Source of the DNA: Octopus vulgaris
Lineage: Eukaryota
Assembly (NCBI GenBank): GCA_951406725.2
Contig: OX597833.1
Coordinates: 28,830,001-28,894,000 of the forward strand
DNA length: 64,000 nucleotides
Direction of reading: 5' to 3'
Made by a program: the position numbers and the translations under genes. Positions 1-64,000 of this stretch are shown piece by piece (position 1 is the first letter of the stretch; every line of letters begins with the position of its first letter). A model generated the notes under the pieces. That model saw only the letters and a list, made by a program, of their open reading frames with translations, was not told the DNA's origin and did no database searches.

Positions 1-445
1 GACTGAAAATACTTCTGAATTACTCATTTAGTATTTTACTTATCCTCCTCTTTGGGGTTTCCTGTGAGTGAACCATCTTTTTCGAGGAGTGGCCCTACCC
101 TGCAGTGCACTGAGGCTGTTTCTTTGACAAACTTGTAGAAGGCTCTGGGGTTAGATTTTATGTTGTCTTTAGCTTAGGCTTCTTTGTCTGCTCTTTCTTA
201 TTCATGGGTGAGTTGCAGATTGTTTTTCAATCTCCAGCAGTTGTATTTTCAGGCTGGATTTCTCAGTGCTTTCAGTTTGTGTTTAGGCGATTTGAAATCT
301 TTGTATGCCGTCTCATAAAAGTTTTCCTCTACCTCGGGATTTTGTTCTTGAGTACAGTGGCCGTTCTCTCCGGGACACATTTGTAGCATATGTCTTGCAT
401 TACAGACATGAATTGTTGAAGTTTCATGTCGATGTCCGGTGAGGA
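1..445 (-). mobile_element. Degraded CR1/Jockey-group LINE ORF2 fragment (region between APE and RT)
   Basis: Minus-strand translation gives AKDNIKSNPRAFYKFVKETASVHCRVGPLLEKDGSLTGNP, the typical IKxNPKxF...GPL tether motif; stops present; runs off the window edge. Confidence 0.6.
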
Positions 446-449
446 GAGA

Positions 450-516
450 AGATATGTATATATATAAATATGTGTATGTGTATGTGTGAGCGTGTGTTTA
501 TTTATATATGTATGTC

Positions 517-563
<47 letters not shown>

Positions 564-582
564 ATGAATGTCTATATATATG

Positions 583-641
<59 letters not shown>

Positions 642-715
642 GTATGTATATGTATGTATGTATGTGAATATATATATATGTATGTGTATATATGTATATG
701 TAGACATATGTATGC

Positions 716-770
<55 letters not shown>
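450..770. repeat. Compound (TA)n/(TG)n/(TATG)n microsatellite; one of dozens in the window
   Basis: Directly visible. Similar tracts at about 2580-2755, 6500-6595, 12150-12290, 18100-18350, 39605-39775, 43895-44015, 61850-61980, 62430-62530. Confidence 0.95.
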
Positions 771-771
<1 letters not shown>

Positions 772-2019
772 TAAGTCATCTCATAAATAATGCCATATTT
801 TTATACTTCTTTTATTTTTCATAATTAAGATAAACAATTTTTTTTTAAATGTAAAATATACTCTCCTTAATTTTCTACAATGTTCTTCCATCTGTCTGGA
901 AGACTCGCAAGGCTCCTCTTCCAAAATTCTCTTGTCCGCGACGAAAATTTTCCTCCCACATTGTTCTGACCTCGTCTACAGAATTCATATTTTACCCGTC
1001 CATATGATTTTGAAGACTGCGGAATAAATGACCATCAGATGGGGCAATGTTTGGCGAATATGGTGGATGGTGCATCATTCGTTTGCACATTCAAATTGCT
1101 CTAGCCTTTGGAATGTCATCCTCGGTATATGTGGTCGAGTATTATCCTGATGGAAGAACACCTTTCGTCTTGAAACCAAAGATGGTCGTTTTTCTTCCAG
1201 CACTGACTTAAGCCGCCCAAGCTGCTCTCGGTAGATCTCCTTTGTTATCGTTTGGTTTGGATTTAAAAGTTCAAAGTGGACTAAACCTTTCACATCCCAC
1301 GAAACAGAACAACACCTTACGCAGTTGAAGATCTTTAGCCTGGGGTGCCGGTGTTTCTCTTTTCCCTACCTACCGTCTTCGGCGCTTGATATTTTTATAG
1401 AGAACCCATTTCTCGTCACCAGTCACTATTCAATCCAAAAACGGGTCATTCGTGAGACGTGACTGCAAAGATCACACATTCACTCTCTGCGAACGATTAG
1501 AGTCGGAAAGTTTGGCCCGAATTGCTGACTTTTCCGATGGCACGCAGGTATTGATGAATGGTTTCTCTGCTAGTTCCTCAACAGTTACGACAGGATTTTG
1601 TTCCACTAGGTTTTGCAGTACGTCCTCGTCGAACTCTACAGATCTTCCAGGACGAGGCTCGACTTCTAGGTTGTAGTTCCCGGCTCGGAATTTCTGGAAC
1701 CACTGTTGACACGGCTTACATTTATTGTCCGGTCTCCATATACTGCATTATTATTCCTCGCACTTTCTGTTGCGTTGTTGCCTTTATTGAACTCATAAAG
1801 CGAAATATACTAAATATAGTCCCTAGTCACTTCCAGATAGCTTTGTAAAATAACTGTTACAATCGAACTGCACTCTTCAAAACTTGTACTAAGAATAGGT
1901 TCAAAGTAAAATTACTACTTATTTTTATAGCAAGTTGATGCAGGTAGTTTATCTCATTCCCCTCCAACTTTTTGTTCATGCAATTGAAAAAACTGCATTA
2001 TTTATGGGATGACCCAATA
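769..2019 (-). mobile_element. Mariner DNA transposon with decayed transposase
   Basis: Imperfect TIRs tactaagtcatctcataaataatgc / gcattatttatgggatgacccaata with TA flanks. ORF 1075-1293 has KGLVHFELLNPNQTI and FHQDNTRPH; HPPYSPNIAPSD follows downstream. Confidence 0.9.
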
Positions 2020-2129
2020 TTTATATATGTGTGTGTGTGTGTGTCAGTGTATGTATGTATGTGTATATGTATATATATATACACATATGTATGCATGGAT
2101 ATGTGCGTGCGCGCGCACGCGTGTGTGAT

Positions 2130-2560
2130 TCAAAGAGAGTTAAAGGTTGTGCATCCAATATACTGCTTGTAGAATACCTAGTTAATACACAAGTGTTGGT
2201 TATTGCGTGGCAATTTCACGACTGAGTATAATAATTAGGCGAGGGTAATAAGTGGTTTTACCCGAAATTTATATGGCAAGAAGAAAATGGAGGGAATCCA
2301 GAGGTAATATTCATCAGATGTTAGACATTATATTATGTCTATTTATTTATTTTAAACAGTTCAGATACTATATAAATACATGTGTAAGGTATTAGTAATT
2401 TCTAGAATAGAGAGAGAAGAGCAGTTTCTTACAAGAGGTCACTGTATCCCACATGTTATTTCCATCTTTTCAGTGTACTATAGTAATCTGTAGATAATTG
2501 GGGTACTTGGGTATGCCTCTAGGCTTCGTCAGAGAGTTTTGTAAGATAGTCCAAGAAGTT
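2130..2560 (-). mobile_element. Penelope-like element terminus, older copy of the family at 51520-52440
   Basis: Colinear similarity with 51560-51990; retains the CTGACGA half of the hammerhead-like motif, but the GAAAC segment is deleted. Confidence 0.55.
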
Positions 2561-2593
2561 CATAGGGCTAATTTATGCGCGCGCACACACACA

Positions 2594-2631
<38 letters not shown>

Positions 2632-2690
2632 CACACATTCACATATATACATACATATACATACACACATGTGTGCATATCTGCATATGC

Positions 2691-2751
<61 letters not shown>

Positions 2752-2757
<6 letters not shown>

Positions 2758-5409
2758 ATAAGAAAATGGAGAAATACATCTAAATCAAATATCAATTATC
2801 AGATAATACTCAATCACATACTTTATTAAACCACCACATAAGAGACTGTAGGGTTAAACATAAAAAAGCAGAACAAATCAGTGTACACAAAGGAATGTAC
2901 ATAAAAAAGTGTACATAAAAGAGTAATATTGTATAATAAGTAGAATATATATAAAAAAGAGAATATAAATATAAGTAAATATAAATATAAGTATAGATGA
3001 CATCTTACAGCTGTTTCGGCCATGTAGATAAGTATGTCTCATTTTACCAATATTAGCCTTTTATGGTAGGTCAATATATGGATATAAATGAGACATTTAG
3101 AAAAGTATCATAAGGCCTCTTCGGAGATATACATATACATATGAGTGCATATACTCACACTCCTATGCATATAAAAATATACATATACATAATAATGTAA
3201 ATAAATAATATAAATTAGTAAACATATATATGTTCCACATTCAATGTTTCAGTTTTTCAACTTAATATTGTGATAATAAACATACACATATTAGTACCTA
3301 GATGCAAATATACATAGTCAATAGTACATTATATTACTTCCTACTAATTTCCAAAGAGTCATAAAAGTTAGCATCATTATCGTTGTCAATACCATTAATG
3401 CTACCATCATTATCATTCATAATATTGTTAATATCGCTTACGTTAGGATCAAAAGTGGCACATATGTATGTCCGGGTTCCATTTAGTAATTTTCCTTATG
3501 ACATAAATACACTATTGGATTTGAATTTAAATTATCATTGTCTTCCTCATGGTTGGTCCGTTGAGAGCCGTCCCCACACCGCACAAGAAAAACATATACA
3601 TCCACATCCAACCCTAAACCCACACGTCTACATAAAGACCCACACACACATGCACACACACATGAGTAAACCCCGACACATCGCTACACATTCACTAGAT
3701 TGCAGAGTGCATGTCTGTCATCGCATGGCTTATAGACAAATCAGTACAGGCCGCAGTGTCTATACACTAACACTAACTTATAATTAATTTAATTTAATTC
3801 ATAATTAATGAACTTATATCTAAGTTAATAGTAAATTCTGTTTACTTTTTGTGTATGTATATATACGTCTTTGGATGGGCAGACATATATTTTTAATTTA
3901 TGATTTAGTGGATGTGGGTTGAGGTGTCGAGGTGTGTGAAAATGTGTATGTGTACGTATGTATGTTTTTGTACGTATAGGTATGTTCGTGGGTGTATGTA
4001 CGGATGTATGTTTTTGTTATACATATGAGTACGCAGGTGCGTATTTGGATATGTATATATGTATATGCAAATATTTATTCATGGGTGGATATAAGTATAG
4101 GTTTTATTTGTACGTATGAGTGCGCTGACATATATTTAAATATGTATATATGTGTGTAGAAATGTTCCCTGATACAGTATATGAGATTGTATTAATATCT
4201 ATGAGTATATGCGGATGTGCGTGTGAGTGTGTGTGTTTTAGTGTATAGACACTGCGGCCTGTACTGATTTGTCTATAAGCCATGCGATGACAGACATGCA
4301 CTCTGCAATCTAGTGAATGTGTAGCGATGTATCGGGGTTTACTCATGTGTGTGTGGGTCTTTATGTGGACGTGTGGGTTTAGGGTTGGATGTGGATGTGT
4401 ATGTTTTTCTTGTGCGGTGTGGGGACGGCTCTCAACGGACCAACCATGAGGAAGACAATGATAATTTAAATTCAAATCCAATAGTGTATTTATGTCATAA
4501 GGAAAATTACTAAATGGAACCCGGACATACATATGTGCCACTTTTGATCCTAACGTAAGCGATATTAACAATATTATGAATAATAATGATGGTAGCATTA
4601 ATGGTATTGACAACGATAATGATGCTAACTTTTATGACACTTTGGAAATTAGTAGGAAGTAATATAATGTACTATTGACTATGTATATTTGCATCTAGGT
4701 ACTAATATGTGTATGTTTATTATCACAATATTAAGTTGAAAAACTGAAACATTGAATGTGGAACATATATATGTTTACTAATTTATATTATTTATTTACA
4801 TTATTATGTATATGTATATTTTTATATGTATAGGAGTGTGAGTATATGCACTCATATGTATATGTATATCTCCGAAGAGGCCTTATGATACTTTTCTAAA
4901 TGTCTCATTTATATCCATATATTGACCTATCATAAAAGGCTAATATTGGTAAAATGAGACATACTTATCTACATGGCCGAAACAGCTGTAAGATGTCATC
5001 TATACTTATATTTATATTTACTTATATTTATATTCTCTTTTTTATATATATTCTACTTATTATACAATATTACTCTTTTATGTACACTTTTTTATGTACA
5101 TTCCTTTGTGTACACTGATTTGTTCTGCTTTTTTATGTTTAACCCTACAGTCTCTTATGTGGTGGTTTAATAAAGTATGTGATTGAGTATTATCTGGTAA
5201 TTGATATTTGATTTAGATGTATTTCTCCATTTTCTTATCTTGTATTAGTAATTTGTGGTAAATCATTTTACCTTTGCCCATATAATACAGTAAATGAATT
5301 GATTGCATTTGCAATCCTTAACATTAACTTTGTTGGGTACTTCACTAGCAGTATATTGGATATAGGTTATCCCATGGAGGGTTGCATTTACAACCCCTAT
5401 CTCAATTTG

Positions 5410-5410
<1 letters not shown>
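2752..5410 (+). mobile_element. Non-coding Penelope-like element with an inverted pseudo-LTR (about 1-kb inverted arms at 2752-3770 and 4238-5240)
   Basis: Arms are near-identical reverse complements (mirrored ORFs 2826-3023/4973-5170 and 3383-3787/4104-4613); hammerhead-like motif in each arm; tail ends at a TA microsatellite. Confidence 0.65.
4868..4994 (+). ncRNA. Type I hammerhead-ribozyme-like motif with expanded loop 2 (mirror copy at 3002-3128, minus strand)
   Basis: atct-CCGAAGA-ggcc-[about 92 nt]-ggcc-GAAA-c-agct-g-TA-agat: stem I, stem II, palindromic stem III, GUA triplet. Core has U4C relative to canonical CUGANGA. Confidence 0.6.
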
Positions 5411-5465
<55 letters not shown>

Positions 5466-6502
5466 AAAAAAGCCCACTCCAGTTTTGTAAATGTTCTGGG
5501 ATTTTGCAACTGACCTCTAAAATTTGTAGACATGCTGAACTGAGGACCATACACGACACACAAACGTCTTGTAACACATCAGGAGGAAACATTAGTTCAG
5601 ACATATTTCATTAATCTGTTTTATTTTATTTTACTTTTATTTTTTTGCTTGTTGTGTTAATGATTCTGATATAAAAATGATGTACTCATTAAGCCATTGG
5701 CAATTGTGAGAACGTAGCATCCCACGCAAATACATTGTTTTCTTCCAATATTATTTCTGATGTATGGTGTCTGTGTTCCGTTAGCAATCGAGGAATTATA
5801 ATGATTTTCCTTCAGTATTTATTAAATATTCCTTGAATCTCTTTGCATCATCTATTACGTTCGTTCAGTTTTACTCCTTTATTGTTTCAGCCATCCAGCT
5901 ACGGCTTATGCTTGGACACCGCCATTAATGATTGTGAAAATGAAGTATTTGCACTAATAGCCATTCTCACATATAAGAATTCCGTTATAAACAAGAAATT
6001 CCAGGAGCTTTTCAACAGCAGTTACAGTATGTATTTTCACTTCAAAAACCTTCAGTCTTCTATACTATATTCCAGCGACTGGGTTCCCTATTTTTTAAAG
6101 TATAATTAATGTTCCAAGATGTATTTATTGACGCCTGTAATTTCGACTAAAAAAACAGGCGGAAATATGGAAATTCTTATTTTGTGGGAATATGCTATGA
6201 ATAAGCATTTGACATTGTATAAAACGAAAACGATGGGTCGGCGGACAGAAAGACACGAAATGCCAGCTCAAGTGTAATTAATGTCGACTTGGGCTATTTC
6301 ATCAATTATTACATTTCATACTGCATATTTTTCCATGTAACATTGCATTATCTCATCTCATCTTTCTATTTTCTAATGTCATGTATATGTTGAGGCAGCT
6401 GAAAATATAGGGCACTGCAATTTTGTGCAGCTATAGACCAAAGGACTGTAAGTTGCATCGATGCGCATGTGTGAAGTTTTTATATCCGTATTCTGCTACA
6501 CG

Positions 6503-6576
<74 letters not shown>

Positions 6577-7257
6577 TACACACACGCACGCGCGCGATCG
6601 AAATCTCAGGGAAAAATATAATTTCTATTTTGTAAATTTGATGTTGCCAAATAAATATTATCTTACGCCATCTTATCTTCACTATTCCATTTCCCTTTAA
6701 CAATCATGTCGAGATGTCAATGTTGTCCAAGAAAGCTTCTGGCATATGTGTTGGCTGATTTAGTTGTTCTATAACAAAGAAAAACAAACTTTCCAATTGT
6801 GGCCATTCCAACGTTTTACTCAGATATGGTATATTAGGGGAGATATTTTCCAAAGTATTTTTGCTTTTTTAAAAGTAAGATTTGATTGAAATCTGGCTGT
6901 CATTTCTAGCAGTTCGAGCGACCACTTTGCTAATTTGTTGTCGTTGAACACTGGTCAAAATGTTTCAGTATCCCCTTCGTATATTTTCAATCAGATATAG
7001 TGTTTCGAGAAAAACATTATATCTATCATTCCTTCTGTAACTGAATTTACGGGTATTTAGATTCTATTTCATCCTTTAAAATTCGGTATCGCTGATTGTA
7101 ACTGGAGTTTATTTTTATGCATTGGAACATAATTTATTTGTTACACAAATAAAATGTTGCTCATGCAATACAATTAATGATAATAGTAAGATGAAAGAGC
7201 GTAGTATGACATGTAGGGAAACCCTCTGCTAGCAACTCAGCACGGGTCTAGTTTTTG

Positions 7258-7445
7258 TTATTATTTTCTTTCACTTGTTTCAGTCATTTGACTGCGGCCA
7301 TGCCGGAGCACCTCCTTTAGTCGAAGAAATCGACCGCAAGATTTCTTCTTTGTAAACTTAGTACTTATTCTATCGGTCTCTTTTGTCGAGCCGCTTGTTA
7401 CGAGGGCGTAAACACTCCAACGTCGGTTGTCAAGCAGACATACAA

Positions 7446-7531
<86 letters not shown>

Positions 7532-7671
7532 GGCGGGCTTCTTTCAGCTTCCATCTAGCAAATCCACTCACAAGTCTTTGGTCTGCCCGAGGCTATAGTA
7601 GAAGACATTTGCCCTAGGTGCCACGCAGTGGGACTGAACCCGGAACCATGTGGTTGGGATGCAAGCTTCTT
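7258..7671 (-). mobile_element. tRNA-derived SINE family A, body and 3' part; the head lies at 11111-11146
   Basis: Reverse complement matches the intact copy at 58513-58880; sequence breaks at gcaagcttctt (7661-7671). Confidence 0.85.
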
Positions 7672-7707
7672 CATTTCAAAATATTGGCTATTACAGCCTT
7701 ACACAGA

Positions 7708-7778
7708 GGGGACAGCACAAGGTGGGGACAGCACAAGGTGGGGACAGCACAAGGTGGGGACAGCACAAGGTGGGGACA
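7708..7778. repeat. 16-bp tandem repeat (ggggacagcacaaggt) x4 in the retroelement 3' UTR
   Basis: Directly visible. Confidence 0.9.
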
Positions 7779-8595
7779 CAAAAAAACAAAACGAATGAAA
7801 GGATGAATTAAATATAATGAAAGATGGAATGAAGCCGCTCGGCCCCCACCTTCGAGCGACTTCATTGAACCTGTTAATACAACCTATTAATACAACTTTT
7901 TTTAAACACTAGTTTGTAATACCATTATTGGCGACAGCTAATTACCATCCCTCCAAAGGATGTTTACACTATGCTTGTTTAAAATGTTATAAAAACTTAC
8001 TTGTTCAGGCATTGAGCTGGTGTCCAATTTCTTGACCCACCACTCATAGCCATGGTTTTCCTCATAGTCCTTTAATCTCGACATATATTCTGGGCCTACC
8101 ACTACACAGCGAATTTGCTCGGGCACCCCCAATACTCCTGATATATCCACTTTTATAACACTGTCCCACGAGTCTATTTCGGTATACAGTTTTTCATTTT
8201 CTCCACTGTACCATATAACATGTCTTTTCCAAGGGCAAGGGTGGGGAAATTTAGGGCTCCTGTGTGCTTGTGTTTGTCGTCATGTCAGGTGGAGCATGGA
8301 GAGGGTTGGAATCTCTAAAGAGTGGTTGGGGTAGCGTGGGTGTGGGTGGGAGTCGGACGGATGTGGGATGGGGGTCGTCATTTACAACACGTGTTCTCTT
8401 TTTTCGCTCTCTTCTCTTTTTTCCCGCCGTTTCCCATCCCTTCTTCACCTCCTCTTCTTCGACGCTGGTACTGGTTTTTGTCTGTGGTGCAGCTTCAATT
8501 CCCTTCTTACTCTCGTGCTTCTCTTCAGCCTCCATGGGTGGTGGAGGACCAGTTTCCTTTTCTTTCTCGTGCTTCTCTCTGGCTTTCACGGGTGT

Positions 8596-8666
<71 letters not shown>

Positions 8667-8879
8667 AAAAAAGCCCACTCCAGTTTGTAAATGTTCTGGG
8701 ATTTTGCAACTGACCTCCAAAGCATGTAGACATGCTGAACTGAGGACCATACACGACACACAAGCGTCTTGTAACACATCAGCAGGAAACATTAGTTCAG
8801 ACATATTTCATTATGGCTGAAAACAATAAAGGAGTAAAACTGAACGAACATAATGGATGATGCAAAGACATTCAAGGAA

Positions 8880-9265
8880 TCTCTCTATATATAAACGGCA
8901 AAATGTCTGTGTGTGTGTGTATCCTTTATACAAATCCACAATTTTTCAGTTAGAGGGCTCGCACCTTCTATGGTCATTCAAAACCGTCCAAGAGTGGTCG
9001 TGCACATCTTTACATTTCCCCAGTCACCCCGCAAAGCCATTCAAAAATCAATAGAAGTGACTTTTTGTGAATTTTCTATCCAAAACCCAATCAAAATGCC
9101 CGAAACTTAATACGCCAATTGAATGCCAACTAGCTGTATGTGATTGGTCGGAGATTTGGACAGTACTCGCGTGTATGTGCGCACGCACGCAGCTGTATAT
9201 GCATGCGCTAGCACTATGACCCGGCCTTGCCGGGTCATAGTGCTAGCGCATGCATATACAGCTAG
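8880..9265 (+). mobile_element. Non-autonomous Helitron
   Basis: 5' TC, 3' hairpin (acccggc ctt gccgggt) and CTAG end. Inserted between A and T with no TSD: the uninterrupted paralog near 5810-5835 (minus) reads aggaa|tatttaataaatactgaa. Confidence 0.75.
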
Positions 9266-9380
9266 TATTTAATAAATACTGAAATAATAGTGCTAGTATT
9301 TAATAAATACTGAAATAATAGTGCTAGTATTTAATAAATACTGAAATAATAGTGCTAGTATTTAATAAATACTGAAATAA
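9261..9380. repeat. 31-bp tandem repeat, about 4 copies (gctagtatttaataaatactgaaataatagt)
   Basis: Directly visible; the unit spans the Helitron 3' junction. Confidence 0.9.
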
Positions 9381-11110
9381 AAATGTGGCTTTCAGGCTAC
9401 ATTTATAGCACCACGGAATCCTTCCTACCACTTCTCCGACCGTGATCGTCTCCATCGTGTTTTCGATGTCTTCTGGGGCCACCTGTACTACCATGTCTAG
9501 ACTCTGCCCTTGCCAGTTCCTGTGGGGTGTTCTGGCGGCCTGTATGACCACTACTCTCTCCTTCATGCCTAGCAGTATGGCAGCTACCAACCAAGCTACA
9601 TCCACTTCTGGGGTATGTCTTCTACCCTAACCTTGGCAGGACGTCTCCCAAGGTATATGGGTAGAAGCATCACTGCATCAGTTTATAACGGTGTTGCTGA
9701 GTGCAGCCTGGCAGTAGCTACCTCCCGAAACTGCACCTCCACTGTTCATTTTCTTTACCCAACAGTCAAAGTCGATGTCTTCCTCATGATTCCTTAATCC
9801 CAATAGATCCTCCGGGTTTGCCACCGTACAGTAAATGTCCTCGGGTAACTCCCTCACTCCTGCTACATCCTCTTTTATCGCTCTGTCCCATGTCTCAAGC
9901 TCATTATAATGTTCTTCTTTTTGTCTCTTGTACAATATAACAAATTTATCCAAGGGCCAGAGTGGGGAAATCCGGGGCTCGTGTGTGCTTGTGTTTATGT
10001 CAGGTAGGGCATGGAGAAGGTTGGTGTCTATAGGGAGTGTTTGGGGGTAGAGTGGGTGTAGGATGGAGGTCGTCATTTACCACGTGTGTCTTTTTTCTCC
10101 TCTTTCTTTTTTCCCGCCGTTTCCCATCCGTTATTCACCTCCACTTCTTCGACGCTGGTACTGGTTTTTGTCTGTGGTGCAGTTTCAATCTCCTTCTCGT
10201 GCTTCTCTTCAGCTTCCACGGGTAGTGGGGAACCAATTACTTTTTCGCTCTTGTGCTTCTCCTTAGCCTTCACAAGTGGTGGAGGACAATCCGCTCTAAC
10301 ACCGGAATCCTCCCTTCCACTCTAACTCTAAGTGTCACTTCTCCGACCGTGATGGTCTCCACCATGTTTTCAGTGTCTTCTGGGGCCTCTATTATGTCTA
10401 GGCTCTGCCCTTGCTAGTTCCTGTGTGGTGTTCTTGTGGCCTGCCGGACCACTACCCTCTTCTCCATGCCTAGCAGTGTGGCAGCCAGCAGCCAAGCTAC
10501 ATCCACTTCTGGGAGTATGTCTTCTACCCTGGAAGCACATCTCCCAAGGTACTTCATCGGTTTTTAACGGTGTTGTTGAGTGCAGGCTGGCAGTAGCTAT
10601 CTCCCGAAACTGCACCTTCACTGTTCCATACCTTCTTCCCCTTGCAAGGTAGGAAATCCCTCTTGCCAGACTGGTCTCAGCGCCTTTCCAACTTGGGCTG
10701 CTGACACTACTTCAATTTTCTTCGTTGCCACCGCGTACGTCCTGTAAATTATCACTTTTTTTTTATTATTTTAAAACTTCTTTGGTGGGGAACACCTTCA
10801 CATCGTTCCCTTCCCTTTTAATCATTTCCTTGAACCTGTTTAACTCCTTCAGACTCACGTCTTCAGTTTTTTCCTTCGCCGCTTCTGCGTAATTTTTTTT
10901 TTATCTCCATAGCCTCGTCAATTCTTTTCAGACTTTTCACTAACTCTTCCTCAGACGACATAAAGTCTGAAGAAGAAGGACTCAAACTTTGTAATTCATA
11001 ACACGACGCTCTACCATTAAACAAGAGGGAAGACGTCGCACACTACCGCTGCAAGACAGCCAAAAACACGAGTTTCACACAAAGACAACCGTTCGAACAA
11101 TCAATAACCA

Positions 11111-11146
11111 GAAGCAAGCTTCTTTCCACACAGCCACTCTTGCGCC
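11111..11146 (-). mobile_element. Displaced 5' head (A box) of SINE family A
   Basis: gaagcaagcttctttccacacagccactcttgcgcc is the reverse complement of the SINE head ggcgcaggagtggctgtgtggtaag. Confidence 0.8.
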
Positions 11147-12148
11147 AAGTAAATATCCAGGTACAGTGACGTGTCTCCTTCTTCGATTATCCTCGATTGA
11201 ATATGCAGCTGTGAGAATAGCTATAAAGAGAGTGTAATACAACCTCGACTCAAGACACTCCGAAGTGGAAAGACCGGAGAACATCATGGTGGCTCGGATG
11301 TCTCAACACTGTGAAATTGACAAATAAGTTGACTGTATTTAAAGGTTGTGTTCATGGACAGTTCTAGCCGGACTTGTGAGCTATCACGTGAACAGAGGCC
11401 GTTTATTGGACAAAATTTCGGTTGCGCACATGTTCAAATTTTGACTGAACCGTGGCTTGAGATTCGTATGTGGCAAAACGCGTGATCGAATCCAGTGTTA
11501 TACTTCCTTTTTTATTTTATTCATTTATTTATTTTGAGGTGCGTATGTGATAGTAGGGAAATTTGGCTTGATATTTCTTGCGTGTCGAACGATCACAATG
11601 TGGCACCGTCATTTGCTATTCAGATCATCAGCGTTGATCTTCAAACAAAAAGATCGAGAGTTAGTTCATAAACAATAATGTGATTGGACATGACTTAGGA
11701 AGGCCAAATATATCGCTAAGAATAAGGTTACAAAGACTTATCGTGTGGAAGAGCTTTTTGAAAGACATACATTTATGAAATAAACCGATAAAGATCTTTT
11801 TATTTTTATATTATGTTCTCTTAAATTGGTTTGGAGAAGGGCGCTGTCCTCATGATCCTCGCATGCCATCAGAAACCAGTGAGTAAGCCAGATGTAATGT
11901 TAGGCTTAATGGAATTGCTGATCTTACAAGAGATAGGGATCAATAAGGAAACCAACTGGTCAATGTTGAGTGTAGTGTATCTCGTACGCAGTAGGCTAGC
12001 CTGCTTTGGAAATGAAAGCACATTGAATGCTTATAAAGGATTAAATTTATTTACTGTAGCTGTACAATGCTCACACACACACACCATTTACACACCTCTT
12101 CTTATACATCTACATATACTTTCACTCATACACACAAACATATGTGTA

Positions 12149-12288
<140 letters not shown>

Positions 12289-14279
12289 CAGATTTTCTCC
12301 CCGACAATGAAAAATGTCATGTATTTTATATTAATTTTATAAATGTTGATTACGTCTTAGAGAGCAATTACCGCGCTATGGTCTCGATCCAGAATTCAGC
12401 CAAATTCACTCCTCGTATTCTTCGGCTGACACTTCTTACTCGCAGTTTTTTAAAAATATGTTTATTCTTTTTTTTTAACAGTTCTTGAAATGTTACAGAA
12501 GCAAAACTAAATACATAGTTTTCTGCTTCGTGACATTGTATTCATTTTATTTATTTTTTATTAAAAATAAATTAAAATTTTAAAAAAAAATATTCTATCA
12601 ATAGAATTAAAACCTGTTAGCTAAGGTGTATCGCTGACAATTTGTCATTCTTTTCTCATTGGCTCAGTCCACCTTACCTATAAACTTCAACGAATTTCAA
12701 TGTCTCGATAGTACTGATAGGTTTTTTTTTACATGGGAATCCAGGATTTTTGTGGGGAGTATTGCCAAAGGTTTCGAAAAAATACTTTATAAGGTGGGAA
12801 TCACAATTCGTAACATTTGGAGGCAATTTCATGTATTTTAACTTTGTTGTAGCAGACCGTATGTGTATGAAACAGTAATGCTGTGAAACTACTGAAAATA
12901 AACATTGGTCCCAATTTTTTTTTTTTTTTTGGTGTCGACTCGACTAGAAAGGGTGTTGCCCTAGTTGCCCGGGTATCACCCCTGCATCCGTGTTTTAGGT
13001 GACTATGTTTCTCTCCGTTTGGTGGTTTCAAGAAAACAAATAAATCTTGACAGTACGCTAATCTCTCACAGATAACATTCCTCAATGATATTATGCCACT
13101 TATTTATCCAACAGTCGAGTTTACACAAAGTGAAATTAAGTCTACAGAACAGCCCAAGCGCAAAAGATTTGTTGCGAGTCAAACCTTTGCGTTAGTGCTC
13201 GACCTTCTTGAGAAAAGCTGGTAAATTTTTTCAAATCAGGCTAGCCATGTAAAACAAACGACGAATTATTAGCCATGTAAAACAGACGACGTGTCCTAGC
13301 ATTGCACTTATAAATGAATATTAAACTAATCTCCCTCTCTCTTTCTCCCCCCCCCCTCCACACACAATGTAGAAGTTTCAGTTTGTGCTAATTGCCTTTC
13401 CAAGTAGAATTCCAGTTCACTTATGACAGATTTGTGATCGAGCCTGTGGTAGTGGAGACCCCCCGGACTAAATCCTTGCTCACAGCTATCAGGACAGAGA
13501 TGACTATCCGCAAGTGCGAGCCCCGTGAGTCGGAGTGACTGTTCTAGCGAATCTCGCTCGCCCTCCTCCGAGGCAACGCTTTTTCTGTTTGTCCATGATA
13601 CGGACCTAGAAGTCTTTTTAGTTTTCATTGTTGTATCTCTAAAAAAAAAACAACCTAGTTTACACACTATCGTCTGACGTGGTTACAATTAGTAGGCGCA
13701 GAAATATCCGGTGCTTCGTTATCTTGTCGGGATGGTCTTAAGTCGTAATAGAGGCCAAAAATCATAGTATATCAGCAGTAGCCGTTATTAGTAACTAGCA
13801 GAAAGACCGCCATCCCGGGGGGTTTCTATTGCTCACTTGATGATATTTATACATTTGATTCCCATTCCTGTAATTCCTCTATTGTTACGTCCGATTTTTA
13901 TTTGTAACCTTCATTCGTCTAATAGTACTCACTCCTTCAGTGAATAAATTTAGAATAATAGGAAGCACTAAAAGGTAGCGTTAGAATTTAATTAACTTAA
14001 TTCAGCTATGTTAATCTCTCTTTTAAACAAGCTCAAAGCAGCCCATCCTCTACATGTCCATTAATGTGCTAAAAATAGTAGGGATCACGCGGGTATCTTT
14101 TAAAGTCTATAGCATACTAACCAGCCATACCAACAAATTTACTGCTGATAATTTTGCTTTTCAAATTACACCGGTATCTTTGGAAACTTTCATTTTATTA
14201 AAAAATAATCATTTAACAAATTCCAAAAGGAAAATGGTAGAAAAGTCCTTAAAAGTTTTCTTTTTCAACATAATAAACG

Positions 14280-14480
14280 CAGGCGGGGTTGGGTGGTAAA
14301 AAGCTTGCGTTCCAGCCACAGGATTTCGGGTTCAATCCCACTGCGTGGCACCTTGGGTAAGTGTCTTCTACTGTAACCTCGAGCTGATCAAACCCTTGTG
14401 AGTGGATTCGGTAGATAGAAACTGAAAGAAGCCTGCTTTACATATGTATGTATGTATGTATACACACACACATACACAGG

Positions 14481-14516
<36 letters not shown>

Positions 14517-14724
14517 GTTCAAATTTACAGAAAACAAAAGCCGAAGATAGGTGAAGGAAAAACAAGCAAGTGTAATAGTTAAAAGCTCGGGAAGAAGGGC
14601 AAAGTCTTTGACGTTTCGAGCCTACGCTCTTCGTCAGAAAGGGTTGAAAAAAGAAACAAAAAAAACGGAAAGAAAAAATGTGTAGGCGTTAACGGTTCAA
14701 CATGATGAAGAAATATATATACAC

Positions 14725-14783
<59 letters not shown>

Positions 14784-14960
14784 ATGTGTGTGTCTTCGCA
14801 TTTGTCTACCACAACCAGGCGATAGAATAAGTACCAGGCTTCTACAAAAAAAAAAGAAACGAAAAAGTACTGGGATCGATAAATTCGATTACATTTCTTC
14901 AAGACAGTGCTCCAACATGGCCGTAGGCCATGAAACAAGTACAAGAATAAGAGAATTGTA
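14280..14960 (+). mobile_element. Diverged SINE family A copy, split by microsatellite and a Penelope-like fragment
   Basis: Head with B-box-like gggttcaatccc at about 14328; body gaaactgaaagaagcc; tail gatagaataagtacc...gaaacaagta. Confidence 0.7.
14607..14641 (-). ncRNA. Minimal hammerhead-like motif (no helix III loop)
   Basis: Minus strand reads cttt-CTGACGA-a-gagc-gtag-gctc-GAAA-C-GTC-aaag. Confidence 0.6.
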
Positions 14961-15185
14961 ATCTACATCATCAAAATATTAAATTTCTGAGAAAACAAAG
15001 TCGAGGCGTGTGAGTTATCTGTAACACCTCTCTCCGCTCCCTTCAAAATACACTTTTCTCAACAAATACCTATATAATCGTTAGTTTACACCATCTAAAA
15101 CATATCTTTAAAAAATTTTATGAAAAAATATCCCTTTTTCAGAAAGTTATGAGGAAACAAAGTTGGATGGGAAAATACGTTAGAC

Positions 15186-15320
15186 TAGTGGTTTTCAACC
15201 ATTTTTTGTCAATGGACCCTTGGATTCCTATTTTACTTAGAGTGGGGGGTATCCTCATAGCCATTCAATGTCTAAAAATTCTTTATTAGATTTTTATGAT
15301 TAAGTATTAAGTTTGGCGAA
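15186..15320 (-). mobile_element. One end of the hAT-type MITE family seen at 42025-42279
   Basis: Reverse-complement similarity to 42180-42279 (tagtggttttcaacc terminus). Confidence 0.55.
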
Positions 15321-15577
15321 ATACCTTATTGATGTGTCTATAGAAAAGTAGCACATCGAAGTGTATAAGAGAGAGTGAGAGAGAGAGAGGAGGAGGAGAG
15401 AGAGAAAAAGAGAGAGATAGATAGGGGGAGAAAGAGGAGGAGGAAAAAACAAAGAGAATAGTCTATTTCCCCGTGTTAAAAACGCTATCTCGCGTTTTAG
15501 GTTTCACAGTTAGGTTTTCTAATATTTAAATTTATTTCAGTCCTTCTGATTCACACTGTGTTGTATATAAAATATAC

Positions 15578-15810
15578 CACCGTGATCACCGTGACCGACC
15601 AGGCTATCACGTGTTGCTACACATCGCTGGTCACAATGCGCTTCGCATTGTTTTAGCCTTCAAATGATGCCACCCCGCTGGCTAAGCGAGCAGGCCAACA
15701 GAAGAAGGAGTGAGAGAAGGTTGTGGCGAAAGAGTACGGCAGGGATGACCACCACCCCCTGCCGGAGCCTCGTGGAGTTTTAGGTATTTTCGTTCAATAA
15801 ACACTCACAA
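15578..15810 (-). mobile_element. SINE family C fragment (other pieces at 57826-58001 and 60541-60663)
   Basis: Shared blocks gttgctacacatcgctggtcacaatgcgcttcgc and gccggagcctcgtggag; the tRNA-like head is present in the 57.9-kb copy. Confidence 0.7.
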
Positions 15811-17325
15811 TTAATGTCGAACCGACAAAAGCACAAATATGTAAATGAAGCTGACAGCCTTTGTAGGTGTAGATAAATGTAAATACTGTTGGTTGAAGAA
15901 GGTAAAAGAATACGTGTGTGAGGAGCGGTCAACAACAAGCGGTGAAATGGCTCGTCAGGAAAGGAGATGGAATTGTCACTTCCGGAGTGTAAGAGCTAAG
16001 CAACAACACCACCACCACCAACACCACAACAGCACCAACTACAATAAAACAAAATTCATTCGTTCAACTCCATGACGATCTATTGACAGGATCGTTAGAA
16101 CATAGGACAAAATGAAACACTTTGTGATATTTGTTCAAGCTCTTTGCACTGAATCTGAATCCTGCTGAGGCCAGCTTTGCATTTCATATTCTGGGGACAA
16201 TAAATAAAGTACAACCTTTCTAGAATGATCTAATAAATGTCGTAGTATGTGTTCTGGTTCTTTGTGTCCTCAGTTCTTCGAGAGTAGACTGGGTCCCTCG
16301 ATAGGTTTGACACCACTACCTGGTCCTTGGGCACCTTTAGCAAAGTTCACGCAGCTCTCTCAGTATTTGGACCAGGAAATTTGAAGTCAACTTCCTCCCG
16401 TCCTCTCACCAACCTGGGAGACACTGAACAAAAGTTTCAGGGGCGTTACCTAAAAAGTAAATCAAAATTACAGAGGTATGTCATTATAATAAGGTTATAC
16501 TTTTTATGGTAGCCATATGTTTCTCCAAATCTCTCACTATCTTATTTCTCATTCTCTCTATCCTTGTCCCTGTCTCTATCTTCTTTACTCTCTCTTCCTC
16601 ACTATCTCTCTCCTCTCCCTCACTATCTCTATCCTCTCCCCCACCTATCCCTCTCTCCTCCCTTTCTTTATCTATTTTCTTTCCTCTTTCTGACGAAGGG
16701 ACCTGCTCGAAACGTCACCCCCACTTCCTTTTTCCATCTTAAAATTTCTCCGGGCGTCAATCTAATTTCTTCACTGTGTACGTCCCTTTGATTTTTGTCG
16801 TTTTTTCTGCTTTTGTTTTTTTTATTTTTAATTTGCCTATACAGCAATACCTCACTTTATGAGGACTTGCTTTACGAGATCCCGAGTTTTATTTTACAAT
16901 AAATAAAGATTACAGTCTTTTTGTGTGTGTGTGTGTGTGGCAACGTAGCAACATATAGCAAACTGGTTCTAATGCGTCTATACAGCTGAATATCGCGATG
17001 GAATAATTCGGTCTACAAATGATGGTGTGTGCGAGTCTAGTGCGAGTGAAAGTGATTCAGAAAACTATTATAATATTTTTTATCATAAAATATCTTGACA
17101 TTATTTTTACTTTACATAAAATATTCTTTACATCCCACTGTTGTTTTATTGCCATTTATTTACGGATATTACAAATGTTATAGGTAAAATATTTTTCTGG
17201 GCACGTATTACGATTTATAACATTGCTACTATGGGTAATTATTTCTATGCTTTACGGGTTCTTGCTGTATGTACGGTCTCCGGGAACAAATTAACTTGTA
17301 TATCTAAGCATTACTGTATATATAA

Positions 17326-17839
17326 CTAGCAGTATCGCCCGGCGTTGCTCGGGTTTGTAAGGGAAATAACTATATAAACATTTTTAGAGAGTTACTTCCC
17401 TTATAGATGCCAATTCGGGCTTTCTTAGCTATTTCTGTTTTGGTGTCTTCAAGCCATGAAGTCGTTGTTCTAAAAGAACGCTGGTCTCCTTGACAACGCT
17501 TTACGACGTTGATTTCCTTACACTCCCTTCCCCACAGCTTCACGAGGGAGGGAAGAAGGGGGAGAAGCAAACAGGTGCAAGTGTGACCATGGACGCCAAC
17601 TCCGCCGCCATCGACACACGAAAAAATATGCATTAAAATGGAATAAAAAATGATGTTAAATTATTTTTAAAATCGTAGACTCATCGTAGACGCGCGCTAA
17701 TACTCAGACGGGCTCGATATGAATCACGACTATAAGATATCCGAATTTGGTTAAACTGCACCGCAAAATGTGGGAGTAGTTAGGAATCTAAATCGAAGGG
17801 GACAGACACTCACACAACTACAGTTTTATATATATAGAT
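17326..17839 (-). mobile_element. Non-autonomous Helitron
   Basis: Minus strand starts TCTATATATATAAAAC and ends with hairpin cccgagcaacgccggg followed by CTAG; same 3' end as 45858-46238. Confidence 0.75.
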
Positions 17840-18097
17840 ATATCATCTTTACTTTGCTATCTCCCCTACTTCTTCGCTCTCCTGTGTGACCTTTCTGTCC
17901 GGCAGTCGCCATGATAGATCGGTAGCAACTACACACATTTTTTTTGTTTCCTTGCTTTTTCTGTGTCCCTTTCTGTAGAAGAGCGTAGGCTCGAAACGTA
18001 AAAGACTTTTTCTATTCCTGAGCGTTATACTAATACATCTGTTTGTTTTGTACACCACCTGTCTTCGCCTTTTGCTTTTTTAGTCAACTCTCCCTAC

Positions 18098-18176
<79 letters not shown>

Positions 18177-18834
18177 CGCGTGTGTGTGCGTGTGTGTGTG
18201 CGTGTGTGTGCGTGTGTTTGTGTGTGTGTGTGTATATGTATATGTATGTGTATATATATATGTATATATATATGTATGTGCATATAATATGTGTGTATGT
18301 ATGTATGTATGTATGCATGTATGTATGTATACATGCATGTATATTGGCATGTTGAACAGTCACATTAATCCCTATACATTTTTCTCTCTGTCCGTTTCCC
18401 CCCCCCCCCTGTTCTCTATTCATTTTTTCCCCCTCAACTATTGAAGAGCGTAGCTTCGAAACGTCAAAGACTTTTCCATTCTTCCCTTACCTGTCTTCGT
18501 CTTTAGTTTTCTGTAAATTTTAGCTATATGTGTGTGTGCGTGTGTGTGTGTGTGTGTGTTTTACCGTTAAAGTATGTAATTCAGTTATTTCATGGAATAA
18601 CTACGTATCACATGAATTTCCTCGCTGAATCAGTGAAGGTGTATAAAATTATTACATTCTACAATTTTATAGAATAATTAGTTTTTTTTATAAATTAACT
18701 GATGATAAATAGTTAAGGTACTTTACAAAATGCCTTTTTTTTTCAATAAAAAATATTACAAAAACTTTATGCAAAGCCTTCATTTTATTTTTTTTAAATG
18801 CGTGCTTGCAATAAACATTTATGTTAAATAAAAA

Positions 18835-19563
18835 CGTTTTTCTCTATTGTAGGCACAAGGCCCAAAATTTTTGGGGAGGAGGCCAGTCGATTAGATCGAC
18901 CCCAGTACGCAACTGAATTTGAACTCAAAACGTAACGACAGACGAAATACTTATTTCTTTACTACCCACAAGAGGCTAAACACAGAGAAGACAAACAAGG
19001 ACAGACACACGGATTAAGTTGATTATATCGACCCCAGTGCGTAACTGGTACTTATTTAATTGACCCCGAAAGGATGAAAGTCAAAGTCGACCTCGGCGGA
19101 ATTTGGACTCAGAACGTAACGGCAGACGAAATACCTATTTCTTTACTACCCACAAGGGGCTAAACACAGAGAGGACAAACAAGGACAGACACACGGATTA
19201 AATGGATTATATCGACCCAGTGCGTAACTGGTACTTATTTAATCGACCCCGAAAGGATGAAAGGCAAAGTCGACCTCGGCGGAATTTGGACTCAGAACGA
19301 AATACCTATTTGGACTCAGACGAAATACCTATTTCTTTACTACCCACAAGGGGCTAAACACAGAAAGGACAAACAAGGACAGACACACGGATTAAGTCGA
19401 TTATATCGACATCAGTGCGTAACTGGTACTTATTTAATCGACCTCGAAAGGATGAAAGGCAAAGTCGACCTCGGCGGAATTAGGACCCAGAACGTAGCGA
19501 CAGACGAAATACTGCTAAGCATTTCGCCCGGCGTGCTAACACTTCTGCCAGCTTGCCGCCTTC
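18835..19563 (-). mobile_element. Head-to-tail array (about 3.5 units of about 190 bp) of tRNA-derived SINE family B
   Basis: Repeated gaaaggatgaaaggcaaagtcgacctcggcggaatt; full head only in the rightmost unit; ttaaataaaaa on both flanks; monomer at 44017-44245. Confidence 0.85.
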
Positions 19564-19615
19564 TTAAATAAAAAAAAATATTACAAAAACTTTATCCAAA
19601 ACATTCATTTTAATT

Positions 19616-21110
19616 TTAATTATTTATTAGAACAAACATTACTGTGATGGCACTTAGAATTACATTGCATATTATTTTTGGAACAGGCACACTTTTTAGT
19701 ATCATATTGTGTTTTGTACAAAGCTTTTTTAAATCCTTTCTAGTGCTGGTACTTTGATCAGTAGCAACAGACCAAAGTGAATGAGATTTGTCTGACATTA
19801 ATTTCATTTTCTTAGCTTGAGTTTCCAGACATTCTTTAGCTATGTGTCTTTCTTTCTCGATATTTATTTCATTTAAACATAACCTGCAGACCTTCCGTAC
19901 AATTTTGTTTTCTGTGTACCAGACTTCTGAGCATGACACATGGATAGGCTGCTCACATTTCCTGCAAAATAGGTTGTCTTTGCAATTTTTTGAACACACA
20001 ACACACACTTTCACAGTCTGATTCGGAGATGTTTCTTCGACGGAAACAGCATCATCATGTTCGGAGGATGCAGTAATAGCAATCAAGGCATTTTCAAATT
20101 GTTGTTCATCCTCCACTAATTCAAACACTTCCCTCGCAATAGGAGTTGTGGACAGTCCAACTCTAGGAGCACAGCCAAATATAGCCTCATAAGGCATTCT
20201 CTTTATAGCATAATGAAGCGCTTTGTTTTTCATGAATTTAATAAATTTAAGCCTGTGACTCCATGACGTAGACTGGTTGTCTTGTATTCAAGTTGTTAAC
20301 ATATTTTCGATGTCTTGGTTGGCCCTCTCACCGCTACCTTGACTCTGACTATGCCTTGGCTTACTATGTACGATCTTAAGTTATTTTCAAGTCGTTTATG
20401 AGTTTATTACAAAATTCCCTGCCGTTGTCGGACTGCAGAATACATGGAGCACTGAGCAATAAAAATATATCGAGCAACTATGTGGTGACTTCTTCTGCCC
20501 TCTTTGTTTGAAGACGTCTTAAAACTACAAACTTTGTTAAGTGGTCTTGTTACGCTAAAATAAATTCATAATTTCCATCAGGTTGAGACTGAAAATCTAT
20601 AAGGTCTACTTGACATCTTGAATTGAGATGCTAATATACCATGCCTTTCTTTCCCTTATTTCTTTTTTCTTGGCAAGGTTCACAAACACTTAAAAACAAC
20701 TTGATTTCATTCTGAGTAATGTTTTTATATCGACGATTGAGTTCTTTTATCATACGGTCTCTACTACCATGTCCAATAGATATATGCGTTTCGTATAAAA
20801 TATCGAACAGTGCATCGCTTGAACAATAAAAGACGACATCAGGTTTTTGCATCTGTCACCGACACTATTAATTTTTCTACTCCTTGAACTTCATGAACAT
20901 CATAACGCTTAATTAACCAACAGGCATGTAGTACTTTTTAAATGGTATTTTAGCATTCTTTATTCTGCTAACAAACTTAACTACTTTTTACGAGTAAGCA
21001 TAGCACTATTTTTCTTTTGTCTCACGCTTATTTAACAAAAAATTAAACCGCTCTTGCATTACGTCTTTTCTATTTATATGTTGATCTTTCATCCCTTCCA
21101 GACTCATCTT
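19616..21110 (-). pseudogene. KRBA2/SCAND3-like DDE integrase remnant (Ginger-type DNA transposon) with a C-terminal Cys-rich PHD-like region
   Basis: THISIGHGSRDRMIKELNRRY...CEPCQ (HHCC); SRCQVDLIDFQ; LQSDNGREF; KPRHSQSQGSGERANQDIE; MPYEAIFG; CVVC...CRKC...HVSC...CRLC; frameshifts and stops. Confidence 0.8.
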
Positions 21111-21594
21111 TTTAAATAAAATTTGCAAATATATGTACGTACAAATTAACTAACAAAACATACGTGCTCTACCTGACGGTTAACAACAATAACAGGGCTA
21201 GTAAATACAACATAATCAGTTCAAACAACGTTCACGTACCATCTTTAAAACTTTAACCATAGGGCAGTTGTTATTACATGGAAAAATGCGAGCATGACAA
21301 GTCATATTCTTAAGATTATAAACATGGAAAAGTACAGGACAAGCTATTACACCTGTAAAAGTATAGGACAAGGTATCACTTCTAGTAAAGTAAAGAATAA
21401 GAAACGTTTTACTTAAAATATTGCAGCAAAGAATGCCAGTTCTTCTAATTTATCACTTTTACAGTTCTCATCTTTTAAATTTATTGTACAAAACTGTTCA
21501 GCTAATTTGTAAGTTTGTCTAATTAGTCACATTTTCTGTATTTCTTCTGTATGTAAACTATAATAAAATAAGTTTTAATATCAAAATTTTAATT

Positions 21595-22480
21595 TTAGCT
21601 GCAATATAAATGACTAGTTATATCTACTAAAAATGCAAAGTCACTATGAAACTTTTTGTCTTCCAGTTCTATAATAGGAATACCGTAAATATCCATAAAA
21701 ATTTTCACCTCTTCCTTCAATTCATAAAATCGCTTAAGCGTTTGCGCCTTACTTAACCACTTAACTTCACAATGGTACAATAACTCTCCGTATTCAGCTT
21801 CAAGATCTTTCAAAATTTCTTTTAATTCCCTATTCAACCCTTTGCTTTTTATCAAATTAACGGCCTTAGTTTCAACTTTCATTACATTGCCAATATCGAG
21901 AGATTTTGCACATAAACTTCCCATATGAATGAAGCATGACACACAAAGTTTCCGGATCCAAAAGAAGCTTCTTAAATTCATTCTTAAACAGAGCTACGAA
22001 CCCTTTTTCACGACCTGCTGAATCAGATTTTAGAGAATTTTGAACGTTATCAGCAATATCTTTAATACGATCAGAAGCAGTTCTTCTTGATAAGCTAATA
22101 TTTCCAAACAAATTAAGTAAATCTGGGCATATATTCTCAACAGCAGTAAGGATACATTCTTTCACGAGTTCACCATCGTAACTGATTAAATTTCAAGAAC
22201 TGGTCTTTTAAAAAAAAGCTTGTCTTTTGGTCAGATTTTCTTTCAAGGAGGCTATCTTGTTAAAACGTTCAGATTCTTTCAAATTTCCATAGGTCTTACG
22301 CTTACTCACAAAATGCCTCACTAAATTATATATTTTATGAATGGCTATTCGCTCATTGCAAATAAGACAAATGCACGTGTTATCTACTTCATTAAAAAAA
22401 TAAAGTTCATTCAATTTTTCAACAAACAAAGCACGTTCACCAGCACTTCTTTTTATAAGATTTTAATAACCGCTTGCCAT
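21595..22480 (-). pseudogene. hAT (Charlie/SPIN, GTF2IRD2/EPM2AIP1-like) transposase remnant with an internal deletion
   Basis: BED finger CICLICNERIAIHKIYNLVRHF; DGELVKECILTAVENICP; ISLSRRT; ELLYHCEVKWLS; FAFLVDITSHL. Confidence 0.85.
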
Positions 22481-22954
22481 ATTGATAAAGGGTATTGAAA
22501 AATTGATTTAACAAAGTTATAAACCGGTTAAATTTATATTATCACTTGCGGAATTTTTGTTATTACCGCTGCTTGAGAAAAGCAAAAGCCAGCTGGCTCG
22601 TAGTCGTAATGTATGCATTTAGTGTTGTAAAAGTAGTAAAAAATATAAATCTGCAAAAGATTCAGATATTGTTTGGTTCTGCAAGGTTTAAGTTGATTTT
22701 TCTCTCTCCCTTGTCCACACAAGTATTGACAAGCGAGTGGATAGGGAAGGGCGATAACTGATAAGCCGATGGCAGATGAAAGTAACTCCTGTTGACCTTC
22801 TTGACACCGACTGATAGCAAAAATGCGACACCCCCTTCGAAAAACTTTATTTTTCACTGCTTTTTTCAGAAAAAAAGTTCGTAATATTTTTTTATAATCC
22901 TGTTCACAAAGCACCAAATTAATAGTTTCTGCTTCGATGAAGCTTTACCAATTT

Positions 22955-23070
22955 GTTCGATAAATTAAGTACCAGTTATGCACTGGGATCGATGTAATCG
23001 ACTTAATCTCTTTGTCTGTCCTTGTTTGTCCACTCTATGTTTAGCCCCTTGTGGGTAGTAAAGAAATAGA
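22955..23070 (+). mobile_element. SINE family B, 3' fragment
   Basis: cgataaattaagtaccagtt...gccccttgtgggtagtaaagaaata matches 44130-44245. Confidence 0.8.
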
Positions 23071-23480
23071 TATTATTAATGGATTTTAAAATATTTTTTT
23101 TTTTTTGCTTATCGATTGACAGAAAGAAGGTGAGTGTCGATTTCGGAGATTTCCTTCGTAAAAACGTGAAAAATGAAATAGGGACGAAAATTTAAATACT
23201 CGGATATGAATAATTTTTACACTGTATCTTCTACAACGCTTCAGCTTTCGTTTCATATAAAAATTATTTCGATACATGCAATATACTTTCAGTTTTCTCA
23301 GTTAAAGTGTAGTTGGGTCTGAAGGGGATGGTATAATCCTAGCAATATGCGTTTTATAGTGAAAACAAAATTTCCATTCAAATAGTAATTACCAGAGGAT
23401 TTCTGTTCGAGTCTGACCGTTTTATGTCATAGTGGAAACCCGACCTATGTCGCAAATAGGTTTACGAGAATTGAATAAAT

Positions 23481-23685
23481 CTTTTCTCTTTCTCTTTTTT
23501 ATCTTTTACTTGTTTCAGTCATTTGATTGCGGCCATGCTGGAGCACCGCCTTTAGTCGAGCAAATCGACCCCAGGACTTATTCTTTGTAAGCCTAGTACT
23601 TATTCTATCGGGTGTCTTTTGCCGAGCCGCTAAGATACGGGGACGTAAACACACCAGCTTCGGTTGTCAAGCGATGTTGGGGGCC

Positions 23686-23771
<86 letters not shown>

Positions 23772-23914
23772 TACGACGGGTTTCTTTCAGTTTCCGTCTA
23801 CCAAATCCACTCACAAAGCTTTGGTCGGCCCGAGGCTATAGTAGAAGACAAATGCCCAAGGTGCCACGCAGTGGGAATGAACCCGGAACCATGTGGTTAT
23901 TAAGCAAGCTACTT
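23481..23914 (-). mobile_element. SINE family A, body and 3' part; the head lies at 31585-31623
   Basis: Matches the intact copy at 58513-58880; sequence breaks at ttaagcaagctactt (23900-23914). Confidence 0.9.
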
Positions 23915-25948
23915 TATTTCATTAAGATTTGCCATAAAGGCATTACAAAGAGTAGCTTGTGGGCTGGACATATACATTGATGAGGTGAATGATGAGACAA
24001 GGATGATATTGATAAGAGAAGGCAGAAAACGCCCGCCGGTTTTCTGCTTCTCTAAAACATTATTTTTTTTCCCATCAAAAACGACAATTTTTGGACTTCA
24101 TAGTCCATTACAAATATATATAATAAATTATTCAATATACACACAATCTATAAGATCAATCAAGCAAATGACACGCCGCCTGCAGGAAAGCCTGCATCGG
24201 CAGGTCGGAGCCCAGAAAGAGGAAAGCAAAATCTTTCTTATTTCAGGTCACCATGACCTCGAACAGTTCCTTCTAACTCACGACGTCCGCAGCCACCTGC
24301 GGAGGCCAGTCTGGACAGTCTATACAAACCGAGTCCAATCGTTCTCGGCCTGGAAGACCGTCCAAGCACTTCTCGACAGGCCCTTCCCTGAGATAGAAAA
24401 CGACGGGTTTCACGTTCTCCTCACGGGGAGGGGCTTCAGCCCGCTCTGTCAGTGGCACAATTCCCACTGATAGAGCCTCTCGTTCCGGTGGCTCACGTTC
24501 CACCGAAGGGGTTTCGGAACATGCTGCCGCTGCACCAGTAACCGCCGGCGATGCCCCGTTTTTTCTTTCTTTTCTTTTTCCCCCCTTTTTCGCATCGGGA
24601 GAGCGAGGTTCCTCCGGTTTGTCCGTATGTCCCTCCTTCCCTCCCGCCGCCACGGGATCCATCGGTGGGCAACCATTGTTGTCTACCTTCTTTCTTTTTT
24701 TCCCTTTCGAGTGGGTTGCCTCCTCCTCGACTTTTTCTACACCTCCCTCCTTTATATGCTCAGAAGGCTCCGTTGGAGGAAAAACATCCTCCTCTATTAA
24801 TTTTTCCAGTGCCCTTGCATGGTTGTTGGGGCACTTCCTCTTAATGTGACCTGATTCCAGGCACAGATGGCAATTGAGGGGGCGTCCCTCAAGAGTCACC
24901 GGATCCCTAGAACCGGCCATCTTTAGAAAATCTGGGAAGACCAGGTCCATAGGGTCAAAATTGCTTTCGACCCCACCCAATCAGCCACAGGAAACATTCT
25001 AACATTCAAGAGCGTGGCTCTGCTACCACCCAGATCCCGGCGGATTGTATCCTCTATCCACTCAGGCTCTATTCCGGGTGGCAGGCCACTCACCCAGCCT
25101 CTTGTCAATTTCCTTCCCCGATATGTGGGGAGAAACAAAAATTTTTCCCCTTCCAGGGGCTGACTAGCAAACAAGCTAGCCTCTTTAGGGGTGTCAAACA
25201 GTAACCACACTGTTGCAAATTTGGCACCCCTTGCGATATACTTGATAGTTGGTAGGTATTCTGCCAACTCTTTTTCAATTTCGTCCTGTGAGAACACAGT
25301 GATGGTGCGAGTGACTTGGAGTATGTCCTCAACACCACCATTCTCTCATTTCGGTCCTCTATCCACTGCTTGGGGGGCACAATTTCCCACTCCAGCACAG
25401 TGGTTTTCTTTGTTGCCATGATTTAAAACCACGAAGAAACAAAAAAGAGTTCAACAAAAGTTCAAATGTTCTAAATAAAAGTTCAGTAATAAACACAAAA
25501 AAAAAGAACGGAAAGACAGAGCAGAGAAAAGAACGAAGGAAGACAGTTCAATCAACGGCAACACAATTCCACAAGTCCGATACAGGTACTCCAGCTGCAA
25601 AAATAGTCCTTCCTGCCTTGGTACTCCTTGGTAATCCAGTGGAAATTCACAGACACGAAGACAATTTTCGCAAACAAATTAATTTTTTCGGAGGGGGGAC
25701 ACCTCCTCAAAAACACAATTCTCACTGCAAAGTGAGTCTTTACGCACGACCACAGGCAGGTAATTGTCTGGAGCAGAGTGGAGACTGTTACTCACCAAAA
25801 AATATTAAATACAAAACAACAAACTCCACTAAGCCCTCAAAAAAATTCAACAAACACCTACCTGTAGTCGAGCCTCAAAGTTCAATATTTCACGACGAAA
25901 GACGTGACACCAAGCAGCCGAAAAAAAGACGTCTGTCTTCGACAAAGG
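23915..25948 (-). mobile_element. ORF1-only (non-autonomous) Tx1-related retroelement, about 2.0 kb
   Basis: Frameshifted ORF1 from ATG 25419 to about 24273: LPTYRGRK, CCHC knuckle CHLCLESGHIKRKC, Lys-rich linker; no RT. 5' end cctttgtcgaagacagacgtctttttt is identical to the neighbouring LINE; 15-bp duplication on both sides. Confidence 0.8.
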
Positions 25949-26173
25949 TTAAGCAAGCTACTTTATTTCATGAAAATTCGCCATTAAGGCGTTACATGGA
26001 GGGGACATACAAATACAGACAAACATATAGGGTGTAGTAGCTTAAAACGTTTTAGTATTTACAATATAATGTGTACAATATTTACAATATAAAGTTTACA
26101 AATTTAATATCACATAGTAGGGCAAGGAACCCAGCCATCTGGGTAGAACCTTTACTTCTTGATCCGGTCACAC

Positions 26174-29100
26174 TTACCTTGTGCCAAATATACCCAGCTT
26201 GCAAGCTACAGGCTTCCATCTTTTTACAAGCATATCTCGTGACAGACACCTCTTCTCCAGCCTGATCTCTCTACCGAGGTGGTAACTAAAGAAGTTAACC
26301 AACTCCTGGCCGGATACAAAGGTGCCTGTCACTATACCTTTCGTACGCGTCTTCCATACTGTTTCTTTCAGTATGGCTACCACGCAGGAAAAACAAGCCT
26401 TCCATTCCCTGCTGAGGAAAGGAGGTGGCACAATCTCAATGATAGACTCCGCTGATAGCTGTACTCTTCCACTCACTAACAACAGTTGTTCGGCAAAAGC
26501 AATCAGTTCCGATAACTCCGGGCACTCCACGAATGCGTGCAAGACGGTTTCCCTATCCCGCTCACATCGCGGACATGTCGGCGAGACGGCACTTCCGTGC
26601 CTTGACAGTTTGTCGCGAACAGGTAACGCCGCACGGAAACACTGTCAGGCCAGGGATTTCTGGTAATTATCCAGATACCCCGGCCCGAACGTTCTCCGGA
26701 ACAGGTTGACCAACTGATTTTCATCGTAGCCCAGGGTCTCCCCCAAGGCGTCTTCGGACTTAACCTCCACTAACCCGCTATAGAAATCCGCGGTAGAACT
26801 CCTGTTGCCGGCATTGCCCGCCTGAGAGAGTAGCTGAAGTGCCTGGCGGCACTCCGATTGCCAGCCCCCCAGCCTAGGTCTCTGCTTGATCCAATTACCA
26901 ATGTCCGTTAAGGACGTTAATTGCGGGATGTAGAACCGAACGTGCGGTGATCACACCTGCTCTCCATCCAAGTAAAGCCAGAGGTGCCTCAACCTTAACG
27001 CGAATTTTAGCATCATCAGCCAAGGCATCCCTAGCCCACCATTTAGCGGTTTCTGGCAGCAGACAGAGCGCTTTACAAGTGGCTTTCCTCCTTTCCACAA
27101 AAAGCGGAAAAGGATTCTCCCAACTCGTTCAGCCACAAATCTGGGCAAAGCACCACGGTCAGACGGTAGGTGACTACTGATGCTAGCAGGGATAACGCCC
27201 GTCCAGACCAGGTCTGGGTTAGAGCGTTCACTCTGCCGGCCACCTCACTCTAATTTTTCTCTATCTGGAGGTCTGGCTTGAACAAGACTCCGAGCAGCTT
27301 AACAGGATCTTCCGTCCAACGCCCCACGACGTTATTGGACGGCATCGGCTTGCCCCTCCAGTTGCCGAGTTGCAAACCGACCGACTTGTCCTTGTTAACC
27401 TTTGCTCCAACCACCGCCTCGTAGCTTTTGATGGCCTCTTCCACCACTGGAAGCTGGCCTTCATCTGCCACGATGATGTAGATGTCATCCGCGTACGCCG
27501 TAGCTCCTCTTCCATACTATAGATCATGCGGTGCGCCCCTAGTGCCTCCAACTTCCGCAGCAAAGGCTCAAGAGCCAACACATATAGAAGCGGGGACAGG
27601 GGACACCCCTGACGAACTGAACGCTCGATCCTGAACGGCTTCGAAAGGAAACTGTTCACTTTGACGACAGACTCGATGTCGCTATACAAAGCAGCGATCC
27701 AACCTCAAAAGGTCGGGCCCAGTCCAGCCTCTCCGAGGACCGCCGCCAAGAACCGATGGTCGACCCTATCAAATGCCTTAGACTGGTCTAAATGTACCAG
27801 TCCCCCCCCCCCTGCGCCAGAAAGCTTCCCCACCCTCTAAGGAGTAGCGTATAAGGTGGAGATTGTCGTGTATCGTCCTGCCCGGGATAGCGCACGTTTG
27901 CGCTTCCCCGACAAGTTTGTCCACGACCCGCGCCAACCTTTTCGCCAGCACCTTGGCTAAAATCTTTAACTCTGTTCAGCAGAGTTATGGGCCTGAAGTT
28001 CCCTATCTCGTCCCCCTTGCTCGGGTCCTTCCTGATCAACGTCACCCCGTGTCCGGCTTGCAGACTTGGGAATTCTCCCATTCTGCTGCCAATTGGCGAA
28101 GACGCTAACCAGCAGGTGCCTGAACAAGTCTGGCATACTTTTATAAAACTCATAGGGCAGACCATCGAGACCCGGCGACTTCTTCCCAGGTCACTCGCCC
28201 AACACCTCGATTACTTCCTCGGCTGTGATTGGCCCCTCACAGCACTCAGCCTCTCGTGCCGAGAGACGCGGGCCACCAGACAGGAAGTCCCTAAGGGCCT
28301 CACCATGATTCAGGGTCCCGCACCTCCCGAACAACTCCTCGAAGTGCTTGTAAAGTGCCTCACACATCTCGTCCCGCTCCTTGACCGTGCATCCGTTTCC
28401 GTCCGCAAGAGACCTAATTGTGGCATCGTTTCCACGCTGGGTTTCTATCGTACAACATTAATTCCCTCACGGCCCAATGCTCGCACTTTAGCCCGAACTC
28501 TACACCCTTCATGTTTGGTTTTGAGGTAACGTTCTAATGCCGTTCTCATCGCCAAAACGTGAGATGCAGAGCCCAACCTCAACGCCTCCTCTAAGTTCTT
28601 AACTAATTGCCCTTCTATTCTAGCCCTGTCTAATCTTAGTTGCTTACTAAACCAAATGAACTCGAATCGAATGGCTCTTTTGAGGGCGAACCACCACCGG
28701 TTATTAACCACGTTTCCGGTTAACGCCCTCTGTACTAACTCCTTAATCCGACTGCGGTATCCCTCACAAGTCAAAATAGACTTGTTCAGCTTCCAGTAGC
28801 CTGGTCCTATCTTAAGTGTGCTACCTATGTCCAGTCTACATTTGACCATTCTATGGTCAGTATAGGGCACCTTCACAGGCTGTGGACAACTAAAACTAGA
28901 CTTATCTCTAGTTCTTATCACTATCCTGTCTAGATAAGACTTGAACCTTCCGTCGCCACTCATTCAGGTCCACTCTGGGACGTTCGGATGGTCAAGTCTG
29001 TAGCGATCTGCCAGCTGAAACCGCTTAAGCAGGTCCACGAGACGTGAGTTCACTTTTCTATGGATGGAGCCAACACTATCGATGTGTACGTCAACAATAG

Positions 29101-29529
29101 CATTAAAGTACCCTAATACTACTAAAGTCTTCGACGTCACGAGAAAGTTCTCTAGGCGCCGATAAAAATCAGTTTGGAAACCTCTAGCACAAGGTGCATA
29201 GAGTCCGATCAACCTGAAGGCCTTACTGCTGTATGTCACATCAAGGACGACCAGCCCAACTTCAGGGTCCACATAGACTGTACTTGTCTGCAGAGCCAAG
29301 CCTTTACGGATCAGTACCACTACCCCGCTCGCCCTCCGCTCTGGCCAGGAGACATGATTTTCTCGTAGCCATTCAGGAGAGACGAGAAGGTTTGTAGACC
29401 GTCCAGCTTGGTCTCTGTAGCAACCATCACATGCATATCATGTGATCTAAAATCGTCGAGGAAACACGCCTGCTTCCACTTCGAACTCAGACCACGCACA
29501 TTCAAACAACCAAAGTTAAGTGAGTCCGT
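26174..29529 (-). pseudogene. Tx1 ORF2: APE endonuclease, reverse transcriptase and C-terminal CCHC-like domain
   Basis: LNVRGL, ATETKL, GLYAP, SYLDRI, YTDHRMV, GPGYWKLN, NFRPITLLN, DQSKAFDRVDH, SVRQGCPLSPLLY, AYADDI, C-P-R-C...HAFVEC; multiple frameshifts; the probable start codon reads ACG. Confidence 0.9.
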
Positions 29530-29552
29530 TTACAGAAAGTAAAAAGTTCTAC

Positions 29553-30957
29553 TTACTTTCTCCTCGGAGAAGCTGGGGCCGACTTCACCACACGTGGATC
29601 AACCTCTTCCTTCGCATAATTTGGAAGTTCGTTAATTTTCCAAATGGCGTGCGGGTTCCTTCCCTTTAAGTCGCGGTACAGGGTTTCCCCTATTGCTGCA
29701 CATCTCCGCGCCAGTCCTTCATGTTGGATATAAAGTTTTGACCTCAGATGTGTCACAATGGCTTCGTTTGTATATTGTTCAGTAGTGTCGTATTCGACAA
29801 GCATCCAATTTTCCTCTTTTTCTTCCGGGGTGGTTGGGCGGGATTTCTTTTTTAGTGCCTTTTGTGTATTGTTTTGGTTTTATTTTTTTTATAGGAGATA
29901 TGGTTGGGGAAGGTTTTCTTTTTCGAGGTGTTTTAAATCCACCCTCTGATACCTCCATGGTATCGTCTGAGGGGGTTAACGTCTGTAGGGGTAACACTTT
30001 TTGGAGCAGTCAGTGCCACAGCTTCCAAGGGTATGGGTGTTTTTATATTTGTAGGGGTTTGTGCGTGTAGGGGCTGGGTTTTTTTGTCAATTGTTTTGGG
30101 GCTGGCACCACAACAGGGTGAGTGGGGATTTTTTTGTTTGTGGGGTTGGTGTGTTTGCGGGGGTGGGTTTTTTGGTTATTTGAGGGGCCTGGTGTTTGCG
30201 ACAACTTTTTTTTCTTCACAGTCCACTCGAATATGGCCCTTTTTTCCGCATTGGTAACAGGTGGGCTTACGGCATTCCACCTGTACCCTAAGGGCTACAT
30301 TCTCCTCAACGAGCACTCTCTCTGGTAGGACCTGAATGTCCTCGTGTTTCCCTTGAATGTTCGACCCTAACCAATTCTGGGGCGTGGAACTTGTCGTTTG
30401 TAGTATTTTTATTTGGTCCGTCCTATTAAACAGCAGGGCGGCCACCACTTCTTTAGGGTCCACTTCAGGTGGCACTTCATTGATTCTTACACGGGACGTT
30501 CTTCGTCCCATATAAGTTGGCAGAAGTACTACTTCTTTGGACTTCAGGGGACACACGGAATGCCCGCGGGCCACCTCTTCCTTTGAGAATTGGACCTCAA
30601 CAGAACCATATGCCCGTCCCTTCGAGATATACACTATATCCCTCCATATCGGGGAAGGCACTTTTTGATTGTTTCTTTTTCGAAGTATTTAAACCTTTTG
30701 TCTTGAGGGCAGAAGGTTTTATACACTACGGTCTGTTTCTCTGTTTCTAACACAGTGGAGGACGGTGATATCACAACATCACCTCCCTCTTCCTTCATCC
30801 TTTTAAAATATCCCTGCAACATGTCTACCGAGATATCAATATTTTCGGTTGCCACTACGGCAACTGCCGAAAACTTTTTCACAGTGTTGACACAATTGCC
30901 AACATCAACATTGCTCTCTACAAGAGCAGATTTTTCATGAATGATTTCAACCGACAT
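29553..30957 (-). pseudogene. Tx1 ORF1 (gag-like, CCHC zinc knuckle), frameshifted
   Basis: ORF pieces 30634-30957, 30176-30661 (LLPTYMGRR; CYQCGKKGHIRVDC), 29779-29997 and 29553-29804. Confidence 0.85.
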
Positions 30958-31584
30958 GGTTGAAATAAGTATAATTCAAGAGAAAAGGTTTTCCTCTCGC
31001 AGAGGACAAAAATAATCAATTTGCATTACCGCAGTCTAAAGTTCAAATCCCACCCCCGATGAGGGGGGAGACGTATCAACAAAGTCTACAACGTTCGAAA
31101 TTAATTTTTCCATACAATAATGAAATATAGAATCCCCAAAAAGGGAAACCTATATCTTTTCCTCACAACGAGGACAACAGTTCAGATCTCACCCGCGCTA
31201 CGGGCGGATGCGACACTAGAGCCTACAATGGCTAAAATTTAATTTTTTCCACAATAATAATTTGCTCATCTCAAAAACGGGAAGCCTATAATATTTTTCC
31301 CTTTAATGAGGATAACAGTTCAAATGCCACCCCCGCTGGGGGCGGGGCACGACAATAAAGCCTACAACGGCTTTAACAAGTTCAATATTAATAATATTAA
31401 TAAATTCAATATTAATAATTTCAATATTTCAACAATTACTTTCTCCCGTCACCGGGAAAAAGCACAAAAATTTTCAAAGTTCACGAAAATATTCAACAAT
31501 AATTATTCAACAATAGAAAAATTATCCACGTGCAACAACACGTTTGACTCACCGCCAAAAAAAGACGTCTGTCTTCGACAAAGG

Positions 31585-31623
31585 TTAAGCAAGCTACTTA
31601 CCACACAGCCACTGCTGCGCCTA
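31585..31623 (-). mobile_element. Displaced 5' head (A box) of SINE family A
   Basis: ttaagcaagctacttaccacacagccactgctgcgcct. Confidence 0.85.
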
Positions 31624-31730
31624 TTGAAAAATTTACTGTATTTTGTACATACGAGTATATAGGCATGCGGACGCAATAAAATGGGCTCGCAGGTGCAACT
31701 GGCCCGCGGGCGGGGGTTTCCCTACCCCTG
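31624..31730 (-). mobile_element. hAT-type terminus, probably the 5' end of the Charlie-like element at 21.4-23.5 kb
   Basis: Minus strand begins CAGGGGTAGGGAAAC...GCCCGCGGGCCAG, typical of Charlie/SPIN ends; the link to the transposase is inferred. Confidence 0.55.
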
Positions 31731-31734
31731 GTCT

Positions 31735-32356
31735 ACGGCAAACAATTTGCATGTTGATTTCACTTCATAGAAATTGGTTCTTTACATTCTTATTCTTTTC
31801 TCTATCTTTTTATGATACGTATTTTATAGCCTTCCCCCACCCCTAACTCTTAAACTAAAATAGATTGAAATGCAATAGATCGATACTATGGTTATAATTA
31901 TGGGTGACAATTTCATACGACACCGCTATAAAAAACTTAGCGGTGTCTTATGAAATTGTCACATATAATTATAACCCTAGTATCGATCTATTGCATTTCA
32001 ATCTATTTTAGATTTAGGGTTAGGGTTAGGGTTAGGGTTAGTTAGGGTTAGGGTTAGGGTTAGGGGTTGGAGAAGGGTATCTTTTTTTCTTCACAAATGT
32101 AAATAAACCCAATCTGTTTCTTAAAGGAGGGACATATTCATTATGCACAGAATGTTATTTACCTAAATGGAGGTCAGCGATTGATTAAAATTGCCGAAAT
32201 GCAAGAAATTAAAGACGAAATATGTTACAACCTATAGAATTTTCTCAATAAAGCCAAGAGAAAATGATATAAACACATTCTACCAGTATACGAAGTTTAA
32301 AATTTTTTTAGTTACCTAGAAATTGTTACAAACTGCCGTTCGAAAGGAAAAGATCC
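31735..32356. repeat. Fold-back repeat carrying (TTAGGG)n; likely two MITE copies fused in opposite orientation
   Basis: Inverted arms at about 31853-31928 and 31938-32010; about 8 TTAGGG units at 32014-32064; ends aaggaaaagatcc beside (TTA)n. Confidence 0.7.
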
Positions 32357-32422
<66 letters not shown>

Positions 32423-33146
32423 CTCAAAGCGACGAAAATATTTTGGCAAATTAAATTTAAATGTTGAAGTGAATCTAATAGTTTTTGTGCGTTTCTTAAA
32501 TGGCTTATAAACACCTTCAACGCTGCAATTATTTTCGTTCCAGCATACGATCTCAGATCAAGTCACTCGCTATGCAAGTACATCTCCGTAATATATGTGT
32601 GTGTTTGTTTTGTCGAGTTATAATAAAAACCCTATTTAACATACATATAATATGTATACCCGTCAGTGTGTGTGTGTGAGAGTGTGTGCCTGTGTTGTTT
32701 GCGTGTTGTGTTGTGTGTGAGTGTGCGCGCGCATATGTGACGTCTATATTTAGCAAGTGATCGGGTGGTTTGATAGGCTTTGGGAAATACCAGAAGTAAA
32801 ATCAATGTGAGTGCGCGCTCGCGTCAGCGCGCGTGTGTGTCTATTTGAGTTGATTGTTTGTCTGTGTGTACGGCCATAGATTGTTTATGAGTGCATGTTT
32901 GTGTACATTCGGTGAGTGGGTATGCGAGTGTATGTTTGTCTGTTTATGTGTGTGTGTGTGTGTGCGTGTGTGCGTGTGTGTGAAATTGGCCTCTCTACTG
33001 CAAAGATTTTCAGTGTAGAGATTTAGAAAGTCGGAAAGCCTGAGTTGGTGGGGGAGGTGGAGGAAATTCTTACTACTTGTAACGAACGACAGCGACTACA
33101 ACGACAAATACGATGCACAAAAAATAATGAGCATAAAATACCACCG

Positions 33147-33214
<68 letters not shown>

Positions 33215-33759
33215 TCTCTCTCTTCATCACAATATGCGGCTGAGTATTGTGATGAACTACATCTACCAACATTATGATGGATCTCCGAGGCCTCAGAAAC
33301 AGTTGTTGGACTTATAACACCTTCCTCCCCTTAAATTTTTTCTGTCGTTTGTACTCGGTGTAAGTTGGACCTATTAATATAAATATCTATATATTTATAC
33401 TAAAATATTATTCGTCGTCTGGAAGTCTCCACTTTTTGTTTTCTCTCGTTTTGCATGTGTACGTATATACTTATTTTATATTTCACCCAAACTAATATAC
33501 CTAATTTCCTTATCCGCATAATTGCCCCCATATCTGCTCAACTTGATCCCTCTTATAGCCTTTCTTTACCCTGTGGAATTGGTCCCCGTTAAAGACATCG
33601 GAGTCTAAATTTGAATCATTTGAGTACTACTATGTATCTTCTGTACTGAGAATCTTTGGATCTGATCTGTTGACTGTGTGTGTGTGTATGTGTATGTGTG
33701 TGTGTGTGCATGTGTGTGTGCGTGCGTGCGTGCGTGTATGTGTGTGTGTGCGTGCGGGC

Positions 33760-33802
<43 letters not shown>

Positions 33803-33805
<3 letters not shown>

Positions 33806-35092
33806 GAGGGACGTTCAATAAGTAATGCCTCTGACCCATTTGCAGTTGTTTGATCTAGCTGAAATTTTGCATGTGCAATCATTTATATCTCTGTAGAGTA
33901 AGTGACAAATTACAGTTCTGAACTAATTGTGGTTTCTGATTTACAGGTGTTTGAACTGAGTCAAGTGTGAAATGGAGCCTGTTGAGTGTCGAACAGTGAT
34001 CCGGTTTTTGTATTTGAAAGGACGCACACCACGGGAGACTTTTGATGAAATGAAAGTAACTTATGGTGATGATGCCCCATCATATGACCTTGTAAAACGC
34101 TGGGATCGTGAATTCAAACATGGTCGGAACTCTGTGGAAACAGCTCCCATATCTGGTCGCCCTCTTCTGCCATTGATGAGGCATCTGTCCGTCAAGTTGA
34201 GGCTGCCATTTTCGAAGATCGACGCATAATTATTCGCCAAATAGCCCATGAGGTCAAGATTAGTACCGGGTCTGTGGAAACTATCATTCATGACCATTTG
34301 CATATGCAAAAAGTGTCTGCCAGATGGATTCCCAGGTTGCTCACGCCTTTCCAGAAGCAAGAACGCGTCGAGTGCTCGAGGATGAATTTGGAGATGTGCC
34401 AAGAAGATGAGTCAAATTTTTTCAAAAGACTGATTATACAGGATGAAACCTGGGTCCATCACGATGATCCAGAGACCAAAGCCCAGTCAATGCAGTGGAA
34501 GCACCGTGACTCACCTCCTCCAAAGAAGGCAAGGGTGCAGCCCTCCGCTGGCAAGATCATGCTCACAGTCTTTTGGGACCAGGACGGAGTAGTGATGACA
34601 GATTTCCTGGCAAAGGGTACCACAATTACAGGAGCCTATTATGCTTCACTTTTGAGGAAATTAAGAGAAGTTATCAAAATCAAGAGGCGGGGCAAGATCA
34701 GCAAAGGCATCCTCCTCCTGCAGGACAATGCTCCGGTCCACAACTCGCTTGTCGCCAGATCAGAAGCACAGGCGTATGGCTATGAACTCCTCCCCCGTCC
34801 CCCCTACTTTCCTGACATTGCACCCTCTGATTTTCACCTCTTCCCAGTCATAAAGTTGTTTTTGAGAGGAAAGCGTTTCCTCTCAGCCTTGATTTCTAAA
34901 GTCACGTTCAGGTTGGAGGACCAAGCTGGGGTCTTCTACAAAAACGGTCTCCAGAGCTGCATCAAACGATGGTAGAAATGCGTAACTCTGGGTGGTTCCT
35001 ATGTAGAAAAAGACTAATAGCTGTGCCAAGTTTCGTTGCTCTACTGCTATAGGAAGTGGGTCAGGGGCATTACTTATTGAACGCCCCTCGTA
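33803..35092 (+). mobile_element. Mariner transposon, full length, irritans/Hsmar2-like termini
   Basis: About 34-bp TIRs tacgagggacgttcaataagtaatgcctctgaccca / tgggtcaggggcattacttattgaacgcccctcgta with TA flanks. Confidence 0.95.
33972..35018 (+). pseudogene. Mariner DD34D transposase, frameshifted near 34160 with a late premature stop
   Basis: WIPRLL, IQDETW, LQDNAPVH and YFPDIAPSDFHLF motifs. Confidence 0.92.
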
Positions 35093-35779
35093 TATACATA
35101 TATATATATATACGTATATATATATTCATACATATATATATATATATGTATTTATATATATGTATATATGTGTGTGTATATATATATTTATGTGTGTGTA
35201 GATTTGTGTCTGTGTGTCCCCCCCACCACCATCATTTTACAACCGATGTTGGTGAGTTCACGTCCCCGTTACTTAGTGGTTCAGCAAACAAGACCGCTAG
35301 AATGAGTACTAGGCTTACAATAAATAAGTTCTGGGGTCAATTTCTTCGACTAAAAAGCCCTTTATGGTGATGTTCCAACATGGCCGTAATCAAATGACTG
35401 CAACAAGTAAAAGAATAAAAGAATATATATATATATATATATGTTTCAAGAATTAAACAAGCACGACAAAGAACAAACGGAAAACTAACACACGAAAACA
35501 TGGACATGCTCCTTCCTAGTCAGTTATCGTCCAAGCCTGTCTTTTTTCTTAATAGCATGTCAGTTTTCGAGAATTAAATCTTTATATCATCTCCCCTTCT
35601 TAAGTGGGGATGATCATAATGGTATTTAGTAATTATGATATATCCTCTAGAGGCGAAGATAATTTTGATAAATCATAAATTTTTGTTGCATGGTATTTAA
35701 CATACCAGTATTTGTCTGTTAAACAAATGCATGACTCTGGACACCTCGAGTTGTTTCTCTTCGCTAATTTTTAAAAAAA

Positions 35780-35857
<78 letters not shown>

Positions 35858-35979
35858 TGTGAGTGTGTGTGTGTGTGTGTGTGTAGAAAAAGGGAAATAA
35901 AGCAAGCTTCTAGCAATTTTGAAAGTTTTACAGATACTTTGGTCTTCTGGATACTTCAGGCGCAAAGGCCAATCTTCAA

Positions 35980-37620
35980 AAGGAAGCAACAACAACAACA
36001 ACTCTCCAACTGCAGGTGCAAGCGACGATCCAGTTATTGATCGTTGTAACGTATTTTCACGTGGTGGTGTTGGATGATGGTGCTGGTGGCGTATATTATG
36101 ATGTTGAATGTAATGCCACGTTGTTTCATCTTCTGTGTATTGCTTCCGGGATTTAGGATCAGTGTTGGTGATCTTCATCGTCTGTTTCAGTTGGTGTTTG
36201 TAGCATTTCATGGGTCAGCTGTGTGATCTCTTACCAGAGCTGTTTCGCTATAAAGGATTTGACGAGACATTTTGGCGTTACTCTTGTGGTGGACATGACC
36301 TGCCCATTTGAGGCGATGTTTGATGATGTTTGATGCTGTTGGCTTTGGCCAGTTCAAGGAGTGCAAGATTATTGACATAGTCTTCCCATTTGCTGTACAT
36401 AACTGATCGCAGATTTTGTCAATTAAATTGATCCAGCTTTCGAATGTCTCGGCAGTACAAAGTCTAGAATAAGATAGAAACCAAACACGGATCGATACAC
36501 CACGAGCTTGATCTGTGGTTTCAAATTCTTGTTTCTGAAGACGTACTAAAAAGACCTTTCAGAACCGATATGAACTGCTCGGATCCTGTTTCGACGTCTT
36601 TCTCAGAGTTAAGTTGTGTGGAGAGGATGTTTCTAAGGCTAGGAAACTGGTTTACTTGTTCCAGTGGAGACGGTGACATTGAAATTTACGACTGAGTCTG
36701 GAGGTTATGCAAATATTTTGGTCTTCTGGACCTTGATTGTCAGCTCGAAGCGATTATATACATCTTTGAAGTTGCTGATCGATTCCTTAATTTCACCTGG
36801 TGAGCTGGTGAGGCATCGTCGTCAGTGTACCGCGGTTTAGCGACACGAGTGTTGTTGGCCAGTGCTTGTGATCAAAATCCGAACAGACTGTAGGATCCAT
36901 CGAAGTGGTACTTGATCCCTACGTTACGATTGTTAGGCAGAATTTCGTATGGCTTAGCCACAAAATACAAGAAAAAAAGATTGGGGTAAGTACACATCCC
37001 TACTTTAAGCCGTTAGTGGTCGAGAAATTTTCTAACATGTTATTCTGATATATCATCCGTCCAGTCATGATATCGTGGAGGACCCGGATGAAGGATACAA
37101 AATTGCTAAGGTAACCGAATCGCTTCAGGACTATCCACATATCTGTACGTAGTACGGCGCTGAAAGCCTTTTCGAGATCATAGAAGGCCAGCAAGAAAAC
37201 TTTCAGTTGTTCTCTGCATTTTTCTAAAGTTCTTTTGCACGGAATACCATGTCAATTGTTCCACTTCAGGCTCAAAATCCACACTAAGATTTCGAGAACA
37301 CTTTTTCCGAGATAACTCGGAGGGGGTTGAACAGTATTCTGGCGAAAATTTTCCCAAGGCTGGAGAAGAAAGGTATGCCACATTAATTCCTATAAATGCT
37401 GCGATCTCCATTCCTAAAGATTGCAACGTTAACGATGAGGGCATTCTTGATTAGCCTTGTTCTTAAAGACTAGTCGCCATTTTGAATAAGTTCAAGAGGG
37501 ATATCGTCTGGGCTTGGTGGCTTCCTTGGTTTCGTATATTTGAAAGCATCTCTGAATTCTTGAAAAGCTGGAGGATCCATGGTTGAGGAGGATGTTAAGG
37601 CACTGTGTTAAGAATATATT
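35980..37620 (-). mobile_element. Degraded RTE-clade LINE (RT and 3' part)
   Basis: LAFYDLEKAFSAVLRTDMWIVLKRFG; YTDDD near 36820; KPPSPDDIP near 37510. Confidence 0.75.
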
Positions 37621-37639
37621 CCGTTGCAATAGAGCTCCT

Positions 37640-39600
37640 ATTTAGAAAAATACTGAAGTATTCCTTCACTGTGGAAAATCCTCATTCAACTTTTAAATCG
37701 CTATCTGAAGCCGGATAAGATACTCTCGCCAGGGAAGGTGTTGAATACAATCTTACTTCATAAGGAGAATGATAAAGATTTTAGAAACTATCGCCCCTTA
37801 AGTCTCTTGTCTCACCTCAATAAGCGATTTACAAAGTTCATAGGCAACAGACTATCGAACTATTTCGATGACCAGCAGCCGAGGGAGCAAGTTTTCATAA
37901 TAACTACAGTAAGATGGACCATATATTCATTCTAGCACAACTTGTAGAACGAACGAAAGAATAAAAGATGTCGCTGGTTCAACGCTTTCGTTGACTATGA
38001 TGAAAAAAGTCATTAATAACGTCAGTGTTGAAATCTCTGGAAATGCAAGGTATCGAGAAGCAACACATAAAACTACTCAAGAATACGAACTCCGGATGTA
38101 CAACCGATATTTTGGTTTGTCAGATAAATTAGTTCGTTTCCTTCTGATGTTATTTGAATTAGTATGAAATATATTTTTATAGAATTTTTTTTTAGAGGGA
38201 AGTAGCTCTATTCTTCCTCTACAACTTTTATTTATCGTTTTTGAAATTTCAATAAATTTTACTCTTTTCTGACTTATGATAATCGGGTGCCCAAGTAGAA
38301 AAACGAACATTTTCGACACCTACTTTTCGCTTCTAATCAAGGTTCCGAAGCTGGAGACGTTTGTAACGTGTTAAATGAAAGCGCTATTATTAAATGAACT
38401 GCGCAGAAATTGTTTTAACCCTTCAAAGAGAGGAAATTCAACTCAAATACTCTCCGCGTCCAATTCGACCTGTTCAATTCAATGAGGATCGATTGAAAGA
38501 GCTCATCCCTGAGTATCCACGCCAATCCACTTGGAAATTAGCCCACGCTCTCATGATATCGTCGCTCGACACCTTCACTCGATGGGTAAGAGCCAAAAAT
38601 TCGGTGCATAGATATCACATGGTCTGAACGAAAGAGACAAACTCCAACGCTCCTTTATCGCTACCAGTTTGTTCACTCGACATCGAGTTACTCGTAGACA
38701 CATTTAGAGATTTCTTACCGCATCATCCCCGGTCATGTAAAATGGTGTCTTTATGTCAATATGAAGCAGAGGAAAGAATGGCTGAGTCCTTATAAGCATG
38801 CAGCATCTCGAACCAAGCAAGAGCTGCATCCACGCAGAACAATAATTTGCGTTGTTGGGATTGGGAATGGCTAATCCACTACGAAATGATCGCAAATGCC
38901 ACCGAGTCAGCGAGGTCAACCAGCTGAAACAACCCGGCGATACGGTGTGCTTCTTCAAAAGGACAACACTCGCCCCTAAGTTGCTATTTTAACACAGAAT
39001 GCTATTCGAGAGCTCGGTTGGGACGTTATACCTCACCCACTGTATTCTCCTGGTATACTCTTGATATAGCGTCTTCAGATTATCACAGTTTTAGATCGCT
39101 CTGCAACTATTAGCAAAGCTTGTCGCTTAACAACGTTGTGGAGCTGGGAATGCGAGGAAGTAATTAACAAGCTAGTGGAACGTTGGCAAGAAGTCGCGAA
39201 CAATGAAAGAGAATATATACTACTGACTGAATAATAAAAATCATTGATAAGGGTTAAAATAAATGATAAAAAAACGAACGAATTTATCTAACAACACAAT
39301 AACTCTGTTATCGCTACCCGGAAAAATTTTTTTAAAGTTCCAATTGAGAAGGGTATCAAACAAGGAGATGCAATCTACCCAAAGCTCTTCACCAAATGTC
39401 TGGAAATATTCATTAGACATTGATTGGATTGCGTGAACATCAGCGGCATTCTATCAAGACATCTCCGATTCGCAGATGACATCGTAATCATCGCCGAAAC
39501 CACAGATCAACTTCAGATTATGCTTATACAGCTGGACACCCAGGTCAGCAGTTGGCCTTAAAATGATCCACATGAAAACAAAATACATGCAGTTCGAAGA
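37640..39600 (+). mobile_element. Degraded RTE-like LINE RT fragment, split by the mariner at 38108-39301
   Basis: ILLHKENDKDFRNYRPLSLLSHL...QPREQ, resuming after 39300 with KGIKQGDAIYPKLF and HLRFADDIV. Confidence 0.8.
38108..39301 (+). mobile_element. Old mariner transposon related to the 49-50 kb element
   Basis: Degenerate TIRs (ttgtcagataaattagttcgttt / aaacgaacgaatttatctaacaa); remnants RPVQFNEDRL, KQRKEWLS and HPLYSP. Confidence 0.75.
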
Positions 39601-39603
39601 CGC

Positions 39604-39641
<38 letters not shown>

Positions 39642-39649
39642 CACACACA

Positions 39650-39746
<97 letters not shown>

Positions 39747-39749
39747 ACT

Positions 39750-39781
<32 letters not shown>

Positions 39782-42024
39782 ATCATAAAACAGGTTCGGA
39801 ATCAAATTTTAACTTTAAATTTCTTGATTCTGCTTAGATTTTAGAATAAAATTCTTACCGGACGATCAGTGCTCAAAAGTAGTGCAAGGATCATAGCATA
39901 AACTTCGATAATGCTACTCGTGATTTAAAAGCCCTTCAAATTTATTTTGTAATCAGTTTCTAATCATTGATTAACGATCACTTGAAGTTGGGCTGAAATT
40001 ACATGGTGAATAAGACATCCAAGTTATAAATACTCATATATAACAATTAGCAATCGTGATACATGTCGACTATGCGGAACATAAGTTGGAAAAATTGACG
40101 TTCACTGGTTATTCAGTATCAGATGAAGCAGAGTTCCATACACAAGTACAATTTGGTAGACAGGTGTCTTTAAAAAATAAAACAAACTATGGCACTAAAA
40201 TATTCCTGAAACCATTTGTAAAGTAAGATAAGTTCATATCTTGAGAAGAAAGGTTGAGTTTCGGACTGCATCCTTTTTATCAACGTCATTATAAGTCTCT
40301 TCAGAATTTGGTTGTTGTTGTTGTTGGTGGTGGTGGTGGTGGTGGTGTTGTTGTTGTTGTTGCTGTTGTTGATGATGATGTTGATGATGTTGATGATGAT
40401 GATGTTCAGCCCTAAATCAGCTTTCATTGAGCAGACAATGGATGGAAACCTTTCCTACCGTTACCATCCCATCTTATTTTCTGCCGACTTGCATTATCTA
40501 AAGTAGTCGTGGTTAACATGCGGCTTGTCGGACTTTCTGTATGGCATGCCTAACAATAGGTTGCCTTCAATTTTTTTTAGTAGTACGGCCCACCTGATGA
40601 CGATGCATGTCTCATGCAGCTTGCTTCTCGAAAAAAGTTTCCATCCTTAATCTAAAGTGGCCTTTATTCAAGGCAGGAGAAAGTGATTTGTGGGATAGTT
40701 GGCTGTTCTTTCTAGCAGGTCAAATGAGCATTTAGAGGCATCCACGTTAGCAGGCAGACTGTAACAGTTTAGACCTGATCAAACAAAATTATGATGAAAG
40801 GCATTCAAACCATAGCCATCCCATCTTTTCTCCCAAACATTGTGTTTATCTAGGAGTATAGTATTCAGTGTCATCTTCCCCTTTTAAGATTTTGGAAATA
40901 TATTGAACTAGGAGTGACTGCTACTTTTAACAGGTTGAGTGACCACGTAGAGGCTCCATTACTGGGCTTTGTATAGCAACAGAGATATTGGTCAATTGAC
41001 TGGGTAACTCTATTCATGAAAGGCCTGAGAAAGGAATCACGTACTATTATTAATTAATATTTCAAGGCATGAAGCCAGGTACATATCTATTATAGAAACA
41101 GAAAGAAAAACATTTCGAAATATAAGTATTTATAGATAGATGTAGCAAAAACGTGAGCTCTGAATAAACAATGATAACCATTGAGATAAAAAAAAGGTTA
41201 TGAGAGAAATAAAAGGAAATAAATGAACTACAAATTGAGTACTTAACAATGGCACACTTTAATACAACAACTGTAGTAAAATAGGTCCTCCGGTGATCAC
41301 CTACATCATAGCTTTTCCACACGTCTTCTAGCAATCAGCAAAAGATGAATTTAACTACCTACAGAATGGACAAGAGAACTAAAATTGATTTGAGTACAAT
41401 GACTCAAAGAAGTTGTATCTTACATTGTAACGATGAAAATAAAGAGCCGTTTCAATTAATAATAATTTTCTTCCTCTCAGTTATTGGCTACATATAATCG
41501 TTACAGCGGCACAAACTGTAGCTACACCACTACTCACATCCGAAGGAATCTCCTGTCAACATGAGAACACAATATGTTAACTAAAATGAGCGGGAGGCCT
41601 TTACAAATTAGGATAACAAACCAAAACACAAGACAACAAACAGAATATAGTATATATAATTACATCCTAATGATATCACAATTTACACAATACGTATTCT
41701 ACACAATCTCTTCCCAGTACTGTAACAGAATTAGCACATTATACACTCAACATAACACCTCCTAATACTATAACTATATATTCTACACAAAAAGGGACAG
41801 GCGGCATTTTTCTGCAGGGTGATTCTTTATAAGTGTATTATATATTTTTTCCGTGCATGGGGACAAAGACAAGGACCTCTTTGGGTGTCAACGATCTCCC
41901 AGTATTGTAATAGAACTGATGTATCCTACATAGTATCTCCGATTACAACAACACCGCTAAAACAATACAGATTCTACACACTCACATTTCAGTACTATAA
42001 CGCAACACTGTACACACTCTATAT

Positions 42025-42279
42025 CAGTGATTCTCAAACGGGGTCCATATGGCCCTTAGGGGTTCTTATAAGATTTTTGCTGTTAAAATTTATTTGCAAT
42101 AAATTGGTTAAACTTCTACAATACACAAAATATTTTAATAATTTTTTAATACAATTCCCAATAAAATGAAATTATAAAAATATGATAAAATTTTTTAAAC
42201 ATCGAATGATTAGGATGGTCCATCCGAGTAAAATAGGAATCAAACGGGTCAATAGGCAAAATATGGTTGAAAACCACTG
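42025..42279 (+). mobile_element. hAT (Charlie-like) MITE
   Basis: Termini cagtgattctcaaac / ggttgaaaaccactg; non-coding. Confidence 0.65.
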
Positions 42280-42974
42280 TTCCACACAATCACATCTTGT
42301 TACTATAACACAACACGGCACAGACTCTATACCATTACAACGCTTGCATATTCATACCCATTCTGTAGAGGACTGTTAGACAGCATCAGATTTGGTTAAA
42401 CAATGTTACCAGCGTATTACATCCATCATTGATCACGCAGTTCTGATCTGCCTACTCCCCACCAATCTCTCGTCAAACAAATCTCAATAAACCACAAAGA
42501 GCATAAAACACTTCATTACCATCGCAGACCGCATACATACACAATTACACAGACCCTGGACACTTTACACAATGACCCCCAAAACACAACGAGAACACAC
42601 GAACGCAATTTGTTGTTGCAGCAAACCTCAAACCTGCCCCTGTGACTACATGCACAATTATTCGGAAACACGCACAGACATCTAAAAGATATACAACGGT
42701 ATAGAGTAAACTCTATACCGTTGTTTGACCATGCTAGAAATAGCAATGAAATTCCCTCTTAATTCACACTTAACAGCTCTAGGAAAAATTATGCAAAACA
42801 TAGTCTGGAGAGTTACAACTGGAACATAAGTCTCCCTCGCTCAGGGCATACCTTGGGGTAAATAGCAAAACCCACACCGTCACCCCACCAATAACACTAC
42901 CTCCAGCACCACCAGTACCACAAACATCAACGCAACTACCACAGCCACCACTACCATCGCCGCCGCTCCCACCA

Positions 42975-43120
42975 CCACCACAACCATACCCCCACCACAA
43001 CCATACCCCTACCACAACCATACCCCACCACAACCATACCCCTCACCACAACCATACCACCACCACCACCACCACCACCACCACCACCACCACCACCACC
43101 ACCACCACCACCACCACCGC
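42975..43120. repeat. 16-17-bp minisatellite (cacaaccatacccc...) grading into (CCA)n
   Basis: Directly visible. Confidence 0.85.
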
Positions 43121-43539
43121 TACTGCAACTGACGTCGCTGCCTCTGCTGCCACTACCACTACCACAGTCTTTTACATGGCAGTCAAACATTCTGGGTTAA
43201 TTTACTAGTGTGAAAGTGTTCAAAACGGTAAAACGTAGTCTTGTGTTAAGTGATGCGTGGAGGTTAGTTAAGGTGAAAGGTCACCATTACACTGGGTGCT
43301 TCAACTACATTATTGTGATCGCCAGACGACAATTAGAGCTCGTTCTGCTTCAACAAATTTTACACGAACTTCTTTCCAAACCTGACGTATTCAACCTAAA
43401 TATATTATCAGTTACACACACACACACACACACAAACACATACAGACAACCAGACAGATATAGGTGTATAAACACAAACACAAACATACAAATACATACA
43501 TGCATACAGACACAGGTACACACGCGCATAAACATATAC

Positions 43540-43578
<39 letters not shown>

Positions 43579-43894
43579 TATATATATATATATATATATA
43601 CATGCTTACGAGTGCGCGCGCACACACAATATTAATGTCGGCTGTTTACTTCGAAGTATTCCCGATAGAACTGGATTCGCAAAACAGTTTTGAGAAACCA
43701 TTTCTGAGGACGAAACAGAAATTATTTCAACTTGACTTTGTTTTGTACATGTTTAGTATGTGAATTACATAAACGCGGGAGTGGCTGTGTGGTAAAAAGC
43801 ACCTTGGGCAAATGTCTTCTTTTATATCCTCAGGCCGACCAAAGCCTTGTGAGTGTATTTGGTAGACGGAAACTGAAAGAAGCACGTCACATAT

Positions 43895-44016
<122 letters not shown>

Positions 44017-44245
44017 CGAGCTGGCAGAAACGTTAGCACGTCGGGCGAAATGCGTAGCCGTATTTCGTCTGCCGTTAAGTGTTCTGGGTTCAAATTCCGC
44101 CGAGGTCGACTTTGCCTTTCATCCTTTCGGGGTCGATAAATTAAGTACCAGTTACGCACTGGGGTCGATGTAATCGACTTAATCCCTTTGTCTGTCCTTG
44201 TTTGTCCCCTCTATGTTTAGCCCCTTGTGGGTAGTAAGGAAATAT
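44017..44245 (+). mobile_element. SINE family B, near-complete monomer
   Basis: tRNA-like head gagctggcagaaacgttagc, B-box-like gggttcaaattcc, body gtcgactttgcctttcatcctttcggggtcgataaa. Confidence 0.85.
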
Positions 44246-44667
44246 ATCTATCGATCTATCGATCTGTCTGTCTGTCTATCTATCTATATACGTGCGTGTG
44301 TGTTCCTCCCCAAACACCGCTTGACAACCGGTGTTGGTGTGTTTACGTTCCCGTAACTTAGCGGTTCGATCGACAGAATAAGTACAAGGCTTAATATTTT
44401 TTTTTAATGTACTGGGATCGATTCATTCGTCAAAACTTTTAAAGGTGGTTCCCAAGTACGGCCGCAGTCTAATGACTGAAACAAGTAAAATAATCAAAGA
44501 GTAAAAACCTATTAAACAAACATATATATATAGACATGCGCGCACGCACACACAAACGCGCGCACGTCCACACACGCATACACTCACAGAAACACACACA
44601 AACGCACACAAACACACTAGACAAAATAAAATAAAGAAAATAACTATTAACCTCAGAGAAATAACAG

Positions 44668-44860
44668 TTGTGGTCCAATGCAGTGGTTAGAGTGTTAAAC
44701 TCTGCATTGTGTCCTTGAACAAAACACAGCATTTCACGTTGCTTCAGTCTACTCAGGTGGTAAAAATGAGTAATCTTGCGACGGACCAGCGTCCTGTCCA
44801 GGGAGGAATATATACGCCAAGGAAACCGAGAAACCAGCTCTATGCTCCTTACGGAGTAAT
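44668..44860 (+). mobile_element. Old tRNA-derived SINE of a fourth family
   Basis: cagtggttagagtg head remnant, tgtgtccttgaacaaaacac and cgtcctgtccaggg blocks. Confidence 0.45.
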
Positions 44861-45184
44861 GTGGACTAACCACACTGAGTAGCATCGTCCTTTTTTCTGG
44901 CTAGTTTGTGACATTTGTTATTTGCTTGTGTTGAAAAAATTGTAGAAAATGGTTTGTATATCCTTCAACCTTTGCTTTTGTGACCTAGATTATTTTAAAA
45001 TTTACCAATTTTCTATAGGGAAAACGGGTTAATTTACATACTTTTGCTTGCATTCTATCTTTATACCAGAAGAAAAAAAGCCCAACAACGTATGGATCTA
45101 ATTCAAAGTTATAAAATTTAGGTTATAAAAAAAGTGAACACAAAGTTTAGAAATGAGTAGTTTTTCGGAATATGCTTCACATAT

Positions 45185-45700
45185 CAGCCCCTAAATATAG
45201 TTTGCCTTCATGTTTTCGTCATCCACCTTTTGATAGCAACATTCAAAGTCCAGCATAAATGGAGGCGCTCGCTTTGCTTCTCTGATTACGCTTTCATGTT
45301 CTTGAATTTATCAAAACGAGCCCCGAGGATATGAACTTTCAGCGGTTCACTTTTGCTGTGGTTCTTCGCTAGAATCTCAACCAGCTCTACATAGTTTTCT
45401 GCATTGTGATTGCTCAGAAACCCCTGAATCATTGCAACTAAGTTATCCCAAGCTGCTCTTTCTTTCCAACTGGGAATTTTGAGAAATTCCTTTCACTCCA
45501 GGACCTTCTGTACTGTGATCCGACAAAGACACTTGCTTTGACCTTTGCCTCAGACAGCTAAGGAAATATGTCATGAAGATACTAACAGGCTGAAGACACT
45601 TTATCAAAGGCAGTGAAAATTGTCTCATAAGACTCAATTTTATGTGCAGTAATGAGAACAACACCTTCCAGGTTTCCACCAATAGCTCACACATTACTCA
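45185..45700 (-). pseudogene. DNA transposase fragment, Chapaev3-like
   Basis: LHIKLSLMRQF, GFLSNHNAENYVELVE, LKVHILGARFDKFK and SEKQSERLH resemble the PLHIKLGLMKQF...SEEQGERFHQ family; superfamily name is from recall. Confidence 0.6.
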
Positions 45701-45857
45701 CGTAACCAATTTTGTATCCGATATGTATTACAGTGGAAATTACTAAAAAAATGAATTTTAAAAAATTAGAAAATCTTTACAATATAAAATTCTACTTTCA
45801 AGCAAGCTGAAATTGTACATCTTATCCTATAGAGTTTATTTTTATTTTATCATTATA

Positions 45858-46238
45858 CTAGCAGTATCGCCCGGCGTTGCTCAGGTTTGTAAGGGAAATA
45901 ACTATAAAGCATTTTTAGAGAGTTATAGCCAAAATATAGCAAAAAAATCAAAAAAAATTATGGTAAATTTTTTTTTAGTTAAAAAAGGTGGAGTTGCGTC
46001 CCCTAGACAGTTTGCGGTTTGTGTTTCTGATTCTCGACCCCATGTCGAATTTATCAATTTTTTTCAGAACTGGGGGAACTTTTCAAAATGTTCTCTGCGT
46101 TAGTTTTGAATTATGACATTGGGCTATGTGTGTGTCAAGTTTCATCAGAATCGGTTGAAAGCCGTGGTCAGGGTGAGGGTACAAGCAAACAGACACACAG
46201 AAACACGCACAGACAAACTGCCGTTTATATAGAGAGAT
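45858..46238 (-). mobile_element. Non-autonomous Helitron
   Basis: 3' end shared with 17326 (ctagcagtatcgcccggcgttgctc); 5' end TCTCTCTATATAAACGGCA shared with 8880. Confidence 0.75.
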
Positions 46239-48720
46239 ATATTATTGATTAATTAATTGATTGATTAATTAATTTGTTTTCATTTAGTAATATATTTGTT
46301 TTCTAGTGCTCGCAGGTGAAATGATATACTTAATTTGTCTTGATCTCAGGCTTGCCGAAATGCACCTTGTAGACTTCATGCATCAAGTAAACTTGACACT
46401 GCCGCTCTTCTCTTTGTTACAGATTTAATTAGCTGCAACACAATCTTCGACGGTTTTGTTTTCGATTACATTATCTTCAGTGTTTACATCAGTCTGCAGA
46501 CTTGTTCGTACTCAATTTGTCAATCTCCTAATTTACAGAAGAGAAAAGAACACCACATAAGACCGGTTTTTAGACTAGTGTAGCTATTCTATAGATTTAT
46601 AACTGTTTCAACAACTTGTACGTGACAAATCAAAGATCATATATGCAAACATGGATGAGAGCAATGATATAGTCTTGCCCATTATATAATACATATTACA
46701 TTATAATCTCCAGTCTTTTCATCATAACCGAACAAGTTGTGATGAATGTGAAGATAAATATATAATATACGTTATGTAACAGATATAATTATATCATTCT
46801 CATTTATGCAAACAAGCAGAAAGACCGTCCTCCGGGCGGTTTTCTGCCGGCCACTCGATAATATTTCCACATTTGATTCCCAATTTTAGTAATTTTTATA
46901 AAATTTTACGTCTACTTATTTCTTTGTATAATAGTGCTCACTTGCTTAGTAAATATTACTTTCTCTATTTTATCAGTCATAATCTCTCTTTTTTAAAGAG
47001 TCAATCTGTTATATATATTTATCATTAATAATTGGTTGAACTTACATTAATAATTGGTAGAACTTACATAGGTGTGCATTCCATGGTGAACATTCCAAAG
47101 AAAAATTATTAGGACATCCAGGATAACAATATACGAGCACAAAGGAATTAAAATCAAGTAGAGACTGTAATGTAGTTCAACAAAAAAGGAAGAAGATGAG
47201 TATTGTCTTTCGACAATACGGTCAGAGGAAATGCTTATAGGAGTGAAAAAATAAAGATGTGAAAATATACTGTTTACAATCACTGGCGCATTCAGTAGGA
47301 GTGCAACAGGATTTAACTCTCTCAAACTTAGGCATGCCGAAACTATGCTGATTCTGGAACTATAGCTGATGAGATTATTCTCTGTTTGTTCTTTTCCATT
47401 AATCGTTTTCCTTGTCGTTTGACTTGGATTTTGATTACACGCATTATCTTTTACAAACAACATCTATTTTTGGTCATCTCACTGTGGTCACTGTATCTTT
47501 TCCTCCTAGTTACCTCTTATTTCCTGTAGCCTTACTGTTTTTCTCACTCTGCTTTCACTGCCATTTAACTGTCTTTCTTCTTTCGTTATTTTTCTTTCTG
47601 TCTCTCTCATGTGTTTTCTCATTCATCCAACTTTTACTTTTCGACCCTGCAGCTTCTGCTGCTGGGCTAATCTCATCATGTCTTTTCTCATTTTCCCTTT
47701 CTGACGTTGAACTTCCTCCTTTTCATACATTGTACGTATTCCGATGTATCATACTCTATTTTCTTAATCTTGTTGATTTTCTCGTCCACCCACTATCTCT
47801 TTCTCTCTTACTACTTGCTCTCATTGCTTCTTACTCTTTCTGCTTTCATTTTGTCTCTCATCTAATGTCTATTGTGACGAAATCCATACCTCTTTTTCTT
47901 CATTCGCATTAGTATTTTACCTGGAGAGTTAGGGTGTACTTTTTTTATTTTGCTTTTTGTTGTTGAGTTGTTTTACACGTATTTGCTTGTCCATAATTTT
48001 CCGTTTCACTAGTATATTGTTATTTTCCTTGTTCTAAGATTGCATCATTTACCATTAACTCAGTGATTTTTACAATCCCTAGCACATCTAGAGAAGTAGT
48101 ACCAAAGGATGAAATCTCCAGAGTTAAGCGTCCCGAAACTTCACTAGTTCTGAACCAAATGCCTGACGAAAGACCTTTCATGTGAAACTGTCCTTTTCAG
48201 ATAATGGCTTTAAGTATCATTTGACATTAGTTTTGAGTACAATACATTCTTAGCGCACACAGCCTCTTATGTATGTGTGTGTGTGTGGCTTGTATGTATG
48301 TATGTATGTATGTATGTATGTATGTATGTATGTATGTATGTATGTATGTATGTATGCATGTAAGCCCAGGAAAAAATTCACAAGAAAATGTCAATGACTG
48401 GTTTTAATTCTAAATTTCATTGTTTTGCGAGACTGAATAAAACAGGATTCTTTCACACACAAGTAATGCCTCTATACAAACACTGCCGTCATGGTCTGCA
48501 AGTTATATAGTGTCAGCTATTAATTGACTTACGATATTATTTGTTTAATTACTGTTAACTATTAACTTGCGGTATTTAAATAAAATGTGACATTTGTATG
48601 TGACTTTTGGTCCATTACTTCACACACACACATGCACACAGACATATGTAAAGCATGCGTACATACACAACGCATGCACACGTATATGAATACACAGACA
48701 CAGACACACACATGCATATG

Positions 48721-48757
<37 letters not shown>

Positions 48758-49016
48758 GTTTATGAATGTGCGTTGCAATATCCTTGATGTAAAACTGTGT
48801 GTTGAAACAGATATTGCTGTATTTTGGGCTAGACATTTTCTTTTTTTTTGCCAAATAAACACACGCACTATATATTCGTTCTTCACTCGCTTATTACTGT
48901 TCATATTTTAACTAATATCCATTGTCCGGGAATCTTTTGTCACACATCTGTGACCTCCTCAGTGACACTTTCCATCCCCGTGTGTGCTCCTGTCCCGCTT
49001 TGTCCATTCTGAACAG

Positions 49017-50291
49017 TAATAGGGTTGGCAACTAAGTTCCTACCGTTTTTTTTAAATTTAAATTTTTAAAAAGGTTTAATAAAACAACAACTAATTAATC
49101 AATAATGTATTCACCCTTGTTGTTTACCACTTCTTCCCAACGTTCAGCAAGATGTTCAATACCTCGTTGGTAGAAATCACCCGATTTCGACTCGTAAAAT
49201 TGATCCAACCAAGCTTTCAATTCTGCATCAGTATTGAACGAAACTCCGCGCATAGCATTTGGAAGAGATCGAAAGAGGTGGAAATCCGTTGGTGCCAAAT
49301 CAGAAGAGTACGGTAGGTGTGGCAGCACTTCCCACTCATGCGTCATATTGGCGATATGAGAGCAGGCGTTGTCGTGCAGCAGAACTCCTTGCTGCCGATT
49401 AGGTCTTTTCACTTGAATTTCCATGTTGAGTCGTTCCATCTGTTGAACATAGAGTTCTGCGTTGACCGCTTGGTTCCGTTCAAGCAATTCGTAATGGATA
49501 ATCCCTTTCCAGTCCCACCATACGCACAACATCGTTTTACGCGGATGACGGTCTTGTTCACGCGCGGTGTCGCTTGTTTACCGGAGCTAAGCCATTCCTT
49601 ACGCTGCTTCATATTGATGTACAGGCACCAATTTTTGTCCCCAGTAACGATTCGGTAAAGAAATCGTTGCTTGTGTCCATGAGTTGAGCGGTGACGATCA
49701 AGCAAACCAGCGGAAATTGCGGCTCGATGATTTTTGTTGTTGTCACTTAAAGCATGCGGAACCCATGCTCCATACTTCTGAAACTTTCCCATCGAGTGAA
49801 GATGCTTCTCTATAGCAGTGTAGGAACATTTTATACTATCTCTGCAAGTTCGTTTGTCGTTTGACGAGAGTTTTCGTGCAAAAGTTGGTTTAATCGCTCT
49901 TCATCGAACTCAACTGGACGGCCAGAGCGAGGTGCATCTTTGAGGTCAAAATTTCCATCTTTGAACTTGGCACACCAATCACGAGCGGTTCTTTCAGCTA
50001 TGGCACCCTCTCCATCCATACACAGCACAAATGTCGCGAGCAGCTTTTGCGGCCTTAGAACCTTGATTAAAAGCAAAAAGGAGGTATCGAAAATGCTCGT
50101 TTTTCTTACCTTGGCATTCCATTTTAATGATCTGAAAATAAACAAAAATTAACTAAAATTCACTAGAAAAAATAAAAAAAAGATTCCAATCTGATTAAAA
50201 AATAGAATTCTCGAAAAAAAAATAGATTCCAAAATTTAAAACCGCAATAAATTCCAAAATTTTAAAAAACGGCGGCAACTTAGTTGCCAAC

Positions 50292-50297
<6 letters not shown>
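49017..50297 (-). mobile_element. Mariner transposon, mellifera-subfamily-like, frameshifted transposase (about 49095-50122)
   Basis: TIR core gggttggcaactaagtt; PRSGRPVEFDEE, WVPHAL, VTGDKNW, MLCVWWDWKGIIHYELL, HDNA and YSSDLAPTDFHLF motifs. Confidence 0.95.
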
Positions 50298-50337
<40 letters not shown>

Positions 50338-50342
50338 TAATT

Positions 50343-51256
50343 TGTTACGCCACCGCGCAAGCCCTAGGCCTTCCGATGCCTCCAACAGGGCCCTCACTCC
50401 GGGAACAGCCCGCTTGCGACGGCGACGGCGCTCAGTAAACCGGAAATCCACCACGGGAAAGGGAAGAAGACGGCGAACGCAGCCAGGAACCAACACAACA
50501 ACAAAAGAAGAGACACAGGCGGAAGTTGCAGAATTCAAACAATTTTTTTTCAAAACATAACCAAAGCATTCACAACAAAGGTTAATAGATCATGTACAGA
50601 GTTCGAAGAACAAATCATTTGCATTTAAACATAATACAGAGTTCGAAAAACAAATCATTTTACATTTAACACAAAGTTCACAATCAACAGTCTCTTAGAA
50701 CTTCACTTTCCTCTTTTTTTTTAACACGACAGTTCTCAACAAGTTCCTTCTACTTTTAAAAACATTTCCAAGTTCTTTTTCTTCTTCCTTTTCTTTTCTC
50801 TTAAAAACAGCCAACAACACGCTCTTTTTTTTTTCTTTTCAACGGTTACGTCAGAGCCTCTCTCTTTTTTTTTTCATTTCAACGGCACATCGTCTCTTTT
50901 CTTCTTCTTTTTTTTTTTAAAGACATTTACATTTAAACATTAGAATTCAAAACATACAGAAACACAACATTTACCAGAACATTTGTTTCTTAAATTCGCG
51001 CCCGCAACAATTTTTAACTTCACAAATTCCTACTACGACAACTTGCCTGGCCGCTCGTTGTCATCTCTCTCTTTACCGTCTCTCGTCCCCGCCATCTCCA
51101 ACTACACCTGTCTGTCTCTGTCAGTCTCTGACTGTCATCTTCTTGGCTGTCTCTCGCCGACTCAACCTTTTACTTAATGCTAGCCGTATTTATAACGGCC
51201 AGCAGCTAGAAGAAGAGAGATATCGATGAAAGCAGTGTGTGGATCCCTTCCCAACA
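50343..51256 (-). mobile_element. Possible solo LTR
   Basis: TGTT...AACA termini, minus-strand TATAAATA near 51190, GC-rich end ggcgtaaca; no clean TSD. Confidence 0.4.
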
Positions 51257-51450
51257 TTTTTATTTTTTAAAACTTTCCGAGACCGTGTGGGGGCCATAGA
51301 TCATATCATGGGGCCATTAATAATCGTGCTCTTTGACAGGACAAAGGAAATACCATTGTCCTGAACAATTGGAGCGCCGGTTCGAGTCCAACTAATGGAA
51401 CAAGGAGCATAATTTTTTTGTTCGTTTACATTTTCCTTGCGTCCGTAATA

Positions 51451-51512
<62 letters not shown>

Positions 51513-51519
51513 TTCCGTG

Positions 51520-52440
51520 AGAGTTAGAGGTTGAGAAACCAACCAACTAAGGGATAGTACCTATCCAATATACTGCTGGTAGTGTGCCCAATTATTAATA
51601 CCCAAGTACTGGTTATTGCATGGCAATTTCGCAATTGAGTGTCATATATGAGCGGGGGTAAAAAGTGGTTTACTCTTAATTTATATGGCAAAAAGAAAAT
51701 GGAGGGGATACAAAAATGACATGCATCAGCTGGTAGACATTCTATTATGTCTATTTATTCCAAAAGAAAAGGGAGTATTATAAGAATACACACACATGCA
51801 AAGACTGGGTGCTACACAAATACATACTAGTAATGCATAAAAGAGGAAAAAATTAAAAGATCAGTTCCTTACGGCCGTTTCTGCCAAGAGGCCACGATAT
51901 CCTCCATGCTAGCTCCATCTTTTCAGTGTTCTGTAGGGATGGGTAGATAGAGTTTGGATGTTGAGTGTGCCTCTAGGCTTCATCAGAGGGTCTAAATGAT
52001 TAGGAGAAACGATACATACTTTCAAACCATACTTTCAAACCCACCACTGTAAACACAAACATAACGTGTATTTGTATGTAAACAAAATAAGAACCACTGC
52101 CTAAATTTACCATTCCTAAAAAACTCATCCTTAGAACTAATATAACTACCTATCCACCACTGGACAAAAGAACATGAATCTTGGAAGGCAACACTTGAAG
52201 TCTATGACTTATTTACCTTTCCTATACCTAATCCATTTTACTAAATTTTACTCCTCTCACAGTCTTGCTCCTATTCTTCTTATGCGCTCTTCAGTAAGAA
52301 AAATATACTGTATCTATTAGTAACTGACTCTTGTAACATGCAGTCAAAAGATCCAACGCTAGATACCCTCACCACTCCTGTACTACAAGAGTACATTATA
52401 CTGAGATAGCATCCTCCCTTCACAAACCCCTACAGACACA
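51520..52440 (-). mobile_element. Penelope-like element 3' terminus
   Basis: Tail similar to 5320-5410 and 2130-2330; contains a hammerhead-like motif. Confidence 0.55.
51867..51990 (-). ncRNA. Type I hammerhead-ribozyme-like motif with canonical core and expanded loop 2
   Basis: cct-CTGATGA-a-gcctagaggc-[about 75 nt]-gcctcttggc-a-GAAA-c-ggcc-g-TA-agg. Confidence 0.65.
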
Positions 52441-52939
52441 CATTTGTCCGTTGGCCAAATTTAAGAGTCTTCGTATTGTTTATGTATGTGTAAGTATATG
52501 TCTCTGCCAGTATGCTTCAGTATCTGTTCTCGACTGTCTCTCCTGTCTGTCTGTATTATGTGTGCAACTGTCGTTTTCATTGCGTGTGTGTGTGTCGCGC
52601 GCGCGCGCGTATGTATGTGTGTATGTATGTGTGTATGTGCGTATGTATGTATGTATTCTTGTAGTGTGTCTCCAATCAGGTCTATATGCGCGCGCACACA
52701 CAAATATGAATACTAAAACGCCCGCGCTCGGGGGCATACACACGCATATACACACATACACACGGGCGCGCACACACACATACACATACAGGGGAATATG
52801 GATCGAGAGGCTAAACTCCTATACTGAATAAATTTAACTCTGGAATCACTATTGAACCCTTTCATCGATGATGTTTTTTTATGTATTGGACACAAAAAAT
52901 AGATAAATGAATAAATAAGTGAATAAATAATATTAATAA

Positions 52940-54655
52940 TTCATTCTTTTATTAGCCACAAGGGCTTACATATAACAACATAAAATGACAGAACATGAGA
53001 CAAACGGTTTTCATCGTGTAAACAATGAAAAATTAAACAAAATAAAACTCCCAAAGGGGAGGCGCTTTAAAGATCCCCGTGGAAAAGCCTAAAAAATTCA
53101 CGGGTGCCTGATCAACAGGACAAGAGCCCTTCTTTAGTTTTTTACAGTTGAATGATCAGGCCCTTCTTCCAACATTCATCCACCTTTCAACAAACATTCA
53201 CTCACCTTTCAACGAACTTGCTAGAAGGCAACACTTCCCTCTCCACCTTCACTTGAAAACGTTTATTAGGGCTTAGCCAAAAGGGAAAATGTCTGACTTT
53301 AGCATTTTCAAACGAGTCCACCATACTGTCTCTTTCGCTACCGCCACTAGACAAATAAAAATTGCCTACCCTTCTCGGCCAAAGGAGGGTGGCGGAGCAA
53401 TCTTCACAATGAACTGATAGCCGGATCCGTTCTACACGCGACAGCAGGTGTTCAACATAAACCTACAGGTCAACAATACTCGGGCACTGGACGAGGGCGT
53501 GCAGAACGGTTTCATCGTTCTGCGCGCACCTCAGGGAGATCATGCTTGTATAGTCTATCCCGAACAGCAGCGCCCCTCGGTAGTACTGTCAGGCAAGGGA
53601 TTTCTGGAAGTTATCCATAGGCCCAGACCCGAAAGTTCTCCGAAACAGACCGGTTAGTTGATCTTCGTCGACGCCTGAAATTTCTCTGAGAACGTCGTCG
53701 CAGTTCCCCTCCACTAGCCCTCTATAGAACACTAGAATGGAACTTTCCCCGACGGCATTGTCCGCCTGGCGGAGAGCTGTGAGTGCTTGACAGCACTCGA
53801 GGTGCCAAGTGCCCCCTCCTCCACTCGGTCTACGCCTGATACAGGATTGCAGCTCAGTCAAAGAGACTAGCTGTGGAAAAGTGATTCTTACAAACGGTTA
53901 CCACACCTGTTCACCGCCAAGCAAACGCTGGTGATGCCGTAGCCTGAGCGCATGTCTGCGAATCAGCAACCATGGCATGCTCAACCCTCCATTCAGTGGC
54001 TGTTGAGAGCAGATAAAAAGCCTGATCAGTGGGACACACCCCTTCTACATAAAGCGGAAGAGTAAGCGCACCAGCTTGGTCAAGCAGTAAACGGAGCAAG
54101 GGACGACAGTCAAGAGGTAATAGGTTGCGGATGCGATGTAGGCATTCGCCACCTCCGCTCGACCTTTCAGGGACAGCTTCTACTTGGCTCATTTCTGGGT
54201 GAGATTAGCTACCCTGCTCGTCACCACGTCCCAGTTTTTCTCCACCTAGATGTCTGGACCGAATCAGATGCCGAGCAATTTAACCGTCTGTCCAGTGCCC
54301 CATGATACTGTTGGACAGCATGAACTTGCCCCTCCAAGTACCGAGTTGCTAGCCCACTGGCTTTCCCGCGTTAATTTCTGCTCCTGTCACCGCTTCACAT
54401 TCTTGTAGTGTGTCTCCAATCAGGTCTATATGCCTGTGGCTCGACACTATGACGGTGGCATCGTTAGTGTAAGCAGACACACTTCTCCTACATCCTAGAT
54501 CACACCTGACACCCCTCAAAGCCTCCAACGTCCGCAGTAGTGGCTCAAGCATCAGTACATACAGAAGGAAGGAGAGAGGGCACACTTGACGGACTGTGCG
54601 CAAGATACTGAATAGCTCTGATAGATGATCATTCACCCGAACAAAGCGCCTCATC
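52940..54655 (-). mobile_element. 5'-truncated, decayed Tx1-clade LINE (RT to 3' end)
   Basis: TVRQVCPLSFLLYVLMLEPLLR, SAYTND, LFRRTFGSGPMDNFQKSLA; homologous to 26174-27700. Confidence 0.85.
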
Positions 54656-54689
54656 TAACTTTCTAACTAACAAAAATAATAATAATTTC

Positions 54690-54835
54690 TACTATGGGAA
54701 CAAGGCCTGAAATTTGACAGGAAAAGGCTAGTCGATTACATCGATCCCAGTGTTCAACTGGTACTTTATTTTATGAATCTCGGCGGAATTTTTATTAAAG
54801 GCAAAATCGACCTCAGTGGAATTTGAACTCCGAAA
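54690..54835 (-). mobile_element. SINE family B-related fragment
   Basis: aaaggcaaaatcgacctcagtggaatttgaactc. Confidence 0.65.
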
Positions 54836-55639
54836 CATGTAAAGAAAAGAATTTTAAAAATTCAAGCTGAAAAATTTTCCAAAATGAAGGAAAACACAGG
54901 GCTACTCGAGAAAATCCAACAAATTCCTGGCTACCCTAATTAAAAAAGCAAGGGACCCTCTCCCAGCTGTCCTCCAAACTACAGACGCATGCTCAAAGCA
55001 GGCCCGTTGGCACGTACCATGTTTGTCAGTCTGATCTAGGTTTTAGCTAATTTTCCTTTTCAAGTGAAATTTCAAAGATCTGATGAGGACCTGGCTAAAG
55101 AGGTTCAGTCAGGTCCACCACACAACCTCTTTCGGCTAAACCGCCAAACAGATAAAGACTGTTTTCCCTACTCGAACAAAAGAAGGCGGCGGAATGACCG
55201 TCACAAAGGTCTCAGCTGGTTCGTCCTACTCCTAATAGAAGTCAGCAATGCTCAGGCCCTGGACGCTTTCGTTGCCTTGCTCACATTTCGACAGTCCTGG
55301 CTAATGGCACTTCGTGTCTAGACAATTTATCTAGAACCAACAATGATTTCCCCACGGCTGTACAGGCCAGTCCATGATTTTCACCTCTCCGATAATAACA
55401 CAATTTTTGCTCACCACTTAGCCTCTATACAACTTCAACGTGAAATTTTTACACATCGTATTGCTCGACTGGTTTAGGGCTGTTATCGCTTGACGAAATT
55501 CTAGATACCGTGTATCCTAATTAGGTCTGTGGTTGAGACATGATTACAGCCCCTTCAAAGAAACAAGCTGTGGAAAAATGAATCTGGCAACCATGTTCAC
55601 TGTCAAGAAATTACTGGAGAGGTCGCAGCCTTCGTGTAC

Positions 55640-55875
55640 ATCAGATACCATCTTGATGGTAGCCTATTTAACCTCCGATGACTACAGGCCCACACGAAGA
55701 CCCTGGAACATCTGATCCGAGATCTCTTTGCCGACGATGTTTCTCTTGTTACCAATACAGAAAGATCCTTGCAGCTAATCACCTCCTGCTTCGCAGAGGC
55801 TGCTCAGCTCTTTGGGCTAGAAGTTCGCTTAAAAAGATAGAGGTACTCCAACTTCCTCTTCGTGAAGAGTGTCAC
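55640..55875 (+). mobile_element. RTE (BovB-like) RT fragment
   Basis: DGSLFNLR...LIRDLFADD...CFAEAAQLFGLEV. Confidence 0.7.
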
Positions 55876-56565
55876 CATTGGTGATGAAGGATCATCGCCT
55901 TCTACAAGACATAAAAAACGACCCTTCATCAGTTGTCGGTCGTCATTCTACTCCCTATTTCGAGTAAGATAAGACTTTGAAGGCAATTGCTTCCGTGAAC
56001 CAAAATAAAATTTGTGATTTGCGGAGGGTCAAAACAGGACAAAACAAACGAAACGAAACGAATAGAAACAGGGAAGGCCGTTTCCTCACGTGATCATCTT
56101 TCTTTTCCTTCAGTCTGTTGCACCGTAGAGACGCATTCCTATCTGTCTCCTCCCCTATCTTTTCTTTCATCAAAGAATCTTCTTCCAGCGTTCGCTAACT
56201 TACCTCGTCTGAGCATAACGGTCCTCCGTTTGTATTCGTTTGGTTTGATTTGTTGTATTTCCTGTTTTTATTACCAACTTTGACCCTCTGCAAATCCCAA
56301 ATTTTATTTTGGTTTGCGGGAGCACATGCCTTCAAAGTCTTATATTGTCATTCATTGCTCGAAATAAGGAGTAGGACAGCCGACAACTGACGAACGGTCG
56401 TTTTTTTATGTTAGTTGTCTTGTTTGCCATTGTTTCTCTCGTTCTTTGCGTACCCAACGTTATTTTCGTATTTCATGTTGTTTACGTTTTGTGACGTTCT
56501 GTACCCATATATGGATATCTATATACATACATGTGTATGTATGTATGTATGTGTGTGTGTGTGTA

Positions 56566-56597
<32 letters not shown>

Positions 56598-56607
56598 AGT
56601 ATGTATG

Positions 56608-56660
<53 letters not shown>

Positions 56661-56866
56661 AAATGTGACCTCGTGTGTACCGTTGGCGATTTTTTTTCCT
56701 CTGTCTTCCCTTCTCTGGATCTTTCCTTCTCCTATGTTTCCGACGAAGAGCTCCGCTTGAAACGTTAAACCCTCCTTCTTTCCTTCTTTCCTGAGCGTCC
56801 AATAATACTATATCTGTTCCACGTCCTCGCGTTGTTGTGTTTTTTTGTGCTTTCTTGTTTGGATTA

Positions 56867-56908
<42 letters not shown>

Positions 56909-56910
<2 letters not shown>

Positions 56911-57202
56911 GTGGCGGACTGGCCAGGTTGCCAGGTGGCCCGTTGGCAAGTGGGCCCCTGCACCACTAGAATCCATATTTAGGTGCCCATGTTAGTATCT
57001 AAGGGGCCCATCCCCTCAAGTTTGAGAATCTTTTATTCACTCCTGAAACAATTAATTACTTCTGCGTGGCTGAGTTTGTAAACAGTTGAAAAGAATACGT
57101 TTAACAAAAATTAAAATAATTAAATGATAACATTGTACTTGCGAGTGGGGCCCCTTAGTCTCCTGGTTAGCAATCGATATTTCTAGACCCTGTCCGCCAC
57201 TG
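56909..57202. mobile_element. hAT-type MITE inserted in (TA)n
   Basis: 11-bp TIR cagtggcggac / gtccgccactg; subterminal gggcccc motifs. Confidence 0.75.
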
Positions 57203-57269
<67 letters not shown>

Positions 57270-57825
57270 GCGCGTGTGTAAGTCTGTATATATATGTATA
57301 TTCATATGTTTGTGTGTTTTTGTCACTTGACAACCGATGTTGGTGTGTTTACGTCTCCGTATAGCTTTGTTAAGCTATATGCAAACAAACTAGTGGAGAC
57401 GCGAATACATTTATCAAAGGTTTATTACTTTACGTACATCAGGGCTTAAGTCGCCAGTTATTTCTGTTTAGTTCACTCAGATTCGTTTCACACTCACTGT
57501 TGACATTATTTTGCATTTCTTCTCCTAACGGAAGTCCTTTTTTCTTGTTGCTGACCAACTTCCTAGCTAGCCCGCAGCGAAGTTTCTGTTTACAGTTCGT
57601 CTGTCACGAAACCTGCCCTACATCCGTAAACTAGCGGTTCGGCAAAAGAGGTCGCTAGAATAAGTACTAAGCTTACAAAGAATAAGTCCAGGGGTCGATT
57701 CGTTCGACTTTAGGCGGTACTCCAGATTGGCCGCAGTCAAATTAATGAAACAAGTATGTATTTTTTTTTTTTTTGTACTTGTTTCAGTCATTTGACTGCG
57801 GCCATGCTGGAGCACCGCCTTTAGA

Positions 57826-58001
57826 GTGGTGAAAGAGTACAGCAGGGATCACCACCTCCTGCCGGAGCCTCGTGGAGCTTTTAGGTGTGATTTTTTCGCT
57901 CAATAAACACACATAACGCCCGGTCTGGGAATCGAAACCGCGATCCTCCGACCGCAAGTCCGCTGCCCTAACCACTAGGCCATTGCGCCTCCACGCCTCC
58001 A
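57826..58001 (-). mobile_element. SINE family C, 5' half with tRNA-like head
   Basis: Minus strand ggaggcgcaatggcctagtggttagggc...ggtttcgattccc (A and B boxes). Confidence 0.75.
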
Positions 58002-58512
58002 CGTGTATATATATATATACACGACCGCGCGTGCGCACGCATACACAAACACACAAACACACACACACGTACATATATTCGATGCGTCATATTGTCAAAA
58101 ACCGTAACTTTGGAGTCAAATTCCGCATTTCACACGAGTAATGCCGTCTTTTTGAACTGAAGTTTAGAGCCACGAAAACACAAGAAAGTGAAAACATTAC
58201 GACTGAGATATGTCAACTATTTTCGCACACGCGCGCGCGTACAAACATTGAAATAGACACAGAGAGTGAAAGAGAGAGTGAGAGAGAGAGAGAGTGAGAG
58301 AAAACCCTCCCTTTTTTTTTACAACGAACGTATCCGACCAATCTGTTTTGAGCTTTTTCTTATACTGAAGGGCTGACTACAGTTGTCTATAGCTCTTCAT
58401 TTATATCTCTAAAATAGCTTTCTCAAACACCTATCTCTTCCCCCCCCCCACACCCACCCAGACCCCAGATCTACATGGACACGCAGTAATATTTAAATAT
58501 ATATATATATAT

Positions 58513-58880
58513 TAGGCGCAGGAGTGGCTGTGTGGTAAGTAGCTTGCTAACCAACCACACGGTTGCGGGTTCAGTCCCACTGCGTGGCATCTTGGGCAAG
58601 TGTCTTCTGCTATAGCCCCGGGCCGACCAATGCCTTGTGAGTGGATTTGGTAGACGGAAACTGAAAGAAGCCTGTCGTATATATGTATATATATGTGTAT
58701 GCGTGTGTTTGTGTGTCTGTGTTTGTCCCCCTAGCATTGCTTGACAACCGATGCTGGTGTGTTTAGGTCCCCGTCACTTAGCGGTTCGGCAAAAAGAGAC
58801 CGATAGAATAAGTACTAAAAGGTGGTGCTCCAGCATGGCCGCAGTCAAATGACTGAAACAAGTAAAAGACTAAAAAAGAC
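58513..58880 (+). mobile_element. SINE family A with an intact head (reference for the empty target site)
   Basis: ggcgcaggagtggctgtgtggtaagtagcttgct...gggttcagtccc; A and B boxes, internal microsatellite, tail gactgaaacaagtaaaa. Confidence 0.9.
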
Positions 58881-59124
58881 ATATATATATATACACATAT
58901 TCTGTTGTGTCTGGAGAGAGTCATTCTCTTTTAGCGCCTTATTATTTAACACACTCACCGGTAAAATTTCCACTAATTTCTTATTTTTATTTTCTAAGTG
59001 AGTGTGTTAAATAATAAGGCACTAAAAGAGAATGACTCTCCCCAGACACAACAGAATATGCTTCAACACACGAATTTATATAAAGAATCTTGCAAACCAA
59101 ATCCCAAAACGAAATATACACATA

Positions 59125-59815
59125 TTCTTTTATTCTTATATTTATTTCAGTAATGTGACTGCGGCCATGCTGGAGCACCGCCTTTAGTCGAACAAATCGA
59201 ACCCAAGATTTATTCTTCGTAAGCCTAGTACTTATTCTATCGGTCCCTTTTACCGAACCGCTATATTACGTAGACGTAAACACACCAACATCGGTTGTCA
59301 AGCGAAGGTGGTGGTGGGGACAAACACAGACATACAAACATATACACACACGCACACACACACATATTCTTTTTATTCTTTTACTTGTTTCAGTCATTTG
59401 ACTGCGGCCATACTGGAGCACCACCTTTAGTCGAGCAAATCGACCCCAGGACCTATTCTTTGTAAGCCAAGTACTTATTCTATCGGTCTCTTTTGCCGGG
59501 CAGACCAAAGCCTTGTTAGCGGATTTGGTAGACGGAAACTGAAAGAAGCCTGTCGTATATACATATATATATATATATGTGTGTGTGTGTGAGTGTGTGC
59601 GTGTGTGTTTATGTTTGTGTGTGTCTGTGTTTGTTCCCCCACCATTGCTTGACAACCGATGCTGGTGTGTTTACGTCCCCGTAACTAGCGGTTCGGCAAT
59701 AGGTGGCCGATGGAACAACTACTAGGCTTACACGTCCTGGGATCGATTTGTTTGATTAAAGGCGGTGCTCCAGCATAAACGCAGTCAAATGACTGAAACT
59801 AATAAAAGAGTAAAA
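59125..59815. mobile_element. Cluster of rearranged SINE family A fragments in both orientations
   Basis: Repeated gcggccatgctggagcacc, gtacttattctatcggt and gtagacggaaactgaaagaagcc blocks. Confidence 0.8.
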
Positions 59816-59951
59816 GAACACACGCACACACATACGTATACACGCGCGCGCGGCTGTGTGTGTGTGTGTGTGAATATTCGGGTTTGATACGTAGCACTCG
59901 TAATTTCATAGTAGATTCCGTAGTATAAAAAAGTAGTCGAGCAGCCAGTGT

Positions 59952-59993
<42 letters not shown>

Positions 59994-60083
59994 GCACGCA
60001 CAGACACAGACACACACAGATATGTATTCACAGATATATATATATATATATATATATACATATCTGTGTGTGTGTGTGTGTAT

Positions 60084-60139
<56 letters not shown>

Positions 60140-60667
60140 ATGTGTGTGTGCGGGCGCGTATGTGAGTGTGGCGGGTGAGTAAACGAAAACTTTAAGCACG
60201 CCACCAACAACTTCCTCACTTTATACTGACTCACGCTTTCTCCCTCTTGTTTATTCATGCTCGCTACTTTCTCACACCTCTCTCCCCCTTTCTCTGACAC
60301 AAATGCAATGTATGATACACTCATATAAATATCTATTGTGCACCTACAAATAATATATATATATATACATACATACGTGTGTATGTGTGTTTGTATGGTT
60401 TGTGCGCGTTATATATATAAATTCTTTTGTTCTTTCTTTTATTTGTTTCACTCATTTGACTGCGTCTATGCTGGAGCACCGTTAAGAAGGATGTTAGTGG
60501 AATAAATCGACCCCATGCATGTATGTGTGTATATATATATATCACCGTGACCACCGTGACTGACCAGGCTATCAGATGTTGCTACACATCGCTGGTCACA
60601 ATGCGCTTCGCATTGTTTTAGCCTTCAAATGACGCCACCCCGCTGGCTAAGCGAGCAGGCCAATATA

Positions 60668-60723
<56 letters not shown>

Positions 60724-61682
60724 TTCATGTTATTGTATTGCATAAGATTACCTTGATTATTTATATTACCTTGATTATTTATAAATGACCCAAAATAGGA
60801 TGTTATATTTTATTTTATATGTCTTTCGTATATATTTTTATTAATGCACCCATTTTTTAAAAGCAATGTTTTTTTTAAAAAAAGCAATGTTGTCAAATTT
60901 AGAATGTTTATATAAGTTTGTGTATAGCAAAGCATATGTATTTGTAAGCATGCGTATCTGTGTATGTGTAAGTGAAAGTATGCTTGTGCTTAAGCACGCA
61001 TACACACGACGGTATGTATATGTATCAATTCAAACTTGTGTATGTATACTGGCCTCTATAGATGACAATAATATCGCTACAAGTTTTTTCCCCACCCCTC
61101 CTTCGTTCCTTTTTCTCTCTTTCCCTTTCTTTCGTTCCCCCTCCTTGCTCAGTATATGAGAATTGCTACATAGATGAATTTTAGCTTGCGTGCGAGACGG
61201 TTTGCGTGAATATATGTACACATGCTTTTATGTGTATAATTTAGATTCATATTCATACGTCTGTATATGTATGTATGGCGTTTACGCGCATCCTTTTGTG
61301 TATGTTGATATATATATGTGGATTTTAATATAAATATGTATTGCAGTATTTATAACAGGTTTAATTTCTATGCATTAATTTGTACTGTCTTCATTAACGG
61401 CAATAGGTTTTTTCCTCGGTTTTTTCCTCGGATTTTATAATTTTTATAAGTTTTTTTATATATATATACATATATTTTTGACCTTTTGTTTATCGCTCGA
61501 AGATTGACCGTTTTTTCTAAAGGGCCAATCAAACAAGTCCATTTCTTTTTAAAGGTGTAGCGTTTGTAAGAGTCTAGATTGAATTAATATATATGTTCCA
61601 TTCTAGCAAAAACTGTCTGATGAACGGCAACGAGAAACTCAGAGTAACAGATTTTGTTGAATTTTCTGCTGCTTAAAATAAA

Positions 61683-61734
<52 letters not shown>

Positions 61735-61851
61735 GCATACATGTAGACGCACACACACATACAAATATTTCCACGTATACATAAACACATACTAAACACA
61801 AGCACAATATATATATTTAGATATGCTTATCTCTCTCTCAGTCTCTCTCTG

Positions 61852-61904
<53 letters not shown>

Positions 61905-61925
61905 ATATCTATCTATATCTATATA

Positions 61926-61980
<55 letters not shown>

Positions 61981-62429
61981 GTACATATATGTATTCGCAC
62001 GCACACACATACAGACACTTGTACAGACAATTATGCACTCTCACTGACGTACATAATAACACATTAACGAGAGTTATACACATTCATGTTGTACATTAAC
62101 AGTCGTATGCACTCATGCAAGTGTGCACATACACGCTCACACGTACACATGCGCACTGCATCAATTTACCCATTCTTTATAAACACACACAAACACATAC
62201 AGATATGTATACCGATTTATAAACACATTCTCTTATTTCAAACGCATACATATACATACTTTCTCACGCTACCCACCTACCTACATATACACAAGACACA
62301 CTTGTACATTTAAAAGGGGGTATTTACACATAGATATAATGACCACATACACGTAAAACTTATATAGGGACGAGTATGTATGTGTGTAAATACATACATA
62401 CATACAGATACATACACACACACACACAC

Positions 62430-62532
<103 letters not shown>

Positions 62533-63111
62533 TATATATAACTATATATATACTCACATACATGCATACATACGCATAAAGTTTTTATATCCGTAAGCAC
62601 CGACGCATACATACAACGGATCTCAAACATGCACACTAAGATACAGGAACTCCCAGACTTCTGCATGTAGACACGTACGCAACGCACATGCAGATAGGTG
62701 CATACACACGCAGACACGCATATAAGCACACACACAAGTAGACTCACAGACACACACACACGCAAGTAGACTCATGCATACACATTTGCAGACACACTTT
62801 CTGACACACAGCAATATACACACACACACAAACACATACACACGCAAGCAGCGTGTATGTACATTATAGGATTGGTTGTGTCTTGCATAGTAACTGCTGA
62901 CGAAAATATTTTACAAGGTTAACATTTCGTGAGATTGATGTCCTAGTTATACAGAGAGAGAGAGACAGCTATTGGTTGGTGGTGGTCGTTACAGACCACC
63001 ACCACCACCATCATCATCATCAGCACCACCACCACCACCACCACCACCACCACCACCACTGCCACTACTACTGCTGTTGCTGCTGCCTACACTACCTTCT
63101 TTGACACGGTT

Positions 63112-63145
<34 letters not shown>

Positions 63146-64000
63146 TGCACGTGCGTGTGTTTGTGTGTATATGAATGTGTGTGTGTGTGTGTATTTCACT
63201 ATAATTCACTTCCCCCTATCTATCACTTTTTCTCTCTAACTCTGTACCTGTATCTCCTTATATATTTATATATCTTTCTTTCTCCCGACTTCATACAATC
63301 CTCTCTCTAGTTTATAATTCACTCTGTCTACTTACACACTCGTACCTGTTTTTCACTGCCTCTCACCTTCTCAGTCAGTTTCTCTCTCACTCTATCAAAG
63401 TGTACACTCTTTGCCTACTCACTTCTGTCTCTCCATATATTATTTGATATTTCAAACTTTCATTTTTCTATCTTATATGGACCGTCATTCCTCTCTTTCC
63501 CTCCCTCTTTCTTATTGACCAAAATCTCTTTCTCTGCTCCCGTTTCTGTCTCTTTCTGTCTGTCTGTCTCTCTCTCTCTCTCCCTCTCTGCCTTTTCCTC
63601 TTTCCCTCCCTCTTTACCTCTCTCATGCGTGCTAATATCTTATACTTTCTCTCCGATTCATCTTTACTAATAGCTTGAATATCTCTTCTCCTTCATCTCT
63701 GTCACTCCCTAACACTTTCCAGTCTTTCATGCTCTCTCTCTTTAATAACTATAAATCTATCTACCCTCTCCGTTTCTCTCAAAACTTCCCTATAATGTAT
63801 ACAGTGTGCGGGCGGGAGGGCGTTTGTATGCGTGTGCGTGTCACTGAATGTATACATGTTTAGGTATAAAGTAGGGTGGAGGTGCGCGTCTGTCTGTTGT
63901 AAATCTGCATGCCCATAGTTTCACGCTGGCCTTTCTTTGTATGGGCGTTTGGAAATGCACAGACGGAGATCTCAGTTGATATGTGCGTATGCAAATATGT

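What the first reader, a model, noticed from the sequence alone, without database searches (positions are those of the whole stretch)
23915..25948. 'Half-Tx1': an ORF1-only non-autonomous retroelement with its own divergent gag-like protein
Seen: complete ends, one frameshifted ORF1 with LPTYRGRK and a CCHC knuckle, then a short 3' UTR; no trace of APE or RT. It is not a simple deletion of its neighbour, because the ORF1 and UTR interiors differ strongly. Established: HAL1 (from L1) and HeT-A are ORF1-only elements mobilised in trans. Inference: an independent HAL1-like lineage within cephalopod Tx1; the 7672-11110 element would be a second such lineage.
Basis: partly seen in the sequence, partly recalled or inferred. 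Interest (0 to 1): 0.7.

Follow-up and report, generated by a model that had tools for sequence, protein, structure and literature searches.

The report
ORF1-only retroelement inside an octopus SINE
A decayed 2-kb octopus retroelement keeps the ends, insertion site and RNA-binding gene of a site-specific LINE but has no copying enzyme, so it probably spread by borrowing one, a known trick that I did not find reported for this group.

Summary
The feature is real. 23915-25948 (minus strand; element B) is a 2,034-nt non-LTR retroelement. It is flanked by 15-nt target repeats and sits in a fixed site of a repeated SINE-like element, directly behind a decayed full-length L1/Tx1-like element (A). 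B carries one ORF1 (two RRMs, CCHC knuckle) and no detectable ORF2; a 100-nt ORF2 control was easily detected.

Corrections: ORF1 has two frameshifts, not one, and probably two further stops, so this copy is dead. It is an RRM-type ORF1, not a retroviral gag. B matches A at its ends (first 28 nt identical; last 38 nt 31/38) but not in ORF1 (23% over 82 columns), so it is not a deletion of A. Its ORF1 lacks the family's N-terminal extension and has one close relative, an Octopus sinensis protein (71%), with modest signs of purifying selection. Element C (7672-11110) also lacks ORF2 and uses the same site, but its ORF1 region is duplicated and interrupted.

Best reading (0.6): a HAL1-like ORF1-only lineage moved in trans by SINE-targeting helpers. 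Copy number and absence of an RT-bearing parent could not be tested. New variant of a known kind.

The parts
23915..25948 (-). Element B: ORF1-only non-LTR retroelement, 2,034 nt
   Evidence: flanking repeats; no ORF2 trace
25921..25948 (-). B 5'-terminal 28 nt, identical to the 5' end of element A (short hairpin followed by a T run)
   Evidence: 43/43 including the target repeat; fold
25420..25948 (-). B 5' UTR, 529 nt, not alignable to A beyond the first 28 nt
25309..25419 (-). B ORF1 piece 1 (start codon; matches P0001 residues 1-37, 78%)
24932..25309 (-). B ORF1 piece 2 (RRM1 and most of RRM2; LPTYRGRK at 25132-25109; matches P0001 38-163, 75%)
24273..24947 (-). B ORF1 piece 3 (end of RRM2, CCHC knuckle 24872-24831, low-complexity tail, first stop)
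24156..24272 (-). Probable decayed continuation of ORF1 past two in-frame stops (inferred from composition only)
   Evidence: GC 0.50, GC3 0.66 versus 0.23, 0.18 downstream
23915..24155 (-). B 3' UTR, 241 nt (358 nt if ORF1 ends at the first stop)
23931..23947 (-). 3'-terminal TGTAA plus small stem-loop shared with elements A, C and D
23900..23914 (-). Target-site repeat, copy 3
25949..25963 (-). Target-site repeat, copy 2 (between A and B)
31585..31599 (-). Target-site repeat, copy 1
31585..31622 (-). 5' part of the split SINE-like repeat (A-box-like motif, read by eye)
   Evidence: 95% over 40 columns to the uninterrupted copy at 58514
23791..23914 (-). 3' part of the split SINE-like repeat (B-box-like motif, read by eye); the repeat continues to about 23500
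   Evidence: 89.5% over 124 nt
25964..31584 (-). Element A: decayed full-length L1/Tx1-like element (ORF1 30958-29553; ORF2 29529-26174 with APE-like, RT and zf-RVT parts); the candidate helper type
7672..11110 (-). Element C: ORF2-less element at the same SINE site; ORF1 region duplicated (C1 10964-9746, C2 9745-7938), secondary inserts about 9385-8600

Best explanation
B is a dead copy of a non-autonomous, ORF1-only retroelement lineage derived from SINE-targeting L1/Tx1-type LINEs of octopus.

1. SHOWN: it encodes only an RRM-RRM-CCHC ORF1, keeps the 3' stem-loop and tail of the autonomous type, and sits at the helper's exact target site between 15-nt repeats.
2. INFERRED from established LINE biology: its RNA was packaged by its own ORF1 protein in cis. 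An A-type ORF2 protein supplied in trans bound the conserved 3' end, nicked the SINE target and reverse-transcribed the RNA in place (target-primed reverse transcription). Each insertion regenerates the target, which explains the head-to-tail A-B tandem.
3. INFERRED: the ends stayed matched to the helper while ORF1 and the UTR interiors diverged and the N-terminal extension was lost. Selection kept the folded part of ORF1 because it is needed in cis.
4. C2 is a second, separate loss of ORF2.
For: Target and flanks: 2 of 4 SINE copies in the window that retain the site are occupied, both at the same position, by three elements. C's repeat carries a copy-specific variant on both sides, as a true duplication should.
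No ORF2 remnant in B or C against 5 of 5 targets each, with a working control. 3' UTR lengths (B 241-358, C 266 nt) resemble those of ORF2-bearing A (210) and D (about 180), so ORF2 is missing cleanly in two elements whose ORF1s share only 27% over 62 columns.
Ends versus interior: A-B 3' ends 31/38, A-C and B-C 26/38. In ORF1 the order reverses: A-C2 47%, A-B 23%.
B plus P0001 form a 100/100 clade on a 1.31 substitutions/site stem, across a 93/93 split from A and C. The N-terminal extension is not found in B's 5' UTR (1 of 8 queries p<0.05, versus 7 of 8 in the control).
Selection, B versus P0001: 149/196 identical in the folded part versus 44/75 in the tail (Fisher p 0.007). Replacements in the folded part are more conservative than neutral (p 0.024). 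No stops in 280 aligned codons (neutral p 0.014).
Similar decay in A (at least 10 lesions/3353 nt, 5/1403) and B (2/1144 or 4/1261) fits activity in the same period.
Precedent: HeT-A, HAL1 and Ag-Sponge (PMC5786205, passages).
Against: Only one genomic copy of B was seen. P0001 has no context, so it could sit upstream of an ORF2. Selection on ORF1 is equally expected in an autonomous parent. Over all 280 columns the replacements are not more conservative than neutral (p 0.27). P0001 was found because it is an annotated open frame, which biases the no-stop test. The neutral DNA divergence that would give the B-P0001 difference (0.13-0.17) is in a range where an orthologous insertion in another octopus species cannot be excluded. 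C1/C2 C-terminal domains show dN/dS 0.94 over 66 codons, with no sign of constraint. The shared 5' 28 nt is not significantly present in C (180 of 3000 random windows score as well) and may be a long duplication. The ORF2-remnant test used only A and D as references, since a search for database ORF2 relatives returned 0 of 349 candidates.
Confidence: 0.6

Rival explanations
1. B is one copy of an ordinary autonomous family with a divergent ORF1. It lost ORF2 once, by a template jump during insertion or by a later deletion.
For: Single copy seen. Internal deletion by template jump or recombination is documented for target-specific LINEs (PMC3414825, passages). ORF1 constraint needs no special explanation. 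C shows that these elements do rearrange.
Against: The loss is clean in two unrelated ORF1 lineages in one 64-kb window. By my own arithmetic, not a tool result, two random breakpoints each falling in a ~250-nt zone of a 5.3-kb element is about 0.4% per deletion. No protein of 246-2000 aa joins B-type ORF1 to ORF2 domains (only P0001 among 347 candidates), which is weak evidence.
Confidence: 0.22
2. B and C2 are retrocopies of spliced, ORF1-only transcripts of autonomous elements (ORF2 removed as an intron). They arise repeatedly but do not propagate as lineages.
For: This would explain clean ORF2 loss. Splice-donor-like GTRAGT motifs overlap A's ORF1 stop, A's ORF2 stop and B's first ORF1 stop (noticed after the fact, no control run). 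Spliced L1 retrocopies are known (recalled, not checked).
Against: B retains its donor-like motif, which splicing at that site would remove. No parent is available to locate a junction.
Confidence: 0.1
3. B is a one-off chimera: helper-type ends joined to an ORF1 from a distant family. Its shared 5' end may simply be part of a 43-nt duplication made by A's later insertion.
For: Ends group B with A while ORF1 does not. The 43-nt match is perfect despite decay of both elements.
Against: C's duplication is only about 11-13 nt, far shorter than 43. Conserved 5' extremities between otherwise different LINEs have precedent (ingi/L1Tc; PMC4758252, passages). The 3' match stops at about 40 nt, as expected for a recognition signal.
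Confidence: 0.06
4. B is a processed copy of a domesticated host gene, or an assembly artefact.
For: The closest protein is annotated as an O. sinensis gene model. The domain layout resembles ZCCHC3.
Against: Retroelement termini shared with A, a fixed target, flanking repeats and 16 further distant homologues that align with A's and C's ORF1.
Confidence: 0.02

Closest known systems
HAL1 (half-L1) of mammals
   Same: Non-autonomous, encodes ORF1p only, arose several times independently (PMC5753468, passages). ORF1 coding kept for a long time, implying cis ORF1p plus trans ORF2p (PMC3627910, passages).
   Different: HAL1 derives from L1 proper. B is site-specific, ends in a shared stem-loop rather than a poly(A) run, has an RRM-RRM-CCHC ORF1, and its multi-copy status is unproven. 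The original HAL1 paper was not available.
HeT-A (Jockey clade) and Ag-Sponge (CR1 clade)
   Same: ORF1-present bipartite non-autonomous LINEs (PMC5786205, passages). HeT-A is targeted and forms head-to-tail arrays with its helpers (10.1101/445429, passages).
   Different: Different clades. HeT-A serves telomeres; no host function is indicated for B.
Target-specific Tx1 clade (Xenopus Tx1L, Keno, Kibi, Koshi, Tx1-Mar)
   Same: APE-type elements that prefer a multicopy target, including other transposons (PMC4494074, passages and section 15). RRM/zf-CCHC ORF1 is typical of the clade (PMC5203782, passages).
   Different: Targets named in those passages are piggyBac, Mariner, Harbinger and LTR elements, snRNA/5S genes, satellites and microsatellites, not a SINE. 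No ORF1-only Tx1 derivative is listed's passage. Clade placement was not tested by RT phylogeny.
R2 and R2/R1 SIDEs of Drosophila
   Same: Internally deleted, site-specific non-autonomous elements that keep the helper's 5' end and 3' recognition signal (PMC3414825, passages).
   Different: SIDEs are short and encode no protein; B keeps a whole ORF1.

Membership tests
ORF1-only non-autonomous LINE (HAL1/HeT-A/Ag-Sponge type) | ORF1 present from start codon through RNA-binding domains | tested here: met
   P0001 aligns from residue 1 in three frames; RRM-RRM-CCHC
ORF1-only non-autonomous LINE (HAL1/HeT-A/Ag-Sponge type) | No ORF2 (EN/RT) sequence | tested here: met
   5 of 5 targets non-significant, 100-nt control detected. 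Pfam: 0 of 8 B fragments matched, but Pfam is insensitive here (1 of 7 true ORF2 fragments of A matched RT in that call)
ORF1-only non-autonomous LINE (HAL1/HeT-A/Ag-Sponge type) | Retains the helper's 3' end and shows TPRT-type flanks | tested here: met
   31/38 with A, shared stem-loop; 15-nt repeats
ORF1-only non-autonomous LINE (HAL1/HeT-A/Ag-Sponge type) | Multiple independent copies with the same ORF2-less structure | not testable with these tools
   No eukaryotic genome collection. Prokaryotic genome scans found nothing. P0001 has no context
ORF1-only non-autonomous LINE (HAL1/HeT-A/Ag-Sponge type) | ORF1 under purifying selection after loss of ORF2 | tested here: inconclusive
   Modest constraint between B and P0001, but it cannot be assigned to an ORF2-less period; C1/C2 dN/dS 0.94
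HAL1 proper | Derived from mammalian-type L1 | tested here: not met
   ORF1 is RRM-RRM-CCHC with no Pfam match to an L1 ORF1 family; site-specific insertion
Tx1 clade | RT phylogeny groups with Tx1 | not testable with these tools
   B has no RT; A's RT is fragmented and no reference set was retrieved
Tx1 clade | Helper has APE-RT-zinc finger ORF2 | tested here: met
   A: RVT_1 E 1.9e-4 and 5e-5, zf-RVT E 2.6e-7; APE only weak, best to L1-type endonuclease chains at E 0.16-0.23
Tx1 clade | ORF1 with RRM and CCHC domains | tested here: met
   trait described in PMC5203782
Tx1 clade | Preference for a multicopy target | tested here: met
   A, B and C at one position of one repeat; 2 of 4 site-bearing copies occupied; small sample
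tRNA-derived SINE (the target) | tRNA-related head with A and B boxes | tested here: inconclusive
   Box-like motifs read by eye; no tRNA call by ARAGORN or Rfam. The SINE label is recalled; tRNA-derived octopus SINEs are cited in PMC4758252

The most novel reading that the evidence does not exclude
Octopus genomes hold a guild of SINE-targeting Tx1-type LINEs that has repeatedly produced long-lived ORF1-only parasites. The B lineage keeps only helper-matched terminal signals (28 nt at 5', about 40 nt at 3') around a streamlined ORF1 without the usual N-terminal extension, maintained by selection across octopus species. Every insertion separates the two promoter boxes of the target SINE, so helper and parasite together would disable copies of a very abundant SINE: a three-level LINE / half-LINE / SINE system.
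Probability: 0.3. Interest if true: 0.7.

Novelty: new variant of a known kind. Interest (0 to 1): 0.5.

Why it matters
ORF1-only non-autonomous LINEs are listed for three clades (Jockey, L1, CR1; PMC5786205). A site-specific L1/Tx1-type case, arising at least twice, would show that keeping ORF1 while dropping the enzyme is a general strategy. It would also give a natural test of what ORF1 does in cis and of the minimal RNA ends a helper needs. A LINE that targets a SINE would add a target class to those in the passages I read. The interest is for transposon specialists. This copy is dead, no host function is indicated, and curated libraries such as Repbase or Dfam, which I could not search, may already hold the family.

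Tried and rejected
Finding more copies or context. Protein searches gave only P0001 as a close relative (1 of 347 candidates; 1 of 684, itself; 1 of 17 hits below 1e-10). The other 16 hits are 25-36% identical in the core and their names and organisms could not be looked up. A search for ORF2 relatives found 0 of 349. Prokaryotic genome scans were empty (0 matches; 0 of 601 stretches confirmed). Viral and metagenome contig collections stayed unchecked.

Weak matches rejected. C2's C-terminus versus A's ORF2 (score 48, p~0.016) is an out-of-frame alignment full of stops. B versus C1 C-terminus (37, p~0.013) is a 14-column match in non-coding frames. A 5' motif resemblance between A/B and C is not significant. 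One of 8 N-terminal queries scored p 0.015 in B's 5' UTR, which does not survive eight tests. The 3' stem-loop pattern's 4 hits versus 0.04 expected is circular, because the pattern was written from those four ends; it shows only that there are no other hits in the window.

Other dead ends. Whole-window Rfam hits were microsatellite noise. No solved structure matched A's RT-adjacent fragment. The order of insertion of A and B could not be resolved.

Literature. Ten searches found no paper describing an ORF1-only Tx1 family or a SINE-targeting Tx1 in octopus. Subscription journals and Repbase Reports are outside the library. The one supplement searched (PMC13282606) gives family counts only (80 L1-Tx1 families); supplements of the other papers were not examined and could list further Tx1 targets.

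Full report
SETTING. The window is microsatellite- and repeat-rich eukaryotic DNA. The only close protein relative of the finding is annotated in Octopus sinensis, so an octopus origin is inferred. On the minus strand the order is: 5' part of a SINE-like repeat (31622-31585), element A (31584-25964), element B (25948-23915, the finding), 3' part of the same repeat (from 23914). The 15-mer AAGTAGCTTGCTTAA occurs before A, between A and B, and after B. Against the uninterrupted repeat copy at 58514, the two parts join at this 15-mer. Element C (7672-11110) splits another copy at the same position, and both of its flanks carry a copy-specific variant of the repeat. Four copies in the window retain the site: two are empty (58514, 14278) and two are occupied. 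Two more lack the site, one through deletion and one through truncation. That the repeat is a tRNA-derived SINE is recalled and read by eye; ARAGORN and Rfam did not confirm it.

ELEMENT A is a decayed full-length LINE. Its ORF1 has a zf-CCHC match (E 6.6e-5); its ORF2 fragments match RVT_1 and zf-RVT (2 of 4 fragments, 1 of 7), and one fragment weakly matches L1-type endonucleases (E 0.16-0.23). It has at least 10 lesions in ORF2 and 5 in ORF1. APE-RT-zinc finger anatomy, an RRM/CCHC ORF1 and target preference fit the Tx1 clade as described in PMC4494074 (passages and section 15) and PMC5203782 (passages). No RT tree was possible, so the clade name is inferred.

ELEMENT B, ORF1. P0001 (281 aa) aligns to B from its first residue in three frames: 1-37 at 78%, 38-163 at 75% and 164-274 at 55%. 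There are therefore two frameshifts, not one. The third frame stops at 24273. The next 38 codons contain one more stop but keep coding-like composition (GC3 0.66 versus 0.18 downstream), so ORF1 probably once ended near 24156; this is inference from composition only. An AlphaFold model of P0001 (mean pLDDT 74.5) shows two RRM domains. Foldseek's top hits are tandem-RRM proteins, VIA-align gives Z 8.3, rmsd 2.7 over 81 residues to the La RRM, and Atlas neighbours are CCHC and ZCCHC3-type RBD clusters (0.90-0.92). It is a LINE-type RNA-binding ORF1, not a retroviral gag.

NO ORF2. B's DNA after ORF1 scored at null level against all five ORF2 targets from A and from D, a 5'-truncated relative at about 52950-54670. 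A 100-nt piece of D's ORF2 scored 91 against A (null 32+-4, maximum 42). C behaves the same; its one borderline score was an out-of-frame artefact. The test assumes B's parent ORF2 was about as close to A as D is. 3' UTR lengths are alike in ORF2-bearing and ORF2-less elements (A 210, D about 180, B 241-358, C 266 nt).

RELATION TO THE NEIGHBOUR. A and B are identical for 43 nt across their 5' junctions (15-nt repeat plus 28 nt) and 31/38 at the 3' end, where A, B, C and D share TGTAA followed by a small stem-loop whose stem is reversed in C. Interiors do not align: 5' UTR p~0.23, ORF1 DNA p~0.31, 3' UTR a weak AT-rich match at p~0.01. In a tree of 21 ORF1 cores, B and P0001 form a 100/100 clade on a long stem (1.31), across a 93/93 split from A and C; 9 of 18 inner branches were left open, the alignment is only 97 columns, and no rows were dropped. 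B and P0001 start 28 residues before the first conserved strand, whereas seven database relatives have 48-156, and no remnant of that extension is found in B's 5' UTR. So B's ends resemble A's while its ORF1 does not. The 43-nt identity has two readings, a shared terminus or a long duplication made by A; C does not settle it. Conserved 5' extremities between distant LINEs have precedent (PMC4758252, passages).

SELECTION AND AGE. B versus P0001: 149/196 identical in the folded part and 44/75 in the tail (p 0.007). Replacements are more conservative than neutral in the folded part (p 0.024) but not overall (p 0.27). 28% of differences need two or more base changes versus 10% simulated, and there are no stops in 280 codons (p 0.014, biased by annotation). 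This suggests divergence under selection rather than plain decay, but it cannot say whether ORF2 was present at the time. Lesion density in B (1.7-3.2 per kb) is near A's (3.0-3.6 per kb).

ELEMENT C has no ORF2 and a different ORF1 lineage (C2 47% to A, 27% to B, 68% to P0010 over 62 columns). It holds the ORF1 region twice head-to-tail (89%, 88% and 71% identical blocks) and secondary inserts, part of which recur at 5422-5613 and 5828-5894. Its C-terminal copies show dN/dS 0.94 over 66 codons. It supports a second ORF2 loss but is a messy witness.

MECHANISM. Shown: anatomy, target, flanking repeats and shared 3' signal. Inferred from established LINE biology: cis-made ORF1p packages the RNA; a trans ORF2p of A type binds the 3' end, nicks the target and primes reverse transcription; regenerated targets give tandems. 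Tandem insertion of target-specific elements is noted in PMC4494074 and PMC4640811 (passages). I put 0.6 on a propagating ORF1-only lineage, 0.22 on a one-off loss, 0.1 on spliced retrocopies, 0.06 on a chimera and 0.02 on a host gene or artefact.

COMPARISON AND NOVELTY. PMC5786205 (passages) lists HeT-A, HAL1 and Ag-Sponge as ORF1-bearing non-autonomous LINEs from the Jockey, L1 and CR1 clades. PMC5753468 and PMC3627910 (passages) describe repeated HAL1 origins and long ORF1 retention; the HAL1 paper itself I did not see. B works like HAL1 but is not HAL1. Ten literature searches found no ORF1-only Tx1 family and no SINE-targeting octopus Tx1. Octopus repeat papers mention L1-Tx1 only as counts or family names (PMC13282606, passages and its one supplement; PMC8967140, passages). 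PMC8869645 (passages), PMC3414825 and 10.1101/445429 were read in passages for background. Repbase and Dfam could not be searched.

VERDICT. A real feature, with corrected anatomy; new variant of a known kind; interest 0.5. The decisive test, other genomic copies, remains open.

Noticed in passing
window 7672-11110 (-): Second ORF2-less element at the same SINE site, with a duplicated ORF1 region joined at a short microhomology near 9745 and secondary inserts at about 9385-8600 (31-nt tandem, palindrome, and a piece also found at 5422-5613 and 5828-5894).
   Followed up: yes
window 52950-54670 (-) and 55049-55585 (-): 5'-truncated ORF2 relative (D) with the same 3' stem-loop but not in the SINE site, plus an older ORF2 fragment upstream.
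   Followed up: partly
window 29540-29570, 26160-26190, 24262-24292 (-): Splice-donor-like GTRAGT motifs overlap A's ORF1 stop, A's ORF2 stop and B's first ORF1 stop. Noticed after the fact; no control run.
   Followed up: no
window 31585-31622 and 23791-23914 (-): The insertion site lies between the A-box-like and B-box-like motifs of the SINE head (read by eye), so insertion should break its internal promoter.
   Followed up: partly
window 34112-34975 (+) and 49095-50148 (-): Two decayed mariner-type transposase genes (Pfam Transposase_1 E 2.3e-24 and 1.6e-19).
   Followed up: partly
window 2751-3652 and 4344-5245: 902-nt inverted repeat, 99% complementary, 691 nt apart: a foldback-like element or an assembly artefact.
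   Followed up: no
window 32014-32065: Nine copies of TTAGGG about 400 nt from the split SINE, inside what looks like another repeat.
   Followed up: no
window 18915-19512: 184-nt tandem repeat, 3.2 copies, related to an inverted copy at 44081-44253.
   Followed up: no
window 19616-20287 (-) and 21595-22192 (-): Transposase-looking open frames (by eye) with no Pfam match at E 0.01.
   Followed up: partly
P0001: The O. sinensis gene model LOC115225585 looks like a retroelement ORF1: its first knuckle cysteine is replaced and it ends earlier than B's frame.
   Followed up: partly
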